Positions 1-46,091 of a DNA stretch of 46,091 nt are shown here, piece by piece; within the stretch, counting starts at the first letter, position 1; every line of letters starts with the position of its first letter. Both the position numbers and the translations under genes were made by a program. The DNA comes from Myxococcota bacterium. Its GTDB lineage: Bacteria > Myxococcota > XYA12-FULL-58-9 > JABJBS01. The notes beneath the pieces were generated by a model. The model was not told the origin of the DNA and made no database searches. It saw only the letters and a list, made by a program, of their open reading frames with translations. The stretch covers positions 1-46,091 of the forward strand of contig JAYZAY010000003.1 of the NCBI GenBank assembly GCA_036339465.1, in the 5' to 3' direction.

Positions 1-56
1 CCTTGCTTCAAAATGATTGCCATCACCAATATTAGAAATCACAAGCCGCCCCAGAG

Positions 57-989
57 TCAGCTTCGATTCCGCCACACCACAAGACCGTAGGCTTCATGAA
101 AATGCGAACCAAAGCCCAAACGTCGTTCCTCAAGAACCTCAATTTCACCCGCCTTTTCGAGTTCCTTAAGGCCTCCATGAAAGCCGTTCAAATAATTTCG
201 TTTTCGGTGATATTGAAGGGCTACGTGATCAAAAAGCGCATTGGGATCATAAAAGGCATCGATAGGTTCGATATGAATACAAACATCGGGATTGCCCTTG
301 ACGATGAAATCGAGAACACTTTGCCAACTGTCCCCCAACTGCTCCATGGAATGCATCGTGAGACATGCACTCTTAGACCCCAGAGTGAGATTCTCCTGAC
401 CCTCTCCATTCAGCATATTAAACCACTCGCCGCGGAGATTCAGGCCCGACTCATTGGCGATCACCTCCAGTAACTGCTGAGATGCTCGCGCCCAATCAGA
501 ACCTATCAATTCCTTGTCCGGAAAGATTTGGCCCAGCATATAGAGATTGCTCCCGGTTCCACACCCAAGCTCGACAATCTTATCCACATCGCTGAGATAT
601 CGGCGGAAGATTAACTCCTTAAGAATATTGTAGAGACGATACTCAAAACGAGGGTCACTCACTTCCACGTAGTTCCCGCCAAACCGCATCGTTGAATACT
701 GGAAATACTGGGGAGCCAAAGCTTCCTTACTAACACCTTTGACTTTCACGCGCTCCAAGACCTCAGACCAACCCTGCTCCCAAGGAGTAGAATCATTCTC
801 ACCGGAAACCCGTAGGCCGTCGCTTTCTAGTCGCTGAAACGCCTTTAGAAATGCCTCATCTCGTTCGTTGCCACTCAAGGGACGATAACGAAGCTCCTCC
901 AGAGTTTGAACATCAATATACTCGCCCACCTGTGATTCTGCGATACCCAAGATCGCTGCTACATCTTTTGCTCTAACGTCTTCGTACAT
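57..989 (-). CDS. Class I SAM-dependent methyltransferase (glycan-cluster associated)
   Basis: 310-aa ORF with SAM motif I VELGCGTG, followed by LIGSDW. Confidence 0.8.
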   Translation of the reverse strand: MYEDVRAKDVAAILGIAESQVGEYIDVQTLEELRYRPLSGNERDEAFLKAFQRLESDGLRVSGENDSTPWEQGWSEVLERVKVKGVSKEALAPQYFQYSTMRFGGNYVEVSDPRFEYRLYNILKELIFRRYLSDVDKIVELGCGTGSNLYMLGQIFPDKELIGSDWARASQQLLEVIANESGLNLRGEWFNMLNGEGQENLTLGSKSACLTMHSMEQLGDSWQSVLDFIVKGNPDVCIHIEPIDAFYDPNALFDHVALQYHRKRNYLNGFHGGLKELEKAGEIEVLEERRLGFGSHFHEAYGLVVWRNRS

Positions 990-997
990 GACTCCCC

Positions 998-1957
998 CTA
1001 CGCTCCGATCAAGGCAACTTCACCCGAGTAACTATTCGAACTATCGCCACTCTCTCGAAATTGGCGAAATGAGTTGGAGGTCGATAACCACTTATCGGTC
1101 CCCCCGCTTAACCAATCCTCAACCGAGATATAATTTTTCAGACGGGGTGTGTCCAAGAAGTGGTCCGAGTCTAAGATCTCATGGGATAGAAATCTAAAAT
1201 CCAAAGATAACCTAGGACCGCCGCGTTGAGATGTTCGATGGAGTAAATAGGGATCCGAAAAATAGAGACACCCTGGCTCCAAACGAATGTCGTAACTACG
1301 TCCACGCTTCGCAAGCTCTGCACCATTGGAAAAATCATTTAATGGGGCAATCAATTCACCGGGAAAAACATCAGGTTCCACAAATTCGATCCCCGACTTC
1401 TCCAAATCTCCACCAAGGGTGAGAAATACCATCATGCCATTGGATGGTTCCGCCGCCCAGACATCGCTATGAAACTTACTGGTCGCTCGGTTTCGATGAC
1501 GATGGACCACGTCGGTTTTTCCGCCCACAATTCGAACACTCAATGGAAGATGAACCCCGCTGGCATGGTGGTTTAGAAAGTGGGAAGACATCGAAGCCAT
1601 ACTGGCATGCACTGCGTTAAAGGATTTGATATTCTCGACCTTGGGCAACACCAAACCATTGGGCGTGCGATTCCCCAGGGTCACCAGCTCTGGGGGCATT
1701 TCTTCGATCAGTCCTCGACCATCGGTGACACCTTCAACGCCGTCAGCGATGAGCGAATCGGCCAGATACTGCTCCACCGACTCTTTCACTCCCCTAAGCT
1801 GCGTTTCGTCTAATCGAATTCCCTTAAATAAAGGGTAGTCAAAATCTAGGTCAAAGGACGAACAAATACGATCCAGTCGCTCCGCACGCCGGCACATACC
1901 TTCACGGGTCACGTCCTTCGCCTCAATCACGTCCTCAATGCTTAATGCCGACCTCAA
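998..1957 (-). CDS. Putative 2OG-Fe(II) oxygenase-fold protein
   Basis: HxD (KFHSDVW), distal His (LLHRT) and RxS (RLSLDFR) motifs in the expected order; GGAGGAGG RBS upstream; 8 bp from the methyltransferase gene. Confidence 0.55.
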   Translation of the reverse strand: MRSALSIEDVIEAKDVTREGMCRRAERLDRICSSFDLDFDYPLFKGIRLDETQLRGVKESVEQYLADSLIADGVEGVTDGRGLIEEMPPELVTLGNRTPNGLVLPKVENIKSFNAVHASMASMSSHFLNHHASGVHLPLSVRIVGGKTDVVHRHRNRATSKFHSDVWAAEPSNGMMVFLTLGGDLEKSGIEFVEPDVFPGELIAPLNDFSNGAELAKRGRSYDIRLEPGCLYFSDPYLLHRTSQRGGPRLSLDFRFLSHEILDSDHFLDTPRLKNYISVEDWLSGGTDKWLSTSNSFRQFRESGDSSNSYSGEVALIGA

Positions 1958-2199
1958 ATCGCCCTCCTCCCACTAACTTCATGTGCTCTCTGAGCTTCCG
2001 CTGCCATGGGACAAGGAGAACCGGAACACACCTCAGAAAAGCATCGACCGAAAGTCAAAAAACTTCAATTATTTGACCCCGAAGGGTCGTGAGGATTGCC
2101 ATTGCCTGTCCGCCTCACTCCCGACAAGGAAGGTCCAGTGAACGAACCTTGACTTAATCTCGACCTCCGATAATTTCTCTGGCGTTCGCCACCATCCAA

Positions 2200-3210
2200 A
2201 TGACATCGGACTCAATGAAAGCGGGCCCCAAAAAGATGAACTTCCCAAAACTCTCAAAAAGCCAACATTTTAACTTTTGCGTCGCCAATCACCCTCTCAA
2301 GTCCGTGCTTAAGCTTGAGGACTTAGTTCGGAACCTCCAGGCTCCACTGGTGGAACTGGGCCAATCCGTCGGGCTCTCCTACCAAGATATCAGCCTGCAA
2401 GGAGTCAATATTTTCTTTGAATACTTCGAGAATGCGGCGGTGGACCTCTTCAACAAGTTTACTCAAAAAGGAATTCCCTATGGAATCATCTGCACCGAAC
2501 GCGTGCTTGGAGAAACCCTGAACGGTTACTCCAAAGACAATCCCGGCGACTGGCTCGTCACCCCAGAACAAGATCCCGAAGGCAAGGGACTCACGTGGCT
2601 CGACCGTTACCGGAATTTTCTTGAAGTGGCGAAGAAAGCCCAATTCATCTGGTGCATCTATCGAGACTCAGTGCCCGCGCTCCAACAACGACTCGGTCAT
2701 GAACGTGTTTACTATCTGCCCCTCGGCTACAGTTCACAACTGAGTGATGGCCCCGTCCATCGCTCGACCAGACGAGAATTCGACCTCTTCTTCGTGGGAA
2801 AAACCACGCCCTATCGAAGTCAAATACTGGAAAAGCTAAAACAAGCTGGACTTACGGTATCCCACCAAGAAGGATACCTACCTGCCTATATTCGAAGTTC
2901 AGTCCTAGCCCGAAGTAAGATTTCCCTCTCCCTAAAGATGGCCCCGGACTGGGCTGTACCTTCCCCCAACCGCATTGCTTACCTCCTAAGCAACGAAGCC
3001 TGTGTCGTGGCTGAAAAAATGGACTATGTCCTAGAAACGGACAACTACATCGAGCTCGTAGAATCAGACGAACTCATACAACGTTGTGTTTCTCTCATCG
3101 AATCCGGGGATTGGGAGACCCTAGGCACGAAAAACGCCCAGCGTTTTCGGGAAGAGCTAAATATGACAACCTTGATGGGAAAACTCCTGTCAGAAATGAC
3201 AGAAGGCTAG
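2200..3210 (+). CDS. GT-B glycosyltransferase-like protein (CgeB / Glyco_trans_1_2-like)
   Basis: YLPLGYS...FDLFFVGKTTPYR...LARSKISL...PNRIAYLLSN pattern. The exact start is uncertain. Confidence 0.65.
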   Translation: MTSDSMKAGPKKMNFPKLSKSQHFNFCVANHPLKSVLKLEDLVRNLQAPLVELGQSVGLSYQDISLQGVNIFFEYFENAAVDLFNKFTQKGIPYGIICTERVLGETLNGYSKDNPGDWLVTPEQDPEGKGLTWLDRYRNFLEVAKKAQFIWCIYRDSVPALQQRLGHERVYYLPLGYSSQLSDGPVHRSTRREFDLFFVGKTTPYRSQILEKLKQAGLTVSHQEGYLPAYIRSSVLARSKISLSLKMAPDWAVPSPNRIAYLLSNEACVVAEKMDYVLETDNYIELVESDELIQRCVSLIESGDWETLGTKNAQRFREELNMTTLMGKLLSEMTEG

Positions 3211-3227
3211 GCCCTTGGGTGCTGGTC

Positions 3228-4814
3228 CTAACAGGCCAATCGCACCACCTCGTCGGCATCCACAATGGTCGCGTCAGGAGACTTCCCGCGCTTCACCCAC
3301 TCCTTAACGCCCCTAGAAAGATTCGCTCCTCCCCCGTCACAGGCAAGAAGAACACAGTCATAATTTCCAGTTTGAAGGACATTCATACCCTCGAGAAAAA
3401 GCCCCTCTAAAAACTCAGTCCCTGAAAGGGCCACCCGAGGCTCGACCACATGGGCCACACGACCATTTAAACTTCGAGCACACACCCGAGCCAAATTCCC
3501 CGAGCCAACCACCACGATAGTCTTGGATTGCTGATCCACAGTGTCCTGCAAAACTTTCAGAAAACTTTCCCGGCTGAAAGAAACCTCAGTATCCTTCGTA
3601 TCCTGAGAAGCCTGTTCCTTCTTATAGTCTGCCCATGAAAATTCGACCAAGGCATTCAGAGATTCACCTAGGTTCTTAAAGCCATGTTCAGAACCCGGCA
3701 TCAGTAGATGCTGCGGCTGCTCGAACTCGACCCCTGCTAGATGCTCATTGAGGTCTGGTACCGAAACCTCAGCGGTCTGACGAGCATGCTGACGGCGTAA
3801 GCCGTTTTGAATAATGTTCTTAACATTCTCTTGAAGCTCCCGAGGTTGAGCCTGAAAGAGCTGAGCAAATTGCTCTTGCTGCTCGGAAACATCTATACCC
3901 TTTCGAGCCAAATTAGCGAGCTCTTCCTGCATTTGTGTAAAATAAATAGAGCTCCGAACAGTGTAAGGAAGCTCCAATTGCTCTTGAACACGCATCAGGC
4001 TGGCCGCCACACAATTGGGCCACAAATAAAAGGGTATAGGCATGGAAGAGAGCAATTCATCCCGAGCCCAATCCACCCACTCTTGATATTCCGGCATCGT
4101 CGTTTGCAAATCGTGCAGCTGCTGACTGGTGTTTTCCCGCCACTGACCGAAAATCGCCAGCGGCTCATCTAAAAAGAGAAATTTCTCCACGTGGCTCAGG
4201 GAATAACAGGCGATATTGTAATCTCCCATATGCCCATGGGGGTAAATGGTTTCGAACTTGTGAATCAAGCCCTGTACAAGTCGGGTTCGGTAAAATGCAT
4301 TGGTGTTCATAGGCGTCGAGGGTAAAAGCTCGATGACCTCAAACATGGAGGCCAAATGAGCGTGGGAGTCTTCCTCGTAAACCTTGCCGGTAAACCCAGG
4401 AATGACCAGGGTATTTTTCACCGCATCATCGTGCCAATTATCGAAATAATACAGCCCTTCCCGCTGAAACGTCAGGATATCCGCATCATGGGCAGTAAGG
4501 ATTTTATGGGCTTTTTCCAAGGCATCGGGAACCAGCGCATCATCATCACAAAAGAGAAGCACAAACTCGCCCTTGGCCTGCATAAAGGACACCTCCAAGA
4601 AGTGCTCCTTCTCAATCCACTCATCCGCCTTTTAATAACGGACCCGGGGGTCCCCTAGGGCTTCCACCCTCTCTTGAGTATCGTCACTGGAGAAATTATC
4701 ACATACCACCACTTCAAAATCCCCAAAGGTTTGATTCAGAATCGTGGGAAGTGCGCTGTTAAGAACCAGATCCGCTCGATTTCGAGTAGGTAAGACAATC
4801 GTAAAAAAAGGCAT
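3228..4814 (-). pseudogene. Family 2 glycosyltransferase split by one in-frame TAA (4632-4634)
   Basis: ORF 4632-4814 (FTIVLPTRNR...VVVCDNFSSD) and ORF 3228-4598 (AKGEFVLLFCDDD) are in the same frame. Read-through gives DPRVRY*KADEWIEKEHFLEVSFMQAKGEF. AGGAG RBS precedes 4814. Confidence 0.8.
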
Positions 4815-5066
4815 GCTCTCCTCCTAGGAGGCTTCATCGACGGATCCACCCAATCCTTAAGTCCAATTCGTTTGCCTTCGATCCTCCTCAGAAATTGTCC
4901 CCAACGCCCGTGCCCTTTGCCCCAGAGCACACCGATTTACCAGAAATGGAATTTACCCCCATGATGTTATAACGAAGTATCAATGCAGCAAAGTTTGAAA
5001 CACGGTCGCCTGAAACCCACGACTCCCAATTCATCAAGGCCGGACTCCAAATAACGGAATGTATCC

Positions 5067-8000
5067 ATGACCACCGACTTCACCGCGGAAGAACTCTTTA
5101 AAGCTGGAAACTACGGAGCCGTGGTAAAGCTCAATCATCCAGATGCATGGCAAACCTTCGCCGCTCAGGGCCTCATTGGCCTCGGGCAAAAAGCCCTTAC
5201 GGGCTTGGCTGCATTCAACGGGCCCGAGGTGGACTTCTACCGAGCCGTCATCCACTGGATGGAAGGTGAAACCACAGAAGCCAAAGATATCCTCAAAGCA
5301 CTTTCAGACCCCCACGCACAAAACCTATTGGAACTGATTAAACGCCCGGTCATCCGGGTACTGAGCCAATTGAGCTGGCGAAGAACCGGGCCCCAAGATT
5401 TACTCACCGGAATTCAACCCGACCCACAATTCCAGGTACGTAATATCAGCCATGACCCGGGCGACCTTACCCTAAACCCCCAAGCGGACATCACAACCTA
5501 CTATCGGCCCCACGAACCCCCAGACTTTTTTGTGTGCCAAAAAGTGGAGTGGCACACCCTTCCCCAGAATCTGCCAGACCTACCCTGTCCGATTTTCGGC
5601 GAATCCAGCGACTATGATGCGCACCTTCAAATCATCGAGCCTTGGCTTAAAATCTTCGACGAAATGATTGCCTCAGATCCCATTGAATACCGAGACATCA
5701 AGAAGTTGGTTCACCCAACCCCAGTGTCCATGTATCCCAAGATTTTCGGCGTTCCAGACAACCTCCCCCCCATAAACCCAGGCCACCGCCCCCTGGATTT
5801 CTTTATCTCAGGTTCCATTACCAATCCCTACTGGCCTGAAAAATCCGCTCTTCTCTACCCCATTGCAACCGATCCCCAACTTGAGAAGAGGATGATTTTG
5901 GGATTCTTAACCACCGGTTCATACCACGCCCTCCTAAACGCAACCAAAGTGTCGGTGAGCAGCCTAAGACGCCCCTTTATGCCCACCCGTGCCCTAGAGG
6001 CCCTCGCCATGGGCTGTGCCGTGGTGCTTCAAAAAGATTCCGTTTTAAACCTTTACGTGAAAGGCGAAATGGGAACCGTTCCCTTCGACAATACCCCCGC
6101 AGAACTCACTGAAAAAATACGCGACGTCAACGAAAACTGGGAACTCTATCGCTCACAAGTGGAACAGGGAGCCAAGTACATCCGCCGCGAATTCAATCTC
6201 CAAAGAGTTGCCTCCCAGTATTTCCGGTTTCTAACCTTTCTCGCCGCCAAACCTCGGATCCCTAGAAAGAAAGAGTTCATCGCCCCGCCCCCGAAACGGC
6301 TGGTGATTAAATCGGGATGGCTGCCCTCCGAGGAGGCCTGTGTCAGCAACAGGAATATCACCCTCCAAACCCTCAAGGCTCAGCTTCAAGACTCGCCCTC
6401 GGTGCGTACCCTCATTGATTTTACCCGGGAGCTCGTCCTGCTCATGGCTTCAGAAACCCCGAAGGGCCAACGTCTGCCCGAGCAGTTTCATCCGATTCTA
6501 AAAACCGCACTGGCCTTCTATCAAAAAGGCCTCAAAGGCTACCCGAGGTCCCTGGTCCTACGCTTCAATTACCTCCGAGTACTCTTCCATCTCGGAACCC
6601 AACAAGAGCGAGACGAAGTACAGCAACTTGGACACGCAATATTGAACCAACCATTGGACTATTGGACCATAGACCCCCTTGAAGACATCTTCCCTTGGGA
6701 TTTCTTTGGGCGGAATTTCAACTATCGAAGATATCTCGATGCCCTCACCCAACATGCAGTGAATCAAGCAACGGTGGAGGGGGAATTGCTCAATACCATC
6801 TACGCATCAATCCACCATTACATGGGACAATGTAAACCCAACATCGTCGACTTCGAACAAGCCCATGCCCTAGACCCGAGCTTCGCTGACTACAAACTCA
6901 GCCTGGCCACAGAACGATTGGGGAGCCCAGAAAACCAAGAAAAACACAAAGCCGTTCGTATGCTGGAAGAACTCATCCAAGGTTCCGTCTGCTATGGGGA
7001 GGCCTACGACCTTCTGGAAACCTACCAAAAACAGACAGGAAACCCCTCCGAAGCCTTCAATGCACTGGCCCAATCCATGGGCGAAATTCAACAAAACACC
7101 ATCAACATCGCAAGATTCGATACCTGCATCGAAAATGCCATCGATCGACTTATTCCCGAGGATTTTGCCCCAGAACCAAGGGGGACCCTCAAACCATCCT
7201 CCACACCCGTTACGGCAATTCTATACGCTCGAGACTCAGCCCTTAGCCTAGAGCGCAGCCTCACATTGCTCATGGCTCAGACCCTCTCCGAGCAATTGGA
7301 AATCATTGTCTGTGACCACCCCGATTCTCAAAGCCAAGCATGGGTCAAAGAGAAGACCCGAAGTCACAAACACATTCGCTGGCTCCCCATTCCGAAAAAC
7401 TGCAGCTACGCCGAGGCGTTAAATCGATGTGTCGAAGAAGCCTCCCATCATTACCTGACCTTGGTGACCCCCCAACTCAATTTGACCTATAACGCGTTAG
7501 AGGTCCTAGCCACCCAGCTAGATACGCAGCCGCGATGGTCGCTGGCTTATGGAAACGTGGGTTTTTACCACGACCTCTCGGAAACGCAGCTCCATGATCC
7601 CCAATATCAAGCCAAACCTCGACTCGTGGAAACACGTCAACGGCCTTCCAGGTGCTGTTGGCCAAGCTTCACCCCTAGGGGGCTTTTCTACCAATTAGGC
7701 ATTGAGCCCACGGTCATGTGGAAACGAAGTATCCACGAGGAACTGGGATCATTCGATCCACTTTTTGATGACGCTGCCAGCTACGCTTTTTGGATAAAAA
7801 TGGGACTAAGTCACCAGCTAGGGCACGTTAGAGAAATCTTGGGCACCTACTACCAAGATCCCAAAAACCCTCCGCCGTGGCTTGCTCCTTTCTCCCCATC
7901 GGCACTTCGCGCCCACGAGGCCCTTTGGCCTAAGGGCTGGGGTTCCCAGCCCCAAAAACCACGCAGTCCCATCATTCCTGAATCCCTCGCAAGGATTGAA

Positions 8001-8216
8001 AGCACGGCAGAAATCACCCACCTATTGCAATTAAACAAAATCTCACTAGAAGAAGCAGTCCACCTCACCACCCAATTTCAATTGGCCCACGAACTCATTC
8101 TGGAACACGAATTCACCTTAGCAGATGCATTGGCTCAAGGGTGCATCAAAACATTTCCCATGGCCGATTCTCCAAACGCACTTAGACAAGAAATCGAACG
8201 TTTTCGAAAAAAATAA
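5067..8216 (+). CDS. Large multidomain glycosyltransferase (GT-B-like region, helical/TPR-like region, degenerate GT2 domain)
   Basis: 1049 aa. RALEALAMGCAVV is GT-B-like; VTAILYARD...LEIIVCD...ALNRCVEEASHHYL...MWKRSIHEELGSFD is GT2-like. Confidence 0.7.
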   Translation: MTTDFTAEELFKAGNYGAVVKLNHPDAWQTFAAQGLIGLGQKALTGLAAFNGPEVDFYRAVIHWMEGETTEAKDILKALSDPHAQNLLELIKRPVIRVLSQLSWRRTGPQDLLTGIQPDPQFQVRNISHDPGDLTLNPQADITTYYRPHEPPDFFVCQKVEWHTLPQNLPDLPCPIFGESSDYDAHLQIIEPWLKIFDEMIASDPIEYRDIKKLVHPTPVSMYPKIFGVPDNLPPINPGHRPLDFFISGSITNPYWPEKSALLYPIATDPQLEKRMILGFLTTGSYHALLNATKVSVSSLRRPFMPTRALEALAMGCAVVLQKDSVLNLYVKGEMGTVPFDNTPAELTEKIRDVNENWELYRSQVEQGAKYIRREFNLQRVASQYFRFLTFLAAKPRIPRKKEFIAPPPKRLVIKSGWLPSEEACVSNRNITLQTLKAQLQDSPSVRTLIDFTRELVLLMASETPKGQRLPEQFHPILKTALAFYQKGLKGYPRSLVLRFNYLRVLFHLGTQQERDEVQQLGHAILNQPLDYWTIDPLEDIFPWDFFGRNFNYRRYLDALTQHAVNQATVEGELLNTIYASIHHYMGQCKPNIVDFEQAHALDPSFADYKLSLATERLGSPENQEKHKAVRMLEELIQGSVCYGEAYDLLETYQKQTGNPSEAFNALAQSMGEIQQNTINIARFDTCIENAIDRLIPEDFAPEPRGTLKPSSTPVTAILYARDSALSLERSLTLLMAQTLSEQLEIIVCDHPDSQSQAWVKEKTRSHKHIRWLPIPKNCSYAEALNRCVEEASHHYLTLVTPQLNLTYNALEVLATQLDTQPRWSLAYGNVGFYHDLSETQLHDPQYQAKPRLVETRQRPSRCCWPSFTPRGLFYQLGIEPTVMWKRSIHEELGSFDPLFDDAASYAFWIKMGLSHQLGHVREILGTYYQDPKNPPPWLAPFSPSALRAHEALWPKGWGSQPQKPRSPIIPESLARIESTAEITHLLQLNKISLEEAVHLTTQFQLAHELILEHEFTLADALAQGCIKTFPMADSPNALRQEIERFRKK

Positions 8217-8265
8217 GTAGATATCAAGGGATTCGTTTTTCTTCATCAATGAATATTCAAGAGAC

Positions 8266-9231
8266 TCACTCTTCGACGCAATGATCACAAAACCACTCGT
8301 AAGTTCGTAAAAGACCTCTCTCCAATCCAAAACGAGGACTCCAACCCAAATCCGTCATGCGCGAAGAGTCCAAGAGACGTCTCAAAGCACCATCGGGTTT
8401 AGAAGTATCCACCCCAACCTTCCCATCATAATTCACGACATTGGCAATCGCGGTGGCCAAATCTAAAATCGACGTTTCTTGTCCACTCCCAATATTGACA
8501 AATCCACCCAAATCCTGAGCGCTGGATTTATTTAAAAGAAGTAAACAAGCCTCCACCAAATCATCCACATACAAAAAATCCCTCCGGGGCTGCCCAGATC
8601 CCCAGAGCACGACATTTTCCAAATCTGAAACCTTCGCTTCATGAAAACGTCTCATCAACCCAGCAATCACATGAGAGTTTTCCGGTTCGAAATTCTCAAA
8701 AGGGCCAAAGAGGTTACTCGGAACCACACCGATAAAATTGGTTCCGTGTTGCTTGTTGTAGGCCTCTACCAGTTTCATGCCCGCTATTTTAGCAATGGCA
8801 TAGGGCTCATTGGTGACCTCAATGGGGCCTGTGAGTAAAGCACTTTCGGGACAGGGTTGCGCAGCATCCTTGGGATACATACAGCTCGACCCAAGATACA
8901 AAAGACTCTTCACACCATGACGATGTGCCGCTTCAATCACATGGGTATTCATCGCCAAGTTCTGGTAAAGAAAGTCGGCCGGAAACTCACTGTTGGCCTT
9001 AATTCCCCCCACCAAACCAGCCGCCATGATCACGTGATCTGGCCGGGACACCTTGAAATATTCCTCTACCAGAAGGCCGTTTAATAGGTCGATTTCCTCT
9101 CGGGGCGGCGCAAAAAGATATCGATAGCCCTCGCGCCGCAAAATGCGATAAAAGGCCGATCCCACCATTCCGGTCGCTCCGAAAAGCACAATTCGTTCTA
9201 ATTGCTGCATCCTATCAATCCTCAGGCCCAC
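8266..9231 (-). CDS. fcl: GDP-L-fucose synthase family NADPH-dependent C4-reductase (Fcl/ColC/MlghC-like)
   Basis: GATGMVG, AAGLVGGIKAN, LGSSCMYP, NEPYAIAK, SHVIAGL, VVLWGSG...RDFLYVDD. The start is probably the ATG near 9210. Confidence 0.85.
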   Translation of the reverse strand: MGLRIDRMQQLERIVLFGATGMVGSAFYRILRREGYRYLFAPPREEIDLLNGLLVEEYFKVSRPDHVIMAAGLVGGIKANSEFPADFLYQNLAMNTHVIEAAHRHGVKSLLYLGSSCMYPKDAAQPCPESALLTGPIEVTNEPYAIAKIAGMKLVEAYNKQHGTNFIGVVPSNLFGPFENFEPENSHVIAGLMRRFHEAKVSDLENVVLWGSGQPRRDFLYVDDLVEACLLLLNKSSAQDLGGFVNIGSGQETSILDLATAIANVVNYDGKVGVDTSKPDGALRRLLDSSRMTDLGWSPRFGLERGLLRTYEWFCDHCVEE

Positions 9232-9318
9232 CTGACATCAAAGCCAAGCATACGTCAGTCTCGTTCATGGTAACAAGTTTTCCAGATATTTAAAGGAACT
9301 TGCTTTCTACTCCCACCA

Positions 9319-10530
9319 TTGGCAACGTTTGTTAAGTATCTCACTGTGGAGGATAAAGCGGTGACCATAAACATCCCCTTGATGTCCAATAATATCATCG
9401 AAACCGACCGGGCCGCCGTTATCGAATTTCTTCAAGGTGATCCCATCCTTACTCAATCGTCGAAAGTGCGCGAATTTGAAGCCGCGTGGTCTAAATGGCT
9501 GGGCGTCAAGCACAGTCTCTTCATCAACTCCGGTTCATCGGCAAATCTGCTCACCATTGCCGCATTTCGACATTTATACGGCGAAGGTGAGATTATCGTG
9601 CCCCCCCTGACCTGGGTATCCGATATTTCCGCCTGCCTCCACACCCAAATGAAACCCGTCTTCGTGGATATCACCCCCAAAACCTTGGCCATGAACCCAA
9701 GGTCAGTCCTCGATGCCATCACCAACAACACCAAAGCCGTCTTCCTTACGCACATCCTTGGCCTCAATGGCCTAAGCACCGAGCTACTGGAGGGGCTAAA
9801 GGAGCGCAACATCCCCCTCATCGAAGATGTTTGCGAATCCCACGGGGCCACCTTTCAAGGCAAGAGACTGGGTTCCTACGGAAAAGTCTCTAACTTTTCT
9901 TATTACTATGCCCACCACATGAGCACCATCGAAGGCGGTATGATTTGTACAAACGACGATGATATCTATGAAGTGGTGCGTATGCTGAGATCCCATGGGA
10001 TGGTTCGGGAAGCATCCCGGGAAGAGACAAAAAACCATTATAAAACAGCCTATCCAGATCTAAACCCGGATTTCATTTTCACCTATCCAGCCTTCAACAC
10101 CCGTAGCACGGAAATGAATGCTGTGATTGGTCTGAGCCAACTTCCCAGGTTGGACGCGAACAACGAGCTGAGAACGAGAAACTTTAAACTCTTTCTCGAT
10201 AATCTGGACTCCGAGAAATACTTCACCGATTTTGATATCGAAGGATCCGTGAACTACGCCTTTATTTTGGTTCTGCGAAACAAAGATCAAGCCCTCTGGG
10301 ATAGACTCAGCACCGCCCTTCGAGAGGCAAAGGTGGAATTTAGACGGGGAACCAGCGGCGGTGGCAACCAACTACGGCAACCCTATCTTCGGGATAGATT
10401 TCCCGAAAAATATTATGAAAAATTCGTAGAAACAGACCACGTCCATTTTTATGGTTGCTACATCGGAAATTACCCCACCCTAGAAACAGACAAGATACTC
10501 CAACTCTGCAAACTACTGAATCAACTCTAA
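9319..10530 (+). CDS. DegT/DnrJ-family PLP enzyme of the ColD type (sugar C3-dehydratase)
   Basis: NSGSSANL, EDVCESHG and FSYYYAHHMSTIEGG. His replaces the Schiff-base Lys, as in ColD/E1 dehydratases. Confidence 0.8.
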   Translation: MATFVKYLTVEDKAVTINIPLMSNNIIETDRAAVIEFLQGDPILTQSSKVREFEAAWSKWLGVKHSLFINSGSSANLLTIAAFRHLYGEGEIIVPPLTWVSDISACLHTQMKPVFVDITPKTLAMNPRSVLDAITNNTKAVFLTHILGLNGLSTELLEGLKERNIPLIEDVCESHGATFQGKRLGSYGKVSNFSYYYAHHMSTIEGGMICTNDDDIYEVVRMLRSHGMVREASREETKNHYKTAYPDLNPDFIFTYPAFNTRSTEMNAVIGLSQLPRLDANNELRTRNFKLFLDNLDSEKYFTDFDIEGSVNYAFILVLRNKDQALWDRLSTALREAKVEFRRGTSGGGNQLRQPYLRDRFPEKYYEKFVETDHVHFYGCYIGNYPTLETDKILQLCKLLNQL

Positions 10531-10548
10531 CATTTTGAAAAATATGAT

Positions 10549-11292
10549 TCACCCGCAACCAATTGTTTCAGCGCATCGTTCCCAATTGGCAAAAAAAGTT
10601 TGGGCTTCTTCAAGTGTATCCGGCAAGCCAATGTCGATAAATCTCCCCGAAGAACAAAATCCTTGAACACCCAAAGAAATTCTCTGGGGAAGCACCTCAC
10701 GCTCCATGGAAACCTCACCCTCATTGTGGATGGCTTCCAACACCTCTCGCGCGAAGAGATAAATCCCGGCGTTAATCCAGCCAGGCCCCGCCTTTTCGCC
10801 AGATTTCTCCTCAAAAGCCAAAACTCGGTGACTCTCACTTAACTCAACTCGACCGTAGCGCCCTGTATCATCCACTTTTCGAACCACCATAGAAACCTTA
10901 GCGCCACTCTCCACATGGGCCTTGATGAAGCCATTGAGATCCACCTCGCAAAAGGAGTCACCATTCATCACCAGGACCAAAGGATTAGAAACCGCCGGTA
11001 GAGCATAGCGAACCGCTCCCCCAGTGCCCCGCCTTTCTTTTTCCCGAGAATATTTGATGCGCATCCCGCCATAGGAATTGCCTAGACAATCCTCGATCTG
11101 CTCAGCGAGGTAGCCCGTCGCCAACACCGACTCCGAAACCCAAGCCTTAGACAATTCATCCAACAAATAGGTAATAAACGGGCGCCCACAAACCTCTGCC
11201 AAAACCTTCGGTCGGTCAGAGACAACCGTTCTTAAGCGCGTACCTAAGCCCCCTGCCAATAAAACTGCGGTCAATGATATCTCTTGGGTCAT
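10549..11292 (-). CDS. hddC: Sugar-1-phosphate guanylyltransferase, HddC-like (D-glycero-alpha-D-manno-heptose 1-phosphate guanylyltransferase)
   Basis: LLAGGLGTRLRTVVSDRPKVLA, GTGGA, VMNGDS, INAGIY, FIDIGLP. The start is placed at ATG 11292, just after the stop of the upstream gene. Confidence 0.75.
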   Translation of the reverse strand: MTQEISLTAVLLAGGLGTRLRTVVSDRPKVLAEVCGRPFITYLLDELSKAWVSESVLATGYLAEQIEDCLGNSYGGMRIKYSREKERRGTGGAVRYALPAVSNPLVLVMNGDSFCEVDLNGFIKAHVESGAKVSMVVRKVDDTGRYGRVELSESHRVLAFEEKSGEKAGPGWINAGIYLFAREVLEAIHNEGEVSMEREVLPQRISLGVQGFCSSGRFIDIGLPDTLEEAQTFFANWERCAETIGCG

Positions 11293-11296
11293 GGGA

Positions 11297-12235
11297 TTAG
11301 GCGTTCTTAAACTGAGCGCGCCCCAACATTGAGTAGCCCTTGAGCAACTCCTCAATACCCACACCAATGCTACGCTTGGCTTCAAAGCCGGCTTCACGTA
11401 AGCGCTGATTTGAGACGATGTAATTTCGTTTGTCGGGATCTTCGCCTATTTCCCCATAGTGAATGTAGAAATTAGGAACAAACTTCTTCACTTCCTCGGC
11501 GAGTTCCGCCTTAGAGAGATTCGCATCATCCAGTCCCACATTGTAGGGCCGGCCCTTCATGGCATCAAAATTCTCGATGGAGTGCATAAAACAATCCGCA
11601 ATGTCTCTAATATGGATATAATTCCGTTTAAAATCCTGCTCAAAAAGCACGATATAACCGTCAGTCAAAGCGGCATAAACAAAATGATTCACCAAAAGGT
11701 CAAGACGCATTTTCGGACTCATCCCAAAAACGGTCGCCAATCTTAAAGTCACCACATTGGGAGAATCCAAGAGAATTCTCTCCGCCTCCACTTTGGTTTG
11801 GCCATAAAGAGTGATCGGTTCTAAGGGAGTATCTTCGGTGCAATAAACTTCGCCAGATTTTGTTCCGTATCCGCTGTTGGTAATGGGCATCAAAACCTGC
11901 TGGCTGGAACTGCGCAACCGGTTGAGCATCTGAACCGAATCAACATTGATGGCCTTGGTCGCCGCCCGGTCCTTCTCACAGGCCTTGGCCCCCACAATAG
12001 CCGCTAAGGGAATGATATGATCCACATCTCGAAGTGCTTCCACCATCACCCGTTCGTCACGGACATCACCGCAGGTGAACTCAAATTCAGGGCGATGACA
12101 CAAGTGAAAAAGGGTATGTTGATTAAACATCAGGTTATCCACTGCCCGGACCCGATAGCCCTTCGCCAACAACTCTTCACAAATCACAGAACCGAGATAA
12201 CCCGCCGCGCCTGTCACCAACACTCGTTCACTCAT
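11297..12235 (-). CDS. NAD-dependent epimerase/dehydrogenase resembling C. jejuni Cj1427 (GDP-heptose C4-dehydrogenase)
   Basis: GAAGYLG, IIPLAAIVGA, PITNSGYG, YGQTK, RLATVFGMSPKMRLDLLVN, FKRNYIHIRD and IGEDPDKRNY match the Cj1427 family sequence as I recall it. Confidence 0.75.
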   Translation of the reverse strand: MSERVLVTGAAGYLGSVICEELLAKGYRVRAVDNLMFNQHTLFHLCHRPEFEFTCGDVRDERVMVEALRDVDHIIPLAAIVGAKACEKDRAATKAINVDSVQMLNRLRSSSQQVLMPITNSGYGTKSGEVYCTEDTPLEPITLYGQTKVEAERILLDSPNVVTLRLATVFGMSPKMRLDLLVNHFVYAALTDGYIVLFEQDFKRNYIHIRDIADCFMHSIENFDAMKGRPYNVGLDDANLSKAELAEEVKKFVPNFYIHYGEIGEDPDKRNYIVSNQRLREAGFEAKRSIGVGIEELLKGYSMLGRAQFKNA

Positions 12236-12350
12236 ATTTAGTCTCCATGGTCTATTTGCCTACATCGACGGATCTCCGAGAGGCTTAACCCTTATTTCTT
12301 AAGTCCTACCAAAATCAAATTCATGGCCACAAACTTAAAAACCTATGTAA

Positions 12351-13340
12351 TTACGATAACTTCATCCCCAATTGAAGTTCATACTCCATCTCTGGAACCT
12401 CCCCAATAAGTGGCTCGTCCCCAATGAACCGGAGGGCCTCTTGGGTGGCCTCAATTTCCATTCGGGTCCGGCAATCCACCGACATGGAACCCATATGAGC
12501 GGTCATGAGGCAATTTTGAAGCTCGCTTAAGGGCCCCGAATACGGTTCCTGCTCAAAAACATCCATGGCCGCGCCCCCAATTTTATTCTGGGTCAGGGCT
12601 TGATGCAGGTCGGCTTCATGGATGATTCCTCCCCGAGACGTGTTGAGCAAAAGCGCATCCGATTTCATCGCCTCCAACTCGGCCAGGCTTATCAAATCAC
12701 GGGTATTTGGAGTTAAAGGCACATGCAGGCTGATGAGATCCGCACGGTCATAGATGGTTTCTTTTTCCACCCACTCAATGGGCAACCCCTCTCCAAGCTT
12801 CAAATTTGGCTGAATATCGTTGCAGAGTATTTTGGGACAATCAAAACCCCTCAGGTGCTCGAGCACCCTCGAACCTACACGGCCCAAACCGATCAACCCC
12901 ACCGTCACTTCTCCCAACCGTCGACCAAAATGGCGATGCCAAATCTTCTGATGCAAATCGGCGTTCGATAGATGAATCCCCCTAAGAAGGCTTAGCATGA
13001 GCCCCACAGAGAGTTCCGCCACCGCTGCAGCTGGCGCGTCTGGCGTATAGGAGACCCGCATTCCCAAACGGCGTGCAGCGGTCAAATCCACGCTGTCGAG
13101 CCCGATTCCAACCCTCGATATAAATTTAAGGCGTTTGGCCCGCTCTAAGACCCGCTCCGTGATTGGCTCAGTGCCCGCAATGAGAACGTCGAATTCGGGA
13201 ATCAGTTCGATTAATTCCTCTTCCGTGAGTTTTTTATTCAGGGGATTGATCACATATTCCAGCCCCCGCTCCTTCATCTGCTCTAAAGGAGTTGGATCTC
13301 GCGTGCCAAAGGGAACCGTGGTCACCAATATCCGAGTCAT
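12351..13340 (-). CDS. D-isomer-specific 2-hydroxyacid dehydrogenase (SerA-like, no ACT domain)
   Basis: SRVGIGLDSVD, GLIGLGRVG, ISLHVPLT, LNTSRG, DVFEQEP, TAHMGS. Confidence 0.85.
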   Translation of the reverse strand: MTRILVTTVPFGTRDPTPLEQMKERGLEYVINPLNKKLTEEELIELIPEFDVLIAGTEPITERVLERAKRLKFISRVGIGLDSVDLTAARRLGMRVSYTPDAPAAAVAELSVGLMLSLLRGIHLSNADLHQKIWHRHFGRRLGEVTVGLIGLGRVGSRVLEHLRGFDCPKILCNDIQPNLKLGEGLPIEWVEKETIYDRADLISLHVPLTPNTRDLISLAELEAMKSDALLLNTSRGGIIHEADLHQALTQNKIGGAAMDVFEQEPYSGPLSELQNCLMTAHMGSMSVDCRTRMEIEATQEALRFIGDEPLIGEVPEMEYELQLGMKLS

Positions 13341-13468
13341 AAACGCCCTCCTAAGATAACCGAGATGCTAAATCGTTATCAATTTTCGTCAATTTAATCA
13401 CACAATCAGGACCCAAGATTTCAGAGAATCGGGCCTCATTCCATGAAAAACATTTAAATCTGGTCACC

Positions 13469-15151
13469 ATGGATCTAGAGTGGTTGAAGATGACAACCAA
13501 AAAACCCGACCTCATGCCAAAAGTGAAAAACCTCCAGAGCGCGGCCATGGAAGCTTTTGGAAAAACCCAATATCGCGAATGCATCAGCCATCTCCAAGAA
13601 GCCCTTAAATTGGCGCCCAAACACCAAGAGACCTACTACAATCTCGGTGTGGCTCTCATGGCCATCAACGAGCAGCAGCCAGCGATTACCTGCTTCAAGC
13701 AAGCCATCAAACTCAACGCCCGTGACGCCGACGCATTCAACAATTTGGGTTTGGTCTATATCGCTCAGGGAAAAGTAACTGAAGCATCCAAAGCTTTTCA
13801 AAGTGCGATCGATATAAACCCAACTCTGCTCGAAGCCCACGGAAATCTGGGCAATGCCCTACGAACCCGAGGCTTACTTGAAGAATCCTGGAATTGCTTT
13901 CAACATGCCCTTCACATGGCACCCAAAAATGCAGACATCCATAAAACCCTACTCTTAACCTTGATGTACATGCCAGGCCAAACCAATCAAATGGTCTTTG
14001 AGCAGGTGTGCCGATTTCAGGATTCACACGAAACAATGCTGGGTGTCCGCCCGCCAATGCGCCAAACCTCAAATAAAAAACTTCGTATCGGTTATGTTTC
14101 GTCTGATTTTAAAAACCACCCCGTGGGAATCAACCTGGCTCCGCTCATCGAACATCACAACCACCAAGATTTTGAGATTTTTCTCTACGGCGAAGTTCCC
14201 AATCACGATGTATTCACCCAAAACTTTCAAACTTGGGCCGACCATTGGCGCAGCACCGTAAACAAAACCGATGCAGAAGTCGCGGCGCAAATAAAACACG
14301 ACCAAATCGACATTCTCATTTTTCTCGCCGGGATTCTCGATAACAATCGCCTTCTACTCGCCAACCAACGTGCTGCGCCCATACAAGTCAGCTACCACAA
14401 CCTCACCTCCACGGGGCTAAAGAGTATCGACTATTGGCTCACCGACTCCTACCTTCATCCCGAGAACAAGAGCGAATCGTTTACAGAAAGCCTGCTTCAT
14501 CTCCCCCAATTCTATGTCTATCCAGCCATGAATCAAAGTCCTGAAATCACTCCAACGCCAGCCCTCAAACAAGGGCACATCACCTTTGGTTCTTTCAACA
14601 ATCCCGCCAAACTCAATCACCAAGTCTTAGAACTTTGGGCCGCGTTATTACTGGCCACGAAAAACTCCAAACTCCTCTTAAAGTACGCCGGGGTATTTCA
14701 ATCCGCAGACAATCGAAATCGATTTCTGGAAAAATTTGCATCTTTCGGAGTCGACAAAGACCGAATCCTATTTCAATCTCAAAAAGAGCCACAGATAGAC
14801 CATCTTGCCCGGTATGGCCAGGTGGATATCGCCCTCGACCCCTTTCCCTTCAATGGTGCCACCACCACCTTTGAGGCTTTGTGGATGGGCGTGCCTGTGG
14901 TCACGCTAAAGGGCCACAATTTCCGTTCCCGAGCCGCCGGATCTATCCTACACATCCTCGGACTAGACCATTGGATTGCAGAGAGCGCCGAGCAATACAT
15001 AGCGATTGCCAAAAAAATGAGCTCAGATTTCCGTGCGCTTAATCAGCTTCGCCAAGGATTACGACCGCGAATGATAAAATCCAGATTGTGCGATGGCGCA
15101 ACCTACGCCAAACACCTAGAAAGCATTCTGAAAATCATCGTCACCTCGTAA
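13469..15151 (+). CDS. TPR-containing GT41 (O-GlcNAc transferase/SPINDLY-like) protein glycosyltransferase
   Basis: N-terminal TPRs (YYNLGVAL, FNNLGLVY, HGNLGNAL), then LRIGYVSSDFKNHPVG, RAAPIQVS, TFGSFNNPAKL and DIALDPFPFNGATTTFEALWMGVPVVTL. Confidence 0.9.
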   Translation: MDLEWLKMTTKKPDLMPKVKNLQSAAMEAFGKTQYRECISHLQEALKLAPKHQETYYNLGVALMAINEQQPAITCFKQAIKLNARDADAFNNLGLVYIAQGKVTEASKAFQSAIDINPTLLEAHGNLGNALRTRGLLEESWNCFQHALHMAPKNADIHKTLLLTLMYMPGQTNQMVFEQVCRFQDSHETMLGVRPPMRQTSNKKLRIGYVSSDFKNHPVGINLAPLIEHHNHQDFEIFLYGEVPNHDVFTQNFQTWADHWRSTVNKTDAEVAAQIKHDQIDILIFLAGILDNNRLLLANQRAAPIQVSYHNLTSTGLKSIDYWLTDSYLHPENKSESFTESLLHLPQFYVYPAMNQSPEITPTPALKQGHITFGSFNNPAKLNHQVLELWAALLLATKNSKLLLKYAGVFQSADNRNRFLEKFASFGVDKDRILFQSQKEPQIDHLARYGQVDIALDPFPFNGATTTFEALWMGVPVVTLKGHNFRSRAAGSILHILGLDHWIAESAEQYIAIAKKMSSDFRALNQLRQGLRPRMIKSRLCDGATYAKHLESILKIIVTS

Positions 15152-15175
15152 CCTCGATACATTGATCCCAACCTT

Positions 15176-15217
15176 GACTTCTAGGCATAGACTTCTAGGC
15201 ATAGACTTCTAGGCATA
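15176..15217. repeat. Tandem repeat (GACTTCTAGGCATA)x3 between convergent genes
   Basis: Three exact 14-bp copies at 15176, 15190 and 15204. Confidence 0.9.
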
Positions 15218-15230
15218 CCTTCTGTGCAAC

Positions 15231-15773
15231 TCATTCAAAAGTCGCCACATAATTCCCATACCTATGCTGGCGAGCATCCCAATCCGCCCTCAAAAGCTCC
15301 ATCCAAACTATCTCATGAGAAACACCATTTTTTACCATCTGCCGCTTCTTCATTTCCACCTCTCGGTATCCATGAATCTCGTGCATGCGAATAACATTGA
15401 TGTTTTCAGAAAAGACTGGGCCTTCAATTTTTTCTAGGTCAGACGCCCGCTCATAAAAGAGGTAATTGTAAAGACAGGGAGGCACAAAACCACCCAAGCG
15501 GCTATATTTGAGTTCGCCAATATACCATCCCCAAGAAGTCGTCTTCAGATCGGGATTGTAATCCGCAAGATTCACGACACCTATGGGCTGGCTGGCATAT
15601 TCAATCACCCAAGACATCGTCTCAGGCAACGCCACAATCCGCCTCAGCCAAGCCTCCTGCTTCTCTAAATCATACTCGACATCTGTCAATAGATACCGAT
15701 TAATTTCCGGTTGCACCCGCCAATCCATCGTAAGTTTGGCATCCGACAAACGTATTTTTCTAAACGCAAACAA
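15231..15773 (-). CDS. pseH: PseH-like GNAT N-acetyltransferase
   Basis: WRVQPEINRY...QEAWL...WGWYIG...VFSENINVIRMHEIHGY; located next to pseG and pseI. Confidence 0.7.
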   Translation of the reverse strand: MFAFRKIRLSDAKLTMDWRVQPEINRYLLTDVEYDLEKQEAWLRRIVALPETMSWVIEYASQPIGVVNLADYNPDLKTTSWGWYIGELKYSRLGGFVPPCLYNYLFYERASDLEKIEGPVFSENINVIRMHEIHGYREVEMKKRQMVKNGVSHEIVWMELLRADWDARQHRYGNYVATFE

Positions 15774-15990
15774 TGCTTACAATCCTAATTTGAACTTCTA
15801 TAAAAATATTTCACCAGAGTGGCTCGTTTTCAAAATAACTGGGCTTCAAAACATAGCGCCCAGCTTCCTAAAGTAACATTAAATATCCCAATAAGTTGAT
15901 TTCCTAAAGAATTTGTACCCAACTTATCACAAACCCGGTGGGCTCGAGAGATCTCGCCACCGCAGAAGTCACTTATGAGACAGGACGTCA

Positions 15991-17028
15991 TTGAGTATGG
16001 TAAACGTGGCGGTGAGAACCGATGCCAACACGAAGATCGGGACTGGCCACTTCATGCGGTGCTTAACCCTGGCCAATGCGCTTCAGCGGGGCGGAGCAGA
16101 GTGCGAATTCCTATGCCTGAGCGTCCCTCCTCCCCTACAACACCAAGCCGAAACCTACGGTCATCAAGTAACCCTGCTTAAAAGCGAAGCAGAGGTGCTG
16201 AAGCATCTCGCCTCCAAAAAAAATCACTGGCTGCTGGTCGACCACTACGACTTAGAGCTCCACTTTGAACAACAAGCTCGCCCCTTCACCCAAGCCCTGC
16301 TGGTCATTGAAGACCTCCAAGGGCGCCACCACGCCTGCACCCACCTTCTAGACGCATCTCCTCTCAGAGTTCCGGAGGATTTATCGGCGTTTATTCCCAC
16401 CACGTGCACCCTCTTTCTCGGCCCCCAATACGCATTGCTGCGGCCTGAATTTCTAGCGCATCGCAGACCCCACAGAGCCCGCTGGCAACGAGGCTTTATT
16501 TCCTTGGGCGGAGCTGACCCCAACAATCAATGCCTGGCTCTTTTAAACTTCATTCATCATTCTAAACACCTAAGAAAGTTTCAATGGACTTTAGTCGCCG
16601 GACCTGCAAACCCCCACCTCAAAAGCCTGAAGCACTTTGCCAGCACCTGCGACTTCAAGCTCACCCTGCTCCCATCCTCCAATCAAATCGCAGCCCTGAT
16701 GGCCGAACACGATTTCGCCATCGGTGCAGGAGGGGGCATGACCCTAGAGCGCGCCTGTATCGGGCTCCCCACACTCGCCATCGCCATCGCAGACAACCAA
16801 GAGCCCAGCATCCAAATGCTCCGGCAATTTGACCTCGCCGAAACCCTCGAACTCAAGGACCTAAATACCCAAAATATTGAAGAAAGCTTAAACCGCCTCC
16901 AAAAAAACTCATCCCTCTATTTTCAACGAAACCAAAACTTCGTCGATGGATTAGGAGCCCAGAGAATCGCCAAAGCCATGCTCGGGCTCAAAGACGCTCC
17001 ACCGGAGCAAAAGGTGACGCCATGCTGA
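15991..17028 (+). CDS. pseG: UDP-2,4-diacetamido-2,4,6-trideoxy-beta-L-altropyranose hydrolase
   Basis: RTDANTKIGTGHFMRCLTLA, LLVDHY, GPQYALLRPEF, GGADP, AIGAGG.TLER...GLP, ADNQ. Confidence 0.9.
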   Translation: MSMVNVAVRTDANTKIGTGHFMRCLTLANALQRGGAECEFLCLSVPPPLQHQAETYGHQVTLLKSEAEVLKHLASKKNHWLLVDHYDLELHFEQQARPFTQALLVIEDLQGRHHACTHLLDASPLRVPEDLSAFIPTTCTLFLGPQYALLRPEFLAHRRPHRARWQRGFISLGGADPNNQCLALLNFIHHSKHLRKFQWTLVAGPANPHLKSLKHFASTCDFKLTLLPSSNQIAALMAEHDFAIGAGGGMTLERACIGLPTLAIAIADNQEPSIQMLRQFDLAETLELKDLNTQNIEESLNRLQKNSSLYFQRNQNFVDGLGAQRIAKAMLGLKDAPPEQKVTPC

Positions 17029-18065
17029 TTGGAAACCAAAACGTAGGACAAGGCCATCCGCCGTTTATCGTGGCAGAAATGTCGGGCAATCATAATCAAT
17101 CCCTCGACCGAGCCCTGGCCATCGTGGATGCCGCGGCCCAAGCAGGTGCCCACGCCATCAAGCTCCAAACCTATACCGCCGACACCATCACCCTCGATGT
17201 CCAGGATAAAGAGTTCTACATCTCAGCCCCCAAGAGTCTGTGGAAAGGCCAATCCCTGCACGAGCTCTACCAAAAGGCCTATACCCCTTGGGAATGGCAC
17301 CGCCCCATCATAAAACGGGCCCAAGAAAAAGGTCTCTTGTGCTTCAGCTCTCCCTTTGACCACAGCGCCGTGGATTTCCTCGAAGCGCTCGGTGTACCCG
17401 CCTATAAAATCGCCTCATTTGAAAACACCGACCTCCCCTTGATTCGCAAAGTCGCCAGCACCGGTAAGCCCATCATCATTTCCACTGGCATGGCTTCCAT
17501 TGCCGAGCTCGGCGAAACCGTCGCCTGCGTACGAAATGCAGGATGCGAAGATCTCATCCTACTAAAATGTACCAGCACCTACCCAGCCAGCCCAGAAAAC
17601 ACCAACATCTCCACCATTCCCCACATGCGCGACCTTTTCCAATGCGAAGTCGGACTCTCAGATCATACCATGGGTGTGGGCGTTTCGGTGGCATCAGTCG
17701 CACTTGGAGCCACGGTCATCGAAAAACATTTCACCCTCAGCCGTGAAGATGGAGGAGTCGACAGCACCTTCTCCCTTGAACCCCATGAGCTTCAAAGTCT
17801 CGTGATAGAATCAAAACGGGCCTGGCAAGCGCTCGGCACCATCACCTATGGAGCGACCCAGGCCGAACAAAGCTCACACAAAAATCGGCGTTCCCTCTAC
17901 ATCGCGAAGGATATGCAACCCGGAGACATTCTAACCCCGGAAAACCTACGATGCGTGCGGCCTGGCCTCGGCCTCCCACCCAAGTACTATGACATTTGCT
18001 TAGGGCGTAAAGTCAAACAAGCCGCCCCAAAAGGTACCGCTATGACCTGGGAACTTATCGCTTAA
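17022..18065 (+). CDS. pseI: Pseudaminic acid synthase
   Basis: IVAEMSGNHNQS, KLQTYTADT, YTPWEWH, KIASFE, GLSDHT, IEKHFT and a C-terminal SAF domain; overlaps the end of pseG. Confidence 0.93.
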   Translation: MLIGNQNVGQGHPPFIVAEMSGNHNQSLDRALAIVDAAAQAGAHAIKLQTYTADTITLDVQDKEFYISAPKSLWKGQSLHELYQKAYTPWEWHRPIIKRAQEKGLLCFSSPFDHSAVDFLEALGVPAYKIASFENTDLPLIRKVASTGKPIIISTGMASIAELGETVACVRNAGCEDLILLKCTSTYPASPENTNISTIPHMRDLFQCEVGLSDHTMGVGVSVASVALGATVIEKHFTLSREDGGVDSTFSLEPHELQSLVIESKRAWQALGTITYGATQAEQSSHKNRRSLYIAKDMQPGDILTPENLRCVRPGLGLPPKYYDICLGRKVKQAAPKGTAMTWELIA

Positions 18066-18583
18066 AGTAAATCAACCAGAAAAACTGCCGTGCCCTTTAC
18101 CTGGCCAAGGCCTCAAAGTAGGGCTTTCGTTGTTTCTTTAACCGCCCCAAAATAGTTTAAGGACTATTCTCAGTTTGGCGTTCCTTTTGCAGATTTCATT
18201 ATACCTGTTTTCGGAATCGAATCCCAAACCACATTAAGGCCGTGACGTTTGGCCATAAATATCCGTCCACCAAGATAAGCCTACTGCAAAGAAGCAAAAT
18301 CTGGTTCCTTAAGTAGTAACAGACCGTCGATGATAGTGGTCTCTGACGCTTCACCAGGCCACTCCCCTTTTCAGCCAAGGGATGCCATGGCCTTATGAGC
18401 AATCCGCTCGGGCGATCCTACCTAGGTCTTCGGGAAGAGGGGGGGGCGATGGCCCTTTCTCGGCTTACATGGACGGTGGATTCATTCTGGCTACGTAGCC
18501 TCTTCGTGTGCCGTCTTATAGTTGGTGGGCTTGAGTATATCGGCGACCTCTGAAAGACTCTATTTGCAAGAGAAGGGGAACGA

Positions 18584-19647
18584 AATGCGCTCTTTTAATT
18601 CGATTCAGCTGGCTCTGCTTCTAACTGCCTTGGTTGGACCTGTGGGGTGCGGAAATTATTTGGATATTCAACGTGCCAAACCTAAGGGGCCCCAATGGTG
18701 TTGAGGCTTTTTCCTTAGCACTCTCCGAAGCTTCTTTGGCATCCCAACAACTCCTAGCCGCCTCGGTGCAGCGGCTTCTCGTGTCACCACAAAGAGTCCA
18801 TTTGCACCACAATCACCTCGAAAGCATTACTCTCGCGAGCGATTCCGAAGGCAGAGTGATGGGCCAGCGGAAGTTTGGCCCCTACGGGAAATTGGTCGAA
18901 GAGACAGGCTTTGTTGACACCTACGGCTTCACGGGACAGGAATCAGACGCTTCCACCGGGCTGCTACATTTTAAATGGCGGTATCTCGATACCCAAGCGG
19001 GCCGCTGGAGTAGCCCTGACCCTGCCTTTGATCTTTTGAATGGGGGCAAGGTTTTGCGCCACGGAGAAGCGAGCAACCGCTACGGCTACGTTGCCAATGG
19101 AGCCATCAATAATTTAGACCCCTCCGGTTTAGAGAAGAAAACCGCAACTAAGAAGACGACTAAAGCGACTAAAGCGACTAAAGCGACTAAAGCGAAGAAA
19201 GCGAAGAAAGCGAAGAAAGCGAAGAAAGCGAAGGCTGAGAAGTTTGGCTACAATTCAAAAAACAAAGCGAATCAAACCGCCGCAGGGAGCGATGGCTTCG
19301 CCTACCAAGTAGAGGACGTATCGGCTGGCGACCCCGGTAAGCGTTACGCCCGCAAAGGCAATGACGACGGCGACTACAGCTACAAAAAAGGCACAAAAAA
19401 ATCGACGGATATTGGCATGAAAATAAAGAACTTTTTGAGTGGCTTAAGAAAAAAGGTTAGCGCTCCTAAGACGGGGGACTCGTCTAGGTCACTATATCTT
19501 GGTCGCGACCCCCCTATACCCAGCTTTGATGGAAATAGAAAAGGGCCTCGTAGTAAAGGAGATGCTCAAATCTTCATGGAGTTGGGGCAAGTAGATGTGA
19601 CGCCCATCCGAAATATGAGTTTTGAGAGTTGGAACGAGATCCTGTGA
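18584..19647 (+). pseudogene. Truncated Rhs-associated core domain gene with a basic variable C-terminus, preceded by an out-of-frame lipoprotein-signal fragment
   Basis: HHNHLESI...FGPYG...YGFTGQESD..TGLLHFKWRYLD...GRWSSPDP...NRYGYV..GAINNLDPSG. The YD-repeat body is absent. The upstream frame MRSFNSIQLALLLTALVGPVGC ends at 18704. Confidence 0.7.
19158..19232 (+). repeat. 9-bp tandem repeats (GACTAAAGC then GAAGAAAGC) encoding TKA/KKA
   Basis: Directly visible just after the Rhs DPxG motif. Confidence 0.85.
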
Positions 19648-19857
19648 CGCCCATCCGAAATAGTCGTTTCCTACAAGGATATTTGGAGCCTATCTAGCCA
19701 GTAGTATTAATAGACATTCTCGATGTGCCAGTCCATGTCTTCTTTAAAGGACATGTGTTCGTATTCTAGTGGCTGGCTACCAAAGTAGAACCTACGGTAT
19801 CTCCAGTTACATTGCCGTTGGTATGGGTCGCTTCCCTGTTCAACATGGCTTCGAAAT

Positions 19858-21078
19858 ATGACAGGCTACGAGGGCGACGGAAAAACCTGCGACAACATTA
19901 ACGAATGCAACACCAACAACCACGGCTGTGCACACACCTGAACCCATAGCGATGGCTCTTACTCCTGCTCTTGCGACCCAGGATACGAAGGAACTAATTG
20001 CGAAACCGACATCACTGCAGCGATACCATGTGCATCCGGCCGGGACGTTTCCGCTAAAGTTGATTCTGGCCTCCCACTCCTGGAAAGTGACCCCGATGCT
20101 TCTGTGGCTTTGTTTCTCGATTTTAACGGAGGAGAATACGATAGTAGCAGTTTGGGAAGCATTGATTACGAAGGATACAACCGGGTAGGGAGCCCCGACG
20201 ACTTCGATGCGACCGAACAACATGATATAATTCAATGCTGGGAGTACGTGCGTCCGCACTTTTCCATGTTCGATGTCAACATAACCACCAGCGACGCAGC
20301 TCGTCAGCGGGTTGGCAAATGGGGATGGATTATGATCTCTGAAGGTATCGATGGGGGTCAAGGCTCTACTTCCAGAAGTGCTATAGCTACACCACCCTAC
20401 GCAGTTGTCCGCAGTGGTCCTAGTGCCATTCGTCCCGAAGAAAACGGTGGTGTTGATGATAAATGCCGTCGAGTTACACACGAGCTCGGCCATAACTTCA
20501 CTCTCGCTCACACCGGGGTGTGGGAGCAGAACGAATTTTACAAATGGGAAGACTGGGATGATTGGGATGGAGTCTATGGGACGATTATGGCCGGGGACGG
20601 AAAGGGGCAAACAAACGGATGGAGTTATGGTCAGTACTCGAAAGACAAGTCCAATAAAAAAGCGGGCAAACAGGACACCATGCAAGTGATACGGGACCGT
20701 CTCAAAGATGTCGGTGGTTCGGAGACAGGCTGGAAAGTTACTGATTTTTCAGATGTAGCACCCGTGCCTTTATGCCAAGAACGAAACAATGTGCTCTATC
20801 GGTTTGGGGTTCTTGAAAACCCCGACCACCGCGATATTTTCTGGCTTCGATGGGCCGGAGGAAAACTCATACTCACACGCGGACCGGTGGGTGTTTCGGT
20901 GGCTATTATCAAGATCGGATTCAAGAAGATTCCAGACGACCATGCGTTCCTTGTGCCATTCCATGTGGATTACACTCTTCCAATGGGGCTTTACGAACTT
21001 CACGTTACAAAGCAGAAAGAGCAAGCCCAGTGTACAATGACGTGCCCAGAAAATCTCAAAATCCCTTCTATCTCATGA
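19858..21078 (+). pseudogene. Calcium-binding EGF domain plus metzincin Zn-metalloprotease, interrupted by in-frame TGA (19939-19941)
   Basis: Frame reads MTGYEGDGKTCDNINECNTNNHGCAHT*THSDGSYSCSCDPGYEGTNCE..., continuous with ORF 20104-21078. That ORF carries THELGHNFTLAH and the Met-turn TIMAG. Confidence 0.75.
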
Positions 21079-21360
21079 CCCTCTTCTTGCCTTTTATCCG
21101 GCCCATTCCCATGCATTCTCCAGTATTTTATAGTGCAACAACCGAAGCCCATCCACGCAAACAATATAGGATTGCGCAAGCATTATTTCACGAACCAACT
21201 AACCCAGAACATGAGCCTCCTCTTCAGACCCCACTTCCTAACCCGCCAATGCCATGGCGTGCCGAAGGCGTTCTAACTGCCGCTTTTATTATTCGCGAAT
21301 TCGGCTCTCCAAAAGAGCGTCAACGCTCCTTGATAATCACTCGAATCACCATCCCCTACC

Positions 21361-23847
21361 TCACCCAAGAGATCCAGACTCCCTTTTCTTGCTGGGATAA
21401 AATAGCCGTAAGACAGCTGGCGCTAAGATTAAATCCGCCACAAGAGCAAGCCCAATGGTCGTGCTCACCAACACACCGAAACGGGCAATACTAATCAGCT
21501 GTGCAAAAACCTGGCTACCCATCCCCGCAATCAGAACAATACTGGTGATCACAATCGCCCGACCTCCATGCTTGAGAGCTTCTGTGATCGCAGCCTCCGT
21601 ATCAGTATCGTTTTCGTAATGTGCTTTAAAATGGTGCAAGAAATGGATGGTATCATCAACACATATCCCAATGGCGATCGAAAACACCATCAATGTGGAC
21701 ATATCCAATGGCATATCGGCCATCACCATGACCGACAACAACATCACTATGGGTACCAAATTCGGAACCATCGCGACGAGTCCCATTTTTAGATCCCGAA
21801 AAAGAAACACAAGCATGACTGTGATCACCAAAAAGGCCAAACCGAAACTCCGAACAAGGTCTCTCACCAAAGCACCAATCGTTGAGAGAAGAGAATACAC
21901 CACACCGGTGGTTCGAACCTCCCCCGGGACAAATAACTCGGCTATATCTTCGGCAATGGCATCGGCCAATGGCTGGTACTCGGTGGCAGGCAACCAGTGT
22001 AAGCTGAATTGCATTTTCGTCTTTGAGAGATCTGCGGTCGCAATCTGTCGGAGCTGATCTGGCCCTACATTTTCAAAGAGGAAAAGAATATCACTTAGGG
22101 CGCGTTCCGTATCAGGAATTTTGTAGAACGAAACATCACCCCCATGCAGGGCCTGGTTGGTTTCCCTGATAATATCAAGAATCCCTGAAGAATTTGTAAC
22201 CAGTGGTTTCGTCCACCCTTCATGTTTATATGAGAGGATACGTTCTTCGAGAACCTCCAATCGTTTGATAAAATCGAGGTTCCTCAAACCCCGCTTCGAC
22301 TTGGGCGTCACCATCAAAAGGATGGGTGCGGTTCCACCAAGGTTGGTGTCGATGGTTTGGAAACCCGCCTTGACTTCCAAATCATCACTGAGCCAACTTA
22401 AGGGATCATGACTGACCTTAATAAATTGTGCCGAGTAAGAGGAAGCAGCCACGACCAAACTCCCCATCACCAGTGTCACCTTCAATCGGCGATTGGCATC
22501 TCTTCGAAAACACGCCCCACCTCCGAAAGGTCGCCTCAAGGTTCCCGAAAGGCGATTGCAAAAAACCAATAGCCCATCCAAAAAATCGAAACCGCGCTGA
22601 GAATCTCGTGCGCCCAACAAACTTGTCTTATTCCACGATAACATCACAGGCAGAACCAATATCGTCACAAAAAAAGCGCCAAAAATGCCAAAGGCGGCGG
22701 CAGTTCCAAGCTCACAGATAGCATCGAGCGATGCGAGTCTGAATGAGAATAGTCCCACAGCTGTGGTCAAAGTCGTAAAAAGCATGGGCAGGCCAGTAAT
22801 ACCTACAGCGCTCACAATAGCCTGGTGGTTGTGCACACCCTTCTTCCGAAGATCCCGATACACCGACTGTAGGTGAACAGAGTCACCCACACAAACAATC
22901 ACAAGAAACGCAGGGAGAACCGACGACAAACCGTTTAGGGTGTAGCCCATTGCAGCCACAAAGCCTAGGGACATGAGCATGGCATAAACAATCACGATGA
23001 TGGGTCCCATTACGCCAATGACGTTCCTAAAAATACAGATAAGAAAGAAAAGAATCATGACCACGGCAAGCGTCGTCAGGCGGGTGGTGTCTGAAATATT
23101 AAGTTCGTTGAGTGTCGTACCAAGCGAGGGCACCCCCGTAAGCCATATCTTGAATCCGTCGCCACGATATCGGGAAACGGCCTCCTTTAGCTTATGGTGC
23201 ACCTTGGTTGTTTTCTCTGACTCAAATATTTCGGTCTGAACAATGATGGTGGTGTAGCGCCCCGTGATATCGACGAGATGTCCCACATATTGATGGTTCA
23301 TTAGGATCCTTTGCCGCACATCGCTGAGATCACCGATATCGGGCCAGGCATCGAGGGGCGTCCCCACCACAATACCATCCTCGGTTGGACGGGTTTCACG
23401 TACCGTAAATAGCGAGGTGGTGCCGCGAATAAGAGTGCCGCCTTCTTCACCCACCCACGGATCTTCTTCACTCTCCCAAAAACTCGAATCCCCCCCTGAA
23501 AAACCAATATCTATTTTCCCGATGTCTTCCTCAAGCGATTTCAATTTTCTCAAGAACGGTTTGGAGAATACGTCTCCTTCAATAAGAACCACAAAAAGAT
23601 CATCGCGACCAAATGTCTCGCGAACTTCCTGTAGGGCAACAATTGCCTCCGAATTTCTGTTGGAAAAAACCTCAGGACGATTATCAAACTCAAGGCCTTC
23701 TGTGGTAATAACCAAAACAGCGACGACAGCCAATCCAGCGGCCAGGATTATGGTAATAAGTCGATGGCTAAGCACCCACTGTGCCAAAGCAGCAAATCGT
23801 GGGTTTAGGGTATTCTGGTCAAGATCGCTTTCTAAATTTTCGCCCAT
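21361..23847 (-). CDS. MMPL/RND superfamily exporter (HAE3-like)
   Basis: 828 aa with two repeats of one TM, an extracytoplasmic loop and five TMs; motifs VGDSVHL and IAIGICVDDTIHFL. Confidence 0.9.
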   Translation of the reverse strand: MGENLESDLDQNTLNPRFAALAQWVLSHRLITIILAAGLAVVAVLVITTEGLEFDNRPEVFSNRNSEAIVALQEVRETFGRDDLFVVLIEGDVFSKPFLRKLKSLEEDIGKIDIGFSGGDSSFWESEEDPWVGEEGGTLIRGTTSLFTVRETRPTEDGIVVGTPLDAWPDIGDLSDVRQRILMNHQYVGHLVDITGRYTTIIVQTEIFESEKTTKVHHKLKEAVSRYRGDGFKIWLTGVPSLGTTLNELNISDTTRLTTLAVVMILFFLICIFRNVIGVMGPIIVIVYAMLMSLGFVAAMGYTLNGLSSVLPAFLVIVCVGDSVHLQSVYRDLRKKGVHNHQAIVSAVGITGLPMLFTTLTTAVGLFSFRLASLDAICELGTAAAFGIFGAFFVTILVLPVMLSWNKTSLLGARDSQRGFDFLDGLLVFCNRLSGTLRRPFGGGACFRRDANRRLKVTLVMGSLVVAASSYSAQFIKVSHDPLSWLSDDLEVKAGFQTIDTNLGGTAPILLMVTPKSKRGLRNLDFIKRLEVLEERILSYKHEGWTKPLVTNSSGILDIIRETNQALHGGDVSFYKIPDTERALSDILFLFENVGPDQLRQIATADLSKTKMQFSLHWLPATEYQPLADAIAEDIAELFVPGEVRTTGVVYSLLSTIGALVRDLVRSFGLAFLVITVMLVFLFRDLKMGLVAMVPNLVPIVMLLSVMVMADMPLDMSTLMVFSIAIGICVDDTIHFLHHFKAHYENDTDTEAAITEALKHGGRAIVITSIVLIAGMGSQVFAQLISIARFGVLVSTTIGLALVADLILAPAVLRLFYPSKKRESGSLG

Positions 23848-24737
23848 AAGAGTTGCCTTAGCTTCTTGTCTACAAGACTGCTATAAGATTATCCACACCG
23901 CATCGATGCTGCAAAAAAAAATCCAGTCGTTCAACGCGCAGATAGAAACCTAGAGTAACTAGAATTCTCCGGGCTCAGATCGTTGCATTGGATTCTCCCA
24001 TCAGAACCTAGACACCGCCCTCTTGCTGGTCATTTCAAACTACTTTTACTTCCAATTTCCAGTCCGCCATAATCGCGCATAGCCATTCCCACAACACGAA
24101 AAATGCATTTTAGCTCGAAATAGAGCAACCGAAGCCCCATTATGCACACACAAAGCCAGCCACCAAACAGTTCACTCTTCAAAAGAGTAGACCAATCCGT
24201 CGACCTGTCTCAAAGAGCGCCACACATACTCAAAGACAATGCCAACTCCAAATACAAAGACCTCAAAAGCTAGGCCAACACCGACAACAAACCAACCGAT
24301 ACGTCCTTGACCCTTGGAGGCGCGGCCCTAGCACTAAGTTCTGGTCACTCTAGGATTTTTCGGTCATGCCAAGTGCCCAGGATGTCTGGTTTCAATTGGG
24401 TATCAGCCCAGCTACCGTGGGTATGAGATGCTCTACCAAATCCTAAAAAAACCGTTACTTGGGTTCTGATTGGGGCGCTTCTGAATTCGCCGATAGATCG
24501 GTTGTACTCTCAAAGATTTTAGTCAGTTTTGCGGAACGACCGGCTTCCATATGGAGTTCTCCAATATTGACACTCAAACAGTGGGCGTTTGTTCCCAATA
24601 CGCATTCCTTGAGACCGTGGGACTCTTTCGACGCGGGTTCGAATCAGGCAGAACAACGAATGGTGTCTGTTGATTTACATCCGTTCTTCCGCCCTTTTCC
24701 AATGTTTGTCGTGAGACATCCTTCGAACAATTCTCTC

Positions 24738-24770
24738 AAAAAAAAAAGGGGGGGCTCAAGGCCCCCCTTT
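24738..24770 (-). terminator. Rho-independent terminator downstream of the 591-aa gene
   Basis: Minus strand reads AAAGGGGGGC-CTTGA-GCCCCCCC followed by a 10-nt T run, 5 bp after the stop codon. Confidence 0.9.
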
Positions 24771-24775
24771 GTGGA

Positions 24776-26551
24776 TTAACCACCTATCTTGCGAATCACC
24801 GCCATCGCTGTGTCGTTGATCATCTTGGAAATATTGGACATAAGCTGAAGGGTTTGCTGCTGCTTTTGTAACCAGTTCTGCAAATCCAGATTCGCAAGCT
24901 GAGCATCATCTCCCATGGTATTCAGCTTCGTTTCCAGATACTTTTGGTAACTCTCAAGCTCACTCACGGTGTTTGCAGAGTCTCCTATTTCAAACCCAGT
25001 CCCCTGCCCGTTCTCCTTGGCAACCGCACGCTTCGCCGCCCTTTGAGCCATGGGGGAATCGGAGTGCATATCAGCCAACTTCTCAGCAGAGTAGAGGGGG
25101 ACTTCCACCTTTTCACTTTTCTCCGCCTTGATGGTAATTTGCACTGCACCCAGGTCATAGCCACCTCGGCCGTTACCTTCAGCATCATCACTATTGAGCC
25201 ATGCCTCTACTTGTTTAACCGCGTAGCGACTCGCTTCACTCAAGAAACTCTCGAAACTTTGTCCTGCGTCAGTCTTCCTTACCCTAAGAGGCTCATGGTC
25301 ATTTTCCCATTTCTCATCGCTACGCTCACCTCCACCATCAACCTCTGTAACGTTCATATCAAATGCTAAACCACTCTTTTCGATATTCTTGCGAAATACT
25401 TCTTTCTCTGCATTTGACAAGTCCCGGTAGTATTGAAGTAGCTGGCTTTCTGAATCTTTCATCGCATCTTCCAAGGCTTCAATACTGGTAGCCTCACCAC
25501 CATTCCACTCCTTGCTCGCAAAGTCCTTCGCCGGTAGTCCCCCTCCTATTTTCGTCTTATCTTTGTCGGCCAAGTAAGATTGGTTTGCAGACTCCTCTAA
25601 ATCGCGCGGAGCCTGTGCGATTCGTAGACCTTCAGCTCGCCTTTCTTTGGCTTCTTCACTCCTCACTCCTTCAACCATCTCCTGAATATCCCCTTCGCCG
25701 TAGTATTTACCATCCACGTTGTCGGTTGGGTAAGGCGAAATCTCGTCTTCGTCCTTCGCTCCCGCATATTGGGAAAGATGGTCGTTCACCCCTTGGAGTT
25801 TCTCACGAACCTCCTTCTTCTTTTCGTTGAAGAACTGCACCTTTTTCGCATAATCAATGAGACTGTTGGTGGTCTCCATATAAGACTCTCTCAACACCCA
25901 CTGCACAAACGCAATGGGATCCACAGGATAACTCTCTCCACAAAATTCACGAAGTTGTTTTCGAGCGACATTGCCTTCCGGCGCCGTAGCGGCTTGTCTT
26001 AATCTAGACAACAAACCATGCTTACCAATATTTGAGTGAAACATGGATCTCACATTCAAATAACCCATGTCCGCAAAGGCTTCGCGGGTTCCTCGTAGTT
26101 GCTCCACAGACCATACAGACTGTGCTGCATCCACTTTAGGCAGAAGCTTTGTACCCACCGCTTCTGGGTCCAAAGTCAACCCCTCTTGAACCAACCCGCT
26201 CAAAAGGCGGGCATCCTTCAACTTAGCCCCGGCATCAAGTGCCAAATCGACATCACCAAAATCCGAAATCTCGCCGGACTGAACCAGTTTTCCACCCACC
26301 TTAGCGGCTTCGAGTAAACGGTTTATAACCCCTTTCTGAGGTGCATCCTCAACCGCCAAAGGCTCCACTGGCTTGGCAGCACTGGTACCCTTGGTCGTTA
26401 CAAAGCTATCGTTTGGATTCACTGGAACAACAGGCTTGAGGCACTGTGGATGCTCTTTAGCCATGTCGGCAAGACCGGGGACATCTTTGCCTAGGGGAGA
26501 GAAATTACCGATATTCTTAAAGTTAAGAGCTGGGATGGAAGACATGGGCAA
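24776..26551 (-). CDS. Hypothetical secreted coiled-coil protein with a T3SS tip-filament/needle-like C-terminus (Bsp22/EspA/SctF-like)
   Basis: Central helix DPIAFVQWVLRESY...YAKKVQFFNEKKKEVR; C-terminus LETKLNTMGDDAQLANLDLQNWLQKQQQTLQLMSNISKMINDTAMAVIRKIGG; no Sec signal peptide. Confidence 0.55.
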   Translation of the reverse strand: MPMSSIPALNFKNIGNFSPLGKDVPGLADMAKEHPQCLKPVVPVNPNDSFVTTKGTSAAKPVEPLAVEDAPQKGVINRLLEAAKVGGKLVQSGEISDFGDVDLALDAGAKLKDARLLSGLVQEGLTLDPEAVGTKLLPKVDAAQSVWSVEQLRGTREAFADMGYLNVRSMFHSNIGKHGLLSRLRQAATAPEGNVARKQLREFCGESYPVDPIAFVQWVLRESYMETTNSLIDYAKKVQFFNEKKKEVREKLQGVNDHLSQYAGAKDEDEISPYPTDNVDGKYYGEGDIQEMVEGVRSEEAKERRAEGLRIAQAPRDLEESANQSYLADKDKTKIGGGLPAKDFASKEWNGGEATSIEALEDAMKDSESQLLQYYRDLSNAEKEVFRKNIEKSGLAFDMNVTEVDGGGERSDEKWENDHEPLRVRKTDAGQSFESFLSEASRYAVKQVEAWLNSDDAEGNGRGGYDLGAVQITIKAEKSEKVEVPLYSAEKLADMHSDSPMAQRAAKRAVAKENGQGTGFEIGDSANTVSELESYQKYLETKLNTMGDDAQLANLDLQNWLQKQQQTLQLMSNISKMINDTAMAVIRKIGG

Positions 26552-26626
26552 ACTCCGTGGTAGGTAGATTGTGTATCAGTTAGATGGCGCGCCTTCTTGG
26601 TGCGTCGCCACCGTTGTTCCTAAGAT

Positions 26627-26642
26627 TGCAGAGACCGTGCCA
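26627..26642 (-). promoter_or_regulatory. Sigma54 (-24/-12) promoter
   Basis: Minus strand TGGCACGGTCTCTGCA (GG-N10-GC; consensus TGGCACG-N4-TTGCW), 75 bp upstream of the ATG at 26551. Confidence 0.7.
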
Positions 26643-26943
26643 ACCCCACTGGACCATTGGCCCCAAGACACTCAGTTGAGTGCCCCCCCCAAGAAAAGTT
26701 CGGTCCCAGGGTCTCAACGGCGTTATCTCATCGCAGCAAACCGCCATAAAGGCACGTATTTATAGCACTTTTCAGAAAAAATAGGCGATAAAGCACCGAC
26801 CCACCTCTAGAGACACTCTAAAAATCGCCCCTAAAAATCCCTTCATTGGGCCCCAAAAGCACCGAACGACCCAAAACGCGCGTGGACCCTTAAACGGAAC
26901 ACTGAACGGTTCAATGGTCTCGATTCAAGGGTTGCCCCCCCCG

Positions 26944-26980
26944 ATTCCGGTTGCTGGGCATTCCGGTTGCTGGGCATTCC
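26944..26980. repeat. 16-bp tandem repeat ATTCCGGTTGCTGGGC x2.3
   Basis: Exact copies at 26944 and 26960, plus a partial copy. Confidence 0.85.
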
Positions 26981-27421
26981 AAACCACCTTTTCTTCTCAT
27001 ATACACGCCACCCATAATCGCTCACGACTTTCCCGGTCTTTTGGAGGCAGGCGGGTCGCATATTGGAAAACAATACACCGCCTTTTGTATTCGACATAAA
27101 CTGGTAGGCGCTGAGATGTAGATTTGGGGAGATAACGCGTTTACGGGATTAGAGTGAAGCCGATAAAACTGCTCCGCCCTCTCTTTAGGTGTGGCGGAGC
27201 CATAAATGGGTGCTAAATGACCAAACACCCAAAGCAGACCTAACCTCAGATGCAATTCAATCGGCCATCTCCGTCTGAAGGCTCAAGAAGGTCCGTGTTT
27301 GTTGCTATGCACTCGAGCGCCCACAAGTAGCCCAGCTGATGCGCCTTATATAATTTCTGAGCACCTATTTATTGCCCCAGCCGATACCTGCTTTAGGTTA
27401 ACCCACCCACGGAAAAACAAA

Positions 27422-28270
27422 ATGAAAATAGACTTACTATTACGATGGAAACTGAAAAGTCGGATTCACGCATTCATCTTGATCATTGGCTCGCTGGCAA
27501 TGGTCCCCTGGGTCATTCAGCATGACATGGTCTGGGGAGCGACGTGGCGGTTATTGATTTTACTGCTGGTGCACCAACACTTATTGGCCCTTTCTCATCG
27601 TCTTTTATGGCACAATCCACCTGCCGTTTTAAAAATATCCCGAGCCTTTAAACTCTTTATTGAGGGCTTCATCACTCTTTCCTATATTGAAGGTCCGGAG
27701 TGTGTTCGCGCAGTCCATAACACAACCCAGGCATCCCAGAACTGTGAAGAGGGATGTCTCTCGGAGGCCGTGCTTTGGTTTAGCCCCCAATACCTCAACA
27801 TCAAGGACGACTCCTTCATTTCGTGGACCTATATCCTAAAGCATGTAGCCATCCAGGCAGGTATTTATGCCCTTGTGTTCTCCTGGTTTCCTTCTCTGGA
27901 GATGGGCACACAACTCTGGTGGGTTTTAATCCTTTTTCATTTACCCATTATCTCCAGAGTGTTGTTTTATCAGGGACACCACTTCTTGCATCACAGTAAG
28001 GAATCGCTCTTCTATTTAAAAAAGCAGAATTTCACTTCGGGCCCCTATGTGCGTCAAGCCTACAATCTGCACCTACGGGGGCCAAAGTCTGTTTCAAAAT
28101 ACCTTTTGGGCTTGCTCTATCTCGGTGACCATCTGCATAATAATCACCATAATGATCCCAACGCCCTCTATCAGGCTTACGATCCATCCGAACTCGACGG
28201 AACCTGTTTTTACTATTTCGTTTTAGACCACGTGGGATTGATCACAATTAAAAAGGAGATAGCGCGATGA
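27422..28270 (+). CDS. Membrane fatty-acid desaturase-like protein (divergent)
   Basis: TM segments; His boxes SHRLLWH and GDHLHNNHH..P; ELDGT tail like delta-9 desaturases. The start is placed at ATG 27422. Confidence 0.65.
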   Translation: MKIDLLLRWKLKSRIHAFILIIGSLAMVPWVIQHDMVWGATWRLLILLLVHQHLLALSHRLLWHNPPAVLKISRAFKLFIEGFITLSYIEGPECVRAVHNTTQASQNCEEGCLSEAVLWFSPQYLNIKDDSFISWTYILKHVAIQAGIYALVFSWFPSLEMGTQLWWVLILFHLPIISRVLFYQGHHFLHHSKESLFYLKKQNFTSGPYVRQAYNLHLRGPKSVSKYLLGLLYLGDHLHNNHHNDPNALYQAYDPSELDGTCFYYFVLDHVGLITIKKEIAR

Positions 28271-29031
28271 TTTTAATCACTGGAGCAAGTAGCGGGATTG
28301 GCGAAGCCTGCGCATTAAAATTTGCCGCCATGGGTCACGACCTATTCTTATGCGCGCGAAGACTTGAAAGACTTAAAAGCTTGCAAACGAAGATAAAAGA
28401 CCAACACAGCTCTTTATCGGTGCAAATAGCGCAAGTGGATGTAGCCTCAGCAAAGAGCTGCGCTGACTTTTTCACCCAATATTCCGAGAAACTGCGTCAG
28501 GTCTCTGTTCTTATCAACAACGCAGGATTGGCCCGAGGCTTAACAACCTTTCAAGACTCTACCTTTGCAGAATGGGATGAGATGATTGACACCAACATTA
28601 AGGGTGTCCTCCGCTTTACTCATGGAATTCTTCCTTACTTCCTAGAAAAAAGCTCCGGGCATATCATTAACCTTGGCTCGGTTGCCGGGCTTTACACTTA
28701 CCCCAAGGGGCATGTTTATAACGCCTCAAAATTTGCTGTGCATGCGTTCACCGAGAGTCTACGATTAGACCTGGTAGGGAGTGGGATTCGTGTTTCAGAG
28801 GTTTTGCCCGGAATGGTGGAAACCGAATTCAGCGAGGTAAGACTCAAGGACGAAGCGAAGGCCCGTGCTGTTTACCAGGGTATGACCCCATTGTATGCCG
28901 GTAACATTGCCGAATCGGTGGCGTTTATCGCCAGTCAGCCCCCACACGTGAATATCCAGGGCTTAGTCATCTATCCAACAGACCAGGCCTCGCCCAGGGA
29001 TGTTCATCGGGAACAATCGCTGATTCCCTGA
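28267..29031 (+). CDS. SDR oxidoreductase, YdfG-like NADP-dependent 3-hydroxy acid dehydrogenase
   Basis: TGASSGIG, NNAGLARG, MIDTNIKG, YNASK, PGMVETEFS.VR, QPPHVNI; ATGA overlap with the desaturase gene. Confidence 0.85.
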   Translation: MILITGASSGIGEACALKFAAMGHDLFLCARRLERLKSLQTKIKDQHSSLSVQIAQVDVASAKSCADFFTQYSEKLRQVSVLINNAGLARGLTTFQDSTFAEWDEMIDTNIKGVLRFTHGILPYFLEKSSGHIINLGSVAGLYTYPKGHVYNASKFAVHAFTESLRLDLVGSGIRVSEVLPGMVETEFSEVRLKDEAKARAVYQGMTPLYAGNIAESVAFIASQPPHVNIQGLVIYPTDQASPRDVHREQSLIP

Positions 29032-30903
29032 AGATCACTTAAGAACATCACGCGCCACAATTCAACAGACCTGCCCCCGAAAACAATGAAGCCGTGCGAG
29101 CCCGCTCTCTGTGACATGTAAAACACATTGCTTAGACGCTGTTTCAAAATAAAAACTATAACGCCCCCCGAAATCACGGCTACTCGCGGTGGTTGATAAG
29201 CAGCATGGCCCACGCCTTTAGCGCGTGCTGAGACTGCAAACCACCGGCAAACAAGACATACACCCACCGTAGAGTAAGCCTCCTAAGCGAATTCAACTGT
29301 TAGTGGAGAGTTAATACTCCATAAAGAGTTCAGTGTCCTCTCCAAGCCGGAGAAACACTCAAATCCACCTCCGAAATGATGGCCGCATTTCAGTGCGCTT
29401 GCCGGGGACACTCAAATACCAGGTAATCGAAATACCTTGAACGCTTAAGAAACGAACCCGATGTAACAACGGTCTAATCATCCAGGTCTAATCATCCAGA
29501 GTCATTTAATTCTCGCGAATCAGCGTGAATCAGTCTCACATTACCAAACTTTCCTCGACCTCATTCACCGAATTAACCCATCCTCGGTGGCCAGTCGATC
29601 CCCACCGCCTTCTACTATGAACACCGTCCACTAAACACTTCACCCTGGACACGAACAAACCGATCCATAACCCGATCTCAAAAGATCGTCACCCATACTC
29701 AAAGTGGATTTACTTCAATATCGGAGGTTTAGTTTCGGAGAAGTCCCAGAAAGACCCAAATGCCTTAGTATCTTCCGAATCAGCGCCCCTGAATGATAAA
29801 CACCGCGTTGGTCATGCGGCCCTTGCATTTGGATCGCTTGAAAACGTCAGTTTCAAATACCCGCGCATTAACCGGTGCCAAGCCACGCGCTTTTGGCTGC
29901 AACGCCTGGCGCACTCCCTCCCCTCCCCTCCCCTCCTTTAAATTTGAATCCTTTCGCGACCACAAATTTATGAATCTCTTTTTTCAAGACTGGTGCCGGG
30001 TGTGGCCACCTCCTCCTTACGAAAGGAGCCCATTTTAACGCAGCAGACGCTACACACACTGGCTGTTTGAATGGCCTGGAGACTAAGTCGAATTCAGTCC
30101 TTGGGATGCCTTTCTACGCTGAACTGAATACTGGCTAGGTCCTCACAGTTTTTGGCGACCAAAAGCCTTATACAACCACGGCATTTTTGGTACATCCTTG
30201 GCCAAGAGTGTCGGAGCACCTTGCGAACCCCTACGGTAACTTTGGCTAATATCAAAACAAGCCGTCAAGGGCTTCTCCCTTTAAAGGTCGCCAGACCAAT
30301 CCAATTTTTCTTTTAGTAGAGGAGCCACCGCCCTCCTTTCTTGATTTCATAATATATTTGGTTTGGGCTTTTCCCAAGCACTGCCCCGCCGTAGCGACAC
30401 CAGTTAGGTAACCATAGAAATCGTGTGGTGGAACTATATTATCAAAGCGCTAGGTTCAGAACCGCGATTGCTCGTCAACATCCTTGCCCCCTACACCGGC
30501 ATGAAAAAAATAGATGATGTCACTTCATCGCCAAACTTCACAGTGGATCCGTATGATTTTAGGACTTACGTATTAGGGGAAATAAGATCTAGATAATAAG
30601 ATAGTCTTTGGCTGTCCAAGCCGGAAAAACGCGAAAGCTGTTTAAGAAATCCCAAAAACAAAAAGCCTTCAAAGCTACTTTAGGTGTCGATATCAACACA
30701 GCCACGGAGAAAGATCATTAAAATACGCCGATAACCAGCGATTATCCCTAAACTTAAATAAGTTCACTGCTAACATAGGCTGGATGTTTTCTTGCTAAAG
30801 ATAAGCGGTAAACATACAGTTAGGGTAAGTAGGCCAGATGGCCGCTTAACCTATCTGTTTTAGCTTTGCGTGAAGCTCGAACGGAAAAAAGCCGGAGGGT
30901 AGT

Positions 30904-31959
30904 ATGTCTTACACTGCGACTAAGATTGTCCAGATATTTGGAAACACAAGCCATAAAAACACTTTACTGCAAGCTGAAGGTAAAATCATCCCGGCTGCCA
31001 CCCGAGAGAGGCGCGGAAAAGTTAGCGCAAGAGTGTGGCAAGTCCAAGACCTGCCAAAAATAGGTAAGCACTACGGCTGGCTGCCAAATAACCTAGAAGA
31101 GCCGGTGGCACTCTCGGTTTTTTCATCCAAAGGGGGCTCCTACAAAACAACCCTGGCAACGACGCTCGCGAGGTCCGCCGCCCTTAACGCTATCCCCACT
31201 TGCCTCGTGGGACTAGATTACCAAATGGATGCCACAAGATTCTTCGGCTTCGACTCACAAATTGAAGACAATAATGAGGACCTAGACCTCGAAGATCTAA
31301 GCACGCAACTTGTTGAATTTAAGGGACTTCATGACTTCTACTCAAGCCCCACAAAGACATCCCTAAGCGACATCATTCAGCCCGTAGATGATTTCGGAGG
31401 AATGCTCTCAATCGTGCCTGAGTCTTCCAAGCTAAGTAGCCTAGACATGCAGCTTGCCTCACAAACCCTTCGGGAATTTTGGCTTAGAGATAACATCATC
31501 AACCCGCTTAAGGAACGATTCAAACTCATCATTATTGACTGCAGCCCAAGCTGGAACTTACTCACTGCAAATGCCCTTGCTGCGAGTGATCTAATGGTCT
31601 CACCGCTAGAATGCCAAATTAACCATTGGCGCGGATTTACTGACTTTCAAACATACATAACGAACTTCAGGGCCAAAATAGGGCTAAACTACCCCGTGGT
31701 CTACGTTCCAACTAAGCTCGACACGCGCCGGAAAATAAGCAGCCAGATCCACCGCTGGTACCTAAATGAAATCGGGCCTGCCTGCACCACCACAGCCATC
31801 AAAAATTCAAGTAAAATCGAGGAAGCGGCGGCCAGCGGTCTCTCAATTTTCGAGCACGCTCCCCTAGCCCCGGCCTCGACCATGTTTCGAGATTTAACCC
31901 TCGAAATCTGGAATTATCTCCCTGCTCAAAACCCCGGCAAGCAACGACGAGATAACTAG
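30904..31959 (+). CDS. parA: ParA-family partition ATPase with an N-terminal extension (type Ia-like)
   Basis: Deviant Walker A SKGGSYKTT, A' motif GLDYQMDAT, Walker B IIIDCSPS, NALAASD; about 65-aa N-terminal HTH-like extension; GGAGG RBS. Confidence 0.9.
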   Translation: MSYTATKIVQIFGNTSHKNTLLQAEGKIIPAATRERRGKVSARVWQVQDLPKIGKHYGWLPNNLEEPVALSVFSSKGGSYKTTLATTLARSAALNAIPTCLVGLDYQMDATRFFGFDSQIEDNNEDLDLEDLSTQLVEFKGLHDFYSSPTKTSLSDIIQPVDDFGGMLSIVPESSKLSSLDMQLASQTLREFWLRDNIINPLKERFKLIIIDCSPSWNLLTANALAASDLMVSPLECQINHWRGFTDFQTYITNFRAKIGLNYPVVYVPTKLDTRRKISSQIHRWYLNEIGPACTTTAIKNSSKIEEAAASGLSIFEHAPLAPASTMFRDLTLEIWNYLPAQNPGKQRRDN

Positions 31960-31961
31960 TA

Positions 31962-34900
31962 ATGGTAAAAGCGTTAGGGTTACTCGAGGCCGATCGGCGG
32001 CGTCGGAAAAGGACCCCAAAACAACACGAGCGGTCTGTGTCCTCGGGAGATCCGCTCGCGCCGGTTAAAACCAACATAACCCAACTATCGCCCCCTGGTA
32101 GCTCAAACGCAGCACCAGCCCTCGGCGAGTATCCAAGCGAGGATCAGTTAAGAACGGATTCTCAAACTGCTCCTCATGAGGGCCGGGCTTCGGTCGGGCA
32201 AAATGCCAGTTACCTCGGCTCCCAGCCTAAACCGGACCTCATAAGTGAGGAGCGGCTACAGCCAGAAGCCCAAACTGATCCTGAAGAAAAGCAGACGGAC
32301 GGTCACCTAATTAAGAGTGGTCTCCAATCTGGACCTAAACTGATCCTAAAAGCTAAGGATCAGTTTAGCGATGAAATGCAAACTGATCCCCCGAAAACAA
32401 CAAGCGTGCATGGCTCAACCGCTAAACCGGTCCTCACGAATGAGGATCAGTTATCAGAAACGAACTTAACCGCTCCTCAGCACACAAGTAGCTCTCCGTC
32501 AGCGGTGGTTAAACCGATCCTGCCAGATGAGGTACAGTTAACAAAATTGCGCCAAACCGATCCCGGCACAACCGATGGCTTGATTACAACAATGGCTAAA
32601 CTGCACCTCCCAGACGAGGCTCAGTTTAGCGCACCACCCCAAACCGATCCTCGAAGTTCCAAAAGCCTTGTCCAGCCGAACGTTAAACCGATCCTACGCC
32701 ATGAGGCTCACTTAAGCACGCCTATGCTAACTGATCCTCCGCAAATGGACGAGAATGTCGGGGCATCCGCTAAACCGTACCTCGAAAATGAGGACCACTT
32801 AAGAGCCCTAGGCAAAACTGTTCCTGGCAATCTTCAGACCAACGCGCAGCAACCAAACGAGACGCCTCCTAAGACCCCTAAACCGGCCCTCAAAAAGGGG
32901 GTACAGTTAAGTTCACAACCCCAAACCGATCCTGAGGGGATCCAAAACAACCCCGGAATCCAGGATATTCCCGTGGTCACGGCTAAACCGCTCCTCAGGG
33001 ATGAGGATCAGTTAAGTGCCCAAACCGAAACCAGCCAGGCTCAACAGCCAATTGATACTCATGAGCGCGCCAGCGCCCAGCATTCACAAGCTAAACCGGT
33101 CCTCGTAAATGAGGATCAGTTAAGTCCCCACACCGAAGCAAGCCAGGCTCAACAGCCAATTGATACTCATGAGCGCGCCGCCGGCCAGCATTCACAAGCT
33201 AAACCGGTCCTCAGGCATGAGGATCAGTTAAGTCCCCGAACCGAACCTTGCCGGGCTCAACAGCCAATTGATACTCATGAGCGCGCCGCCGGCCAGCATT
33301 CACAATCTAAACCGGTCCTCAGAAATGAGGATCAGTTAACCCACCACACCGAAACCAGCCAGGCTCAACAGCCAATTGATACCAATGAGCTCGCCGCCGG
33401 CCAGCAAGCACAATCTAAACCGGTCCTCAGAGATGAGGATCAGTTAACCCACCACACCGAAACCAGCCAGGCTCAACAGCCAATTGATACCAATGAGCTC
33501 GCCGCCGGCCAGCAAGCACACCCCAAACCGATACCCTCATCTGAGAATGTCCCGCAAACCCAAAATTGGTCCCTGCCCAAGCAAGGCCCATCGCATCCTC
33601 AGCAAACGCATACTGATACCGAACCAAAAGCTAAACCGATCTACAAAGTTCAGGATCGGTTAAGTCAACAGCTCGAAACTGATCCTATCCTTAACCAAAG
33701 CGATCCCCGCGCCACTCAAAGCGATCCCCGCGCAATCACTAAAGTGAACCTCCACCATGAGGATCACTTAGTAGGGCAACACCCAACCGATCCTCAGCAA
33801 GCAGGATCACTTAGCAGGGCCCCAGGATCACTTAGAGCCAACCCAGGATCACTTATCCAAACAGATCCTCACATCACCACCAAACCGATCCCGACACACC
33901 AGGATCACTTAGATAAGCCCACTTTAACCGAACCTCAGCCAAGAGGATCCGTTAATGAAGCCCCAGGATCACTTAACTTGAAAGAGGGATCAGTTAACCT
34001 AACCGCTCCCCAAACCACCCCTAAACTGATCTCCACACACCGAGATCAGTTAACATCATCCCCATCCTTCACGCCCTCTCCCACAGCCACTAAACCCATC
34101 CTTCCTAAAGGCGACCTAAAGCAACTAATCCTCCGTTTTCTTGCCGAGGAAGCCATAAAAGACCAAACCAATACCACGCGCTTTATTCGATACAGTGAAA
34201 TCGCAAATGCAGTCACTACCACGGAGAACTACGCCCGAAAGGCCGTCAAGCTCTTAGTGCTCACGGGGCATTGTCGTAAAATACAAGAAAAGCGCGGCCG
34301 CCAGGGTCCAAATCGCGGGGTTCAATATAGCGTGCCTGAGGCCATCATACGCTTAAGTCTAGCCTCACCTAAACCGGTCCTCAATCCCGCTCTAAACCGG
34401 TCCTCAGTAAAAGAGAAAGACAATTCCACCGCCGCTAAACCGATCCTCGTAACCGATCCTGCTACCGTAGTAGTTAGTAGTAGTAATATATTAACAACAA
34501 CTACTAACTTAGAACTCGAAGATTTTTTACATAAACACGGACCTGCCTGCGATGAATTTGGAATTGGTGCTCAAGATTTAATTTCTATTCTAAAACTTGG
34601 CACCCACACCAATCTCGAATCGATCTTAGAATCTAGCGAACACCTCTTGTTTTATTTGCAGTCACAACACAGCGACGGCATCACCAAACCAAAAGCTTGG
34701 TTTATGCGCCAACTAAAGTCTGGCTACTATGCACGCCCAGCAGGTTTTGTCGGCTGGGAGGAAAGACAGCTCGATCTCCAGCTTCAGGCCCGACGAGAAA
34801 AGACTGCCAGACTCAAGCAGCTTAAAGAGCAAATTCTTGAGGAAGACTTTCAAATCTGGCTCTCAGAGCAAGCACAGTACGATTTAAAGAGAATCTGCGG

Positions 34901-34973
34901 CGTAATAGAACCCACAGGCAGACTCGGACAAGAAAAGCTCAAAGCGCATTTCGTAGGGCTTAACCGACCGTAA
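31962..34973 (+). CDS. Putative replication initiator / DNA-binding protein: about 700-aa repeat-derived N-terminus, winged-HTH, S/T linker and helical C-terminal domain
   Basis: wHTH-like LILRFLAEE...IRYSEIANAVTTTENYARKAVKLLVLTGHCRK...RGVQYSVP (about 34116-34337); VVVSSSNILTTTTN linker; C-terminal ITKPKAWFMRQLKSGYYARPAGF; starts 2 bp after the parA stop. Confidence 0.6.
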   Translation: MVKALGLLEADRRRRKRTPKQHERSVSSGDPLAPVKTNITQLSPPGSSNAAPALGEYPSEDQLRTDSQTAPHEGRASVGQNASYLGSQPKPDLISEERLQPEAQTDPEEKQTDGHLIKSGLQSGPKLILKAKDQFSDEMQTDPPKTTSVHGSTAKPVLTNEDQLSETNLTAPQHTSSSPSAVVKPILPDEVQLTKLRQTDPGTTDGLITTMAKLHLPDEAQFSAPPQTDPRSSKSLVQPNVKPILRHEAHLSTPMLTDPPQMDENVGASAKPYLENEDHLRALGKTVPGNLQTNAQQPNETPPKTPKPALKKGVQLSSQPQTDPEGIQNNPGIQDIPVVTAKPLLRDEDQLSAQTETSQAQQPIDTHERASAQHSQAKPVLVNEDQLSPHTEASQAQQPIDTHERAAGQHSQAKPVLRHEDQLSPRTEPCRAQQPIDTHERAAGQHSQSKPVLRNEDQLTHHTETSQAQQPIDTNELAAGQQAQSKPVLRDEDQLTHHTETSQAQQPIDTNELAAGQQAHPKPIPSSENVPQTQNWSLPKQGPSHPQQTHTDTEPKAKPIYKVQDRLSQQLETDPILNQSDPRATQSDPRAITKVNLHHEDHLVGQHPTDPQQAGSLSRAPGSLRANPGSLIQTDPHITTKPIPTHQDHLDKPTLTEPQPRGSVNEAPGSLNLKEGSVNLTAPQTTPKLISTHRDQLTSSPSFTPSPTATKPILPKGDLKQLILRFLAEEAIKDQTNTTRFIRYSEIANAVTTTENYARKAVKLLVLTGHCRKIQEKRGRQGPNRGVQYSVPEAIIRLSLASPKPVLNPALNRSSVKEKDNSTAAKPILVTDPATVVVSSSNILTTTTNLELEDFLHKHGPACDEFGIGAQDLISILKLGTHTNLESILESSEHLLFYLQSQHSDGITKPKAWFMRQLKSGYYARPAGFVGWEERQLDLQLQARREKTARLKQLKEQILEEDFQIWLSEQAQYDLKRICGVIEPTGRLGQEKLKAHFVGLNRP
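32139..34460. repeat. Intragenic array of palindromic units CTAAACYGRTCCTC-N6-GAGGATCAGTTAAG plus single half-sites (putative iterons/centromere)
   Basis: Left arms at 32227, 32335, 32422, 32509, 32596, 32683, 32770, 32878, 32983, 33091, 33199, 33307, 33415, 33523 (degenerate), 33631, 33739, 33880 and 34021. Half-sites at 33802/33823/33844, 33943/33964/33985, 34369, 34392 and 34435. Confidence 0.9.
32983..33522 (+). repeat. Five near-identical 108-bp tandem repeats (36 aa each)
   Basis: Units like AKPVLRxEDQLxxxTExSQAQQPIDTxExAAGQxSQ; a recent amplification inside the older array. Confidence 0.95.
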
Positions 34974-36170
34974 GAGGGCAATCAACTTCCCCAATAAACT
35001 CCACGAACCCTTTTTACGAACCACTTTTGTCGAAAGCTCCGTCAACAAACGTCGGTGCAAAAAAAGAAATGCCTAACTGAGTGACGGAGGCTTCTATTTC
35101 CTGTCTCACTTCTCAGACTTTCCATCAACACTGAAGCATCCGTCGTCTTAGAGCTTGTCTCCATCAAAATCGCCGCTAACAAAAAAAGCAGTCGTCCTGT
35201 TATTCTATACTTCTATTCATTTTGCCTTTTTACATATTTTTCTTTCATAGGGATTTACCCTTTTGCACGGTAACACCAACTCCTTGGTTCTAGATAAGGC
35301 GGCCGAGGTTTGGCTTAACGCGCTTGTTGGATTTAATCCGCCGGTGGACAAATGTTTCCTGAGATGACTTCCTACGCTTGATTTTTACTGGCCTGGTAGC
35401 CATCTTTTGCTTTTAAGTCTTTTGATTGCAACAAGACCCGCAAACAACCCCTCTCCTTAGTCTGGGATCGTGGCCAGGTCTGAGTTATTCATGACCAGCA
35501 AAGCAGCTCTTCCTTCGTCTATTTGCTAATCCCGAGTGCGTTTTTTTGAATCGGTTCACTCAAGGGCTACTTTTTTCAGACCCTGTCGTGTTTAGCGACT
35601 GAACCCACGACACCTTCGATTCGAAGTCGCTACGGCATTGGTGAAGACAAAGCGCTCACGCTCTTTCGGCAAACCGAGAAGGGCAGCCTTCTAAGACGCT
35701 CAGGCCGAGCCTCGAAGCCGAAAATATCCGTGGCCTACGGTGCCTACTTTTTGTCTTGGTGTTGAGCTGGGCGGTGAAAAGTTCGGTGGGGAGTGGGTAG
35801 GGGGAGGTTGAGAGCCCGTTTAATCTGATACGGTGTGGTTATTGTTTTGTAAATCGTCGGAAGTGGCTCCTCATTTCTTGCTGTAGGTTCTCCGAGAGCA
35901 GAACTTTGGGGAGTGTCGAGTGTCGCCGGGCCAGTTGCATGTATTGAGTTTTATGCTTCGCCCATTTTGGATCCTCTTGCTGTACCCGCAGGTAAGTTTG
36001 CTGGCTTCATGGGTTTGCTCTCTTGTGCTTGGTTGTGGTTATCAAAACAGTAAAGCTCAACCTTTGCTGATGACCGGTGTAGGCTTGGGTACAGATAACA
36101 ACGTACCGAAAGCCCCATCTTAATATCGCCTCACTATTTGATTTTTTCTCGAGAAAAGCGAAAATGCACC

Positions 36171-37319
36171 ATGGCAGGGCAAAGCAACAACTCAATACCC
36201 CCGCTCACTGAGCATATTCATTGCTCACTCTGCGAGCACCCAGGGATGATTGTGGTGGGCCAGGTGGTTCGCTATGGACACAAGGTTCGGAACGTTGTGT
36301 GCGAGCGTTGTGGTTTGAGCTATATCTCGCCACGACCAAGTCTCGCGGATATGGCTGATTTTTATCGTCGGGAATACCGTGCGGAACATGAGGTCCCGGT
36401 TCGTCTGGAAAATGGGGCCATCGTTGAAAAAGGCACCTCTGAACATCAAGAAACAAAAAATGAAAAGACACGAATCCAAGCCCACAATGCCGCGGTCGCC
36501 GGAGGTACGAAGGAGGGAAGTCGCGTATTAGAAATAGGCTGCCAGGATGGAGCGACTCTCCGGCTCATGATGGAGCAACTGAATATTGAAGCAATCGGAA
36601 TTGAGCCCGACGTCAATGAAGCCACCATCGCTGCTGAGCGCGGAGTTTCAGTTTATAGGGGAGTGTTTGAGGATTTTGATCCAGGCGAGAAGCTTTTCGA
36701 CCAAATCCAGATGTTTCAAGTTCTAGAACATATGCACGCACCACTGGAAACTCTGGTACGTATCCGTGCCCTCCTAAAACCCACGGGTCGGTTGGTGGTG
36801 GAGGTCCCAAATTTAAGCCAACCCTATGGCGCCCTTGAAGAAAATTTTTTCCAATTGCCCCACCTCTATAATTTTAATCTAAACACCCTCACGGCATTCT
36901 TTCGGCGGGCCGGGTTACACGTTCTCGGTTGGAGAAGCGATCAAGCACTTACCATTGCGGGAGAAGTAGATCCCGCAGATTCGTCCCCCGTCCCATTCCA
37001 GCCCGAAATGCTTCCCCTAGAACACGAAAATGGTCACTGGGTTGCCACTCGACTCGCAACCTATGCAAAACTCGAAAAGGCAATGCATACCCTCAAAAAT
37101 CATTCCACCATTCATAGTGAAAGCGAGTTTATGGCGCTCTTTAGTAAATCCGCATTTCCCGAGCACCTAAGCAGAAGCATCAACGAGGCCACCGAGCTAC
37201 TACTTCGATTTGGTAGACCCGACTTAAGGACCAAACTTCTCCAAAGTGCCATTTCAGGACCCCATTCGAATGCGGTGATGCAACAATGTGAGGACCTTTT
37301 GAGCCGAAAGCCTTCATAG
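36171..37319 (+). CDS. Class I SAM-dependent methyltransferase with an N-terminal Zn-finger (CxxC...CxxC)
   Basis: CSLC...CERCGL, VLEIGCQDG, GIEPD, FQVLEHM..P, LKPTGRLVVEVPN, PHLYNF. Confidence 0.85.
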   Translation: MAGQSNNSIPPLTEHIHCSLCEHPGMIVVGQVVRYGHKVRNVVCERCGLSYISPRPSLADMADFYRREYRAEHEVPVRLENGAIVEKGTSEHQETKNEKTRIQAHNAAVAGGTKEGSRVLEIGCQDGATLRLMMEQLNIEAIGIEPDVNEATIAAERGVSVYRGVFEDFDPGEKLFDQIQMFQVLEHMHAPLETLVRIRALLKPTGRLVVEVPNLSQPYGALEENFFQLPHLYNFNLNTLTAFFRRAGLHVLGWRSDQALTIAGEVDPADSSPVPFQPEMLPLEHENGHWVATRLATYAKLEKAMHTLKNHSTIHSESEFMALFSKSAFPEHLSRSINEATELLLRFGRPDLRTKLLQSAISGPHSNAVMQQCEDLLSRKPS

Positions 37320-38263
37320 GAAAAGCTGCTCGAATTCTCGCTGACGTTTTAAATCCAAATGTTCGGTTCTGCTACTTCAGGGGGATGTTATAGGCCGGTT
37401 TTTTTTTAGAATGCCTTCAGCTTTTACCCGGTGTTTTAATCTAAACCAACTTCCGCAAGCAGTTTGAGACGCTGCTGCGCTCAATATTCAGCCCACCACT
37501 TGGCAATCTCCGTCTTGAGATTATTGTGCGCGGTTGTGTGTTTATCCGTCGCAAAATGCTATATTCCTGGAGCCGCGACCCATCTCTGTTTTACACCGAC
37601 GGCCAATTCCTAAAAAAGGTACATGGAAACTTGTGGTTATTATTCCCAAAACGCGAAGTAATTTCGTTTGTGACCATGGAGTGTTTACCGCTATGTTCGG
37701 TTGATGAAAAAAGGTGGTGGTGAAAGCACCGAAATCAAAGAAGAGGGGAGGGGCGTGAGCACGCCAAGGGCTGCACAAAAAAGCGGATGTTTGGGCACCG
37801 GCTGATGATTCTCGTGTTTGAGATTTCTCGGCCCTCAAAATTTGAAGTTCTTAGGATGAAAAGAGTCATTTCCATGGTGCCCGCGTTGTGAAGGTCGGCC
37901 TCTAATGCTTCCACGATACCGCGGGAATGCAGCTTCACTGCCACTTCGTGGCCTTTATGGCTTACTCCTGATGATACTAGCGGGTATTCACGCCATATCT
38001 AAAGAACGTAAGTCAATGATTCCCACGACAAACGTATAGAGAGAGGCCCTCTTATTGGGACCTTGCCCCAGGGCTGAATGGTTACATGGACAGAATCATT
38101 TTATTGCATCGCCGCATATTGAGACGCTTAAAGTATCTTCACACTCAGCTACCAGCACACAAGAAGAGCCATCATGTCAAATATGGAGAAATATCCCGAG
38201 GCCACCCGGGATAGAGTTGCCACCATCCCTTCGGCATTATAATGAAGTAGCCAGGAGGAAAAC

Positions 38264-38893
38264 ATGACACATTGTAAACGAAATCTCTTATGGGCTATTT
38301 TGCTCTTGGTTGGTTCATGCGGCGGCAAAGACTCTTCGAGCGACGCTACCACCACCGATACAGCCGATACAGCCGATACAGCCGATACAGCCGATACAGC
38401 CGATACAGCCGATACAGCCGATACAGCCACCGATGACGGCAACGGCACCTCCTCCATTGAACTTGCCCCCGGCACCTATCAATTGGCCAAGGAACGGACC
38501 TTCGAAACCGAAACCTGCACTGGCAGCTCCGTGGAATCCACCACCAACCTAAGCAATATAACCATTGTCCTCGATGCTTCGAGCACCTTTACCATTCAAA
38601 TGGGAGAATGCGAGTCAGAAGTAACAGACGACATCAACACCGAGCAAGATTGTGAAGAGGCCAATGGAAGCTGGGCAACGGAGAGCAAGACTGGGGCGTG
38701 GACACAAACAGAAACGACTTTGAGCCTAAAACCAACCGATGAGGAACAAGCCCTGACCTGTAACGCACAGAATGCCACCACCTTCATTTGCAACGGCGAA
38801 TCCGGGGAGGTAAGTATCGACTCTGATGGAAACACCATTGATTCCACCATGTTCTGCATCGAACGGGAGTTCCAAAAGAAGTCGGCGTCTTAG
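38264..38893 (+). CDS. Lipoprotein with a (DTA)8 linker and a Cys-containing beta-rich (lipocalin-like) domain
   Basis: AGGAGG RBS; lipobox LLVGSC; acidic linker. Confidence 0.75.
   Translation: MTHCKRNLLWAILLLVGSCGGKDSSSDATTTDTADTADTADTADTADTADTADTATDDGNGTSSIELAPGTYQLAKERTFETETCTGSSVESTTNLSNITIVLDASSTFTIQMGECESEVTDDINTEQDCEEANGSWATESKTGAWTQTETTLSLKPTDEEQALTCNAQNATTFICNGESGEVSIDSDGNTIDSTMFCIEREFQKKSAS
38355..38426 (+). repeat. 9-bp VNTR (CCGATACAG)x8
   Basis: Eight exact copies, in frame within the lipoprotein gene. Confidence 0.95.
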
Positions 38894-39951
38894 GAACCGT
38901 GATTGGTTTTAAACTTCCCGGTGAACACGGTGATGGGAAGATCCGTGAACCGTTTTTGAACTCTCCCAACCTCCCATTCAGCATCATGGGGCGTCGATGT
39001 CCAAAACAGAGAAATCAAGAAGTGGGGTGGTCGTAGCAGACTCTTCCCTGCCAACGTTGAACTCAACGGCTCGCGCGCCAAAGCCAAGATCTGATCTCGA
39101 ACTTCACCCATTCAATACGATTGGCGAATCGCCTCCCCTTAAGGCCCATGGCTCGTTTGGTCTGATCGTGGAAAAAACGCGTACTCTCATCCCCATAGCT
39201 CGGTGCGGGTTGAGATAAGAAATCCAGGCAATCACTCGGCCCTTCGGCAGTGGAGCCACGGGTATTGACTCCGACCATGTGCGTTTGTCATCGGCGCTTA
39301 CCTTGACTCGAAGGTGATTGGCCAGGCGGGGTTCTGTAAAAAAACAAGCGATGTCGCTCTTACTGATACCAGAGGTCTGTCCCTTTTTCTTGAGCGTCAT
39401 CCGGGCGATAGCACCCTCTACCAAGTTTAATCATTATCGAAAAGGGCTCAGCGTTCATCCTATCTAAGCCCGTTAAACTGTCAAGACAACCCACCCTAAC
39501 CACTTTTTTTCAGCCGGAATCGGTTCTTAAATCTACGGTGGATGGGAAAAAATCAGTTGTAACCCATGAGGAAAACAAAGAGAAACGACATCAAAAAGAG
39601 GGCACCCAAACCTCCCCACAAACTTGGGGCCGTATCCAAGGAGAATTCTCCTGATTGATAGGCGAGTGCAAGAAACATCGCACTCACCAGCGCAAAGGAG
39701 AACTCTATGGCTAGGGAGAGGAAAATAATCTTTGGTGTGCTTAGTATCTTTATTTCACTGAATCCTTTCGTAGACATGCCCACTTCAATAAATCGAGCTT
39801 CACTTTTCGAGGTCCGAGTAGCTTCCAGTGGATGCCCCGGACGGTTGCGTGAGCCCTCTTCCTCCCAGTTGTACGGATGTTTTTCCTGGTACCAGAGAAT
39901 GGGTCGAATTGTCGCTCTCTTGACGTGTGGGGTTGTTGCTACGACCAACTT

Positions 39952-41553
39952 CTATCTGCAGTATGCGGTCACTTCCATCATACGATTGGCCCAGTGTGAG
40001 GTATCCATGGTCTTGGTATCTAAATCAAACACCGTACAGGAACCTGAACTAAAGCCGACCTCGCAATCATGGACCTCGGGGATAAACGAGTCATCCCAAA
40101 AAGAACCCGTAAAGCCGCATAACTTCTCACCGGTGACGGAAACAATTTCTTGAACTTCACTGTACCCTGCGGCCTCGCAAAGAGCCTTCGCACAAAGCTC
40201 TTCTCGCTGCTGGCGGCTGGTGTTTCTACATGAGAACCCACCTTGGTTTTCCGCCACGCAAAAGGGGGCAGACGCGTTTCCCCTGGAAACCACACAGTTT
40301 TGCGTGATGGTCGGATCTCCTTCGTCACAATCTGCTATCGTCATAACACCGTCGCAATCTGCGTCATTGGCGAGCAGCCCCAAAGACACATTCCCGTCGT
40401 CACAGTCTGCTTCTGTAACAATCCCATCGCAGTCACCATCAATATCCAGGTAGGTGGATTCGTTATCTCGATCATCGCAATCGAGACTACATTGTATTCC
40501 ATCGGCGTCATCATCCGCGGTGGCTGGTTTGTTGTCATGGAAGTCGTGGTCGTCACATTCATCGATGGCGAGGAGCCCATCACAATCGGCATCGTTGGCC
40601 CTGGTGTGAGAAAGTGGGTCTGAATCATCACAATCCTCTGTGGCAATCGCTCCATCGCAATCGGCATCATTCGACTTGGCCCCAAACGCAACATCCTGAT
40701 CATCGCAGTCGTCTTCGGTGAGAACACCATCGCAGTCCGCATCGGTCGCTACGGTAGTGGACCCTCTGTTAAAGTCATCGCAGTCGTCTTCGGTGAGAAC
40801 ACCATCGCAATCGGCATCAATGTCCCAATGCGTGGAGGTGGGATCTTGGTTGTCACAATCCGTCGCACCTCCGATACCGTCACAATCTTGGTCAAAATCC
40901 ATCCCATAGAGGGTCGCATCGGTATCATCACAATCTAGTTTGCATTGGATGCCATCCCCATCTTCATCAGCATCCCAACGTGCGACTATGTTGTTATCGT
41001 TGTCGTTACAATCGTCAACGGCCAGAACTCCGTCGCAATCATGGTCTTCAGCTCTGTTTTCCAGTGAAATATTACTATCATCACAATCATTTTCGGCAAC
41101 AACCCCATCGCAATCTAAGTCATTGTCACGGGTGTTTGACCTTCCATTGTGGTCGTCGCAGTCATTGGCGGTTAGGACGCCGTCGCAATCTGCGTCCCAA
41201 GACAAAGCCGTAGAGGCAGGGTTCGTATCATCGCAATCCTGAGCGGTGGGGATCTTATCACAGTCTGCATCGTTGATTCGGGCCATCGCTTGGGGGTCTT
41301 CATCGTCGCAATCTGCGGCAGTTAGAACGCCATCACAATCTTTATCATTGGCACGAGCCGTGGAGGTGGGATTGTTGTCATTGCAATCGTCAATCGCGGG
41401 AATGCCGTCGAGATCGACGTCAGCGAGTTCGGGGGTGGTCTCCGAATTTTCGTTGCTTAATTCAGGGTCGGGCAACTCGGTGGTGCTGGCGTTGTCACAA
41501 CCGGTTACAAGCAGTAGAGAAATGATGTAAAATGCTGACTTTATGGTATTCAT
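39952..41553 (-). CDS. Lipoprotein with about 16 Asp/Cys-rich putative metal-binding repeats (DxDCDG....DCDDxD; MopE/TSP3-like)
   Basis: Lipobox LLVTGC after MNTIKSAF; repeated 25-aa units; Cys-rich C-terminal domain. Confidence 0.8.
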   Translation of the reverse strand: MNTIKSAFYIISLLLVTGCDNASTTELPDPELSNENSETTPELADVDLDGIPAIDDCNDNNPTSTARANDKDCDGVLTAADCDDEDPQAMARINDADCDKIPTAQDCDDTNPASTALSWDADCDGVLTANDCDDHNGRSNTRDNDLDCDGVVAENDCDDSNISLENRAEDHDCDGVLAVDDCNDNDNNIVARWDADEDGDGIQCKLDCDDTDATLYGMDFDQDCDGIGGATDCDNQDPTSTHWDIDADCDGVLTEDDCDDFNRGSTTVATDADCDGVLTEDDCDDQDVAFGAKSNDADCDGAIATEDCDDSDPLSHTRANDADCDGLLAIDECDDHDFHDNKPATADDDADGIQCSLDCDDRDNESTYLDIDGDCDGIVTEADCDDGNVSLGLLANDADCDGVMTIADCDEGDPTITQNCVVSRGNASAPFCVAENQGGFSCRNTSRQQREELCAKALCEAAGYSEVQEIVSVTGEKLCGFTGSFWDDSFIPEVHDCEVGFSSGSCTVFDLDTKTMDTSHWANRMMEVTAYCR

Positions 41554-41807
41554 GGGCGGCCCAGTGACTTTGGGATTCAAGGTTGTCAAGGTTTAAAGCC
41601 GAAATAAAAGAAGATGAAGTAGGCTCGTTCGTGGATTGAGGCCCATAAGGGCTTTATTCGCTGCCTGCTGCCTGCCTTTGTCAATGTAGATGATTAATAT
41701 TTCGGTCTTTTTGTTTCTCTCAGGATGTGTTCACTTCACATCAACGCCAACTTCCGTCTATGGTGAATAGAAGGTTTCTTCTTATCGTTGAGGGGCTTAA
41801 TGAACTG

Positions 41808-42721
41808 ATGAAGAAATCAAAACAAGACTATTCTCTTTGGCGACGACTATGTGGACCCTGCGAGGATAAGGACGCAGCGGATGAATCCTACCGTATGATC
41901 TCTTGGGTGCGTGTTTTGGTCTCCTATCCTTTTATTATTTTTCCTGCATGGGCGTCGGTTGATGTCTTTCTCTCAATCTCTCGCTATCCTGAATTGTCGT
42001 TGGTCTTTATAGATATATGGGTGGCAGGCCACGCGCTCTTGGTTATTGCGAGCTTATTGGCTTTCGGAGGTAGCTTGAATCTGACAGGGGAGCGAGGAAA
42101 TCAACTGATGCGTCACGCCACGTTGGCTTGTTGTATCCTTGAGGCATTCGTTTCATTGATGGTGGGATTTATTGTTGGAATTAATCATTACAGTCCCCAT
42201 TTTTTGTTGTTTCTGACTATTGTAGCTTACCGAACGATATTTCCATTTCGCTATGGGTTTTCCATCGTTGTCGTTACAAATATTGCACTTGTTAGCATCG
42301 GGAGTTGGATGTTCACCCTGCCGGGAATCCTTGAAATGATGTTTGAAACGACGGTGGGTGTTGAAATCAGAAAAGTTGAGTTTTTTGCTGGGCAACTGCT
42401 CTTTCCTATAGCGATTTTTATGCTTTTTTGGGCCGTGAATTATTTGGTCAATCAACGCAATATTATGGAGTCCTATTTAACGAATATAGTTTTGGCTCGC
42501 TATCTACCCGCGGAACTGGTCGCCGAGGCGGCTAGTATACCATTTTGGGACCGGCGGTTAATCTCGCTGCGCGTTTAGAGTCGGCCTGTGAGCCCGGTAA
42601 AATACTGGTCGGTGAACAAACAGCAAGACTGGTTGAAGATTCGTTTATGTTGAAGAAAGTAGGACCCTTTGACTTAAAGGGAGTGGGTAGCGATGTCTAT
42701 GCATGGGAAGTTATCGCTTAG
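41808..42721 (+). pseudogene. Membrane class III adenylate/guanylate cyclase with an internal deletion and frameshift
   Basis: A 6-TM region ends in VLARYLPAELV. From 42536 another frame reads YTILGPAVNLAARLESACEPGKILVGEQT...LKGV...AWEVIA*, the cyclase C-terminal half. The N-terminal catalytic motifs (FxDI, GD) are missing. Confidence 0.85.
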
Positions 42722-43037
42722 GCAGGAACTGAGCTGAGAGGTCTAAGCACGGACATGACTGATCTGTGCTGCTTTTCACATCGTCGTTTCTATCTGCGAC
42801 TCTGTTGCTAGGTGGTTCTGAGGTAAATCTCATTTAGCTCTTGGATAATACGAGGCGTTGGTGCATAACTCCCGATTTTCTGCTAATTGGGAGTTATGCA
42901 CCAATACCAGGCGACTATGAAGACGCAGGAAACAAGAAGGGGGTTGTGTGGGTTACTGACAGGTCGTGGCAACTTGGTTTGGGCGTCGTTAGGTGGGGTG
43001 GTATTGATTCAGCTTGCTGAGGGGGAGGGGCTCGTGA

Positions 43038-44522
43038 TTAGAGGAACAAATCCTCGAGTACGACGACGGCATCGACTAAATCCTCAGACCAGATATTCTG
43101 TTTCATTCCATGAGCGCAGATAAGAACAAGTTGGATCTGTTTCTTCGTTTTGGTGTGCTCCTCGAAGACTTGAAGCTTGTGTGCTAGCTGACGGGCATAG
43201 TCTTTCGAAATGACAAATGTCTCGTTCGAATACTTGATTTCGCAGAGTTGAATCACCCCATCACGACGGCGGAAAAGCATATCTACCTGAATTCCACGGG
43301 ATTCTTTCTGCCCCTTTTTCGGTATATACCGCCAACTTCCAACCCCGGTCACAAGCGATTCGACCCCAAGCTTCTTCTGAATGTTCTCGATATGCTTAAA
43401 GCAAAGAGCTTCAAAAGAATTCCCCGCCCAGGCTCGATAAGCAGGAGAGCTTTGAACTCCAAACCAATAGTTGCTCCCCGCCCTTTTAAAGGCGCTCTTG
43501 GGGGCTGAGCGAATCCATTTTAGGTAAAAGAGAATGTACTCATCTATAATTCGATAAGTAGGCTCCCGCTTGGTGTAACCATGAGTCTCAACCCGAGCCA
43601 GAAACCCCGATGCTTCCAGCTCATCCAACCGAGTTGCCAGCCTGCCGCCGGTACTCACCTTGGTTGCTTTGATGATTTCATTTCTGCTCAATCCGCCTCG
43701 TTTTTTAGCCACCGCCTCGATTATCTTGCTGTGAACCTCGCTCTCATTAAAAAGGGAGGCAAAGAGATGCTTGTACTCGTCGCTTAGGATTCCGTTAGGG
43801 CTGAAACATGCCTCGGAAATAGCTTGAGCAGCGGATTGCCCCTTTCGGATCTGCATCAAGTAATGAGGAATGCCCCCAAAGCACAAATAGACTTCAGTCA
43901 CTTGAGTCCGGTTTAGCTTGATTTTTCGATCTGCCAAAAACTCCTGGGCTTCACTTAAACTAAACGGCAACAAGCAAATTCGCCGCGTGACCCTATTGTA
44001 GAGCCCCCCTTTTGCGTGAACGAGATTGTTTAGCATCCACGATGCAGCACTCCCGCAAACCACCAACGATAAATTAGGTAATAGAGATAATCGAGTGTTC
44101 CACAGGTGGTCTAAAGCCTGTAAAAACCCGGAGCGATGAGTAGCAAGCCAAGGAAGTTCATCGAGGAAAATCCCTACCTTTTGACGCTTGGGAGTATTTT
44201 CAAGCTCTTCGGTCAGAGCTAATAAGGCAGCTCGCCAATTCTTTGGGCGTGTAATATGCTCCCCAAATACTCCAACCATTTCGCGATAGAAGTTCTCGAG
44301 CTGAATCGCTTTGGAAGCATCTTTTTCGCCCGTAACGGAGAAATAAAGCTGACAATTTTGCGTCAAAAATTCCCGCGCCAAATGTGTTTTTCCCACGCGC
44401 CGTCTGCCATATAACGCGATTAATTCGGCATTACCCGATGATAGTGCCTCTTGAAGAATGGCCTGTTCGGTGGCTCTTCCAGTAATTGTGGTCGCTTTCA
44501 TTATGCCAATATTAGCGGCCAT
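43038..44522 (-). CDS. Archaeal-type AAA ATPase with wHTH and C-terminal PD-(D/E)xK nuclease-like domain (COG1672/DUF234-like)
   Basis: ITGRATE, YGRRRVGKT, IFLDELPW, VVCGSA, GGIPHYL; C-terminal FEALC...QVDML...LCEIKY. Confidence 0.85.
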   Translation of the reverse strand: MAANIGIMKATTITGRATEQAILQEALSSGNAELIALYGRRRVGKTHLAREFLTQNCQLYFSVTGEKDASKAIQLENFYREMVGVFGEHITRPKNWRAALLALTEELENTPKRQKVGIFLDELPWLATHRSGFLQALDHLWNTRLSLLPNLSLVVCGSAASWMLNNLVHAKGGLYNRVTRRICLLPFSLSEAQEFLADRKIKLNRTQVTEVYLCFGGIPHYLMQIRKGQSAAQAISEACFSPNGILSDEYKHLFASLFNESEVHSKIIEAVAKKRGGLSRNEIIKATKVSTGGRLATRLDELEASGFLARVETHGYTKREPTYRIIDEYILFYLKWIRSAPKSAFKRAGSNYWFGVQSSPAYRAWAGNSFEALCFKHIENIQKKLGVESLVTGVGSWRYIPKKGQKESRGIQVDMLFRRRDGVIQLCEIKYSNETFVISKDYARQLAHKLQVFEEHTKTKKQIQLVLICAHGMKQNIWSEDLVDAVVVLEDLFL

Positions 44523-44684
44523 AACTTTTTACGTCAATAAAGTATGGCCGGAAATAGTTTAATGGTGGCCATAACTCAATTAGGTTTCAGGTTGTGGCCA
44601 CCATTATTGACTCAAAAGATGAACACGACAATTCAGTCATGGTGCCTGCTATTAACAGCCTTGGCAGGCTCGATGAATTGCGAG

Positions 44685-45402
44685 CTATAGTGGACCCCGA
44701 TTTTTGTACAGGTAGCTAAGCACAATACAGGGCGATTGAAGTTGCAACGAAAAAATGGAAACATTGATTAGGCAACGAAGGCTCCATTCTTGAGTTCATA
44801 CTTGTTTCCAAAATTAATTGGATTTAGATAGCCCGCATTTTGGCTGCTGTTTTGGCTGCTGCCTTTAAATGAAGAGCACAACTCCCTCCAAGAAAACCCA
44901 TCGGCACCGAGCAGCCAATCAAGGCATAGTGCCGGTTGCCAGGTAAGCGCGGCAGGACTGGACTCAGCAAACTGAACTATCTCCAAAGAAAAGAGAAGAG
45001 AGAAGAGGGAATAAGCAGGGTTATTGGTGGGACCCGGGATTTTGTCTCGAAGCGCTAGAGGATGTCTTGGAACAAGCAACGCCCCAGGTCTTTAACACCG
45101 AGCAGGACAGTCAATTCACCAGCATCGACTTCAGAGGACGTCTGAAGTAGGAGGGAATCAGAATGAGTATGGATGGAGTAGGCCGCACCTTAGACAACAT
45201 CTTTGTTGAACGGCTGTGGCGCTCGCTCAAGTATGCGGAGGTATACCTACAGGATTATGAGCATGTGGTTGACGCGATTTTTGGAATTGATAACTATTTT
45301 TATTTCTATAATGACCACAGACTTCACCAAGCGTTGAATTACCTCACGCCCGGCGAGGTCTATCATTCAAAGGATTTAGGGTCTGAATTTTTCTTGAATT
45401 AA
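44685..45402 (+). mobile_element. Degenerate IS3-family element remnant (C-terminus of the integrase core)
   Basis: PQVFNTEQDSQFTS...LK*EGIRMSMDGVGRTLDNIFVERLWRSLKY...YNDHRLHQALNYLTP, with TAG at 45148-45150. The left boundary (TAGTGGACCCC-like end) is tentative. Confidence 0.7.
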
Positions 45403-45404
45403 CT

Positions 45405-46091
45405 TCATTCGATTACCATACCAATATTACCACCCCAATCGAGAATCTCATCGGCAAATACGCCAGCAAAAAAAGCGGGGGCGAAGGTGACGGAAGCAAT
45501 GCACATGGCGATCACTCCAGCGGCGCCCAAGAAGGCGCTGGGGAGAATAAAAGTTGCCAATAGGGTGGCCACCGAGGCGACGAAGATCACGCCCATGGCG
45601 CGCTTGAATAAATATCGCCCCCAACTCTGTGGAGGGGGATCATCGGTTTCGGCTACAGGTTCAAGGCTAACCAGGTTTTGCGTGGGGTGGGTGGCGAGGG
45701 CGGCGTTTCGAGCTTTGGCAACCTGTGGGTTTAGCTCTGTTACGAGGGTTTGATTTCGGTAGCCTGTGGTCGCCAATTGGGCCCTTGAGAAAGGGGAGAT
45801 ACCGTTGTTTTGCCGAAAGAGTTTCTCCAGGGTGCTTTGGTTGTAGGTGCGACCGTCAGAGGCCACCACTGGGTGGGTCATCGTGTCGTAGGTGATGGGG
45901 TCTTCGAGGTGTGCGTCTTGGTCGCCTAGGGGGCTGGCAGAGAGGCGGTCGCGCATGTTTTGGTCGGGCCAGATTTTACTTGGGGTGACGGGGCGATTGT
46001 CGGTGGGGAGGTGACCGTGCTCGTTGACATAGGGGTAAATTGCGTCGGCGTTGTAGGTGAGGCCGTTTGGGGCAATGACCGGATCGGTTAA
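45405..46091 (-). CDS. Tandem U-box domain protein with a C-terminal transmembrane hairpin (5' end outside the window)
   Basis: The frame is open to the window edge. LTDPVIAPNGLTYNADAI...LPTDNRPV...IWPDQNMR is followed by LEDPITYDTMTHPVVASDGRTYNQSTL...SPFSRAQL...RNQTL and two hydrophobic helices. Confidence 0.75.
   Translation of the reverse strand, partial: LTDPVIAPNGLTYNADAIYPYVNEHGHLPTDNRPVTPSKIWPDQNMRDRLSASPLGDQDAHLEDPITYDTMTHPVVASDGRTYNQSTLEKLFRQNNGISPFSRAQLATTGYRNQTLVTELNPQVAKARNAALATHPTQNLVSLEPVAETDDPPPQSWGRYLFKRAMGVIFVASVATLLATFILPSAFLGAAGVIAMCIASVTFAPAFFAGVFADEILDWGGNIGMVIE

Follow-up and report, generated by a model that had tools for sequence, protein, structure and literature searches.

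We describe a parA-linked gene that carries a large array of repeated sites inside its own coding sequence and that represents a hitherto undescribed gene family, found on plasmids of predatory bacteria. In the window (the whole stretch of DNA that was analyzed, 46,091 bp on contig C3 of a 4.17-Mb assembly), selection on these sites acts at the DNA level. The two-gene module is most likely the maintenance system of a putative plasmid or chromid of a marine, as yet uncultured bacterium of the phylum Myxococcota, in which the array within the gene probably supplies the plasmid centromere and the gene perhaps supplies the replication origin as well.

Results

The coding sequence of the parA-linked gene is a site array

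The original prediction placed a 1003-aa ORF 2 bp downstream of parA and bordered the pair by apparently non-coding DNA. Our ORF calls agree with both points (Table 1), the two genes following each other as in an operon with an intergenic gap of 2 nt, and the 2 flanks contained no ORF of at least 100 aa and no Rfam family. Within the region, AT content per 40-mer peaks in the downstream flank (35181–35240, up to 80% AT), and the negative GC skew ends there.

Table 1. Features of the two-gene module and its flanks (positions in the window).
Feature	Position	Strand	Description
Upstream flank	29032..30903		1.9 kb; presumed promoter/regulatory region
parA-like ORF	30904..31959	+	351 aa
Large ORF	31962..34973	+	1003 aa; N-terminal basic peptide, ~700-codon disordered region, wHTH, linker, helical C-terminal domain
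N-terminal peptide MVKALGLLEADRRRRKRTPK	31962..32021	+	candidate ParA-contacting tail, judged from sequence
Site array	32139..34133		~48 copies of 14-bp CT-AAACYGRTCCTC, direct and inverted, in helical phase
108-bp tandem repeat (x4.9)	32982..33514	+	36-aa units within the array; one inverted site pair per unit
Winged helix-turn-helix (aa 718–801)	34113..34364	+	AlphaFold2 and fold search
Linker cluster	34371..34461	+	four direct site copies (34371, 34394, 34437, 34450)
AT-rich element GTAGTAGTTAGTAGTAGT..ACTACTAAC	34467..34508		DNA-level conservation; candidate site for unwinding or for a host factor
All-helical C-terminal domain (aa 846–1001)	34497..34964	+	five-helix bundle and long helical hairpin
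Downstream flank	34974..36137		1.2 kb

When at most 1 mismatch was allowed, AAACYGRTCCTC had 32 matches in the window and all 32 lay inside the 1003-codon ORF (32139–34448), whereas shuffled sequences averaged 1.21 matches and had at most 4 (0 of 100 shuffles reached 32), in line with the claim that the coding sequence is itself a motif array. With up to 2 mismatches the window had 67 matches, 52 falling within the ORF and 3 within the upstream flank (29574, 29657, and 29724), where matches occur only at 2 mismatches. Exact copies numbered 9 in the ORF vs. 2 in the remainder of the assembly. The 52 ORF copies are read in forward frame 0 (22 copies, KP[VI]L type), forward frame 1 (16 copies, QTDP type), forward frame 2 (1 copy), and in reverse orientation (13 copies, EDQL type), and the information profile of the site consists of a discrete 14-bp core with flanking positions at approximately 0 bits. 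Spacings in this array (21/23, 43/44, 65, and 108 bp) have a best period of 10.8 bp (R 0.83), and 30% of them are multiples of 3. When the genes were pooled, the spacings were multiples of approximately 10.5 to 11 bp (Rmax 0.80 vs. 0.14; 0 of 2,000 nulls), with 31% multiples of 3.

Motif counts were also compared with 300 synonymous-codon permutations per gene in 6 genes, and in 6 of 6 the observed count was above all 300 permutations. For the gene in the window, 32 matches were observed vs. a permutation mean of 4.9 and a maximum of 12; when the tandem block was left out, 22 remained vs. a mean of 3.4 and a maximum of 7. An unbiased top-8-mer statistic gave 0 of 300 permutations in all 6 genes and 0 of 200 in two further plasmids. 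The tandem block itself scored 807 in TRF with 90% matches, and one metagenome contig lacks 432 nt of it, equal to 4 units (33023→33456), either because the copy number varies or because the assembly collapsed the repeat. The original prediction was to fall if the repeats were conserved only as protein, and this objection failed because the copies occupy more than one frame and both strands, are helically spaced, and exceed all synonymous shuffles.

The first 714 codons of the gene contain 0 stops in the gene frame vs. 32 to 64 in each of the other five (P(no stop) approximately 4e-12), and the same holds in 6 of 6 genes (0 vs. 3 to 64). This array-encoded region is rich in P/Q/T/S, with a hydrophobic fraction of 0.18 vs. 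0.31 in the C-terminal part; the start of the ORF abuts the parA stop, and relatives share its N-terminal motifs. Since the gene frame is open across the array, we conclude that translation turns the array into a disordered tether.

Each family member carries its own motif

The C-terminal module has 111 metagenomic relatives at E ≤ 1e-3, none of them assigned to a Pfam or NCBIfam family. DNA was available for 7 members besides the one in the window: a paralogue on contig C16 of the same genome, 3 MAG/metagenome loci, and 3 complete Bdellovibrio plasmids. All 7 carry a lineage-specific intragenic array, and the motif differs in each of the 8 genes, with 10 to 15 copies per kb in the gene vs. 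at most 0.4 per kb outside. The exception is the short L015 contig, which has one outside copy in under 1 kb of flank. One complete plasmid has 22 copies inside the gene vs. 1 outside in 62 kb, and a complete plasmid with 15 exact copies in the gene has 0 outside in 48 kb. parA lies directly upstream in 7 of the 8 loci having upstream sequence, with gaps of 0 to 16 nt, and in L019 two sites precede it. The homologue survey that the original prediction had proposed thus came out in its favor. In L014, the module adjoins T4SS coupling-protein and relaxase-like genes.

As for the host contigs, C3 and C16 have a G+C content like that of the rest of the genome and chromosome-like cargo, and the ends of C3 showed no terminal overlap, so that we regard these 2 contigs only as candidate extrachromosomal replicons.

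A winged helix precedes a conserved helical domain

The 1003-aa protein matched no Pfam family, no NCBIfam family, and no PDB sequence. Structure prediction divides its C-terminal 300 residues into a winged helix followed by a disordered linker and then by a helical domain modeled with confidence, which is the order proposed originally. The AlphaFold2 model of the winged helix (pLDDT 88.5) has an H-H-H-strand-strand-H topology at pLDDT >90. VIA aligned it to a CRP-family winged helix with Z 9.8 and rmsd 2.2 over 74 residues, and to CRP/MarR/ArsR domains with Z 9.8 to 8.2. The top Foldseek rows were MarR/ZitR, pNOB8 AspA, and TubR (E 0.015 to 0.08). The likeness to the winged-helix centromere binders TubR and AspA (4rs8, E 0.020; 5k5q, E 0.065; 6tey, E 0.081) comes with weak E-values, and MarR/CRP regulators score equally well or better; unlike the present protein, TubR and AspA have approximately 80 to 100 aa and partner TubZ, or ParB plus ParA. 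Among 70 family members, MarR-type models match more often (MarR_2 in 23, weakly) than HTH_36 (8), DnaD_N, or Phage_rep_O (weak in 2, best E 0.026).

Conservation within the family is highest in the helical C-terminal domain (S.EH.AFYL ... PKAW ... GYY..PAGF ... FE.W), which was modeled with pLDDT 96.8 and pTM 0.74. It had no fold match in the PDB (best Foldseek E 3.3; best VIA Z 5.5, rmsd 2.2, 59 residues aligned). Of its listed population variants, 24 of 29 fall at third codon positions. Language-model leads for the domain point to Rep C-terminal domains at 0.82 to 0.85, which is below trust level.

The large protein as the probable partner of ParA

The parA product has the sequence features of a Walker-type, type-Ia-like partition ATPase. 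It matches Pfam AAA_31 (E 2.6e-24) and CbiA (2.9e-08) and, in NCBIfam, ParA_partition (9.3e-17) and weakly RepA and SopA, all under the curated cut-offs; KGG..K is invariant in an alignment with 7 relatives. No ParB gene had been noticed nearby, and a ParB_N search found none in the window and none among the 85 proteins of two complete plasmids. The possibility that a cognate parB lies elsewhere fared poorly, given that the single ParB of the assembly is on contig C30 in a chromosomal gidB-parA-parB string. The short basic N-terminus pointed out originally belongs to a motif recurring in many relatives (M-A/P-x-x-L-x-x-L-K/R followed by a basic run, often R-P-W). A loose, uncontrolled pattern found this motif in 34 of 60 full-length-like homologues, and 27 of the 60 have basic-x-W within the first 60 aa. 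We consider it probable that the 1003-aa protein is the partner of ParA.

Known partition systems offer partial parallels. On the F plasmid, sopC consists of 12 repeats of 43 bp in non-coding DNA downstream of sopB, which encodes a ParB-family protein, and the type Ia ParA of this system, SopA, has an N-terminal extension. The module resembles SopABC in the N-terminal extension of its ParA (approximately 65 aa, kept among relatives) and in a many-repeat array with 43/44-bp spacing, but its array is coding and its ParA reaches 32.5 bits with the SopA model, far short of the 725-bit cut-off. The repABC operons of Alphaproteobacteria combine a partition ATPase with an initiator that has the origin inside its gene; they have three genes, a true ParB (RepB), and a separate parS. 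The module described here lacks a ParB, and a single protein seems to cover the roles of both RepB and RepC; RP-C is a minor label (19% of members) in one language-model cluster. In the SCP2 ParA-ParT-parS system of Streptomyces, ParT is a non-CTPase ParA partner whose N-terminal peptide activates ParA, a ParB-like clamp with one 18-bp parS located inside its own coding sequence (PMC12260392). Compared by description, our protein differs in having a winged helix, dozens of phased sites in all frames, and a possible origin.

The linker sites, the AT-rich element, and the question of an initiator

As predicted, further motif copies follow the winged helix (Table 1), and such a cluster of 2 to 5 direct copies also occurs in C16, L014, L019, L015, and pBdHAGR1. 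The AT-rich stretch announced ahead of the C-terminal domain lies at 34461–34510 (72% to 78% AT per 40 bp). In the conserved VSS(S)(S) block, the Ser codons are AGT in 22 of 22 cases (7 loci) vs. 11% elsewhere in those genes. Within this element, GTTAGTAGTAGT occurs once in the whole genome, and the contig of one relative is similar to C3 from 34466 onward only. Hairpin folding of the element was significant in L015 and L018 and not significant in C3 and L014 (z −0.6 each).

Cumulative G-C minima fall within the gene in C16 (29512) and L014 (4784). In pBdHAGR2 the minimum is at 16499, approximately 1 kb from the gene (maximum 37095), in pBdHAGR1 it is at 11271 on a plateau reaching the gene (maximum 44880), and in C3 the curve is flat from 35 kb, again a plateau reaching the gene. 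GC skew by the gene is confounded by the A+C-rich composition of the gene's coding strand, and proximity to origins is common among par loci in any case. No Pfam Rep family was found on the two complete plasmids searched, both of which retain several unassigned proteins that are potential real Reps. The 1003-aa protein has no sequence homology to initiators in Pfam or NCBIfam, a PDB profile search returned generic winged-helix regulators and no initiator, and DnaA boxes were not enriched. Because homology to Rep families was not detectable, the "Rep-like" label of the original prediction now stands on architecture, GC skew, and the absence of another recognizable Rep; the prediction is in this sense partly supported, every computational test that it proposed having been favorable. 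We lean slightly toward the protein being a replication initiator.

Two initiators resemble it in design. In lambda, ori-lambda lies inside the O gene, and its iterons and AT-rich region encode the flexible segment that joins the DNA-binding domain to the recruiting domain. Our gene likewise has iteron-like sites and AT-rich DNA that encode an interdomain linker, but lambda has four iterons and no ParA, whereas here there are approximately 50 sites and a parA. For pSK41-type RepA_N initiators of Firmicutes theta plasmids, a review describes an N-terminal winged helix that binds repeated boxes central in the rep gene, an origin-encoded protein segment that is a dispensable linker, and a separate C-terminal domain that contacts host replication proteins (PMC5703833). 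The arrangement of winged helix, linker encoded by 4 sites and AT-rich DNA, and helical C-terminal domain is alike; the extra site array of approximately 700 codons before the winged helix, the coupling to parA, and hosts among Myxococcota and Bdellovibrionota instead of Firmicutes are not. Neither RepA_N (PF06970) nor Bac_RepA_C matched in sequence; a weak language-model lead is all that points this way.

Discussion

We consider it very likely that the 1003-aa protein binds the array inside its own gene. More tentatively, one protein may be both the centromere-binding partner of ParA and an iteron-type initiator with the origin in its own gene. The winged helix would bind the sites, with CTAAACCGGTCCTC as the predicted target, and the large 5′ array would act as the centromere, standing in for ParB/parS. 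Segregation would be driven by many bound dimers whose basic N-termini face nucleoid-associated ParA-ATP. The small linker cluster and the conserved AT-rich element would form an iteron-type origin opened by the same protein, and the helical C-terminal domain would dimerize and/or recruit parts of the host replisome, as in pSK41 RepA_N and lambda O.

Rather unlikely, in our view, is that the protein only binds a centromere in place of ParB, all intragenic sites including the linker cluster forming a single centromere in those parts of the gene where the protein can be disordered, and replication depending on another, unrecognized gene or on host factors. The parA synteny, the conserved tail, the large phased array similar to centromere arrays such as sopC, and the presence of the centromere binders AspA and TubR in the top Foldseek rows agree with this, as do the lack of homology to any Rep and the unassigned ORFs remaining on the plasmids. 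ParT also provides a precedent, as a non-CTPase ParB substitute with parS in its own gene (PMC12260392). However, this leaves unexplained the synonymous-site conservation of the AT-rich element and the skew minima in or near the gene; the conserved, well-folded 155-aa C-terminal domain is bigger than dimerization requires, and two complete plasmids are without a Pfam Rep family.

We think it improbable that the protein is solely an iteron-type initiator, with the linker sites and the AT-rich element as origin, the 5′ array serving copy-number control by titration or handcuffing like P1 incA, and ParA working with another adaptor or directly. The parallel with lambda O, the classical 22-bp iteron spacing in L014 and pBdHAGR1, the skew minima near the gene, and the distinct motifs of co-resident replicons are consistent with it. 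So is the parallel with RepA_N (PMC5703833). Against this, there is no alternative adaptor gene between or after parA and the gene, a conserved basic tail carried at the tip of a long tether is a trait of ParA partners, and 20 to 50 control iterons would be an unusually high number.

A DNA-binding regulator or a nucleoid-type protein, spread over its own locus for autoregulation, silencing, or exclusion and with no role in replication or segregation (parA then being linked for some other positioning task), appears very improbable. The winged helix is closest to MarR/CRP-type regulators, the cargo of C3 and C16 is chromosome-like, and the two L019 sites ahead of parA are compatible with autoregulation, but the family occurs on three complete circular plasmids and beside conjugation-type genes in L014, with one module per replicon, a specificity that differs between co-resident replicons, and sites essentially restricted to the gene itself.

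That the motif is the footprint of recent peptide duplications in a disordered protein, as the young 108-bp tandem block and the P/Q/T/S-rich composition might suggest, or that the 5′ two kilobases are untranslated and the long ORF accidental, is hardly credible and largely refuted: one 12-mer yields KPVL or QTDP and, in reverse, EDQL, across three frames; spacing, conserved core, and synonymous permutations (also without the tandem block) disagree with peptide duplication, as do 8 relatives that behave alike with different motifs; and the single stop-free frame, the start abutting parA, and the conserved N-terminal motifs disagree with an untranslated array.

In the reading of one protein with both roles, motif and winged helix would change jointly between lineages and give rise to compatible replicons. 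Two co-resident plasmids of one strain have 99% identical DNA from 8 to 50 bp past the module, whereas their modules and motifs are unrelated.

An array of sites within the module gene is DNA and coding sequence at once

The original prediction placed a 1003-codon open reading frame 2 nt after parA and an array of a recurring motif within that frame, and both proposals were borne out. The window is one entire contig (C3) of 46,091 bp. Its site core, AAACYGRTCCTC, the site being also given as CTAAACCGGTCCTC, occurs 32 times in the window with at most 1 mismatch, and 32 of the 32 copies lie inside the second gene, ORF2; shuffled sequences contained 1.2 copies on average and 4 at most. The exact core is present 9 times in ORF2, and the remainder of the 4.17-Mb, 102-contig assembly holds 2 copies. 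An information profile was computed from copies chosen on positions 0–11, a selection in which neither the flanks nor positions -2 and -1 took part. It revealed a sharply bounded core, CT-AAACYGRTCCTC(A), beside flanks of approximately 0 bits, and an inverted partner 18 bp off. When up to 2 mismatches were allowed, 52 copies were obtained, which are read in forward frame 0 (22 copies, encoding KP[VI]L), forward frame 1 (16 copies, QTDP), frame 2 (1 copy), or on the opposite strand (13 copies, EDQL).

Positions and accessions of the parA–module pairs and of the elements within ORF2
Feature	Position or accession	Strand	Remarks
parA (C3)	30904-31959	+	351 aa; Pfam AAA_31 E 2.6e-24, CbiA also matched
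ORF2 (C3)	31962-34973	+	module gene
Four direct site copies (C3)	34371, 34394, 34437, 34450		directly 3' of the wHTH region
AT-rich stretch (C3)	34467-34508		after the four linker site copies
Paralogous module gene (C16)	29414-31720	-	768 codons; locus L023
Paralogous parA (C16)	31737-32858	-	adjoins the C16 module gene
L014 module gene	3735-5228		MAG contig
L015			metagenome contig
L019			metagenome contig
pBdHAGR1	AP029177.1		62 kb; complete, circular
pBdHAGR2	AP029178.1		48 kb; complete, circular
Third Bdellovibrio plasmid	AP029175.1		161 kb; complete, circular

A repeat of this kind could be conserved as protein only. Permuting synonymous codons, which leaves the protein and the codon usage identical, gave 4.9 matches on average and 12 at most against the 32 observed in the C3 gene, and 3.4 on average and 7 at most against 22 when a young 108-bp tandem block was removed. 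None of 300 permutations exceeded the observed count of the commonest 8-mer, which is chosen without regard to the motif. Neighbouring direct copies lie 21/23, 43/44, 65, or 108 bp apart, with a best period of 10.8 bp (R 0.83); multiples of three account for just 30% of the C3 spacings. Pooling 115 distances from six genes, which are not independent within one gene, gave an Rmax of 0.80 against 0.14 in both nulls (reached in 0 of 2000). The copies in several frames and on both strands, their helical spacing, and counts above those of all synonymous permutations thus speak against conservation as protein only, and the motif is a DNA element and not the shadow of peptide repeats. In the tandem block, at 33023-33456 of the window, a contig of the marine metagenome run X1 skips exactly 432 nt (four 108-bp units), which reflects either variation in the number of repeat units or a collapse during assembly.

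The first 714 codons of the gene contain no stop in the gene frame and 32 to 64 stops in each of the other five frames. From base composition, the probability of a stop-free frame in C3 is approximately 4e-12, and the same pattern is present in five relatives. This indicates that the array is also translated, as judged from its reading frame. Hydrophobic residues make up a fraction of 0.18 in the N-terminal part versus 0.31 in the C-terminal part, which fits a disordered tether. Altogether, these results establish the gene as dual-coded, its DNA being a phased site array and its predicted product a protein that combines a winged helix with a lengthy disordered tether. Population variants were collected from metagenome contigs of four marine runs, which cover the stretch patchily, uncovered parts carrying no information; no RNA run containing the stretch was listed. 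In the C-terminal domain, 24 of the 29 listed variants fall at third codon positions, and the 8 listed variants of the array are distributed 2/3/3 over codon positions 1/2/3. All 8 listed array variants lie between motif copies, which occupy 26% of the array (P approximately 0.09), a hint that variants avoid the copies.

Each relative with available DNA carries an array of its own

A profile-free exhaustive search with amino acids 700–1003 of the ORF2 product retrieved 111 proteins of 107 to 912 aa, 62 of them at E<=1e-10. The module is always C-terminal in these proteins and the N-terminal extensions vary; they carry protein-specific short peptide repeats that recur between the wHTH and the C-domain. 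The 12 cluster members looked up, from 10 clusters, are all metagenomic and annotated as "hypothetical protein" or unnamed. A word-indexed protein search with the same region found no match among proteins of near length, and the 304-aa stand-alone query retrieved one partial marine relative. Of the loci returned by the related-locus search with alignment, 1 came from a genome, 6 from metagenomes, and none from viruses. Among 401 sampled genomes of the phylum, 8 contained a match at E<=1e-3, and the match was strong in 3. In PLSDB, tblastn with the C-terminal module and with P0004 gave no match; the Bdellovibrio plasmids were reached only via ParA and then P0114. The module of AP029177.1 aligns to the family profile in hhalign with 92.5% and an E of 4.8e-7.

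DNA was at hand for seven further members, namely the paralogue on C16 (another contig of the same genome), the loci L014, L015, and L019, and three Bdellovibrio plasmids, and 7 of 7 bear out the expectation that homologues have lineage-specific intragenic arrays. Each has its own motif: CAAYCGGAACCTC in C16, and CAACCGGGGACA, AACCGGAGACAAC, ACTCGGGAACAA, AAAACCCGATAAA, TACAACAAACC, and GCAAAGTCGGGG in the others. Every one of these motifs occupies two to six strand/frame classes and outnumbers all synonymous permutations. Spacings in the relatives are 11, 22, 33, or 66 bp. The use of three frames is explained by the 22-bp period, because three sites make up one 22-residue peptide repeat. In C16, GGAACCTC occurs 13 times in three frames. 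This second parA-module pair, with a site unlike that of C3 and the cumulative G-C minimum inside its gene, suggests that the organism has either two separate replicons or two origins. Site copies number 22 inside the gene versus 1 elsewhere in the 62-kb plasmid, and 15 versus 0 in the 48-kb plasmid. In L019, two inverted site copies (1620 and 1640) and a perfect DnaA box, TTATCCACA (1659), are found within 1620-1667, just 5' of the conserved part of its parA, and could be an operator or an origin-associated element.

A predicted winged helix is joined to a helical domain without fold counterpart

The order proposed for the 3' part of ORF2, in which the wHTH is followed by more motif copies, an AT-rich stretch, and a helical C-terminal domain, was recovered, and checking the fold of the C-terminal ~300 aa located the winged helix at aa 718-801. 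The predicted fold of aa 700-1003 reached a pLDDT of 88.5 with a 70-sequence alignment, and a low-confidence linker joins the winged helix to the C-domain. The winged helix matches a CRP-family domain (VIA Z 9.8, rmsd 2.2 over 74 residues), and its top Foldseek hits are MarR/ZitR, AspA, and TubR (E 0.015-0.08). The helical domain (aa 846-1001), folded alone, has a pLDDT of 96.8 and no fold counterpart in the PDB (Foldseek best E 3.3; VIA best Z 5.5). Searches of the module against Pfam, NCBIfam, and PDB sequences gave nothing specific, the PDB rows being chance matches or generic wHTH. The language-model neighbours of the whole module are HTH_36 clusters (0.96), and those of the C-domain are C-terminal domains of plasmid initiators (L_lactis_RepB_C 0.85, Bac_RepA_C 0.83, Rep3_C 0.82), at scores under the level at which they are trustworthy.

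The module protein is the probable partner of ParA

The parA product contains the deviant Walker A motif (KGGxxK[ST]) of Walker-type ParA ATPases, with KGG..K invariant in an alignment of 8, and its matches to the NCBIfam ParA, SopA, and RepA models are all under the cut-offs. parA lies directly 5' of the module gene, with gaps of 0-16 nt, in C3, C16, L014, L019, and all three plasmids. L015 has at this place merely a 188-aa ORF that is weakly ParA-like, and the remaining loci are cut off. The window had been described as free of ParB, and this was confirmed: the sole ParB_N protein of the 92.8%-complete assembly is encoded on contig C30 in a gidB-parA-parB string. ORF2 has neither a ParB_N nor an HTH_ParB domain in Pfam, and ParB_N was absent from the 85 proteins scanned from two of the complete module-bearing plasmids. 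Being the only linked partner of ParA, the module protein is most likely its centromere-binding adaptor, a role that on this arrangement we consider probable. The simplest mechanism would be binding of the protein to the gene that encodes it. The extreme N-terminus of the protein, MVKALGLLEADRRRRKR..., is similar to that of many relatives (M-A/P-x-x-L-x-x-L-K/R followed by a basic stretch and, in many cases, R-P-W ~20-40 residues in); this loose pattern, for which there was no control, fits 34 of 60 full-length-like relatives, and the basic motif is a candidate ParA-stimulating peptide.

ParT of SCP2, reported as a ParB-less ParA partner with parS within its own gene, is a precedent (PMC12260392). 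Compared by features alone, that type has a ParB-like HTH clamp, a single 18-bp parS, and an N-terminal ParA-activating peptide (PMC12260392), whereas the predicted DNA-binding fold here is a winged helix and not a ParB HTH. McdB, the ParA partner of carboxysomes, was discarded as an identity; the genome is devoid of PSII and the protein carries a DNA-binding domain and a site array.

Co-resident plasmids differ in their modules and share the adjoining DNA

The parA and module genes are the sole content common to all loci. L014 and pBdHAGR1 additionally share a T4SS coupling protein and a protein of the Replic_Relax type, a relaxase family. pBdHAGR1 and pBdHAGR2 come from one strain (Bdellovibrio sp. 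HAGR004), and their DNA is 99% identical from 8-50 bp 3' of the module gene on; in contrast, their parA-module pairs are unrelated DNA with different motifs. Such co-resident unrelated modules beside shared DNA would be what incompatibility determinants should look like. No Pfam replication-initiator family was found on the two plasmids among 49 of 68 annotated proteins of pBdHAGR1 and 36 of 48 of pBdHAGR2, a scan that left out annotated transposases and enzymes, small ORFs, and the module itself; several proteins on both plasmids have no assignment. The shared backbone (AP029177.1 17783-23471 and AP029178.1 15566-22869), 90-99% identical and placed directly after the unrelated cassettes, encodes a KfrA_N protein, PemK-type and Gp49/HI1420-type toxin-antitoxin pairs, a MerR-like protein, and an integrase.

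The linker DNA is a candidate intragenic origin

The peptide encoded by the AT-rich element (VVSSS..TTTT) is kept across the family. The element is kept as DNA too: its serine codons are AGT in 22 of 22 cases from seven loci with proteins a mere ~30% identical, versus 11% of serine codons elsewhere in the same genes. GTTAGTAGTAGT, which belongs to it, is unique in the genome, and its pairing with a partner as a hairpin is significant in L015 and L018 (z -3.5 and -5.8) and not in C3 and L014. The term "conserved hairpin" was thus dropped in favour of "conserved AT-rich DNA element". A relative's contig from the marine runs X1 and X2 matches 34466-34825 only (31 differences in 360 nt, ~91% identical) and is unlike the window 5' of 34466, the break falling at the AT-rich element. 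This would fit an exchange of the array and wHTH as one block against a conserved C-domain.

Four direct sites and an AT-rich element in a low-pLDDT linker between wHTH and CTD form a sequence pattern like that of RepA_N initiators (PF06970 with Bac_RepA_C) and a candidate origin. In lambda O, too, origin DNA lies inside the initiator gene and encodes the link between the DNA-binding and recruiting domains. In pSK41 RepA_N, origin boxes and A+T-rich DNA are described as encoding the linker between the wHTH and the CTD (PMC5703833). ORF2 matches no Pfam family at E<=0.1, hence neither RepA_N nor Bac_RepA_C, and RepA_N is not among the 25 listed of 78 families matched by any of 70 members. Phage_rep_O (PF04492) gave 0 matches to ORF2 and reached 2 of 70 relatives below significance (best E 0.026). 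Initiators of the Rep_3/RepE/pi type have two tandem winged-helix domains, whereas the module is predicted to have one; the Rep_3 profile gave no match, and Rep3_C came up solely as a language-model lead (0.82, 24% of one cluster). The cyanobacterial CyRepX Reps (Slr6031 and Slr6090) were rejected as relatives on their description as having a helicase-like (DEXDc/HELICc) fold (PMC10899382), a domain that ORF2 lacks.

The cumulative G-C minimum falls within the module gene in C16 (29512) and L014 (4784), and ~1 kb past it in pBdHAGR2 (16499; maximum 37095). In pBdHAGR1, a plateau reaches the gene (minimum 11271, positive from 17 kb, maximum 44880), and in C3 a strongly negative skew stops at the 3' end of the gene (minimum 41129), all these figures partly reflecting the A+C-rich coding strand of the gene itself. 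DnaA boxes are not enriched near the modules. With this contribution, and with par loci often situated close to origins, the skew supports, without proving, an origin near the module gene. The linker anatomy, the skew, the lack of any other recognisable Rep, and the behaviour of the co-resident plasmids make an initiator role plausible, and we slightly favour it. That one protein is both adaptor of ParA and initiator, as originally proposed, is possible, at a little short of an even chance.

A proposed single-polypeptide cassette and its implications

In the mechanism that we envisage, the same winged helix would read the array as a "translated centromere" and a small intragenic origin, and the helically phased sites would double as codons of the protein's disordered tether. 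Together, parA and the module gene would make up a complete, self-contained cassette for replication and segregation. The array and the recognition helix would change in concert and so assign the cassette to another incompatibility group, possibly through a swap of the array-wHTH block at the AT-rich element; the relative that is alike only from 34466 on hints at such a swap. We put forward this repABC-like logic, collapsed into a single polypeptide with rewritable specificity, tentatively and with rather more doubt than belief. If true, Myxococcota and Bdellovibrionota would have in it their first native minimal replicon type, and it would exemplify in nature a protein region dictated by DNA-binding sites and not by protein function.

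The feature itself is real and unusual, a new protein family whose proposed role would add a new variant to the logic of plasmid maintenance; the open-access literature yielded no described equivalent with multi-frame, helically phased arrays. This undescribed family would add a ParB-less pairing of ParA with DNA. A site array written into the partner's own frame, in helical and not codon phase, offers a clear example from nature of dual coding, with a disordered protein segment shaped by DNA-level selection. The lineage-specific motifs offer a ready set of presumably compatible replicons and a setting in which the co-evolution of DNA-binding specificity and its sites can be followed. Should the linker be the origin, parA and the module gene would form a compact replicon, useful in groups with few native plasmids or shuttle vectors (Myxococcota, Bdellovibrio). 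By one report, plasmids had been known from just two myxobacterial hosts (PMC11705834).

Surroundings of the module on the contig

The flanks of 1.9 kb and 1.2 kb, predicted to be non-coding, contain no ORF of at least 100 aa and no Rfam family; Rfam found 0 families over the whole window, and the contig ends do not overlap. In the 1.9 kb 5' of parA, a 14-bp direct duplication (GGTCTAATCATCCA x2.1, 29471-29499), three clustered site copies with 2 mismatches (29574-29735), and (CCCTC)x4.2 (29916-29936) are present. Over 1-35000 of the window, the GC skew is uniformly and strongly negative (-0.1 to -0.26) whatever the gene orientation. A surface-sugar cluster (5067-18065) encodes a 1049-aa GT1+TPR protein, two epimerases/dehydratases, a DegT aminotransferase, a nucleotidyltransferase, a GT41+TPR protein, a GNAT, and a NeuB-type synthase, and may represent nonulosonic-acid-like glycan cargo on the contig of the module. 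At 45405-45956 on the reverse strand, an ORF encodes a eukaryote-type U-box (PF04564, E 7e-8), and its longer form reaches the contig end.

Follow-up and report, generated by a model that had tools for sequence, protein, structure and literature searches.

About fifty copies of a DNA site kept inside the open reading frame of a ParA-linked gene in a Myxococcota bacterium

Some open reading frames encode what appears to be a repeat protein, and it must then be asked whether the repeat belongs to the peptide or to the DNA beneath it. This question is raised by a gene of a Myxococcota bacterium (GTDB lineage Bacteria; Myxococcota; XYA12-FULL-58-9; JABJBS01) in the assembly GCA_036339465.1. The window analyzed here is contig JAYZAY010000003.1 (forward strand, positions 1–46,091; 46,091 nt; contig C3 below), which mostly carries genes for sugar biosynthesis and other cellular functions. 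Within it, parA (30904..31959, forward strand) encodes a Walker-type partition ATPase of 351 amino acids in which about 70 residues precede the Walker A box. Its product matches Pfam AAA_31 (2.6e-24), as well as CbiA, and the PHROG 'ParA-like partition protein' (6.4e-38); its PDB relatives are Soj/ParA proteins, and its matches to SopA/RepA types are weak and under the cut-off. The conserved partner gene, an ORF of 1003 amino acids on the same strand (31962..34973), starts 2 nt past the parA stop and contains the site array that is described below. No family was found for the 1003-residue product in Pfam (E up to 1), NCBIfam or PHROGs. The window gave no Rfam matches at gathering thresholds and no tRNAs with ARAGORN, and its promoter-like and terminator-like sites were no more frequent than in shuffled sequences. 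No terminal overlap of the contig, a sign of circularity, was found, and the contig gives no support for the status of a separate replicon.

The repeated unit is an 11-nt half-site, WAACYGRTCCT, of which 49 copies at one mismatch or less lie inside the ORF (31962–34973). The copies are found in either orientation and fall into five of the six orientation and frame classes (forward in frame 0, 15; forward in frame 1, 14; forward in frame 2, one; reverse in frame 1, 13; reverse in frame 2, six), with spacings of 19, 21, 24 and 43/44 bp. When AAACYGRTCCT was counted across the window at the same tolerance, 38 of the 39 matches fell in 32140–34460, compared with a mean of 3.56 and a maximum of seven in 100 shuffles. 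The main array (32139..34054) consists of 18 units, each a forward half-site followed by a reverse one at +19 and another forward one at +24, with a period of 87, 105, 108 or 141 bp; the dyad in it can be written CTAAACCGGTCCTC-N6-GAGGATCAGTTA. Five tandem 108-bp units (32982..33521) are young, being 90% alike, and one metagenome contig (X2) skips 432 bp between 33023 and 33456, equal to four units, which may be an assembly collapse of the tandem copies. Runs of reverse half-sites at 21-bp spacing follow (33802..33996), translated in frame 2 as GSL/GSV. The original prediction, which had been made from the letters of the sequence, held that a single motif is read here in both orientations and several frames, and each of its readings was recovered: the forward motif appears as KPVL/KPIL in frame 0 (for example at 32424 and 32511), as TDP in frame 1, in the form QTDP (32272 and 32641), and as LNRSS in frame 2 (the site at 34394), and the reverse motif as EDQL in frame 1 (32443 and 33004) and as GSL/GSV in frame 2 (33803–33986). 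The two copies noted as 23 bp apart, at 34371 and 34394, indeed lie in different frames, 0 and 2. The motif is not common elsewhere, as had also been anticipated, since 26 of the 33 exact copies of WAACYGRTCCT in the 4.17-Mb genome are found in C3:32100–34500. With about fifty copies of one DNA site inside the frame, most of the protein repeats are therefore side products of the sites.

Four independent lines show that the sites are constrained at the DNA level. Across 15 units, the information content at codon positions 1, 2 and 3 is 1.42, 1.16 and 1.23 bits inside the sites and 0.46, 0.48 and 0.56 bits outside; the third codon positions within the motifs are not free and are conserved like the first and second, with no codon periodicity, and the older units retain their motifs between diverged spacers, as the prediction had stated. 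Codon choice follows the position within the site: proline is CCG in 13 of 15 copies read as KPxL and CCT in 10 of 13 read as TDP, and leucine is CTC in 11 of 15 copies of KPxL and TTA in 13 of 13 copies of EDQL, the genome usage of these codons being 18% for CCG, 21% for CCT, 23% for CTC and 12% for TTA. In the five young units, one of 22 columns within sites is variable, compared with 24 of 86 elsewhere (Fisher P = 0.022), and the variable spacer columns are spread over codon positions 1, 2 and 3 as 9, 8 and 7. Furthermore, of the differences in metagenome contigs across the array, 26 are listed and 27 more fall outside the list; none of the 26 falls in a site of at most one mismatch (such sites make up 23% of the array region; binomial P = 0.001), and 21 of these 26 listed differences change an amino acid. 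A metagenome run that may be RNA (X15) holds three contigs over 33100–34078, with 10, 16 and one differences; among the runs recorded as RNA, none contains the stretch.

The frame is nevertheless kept open, and here too the prediction was sound in holding that the array has to remain an ORF. There are no stop codons in the ORF frame, compared with 32–63 in each of the other five frames; none of 300 shuffled sequences stayed open, and stops are likewise absent from the ORF frame in three relatives, so that four members of the family share the pattern. The first base of the site is A in all 15 forward sites of frame 0, where T would give a TAA stop, and it is T in 17 of the 19 reverse sites. A single TTG is the only in-frame alternative start at amino acids 600–725.

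The protein has recognizable parts at both ends. A basic N-terminal peptide (residues 1–45, 31962..32096), which begins with MVKALGLLEADRRRRKR, is a candidate ParA contact. Judged from the sequences of 52 long relatives it appears only moderately conserved: a hydrophobic start motif is shared by 32, 27 carry a net charge of +3 or more over residues 1–40, and a motif R[PASK][WYF] within 65 residues is found in 23. The region of repeats that follows is rich in Pro, Gln, Thr and Ser. A winged helix–turn–helix (wHTH; 34113..34364) corresponds to residues 12–95 of the model of a 297-residue C-terminal piece; the AF2 model has a mean pLDDT of 89.3, above 95 over these residues and below 50 in the linker. 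The modeled domain is a three-helix bundle with a β-hairpin wing that can be superposed on solved domains: in VIA its best match is 3dv8 (Z 9.4, r.m.s.d. 2.2, 75 aligned residues), 46 chains reach a Z of at least 8, the structural neighbors are wHTH domains of the Crp/MarR/ArsR type, and a sequence-profile search of the PDB likewise gave Crp/MarR chains (E 5e-4). A Foldseek search with the two-domain model returned wHTH rows only, with none at E ≤ 0.001; the centromere binders AspA and TubR, both wHTH proteins, are among the weak rows, as are 4pql and 4pt7, with an E of about 0.08 and an alignment that covers the generic wHTH only. Beyond the linker lies a conserved helical domain (34494..34964), predicted as a bundle of five helices with a long helix after it (pLDDT 96.0 when modeled alone). 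Its best Z against 48,161 PDB representatives was 5.5, which is not meaningful and does not imply a new fold, and ESM Atlas leads to Rep C-terminal families (Bac_RepA_C, 0.80–0.81) have scores of only 0.80–0.83.

The disordered linker between the two domains holds a second cluster of sites (34369..34460), with four forward half-sites at 34371, 34394, 34437 and 34450 in frames 0, 2, 0 and 1. Next to it is an AT-rich imperfect dyad (34467..34508; GC 0.27), (TAG)2-T-(TAG)3-TAATATATTA-ACAACAACTACTAAC, which is translated as VVVSSSNILTTTTN; its part (TAG)2-T-(TAG)3-TAA-TAT starts 7 nt past the last two sites. The dyad has a DNA hairpin energy of −6.9 kcal/mol; in 28–38 kb only two 50-mer stretches have GC ≤ 0.24, one of which it overlaps, and TAGTAGTAG occurs twice in the whole genome compared with about 34 occurrences expected. 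Such DNA is present at the equivalent place in four of five loci, the exception being the most distant relative (G067), and serine within the dyad is encoded by AGT in 10 of 10 codons across three loci. Repeats and an AT-rich tract thus lie together in linker-coding DNA, the layout of lambdoid O genes, and the sites are presumably bound by this protein. The DnaA-trio has been described as at least three trinucleotides of consensus 3'-GAT-5' (5'-TAG) beside the initiator boxes, after which AT-rich DNA comes (PMC8287927). The TAG repeats near the last sites of the ORF fit this consensus, and the resemblance may serve as a lead; however, it is the AAA+ domain of DnaA that reads DnaA-trios, whereas the ORF carries no AAA+ domain and its locus no DnaA box. 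DnaA-box patterns were absent near both loci of this genome that bear the module (C3 and C16), and the genome has its own dnaA away from the ORF locus.

Relatives of the ORF form 110 representative clusters among 1.84 billion proteins, mostly from metagenomes. A homologous-protein search gave two proteins, one with a precomputed label (PF28068.1) that the local Pfam copy did not report; single-protein scans of metagenome and genome contigs found no relative, and tblastn of the C-terminal 297 residues against 72,556 PLSDB plasmids found no match. In all four loci that have upstream DNA, ParA is encoded directly upstream. Four relatives (G025, G067, G122 and a paralog on C16) each have a motif of their own, with some sites that precede the wHTH and others in the linker that follows it. 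In G025 the motif is AACCGGGGAC, with 22-bp spacing, and all 23 copies in the locus lie inside the ORF, in all six orientation and frame classes (5, 5, 5, 4, 2 and 2); this motif is free of stops in every frame. The corresponding counts within the ORF are 25 of 25 in G067, 32 of 33 in the C16 paralog, where the motif is of the type ATCGGAACCTC, and 13 of 13 in G122. Constraint, frame usage and these relatives together support the view of the original prediction that the protein repeats are by-products of an array of DNA sites. The relatives lie on contigs of mobile elements, one with TraG, HNH and integrase genes and another with a MobA/TraI relaxase. In one relative (P0001) the C-terminal domain is 89% identical to that of the ORF, the wHTH about 25%, and the linker repeats are different; contigs in two metagenome runs share the C-terminal domain at 91%, but upstream of 34466 they are divergent. 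These cases suggest a mosaic mode of evolution like that of lambdoid O genes. Remote matches among 111 relatives include, from PHROGs, phrog_428 (11), phrog_678 'O-like' (eight; best E 8.1e-07, wHTH only), phrog_270 (six) and the DnaD-like phrog_186 (five), and, from Pfam, HTH_36 (13), DnaD_N (eight) and Phage_rep_O (PF04492; four, best E 0.021, under the cut-off and with no match to the 1003-residue ORF itself). These initiator-like matches come from a minority of relatives, concern the wHTH only and lie under curated cut-offs. Look-alikes in the ESM Atlas are labeled HTH_36, RepC or DnaD_N, and one cluster with RP-C in 19% of its members is a lead.

We infer, with high confidence, that the ORF holds an array of sites for its own product that is under selection at the DNA level; the sites are probably recognized by the gene's own DNA-binding domain. 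The 2.3-kb stretch would then be a cis-acting array bound by the wHTH from the 3' part of the same gene. Its place within the reading frame would follow from the need of the protein for its two ends, the N-terminal peptide encoded right after parA and, some 700 codons farther downstream, the wHTH with the C-terminal domain; selection would act on the intervening DNA as sites, and the translation product of that DNA would be a nearly neutral, disordered tether. Dimers may occupy dyads of 32–34 bp together with additional half-sites, which at 19–24 and 43/44 bp would lie on the same helical face, and their binding across the array could assemble a large nucleoprotein complex. More broadly, parA and the ORF could be the core that maintains a plasmid, a chromid or an integrative element, in which the four linker sites and the adjacent TAG dyad would act as an iteron-type origin, arranged like ori-lambda in gene O and the pSK41 origin in rep, the upstream array would form the complex on which ParA acts (a centromere, possibly with copy control) and the N-terminal peptide would contact ParA. 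This full dual reading, with a linker origin plus an upstream array acted on by ParA, is the one we favor, though tentatively, at somewhat under an even chance. It is rather doubtful that the ORF is origin and centromere at once, with a product that is both initiator and ParA-activating adaptor, so that parA and the ORF make up the complete two-gene replicon core of an undescribed family; there, the arrays, read through as tether in whatever frames lack stops, would be the whole cis-acting maintenance region.

A role confined to partition has a real, if minority, chance of being correct. In that case the ORF would encode a ParB analog, an adaptor that binds the centromere through a wHTH instead of the ParB fold, the whole array would be a centromere of the sopC/parC kind, there would be no role in initiation, and the AT-rich dyad would be a linker or bending element. 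The sopC of F is described as a 43-bp repeat present 12 times, with an inverted repeat of 16 bp in every copy (PMC3177203). As in F sopABC and P1 parABS, a Walker ParA is followed by a partner, here with predicted DNA binding, and by repeated sites; the two-gene module is conserved, the start of the partner gene is coupled to the stop of parA, and ParA has a type-Ia-like N-terminal extension. The position of the basic N-terminal peptide is that of the ParA-activating peptide in ParB-type partners. In their large size, mixed orientation and helical phasing the arrays resemble known centromeres of plasmids, and weak Foldseek rows point to AspA and TubR. However, unlike in type I par loci, the partner has no ParB/Srx N-terminal domain (PF02195) in the Pfam search, the only match to that family in the genome being the single canonical parB on C30, and the centromere-like array is inside the frame of the partner rather than downstream. 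Furthermore, the labeled remote matches favor replication initiators over partition proteins, and partition alone leaves unexplained why the TAG dyad is conserved as DNA at the linker sites of four of the five loci. Minimal replicons that combine a parA gene with an initiator and lack a ParB are also known; shuttle vectors from Rickettsia pRM plasmids are described as built on dnaA-like and parA genes (PMC9004397). For repABC and P1 repL, a partition ATPase with a replication function in one operon, or an origin within the initiator gene, has been described (PMC3155836, PMC9948254), and the origin of pT181 is reported to lie inside its rep gene (PMC5703833). The present locus resembles repABC in having a partition ATPase beside a gene with an internal putative origin, but repABC has a separate ParB (RepB), whereas here there are two genes only and no sequence relation to RepC was detected.

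A role confined to initiation is improbable. All sites would then be iterons serving the origin, copy control and handcuffing of a Rep- or O-like protein, and ParA would act through another partner or through non-specific contacts. The initiator-like matches, the TAG dyad and the mosaic structure of P0001 agree with this, as they do with the dual reading, and there are two precedents. In lambda O, the specificity module, comprising the binding domain and its sites, varies and the C-terminal domain is conserved. Ori-lambda is described as iterons bound by O, each a dyad, with an AT-rich tract in the middle of gene O; the iterons encode a dispensable linker between the N-terminal DNA-binding and C-terminal domains, and the protein is lengthened by additional iterons (PMC7466680). 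Synonymous recoding of sites is reported for the O iterons (PMC7466680) and for P1 repL (PMC9948254). The ORF family is alike in its varying specificity module and conserved C-terminal domain (P0001), and the wHTH of some relatives weakly matches 'replication initiation O-like' PHROGs. In contrast, lambda has four to six iterons over about 100–150 bp in one frame, whereas the ORF has about 50 half-sites over 2.3 kb in five frame and orientation classes on both sides of the binding domain, lacks a Phage_rep_O match and is coupled to parA instead of a P-type helicase loader. On pSK41, the second precedent, par is separate from rep. Its Rep is described as having an N-terminal winged helix that binds four Rep boxes central in rep, a central linker encoded by the origin and then a helical C-terminal domain (PMC5703833). 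The ORF shares the order of wHTH, site-encoded linker and helical C-terminal domain, but it has no RepA_N match in Pfam, its rows to 4pql and 4pt7 are weak, and pSK41 is not known to have a large upstream array or coupling to parA. Moreover, about 50 sites are far more than known iteron origins use, some ten times as many, which counts against the origin reading; no third conserved gene that could partner ParA was found beside the module in any locus examined, and the conserved N-terminal peptide and some 700 codons kept open would lack an explanation.

The GC skew does not settle the matter of an origin. On both module-bearing contigs its sign changes from minus to plus where the ORF ends on the 3' side (C16, 29.5 kb; C3, about 35 kb), the turn on C3 being weak (to about 0, then +0.06 and +0.10). 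As proof of an origin it was rejected, because a third ori-type turn, on C23, sits among ordinary metabolic genes without such a gene. In addition, a ParA-like gene on C21 lies within a local skew blip, and skew turns in this genome may therefore mark island borders or rearrangements. A 330-bp similarity upstream of parA between C3 and C16 was likewise rejected as an element specific to the module; it belongs to a dispersed repeat that is also present on C53, C22, C84, C73 and C54.

There is little chance that the array serves another binder, for instance a host factor or an HTH in the N-terminal part of ParA, or that it is a regulatory or silencing array that overlaps the ORF incidentally. 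Type-Ia ParAs bind operator DNA via their N-terminal domain, and the ParA here has an N-terminal extension. However, no site at one mismatch or less occurs in the 1 kb upstream of parA, the expected operator position; the motif differs between relatives yet is confined to the ORF of the partner, and in P0001 the wHTH and the linker repeats change together and the C-terminal domain stays. Ordinary peptide-level repeats, for which the Pro/Gln/Thr/Ser-rich composition common in disordered repeat proteins would speak, or 700 untranslated N-terminal codons with a gene start near the wHTH, are very unlikely, given on the one side one DNA word in five frame classes here and six in G025, conserved third positions in the sites and mostly non-synonymous spacer changes, and on the other a frame without stops in four family members, stop avoidance at the first site position, a conserved N-terminal peptide and a single TTG as alternative start.

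The array as a set of sites for the product of its own gene extends a principle of which a few initiators already provide examples; in these, among them lambda O and pSK41 Rep, there are four to six sites each. Here it is taken to an extreme, since DNA sites in as many as six frames apparently determine about 700 codons in an unnamed ParA-linked family. The locus offers a clean natural case of overlapping selection, in which selection for sites is combined with a constraint to stay open and the peptide is otherwise neutral, and in annotation such 'repeat proteins' would be mistaken for peptide-level repeats. With regard to plasmids, the locus suggests that marine bacteria and mobile elements have a maintenance module not described so far; each member has its own motif, and incompatibility groups can be built from such differences. 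Should parA and the ORF together form a self-contained replicon core, the cassette may become a tool for hosts that are hard to transform.

A 1003-aa open reading frame (ORF; 31962-34973, forward strand) starts 2 nt past the stop codon of parA (30904-31959; Pfam AAA_31, 2.6e-24; PHROG 'ParA-like partition protein', 6.4e-38), and searches of its protein against Pfam, NCBIfam and PHROGs gave no match. The ORF is mostly filled by an array of a single 11-nt half-site, WAACYGRTCCT. At one mismatch or fewer, the window contains 39 copies of AAACYGRTCCT, of which 38 lie within 32140-34460, against a mean of 3.56 and a maximum of 7 in 100 shuffles. All 26 exact copies of WAACYGRTCCT in the window lie inside the ORF and only seven were found elsewhere in the host genome (102 contigs, 4.17 Mb, the window being the whole of the 46,091-bp contig C3); the motif is thus not equally frequent genome-wide. 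An array unit comprises a forward site, a reverse site at +19 bp and a second forward site at +24 bp, the first two of which make a 32-34-bp dyad, CTAAACCGGTCCTC-N6-GAGGATCAGTTAAG. The unit period is 87 or 108 bp, and among the 108-bp units five are young, with 90% similarity to one another. Reverse half-sites at 21-bp spacing follow in runs 3' of the units, and a second cluster of four forward half-sites occupies 34371-34460. One contig from the metagenome run X2 omits exactly 432 bp between 33023 and 33456, or four 108-bp units, in frame, representing either natural variation in array copy number or assembly collapse.

The original prediction held that the repeat is constrained as DNA, with one motif read in both orientations and in several frames. 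Sites of at most one mismatch indeed occupy five orientation/frame classes, namely forward frame 0 (KPxL; 15 sites), forward frame 1 (QTDP; 14), forward frame 2 (LNRS; one), reverse frame 1 (EDQL; 13) and reverse frame 2 (GSL/GSV; six), and the two copies reported to be 23 bp apart stand at 34371 and 34394. The constraint itself is borne out by information content, codon choice, the columns of the young units and metagenome variants. Over 15 units, with three of the young copies left out, codon positions 1/2/3 carry on average 1.42/1.16/1.23 bits inside sites and 0.46/0.48/0.56 bits outside; third positions in the motifs (1.23 versus 0.56 bits) are therefore not free to vary. The codon used also varies with position in the half-site: proline is CCG in 13/15 KPxL motifs and CCT in 10/13 TDP motifs, leucine is CTC in 11/15 KPxL and TTA in 13/13 EDQL motifs, and glutamine is CAG in 11/11 EDQL and CAA in 7/7 QTDP motifs, the genome-wide usage of CCG, CCT, CTC and TTA being 18, 21, 23 and 12%, respectively. 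Among the five young units, one of 22 columns is variable in sites versus 24 of 86 elsewhere (Fisher P = 0.022), and the variable spacer columns are split 9/8/7 over the three codon positions. Furthermore, contigs of four marine or seawater metagenome runs were aligned to the locus, and among the 26 differences listed in 32139-34460, with a further 27 unlisted, none falls in a site of at most one mismatch (binomial P = 0.001, such sites spanning 23% of the stretch), one falls in a weaker site and shifts it closer to the consensus, and 21 are non-synonymous, with some differences linked on a single contig and the repeats possibly misaligned.

The expectation that the array must remain an open reading frame held as well. 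The array part contains no stops in the ORF frame, whereas the remaining frames have 32, 63, 42, 35 and 43, and none of 300 dinucleotide shuffles of it is open. Stops are avoided at the first site base, which is A in 15/15 forward sites of frame 0, in which a T at this base would give the stop codon TAA, and T in 17/19 reverse sites. Between aa 600 and 725, one TTG is the only alternative in-frame start.

The C-terminal 297 residues of the ORF product, modelled with AlphaFold (111 aligned sequences; mean pLDDT 89.3), fall into three parts: a winged helix-turn-helix (wHTH) domain at model residues 12-95, a disordered linker at 114-136 and a helical C-terminal domain. The best VIA match of the wHTH was to Crp/MarR/ArsR-type domains (Z 9.4, rmsd 2.2 over 75 residues), and a sequence profile matched Crp/MarR chains at E 5e-4. 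The helical domain, with a pLDDT of 96.0 when folded alone, gave no meaningful structural match (best Z 5.5). The DNA coding for the linker comprises an AT-rich element and the second cluster of half-sites. The site array is selected at the DNA level within a maintained frame, beside parA and on both sides of the wHTH. The AT-rich element (34467-34508; GTAGTAGTTAGTAGTAGTAATATATTAACAACAACTACTAAC, translated as VVVSSSNILTTTTN) has a GC content of 0.27, forms an imperfect dyad and overlaps one of only two stretches of GC ≤0.24 within 28-38 kb. It contains one of the two copies of TAGTAGTAG in the whole 4.17-Mb genome (both strands), versus ~34 expected from base composition. TAG-repeat AT-rich DNA is present at the matching linker position in four of five loci, namely the window, L003 on contig C16 (which carries the second parA-ORF module of the host), L002 in genome G025 and L007 in genome G122, and is kept despite a protein identity of ~30% among loci. 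The TAG run and AT-rich core, which read as VVSSS...TTTT, are conserved at the DNA level in these four loci, and serine in the TAG-repeat stretch is AGT in 10/10 codons (three loci) versus 18% genome usage. The repeats equal the DnaA-trio consensus 3'-GAT-5' (PMC8287927), and the run resembles DnaA-trios adjoining initiator boxes.

A search of 1.84 billion proteins with the C-terminal piece gave 110 representative clusters at E ≤1e-3 and 62 at 1e-10, with lengths of 107-912 aa and, in most, an N-terminal extension that is variable and rich in repeats. The family is rare in genomes (4/401 sampled from the phylum, the host counted), and no relatives were found in PLSDB. The motif comparison draws on the DNA of four relatives (in G025, G067 and G122, and the C16 paralog). 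Each carries a distinct motif that is restricted to its ORF, apart from one outside copy in the paralog: AACCGGGGAC in G025 (23/23 locus copies inside the ORF; spacing 22 bp), AAAGGGGTCC in G067 (25/25), a ATCGGAACCTC-like motif in the paralog (32/33) and AAAGGGGAAC in G122 (13/13, in six classes). All six orientation/frame classes are used in G025 (5, 5, 5, 4, 2 and 2), whose word is stop-free in every frame. The array frames are open in the relatives too, sites lie both 5' of the wHTH and in the linker 3' of it in all four, and ParA is immediately upstream in 4/4 loci with upstream DNA included. The site array recurs with different motifs across the family. Contig neighbours of the relatives are mobile-element genes (TraG/TraD, HNH, integrase and MobA/TraI relaxase). 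An N-terminal peptide, M-[AP]-x-[TS]-L-x-x-[LI] with basic residues and R-P-W after it, is common to many long relatives, the start motif being present in 32/52 and a net charge of at least +3 in 27/52. One relative, P0014, carries the precomputed Pfam label PF28068.1, which the Pfam copy used did not report; part of the family may already be modelled in a recent Pfam release.

Relative P0001 is 89% identical to the ORF product in the C-terminal domain and ~25% in the wHTH, and its linker repeats are different. Contigs of runs X1 and X2, from different studies, are ~91% identical to the window over 34466-34825 (C-terminal domain) and unrelated upstream of 34466; these represent a sister element that shares the C-terminal domain and neither the wHTH nor the sites, its junction lying at the AT-rich dyad. 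Judged from these sequences, the wHTH varies in step with the sites.

Most of contig C3 codes for cellular functions, including a sugar-nucleotide/nonulosonic-acid cluster at 8266-18065 (epimerases, DegT aminotransferase, nucleotidyl transferase, NeuB, GT41-TPR and GNAT), and the contig is therefore mostly cellular cargo. The dnaA gene and the sole canonical parB of the host lie on another contig, and a terminal-overlap check for circularity gave no support for C3 as a separate replicon. Its last 40 nt (46052-46091) are found again on contig C54, at position 101, and a repeat therefore probably caused the assembly break here. A 183-aa ORF at 45405-45956 (reverse strand) has a U-box domain (7e-08), a ubiquitin-ligase fold of eukaryotic type and unusual among free-living bacteria. 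About 1 kb upstream of parA, a 330-bp element in 29590-29940 shares ~70-78% identity with DNA that lies upstream of parA on C16; further copies on contigs C53, C22, C84, C73 (two places) and C54 mark it as a dispersed repeat, and Rfam gave no match. GC skew is unusually strong and uniform genome-wide (mean absolute 0.12-0.17 for the majority, though not all, of the contigs of ≥20 kb), with a minus-to-plus turn on only a few contigs. Such a turn lies at the ORF 3' end on both module contigs, sharp on C16 (29.5 kb) and weak on C3 (~35 kb), and the strand bias of the genes fits the usual polarity weakly. A third ori-type turn, on C23 at ~11500, lies among ordinary metabolic genes, which rules out skew turns as proof of origins here.

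We propose that the wHTH would bind the half-sites in dimeric form, for which the long C-terminal helix is a plausible interface. A single chain would need to carry both the C-terminal domains and the conserved N-terminal peptide, which is why the DNA between them would have to stay open, and the peptide encoded by the array may be a nearly neutral tether. Because signs of an initiator and of a partition adaptor are both present, a dual role as origin initiator and partition adaptor is tentatively favoured. The labelled remote matches of the relatives concentrate on phage replication initiators (PHROG matches among 111 relatives: phrog_428, 11; 'O-like' phrog_678, 8; phrog_270, 6; DnaD-like phrog_186, 5; Pfam matches: HTH_36, 13; DnaD_N, 8; Phage_rep_O, 4), with which the Atlas look-alikes agree as leads only; the layout, from wHTH through a linker of sites and AT-rich tract to the C-terminal domain, the TAG repeats and, short of proof, the skew turns at both modules point the same way. 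The conserved parA-X pair, the basic N-terminal peptide and the large upstream array of mixed orientations suggest a partition adaptor, and would also suit a product acting in partition only, which is somewhat less likely than the dual role beside the initiator signs. Initiation only, to which the lambda O/pSK41-like layout, the remote matches and the TAG repeats would point, is considerably more doubtful beside the partition signs. Binding of the array by another factor is more improbable still, set against the joint change of wHTH and sites, and peptide-level repeats or a non-coding array are scarcely credible beside the codon choice and the open frame.

The favoured dual role has precedents in its parts. 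The order of wHTH, site-encoded linker with AT-rich tract and C-terminal domain is that of ori-lambda in gene O (PMC7466680) and of pSK41 Rep (PMC5703833), and parA with an initiator is already known as a minimal replicon (PMC9004397). Sites that lie inside the binder's own gene and encode its linker are likewise known (lambda O, pSK41 Rep and other rep genes). In the open-access literature, no description of this family was found, nor any centromere or iteron array like this inside the ORF of a ParA partner. What is new is a protein family unnamed in the libraries searched, the scale of the array (~50 half-sites and ~700 codons), sites read in both orientations and in all frames free of stops, the placement of sites in two parts around the wHTH, and the coupling to ParA.
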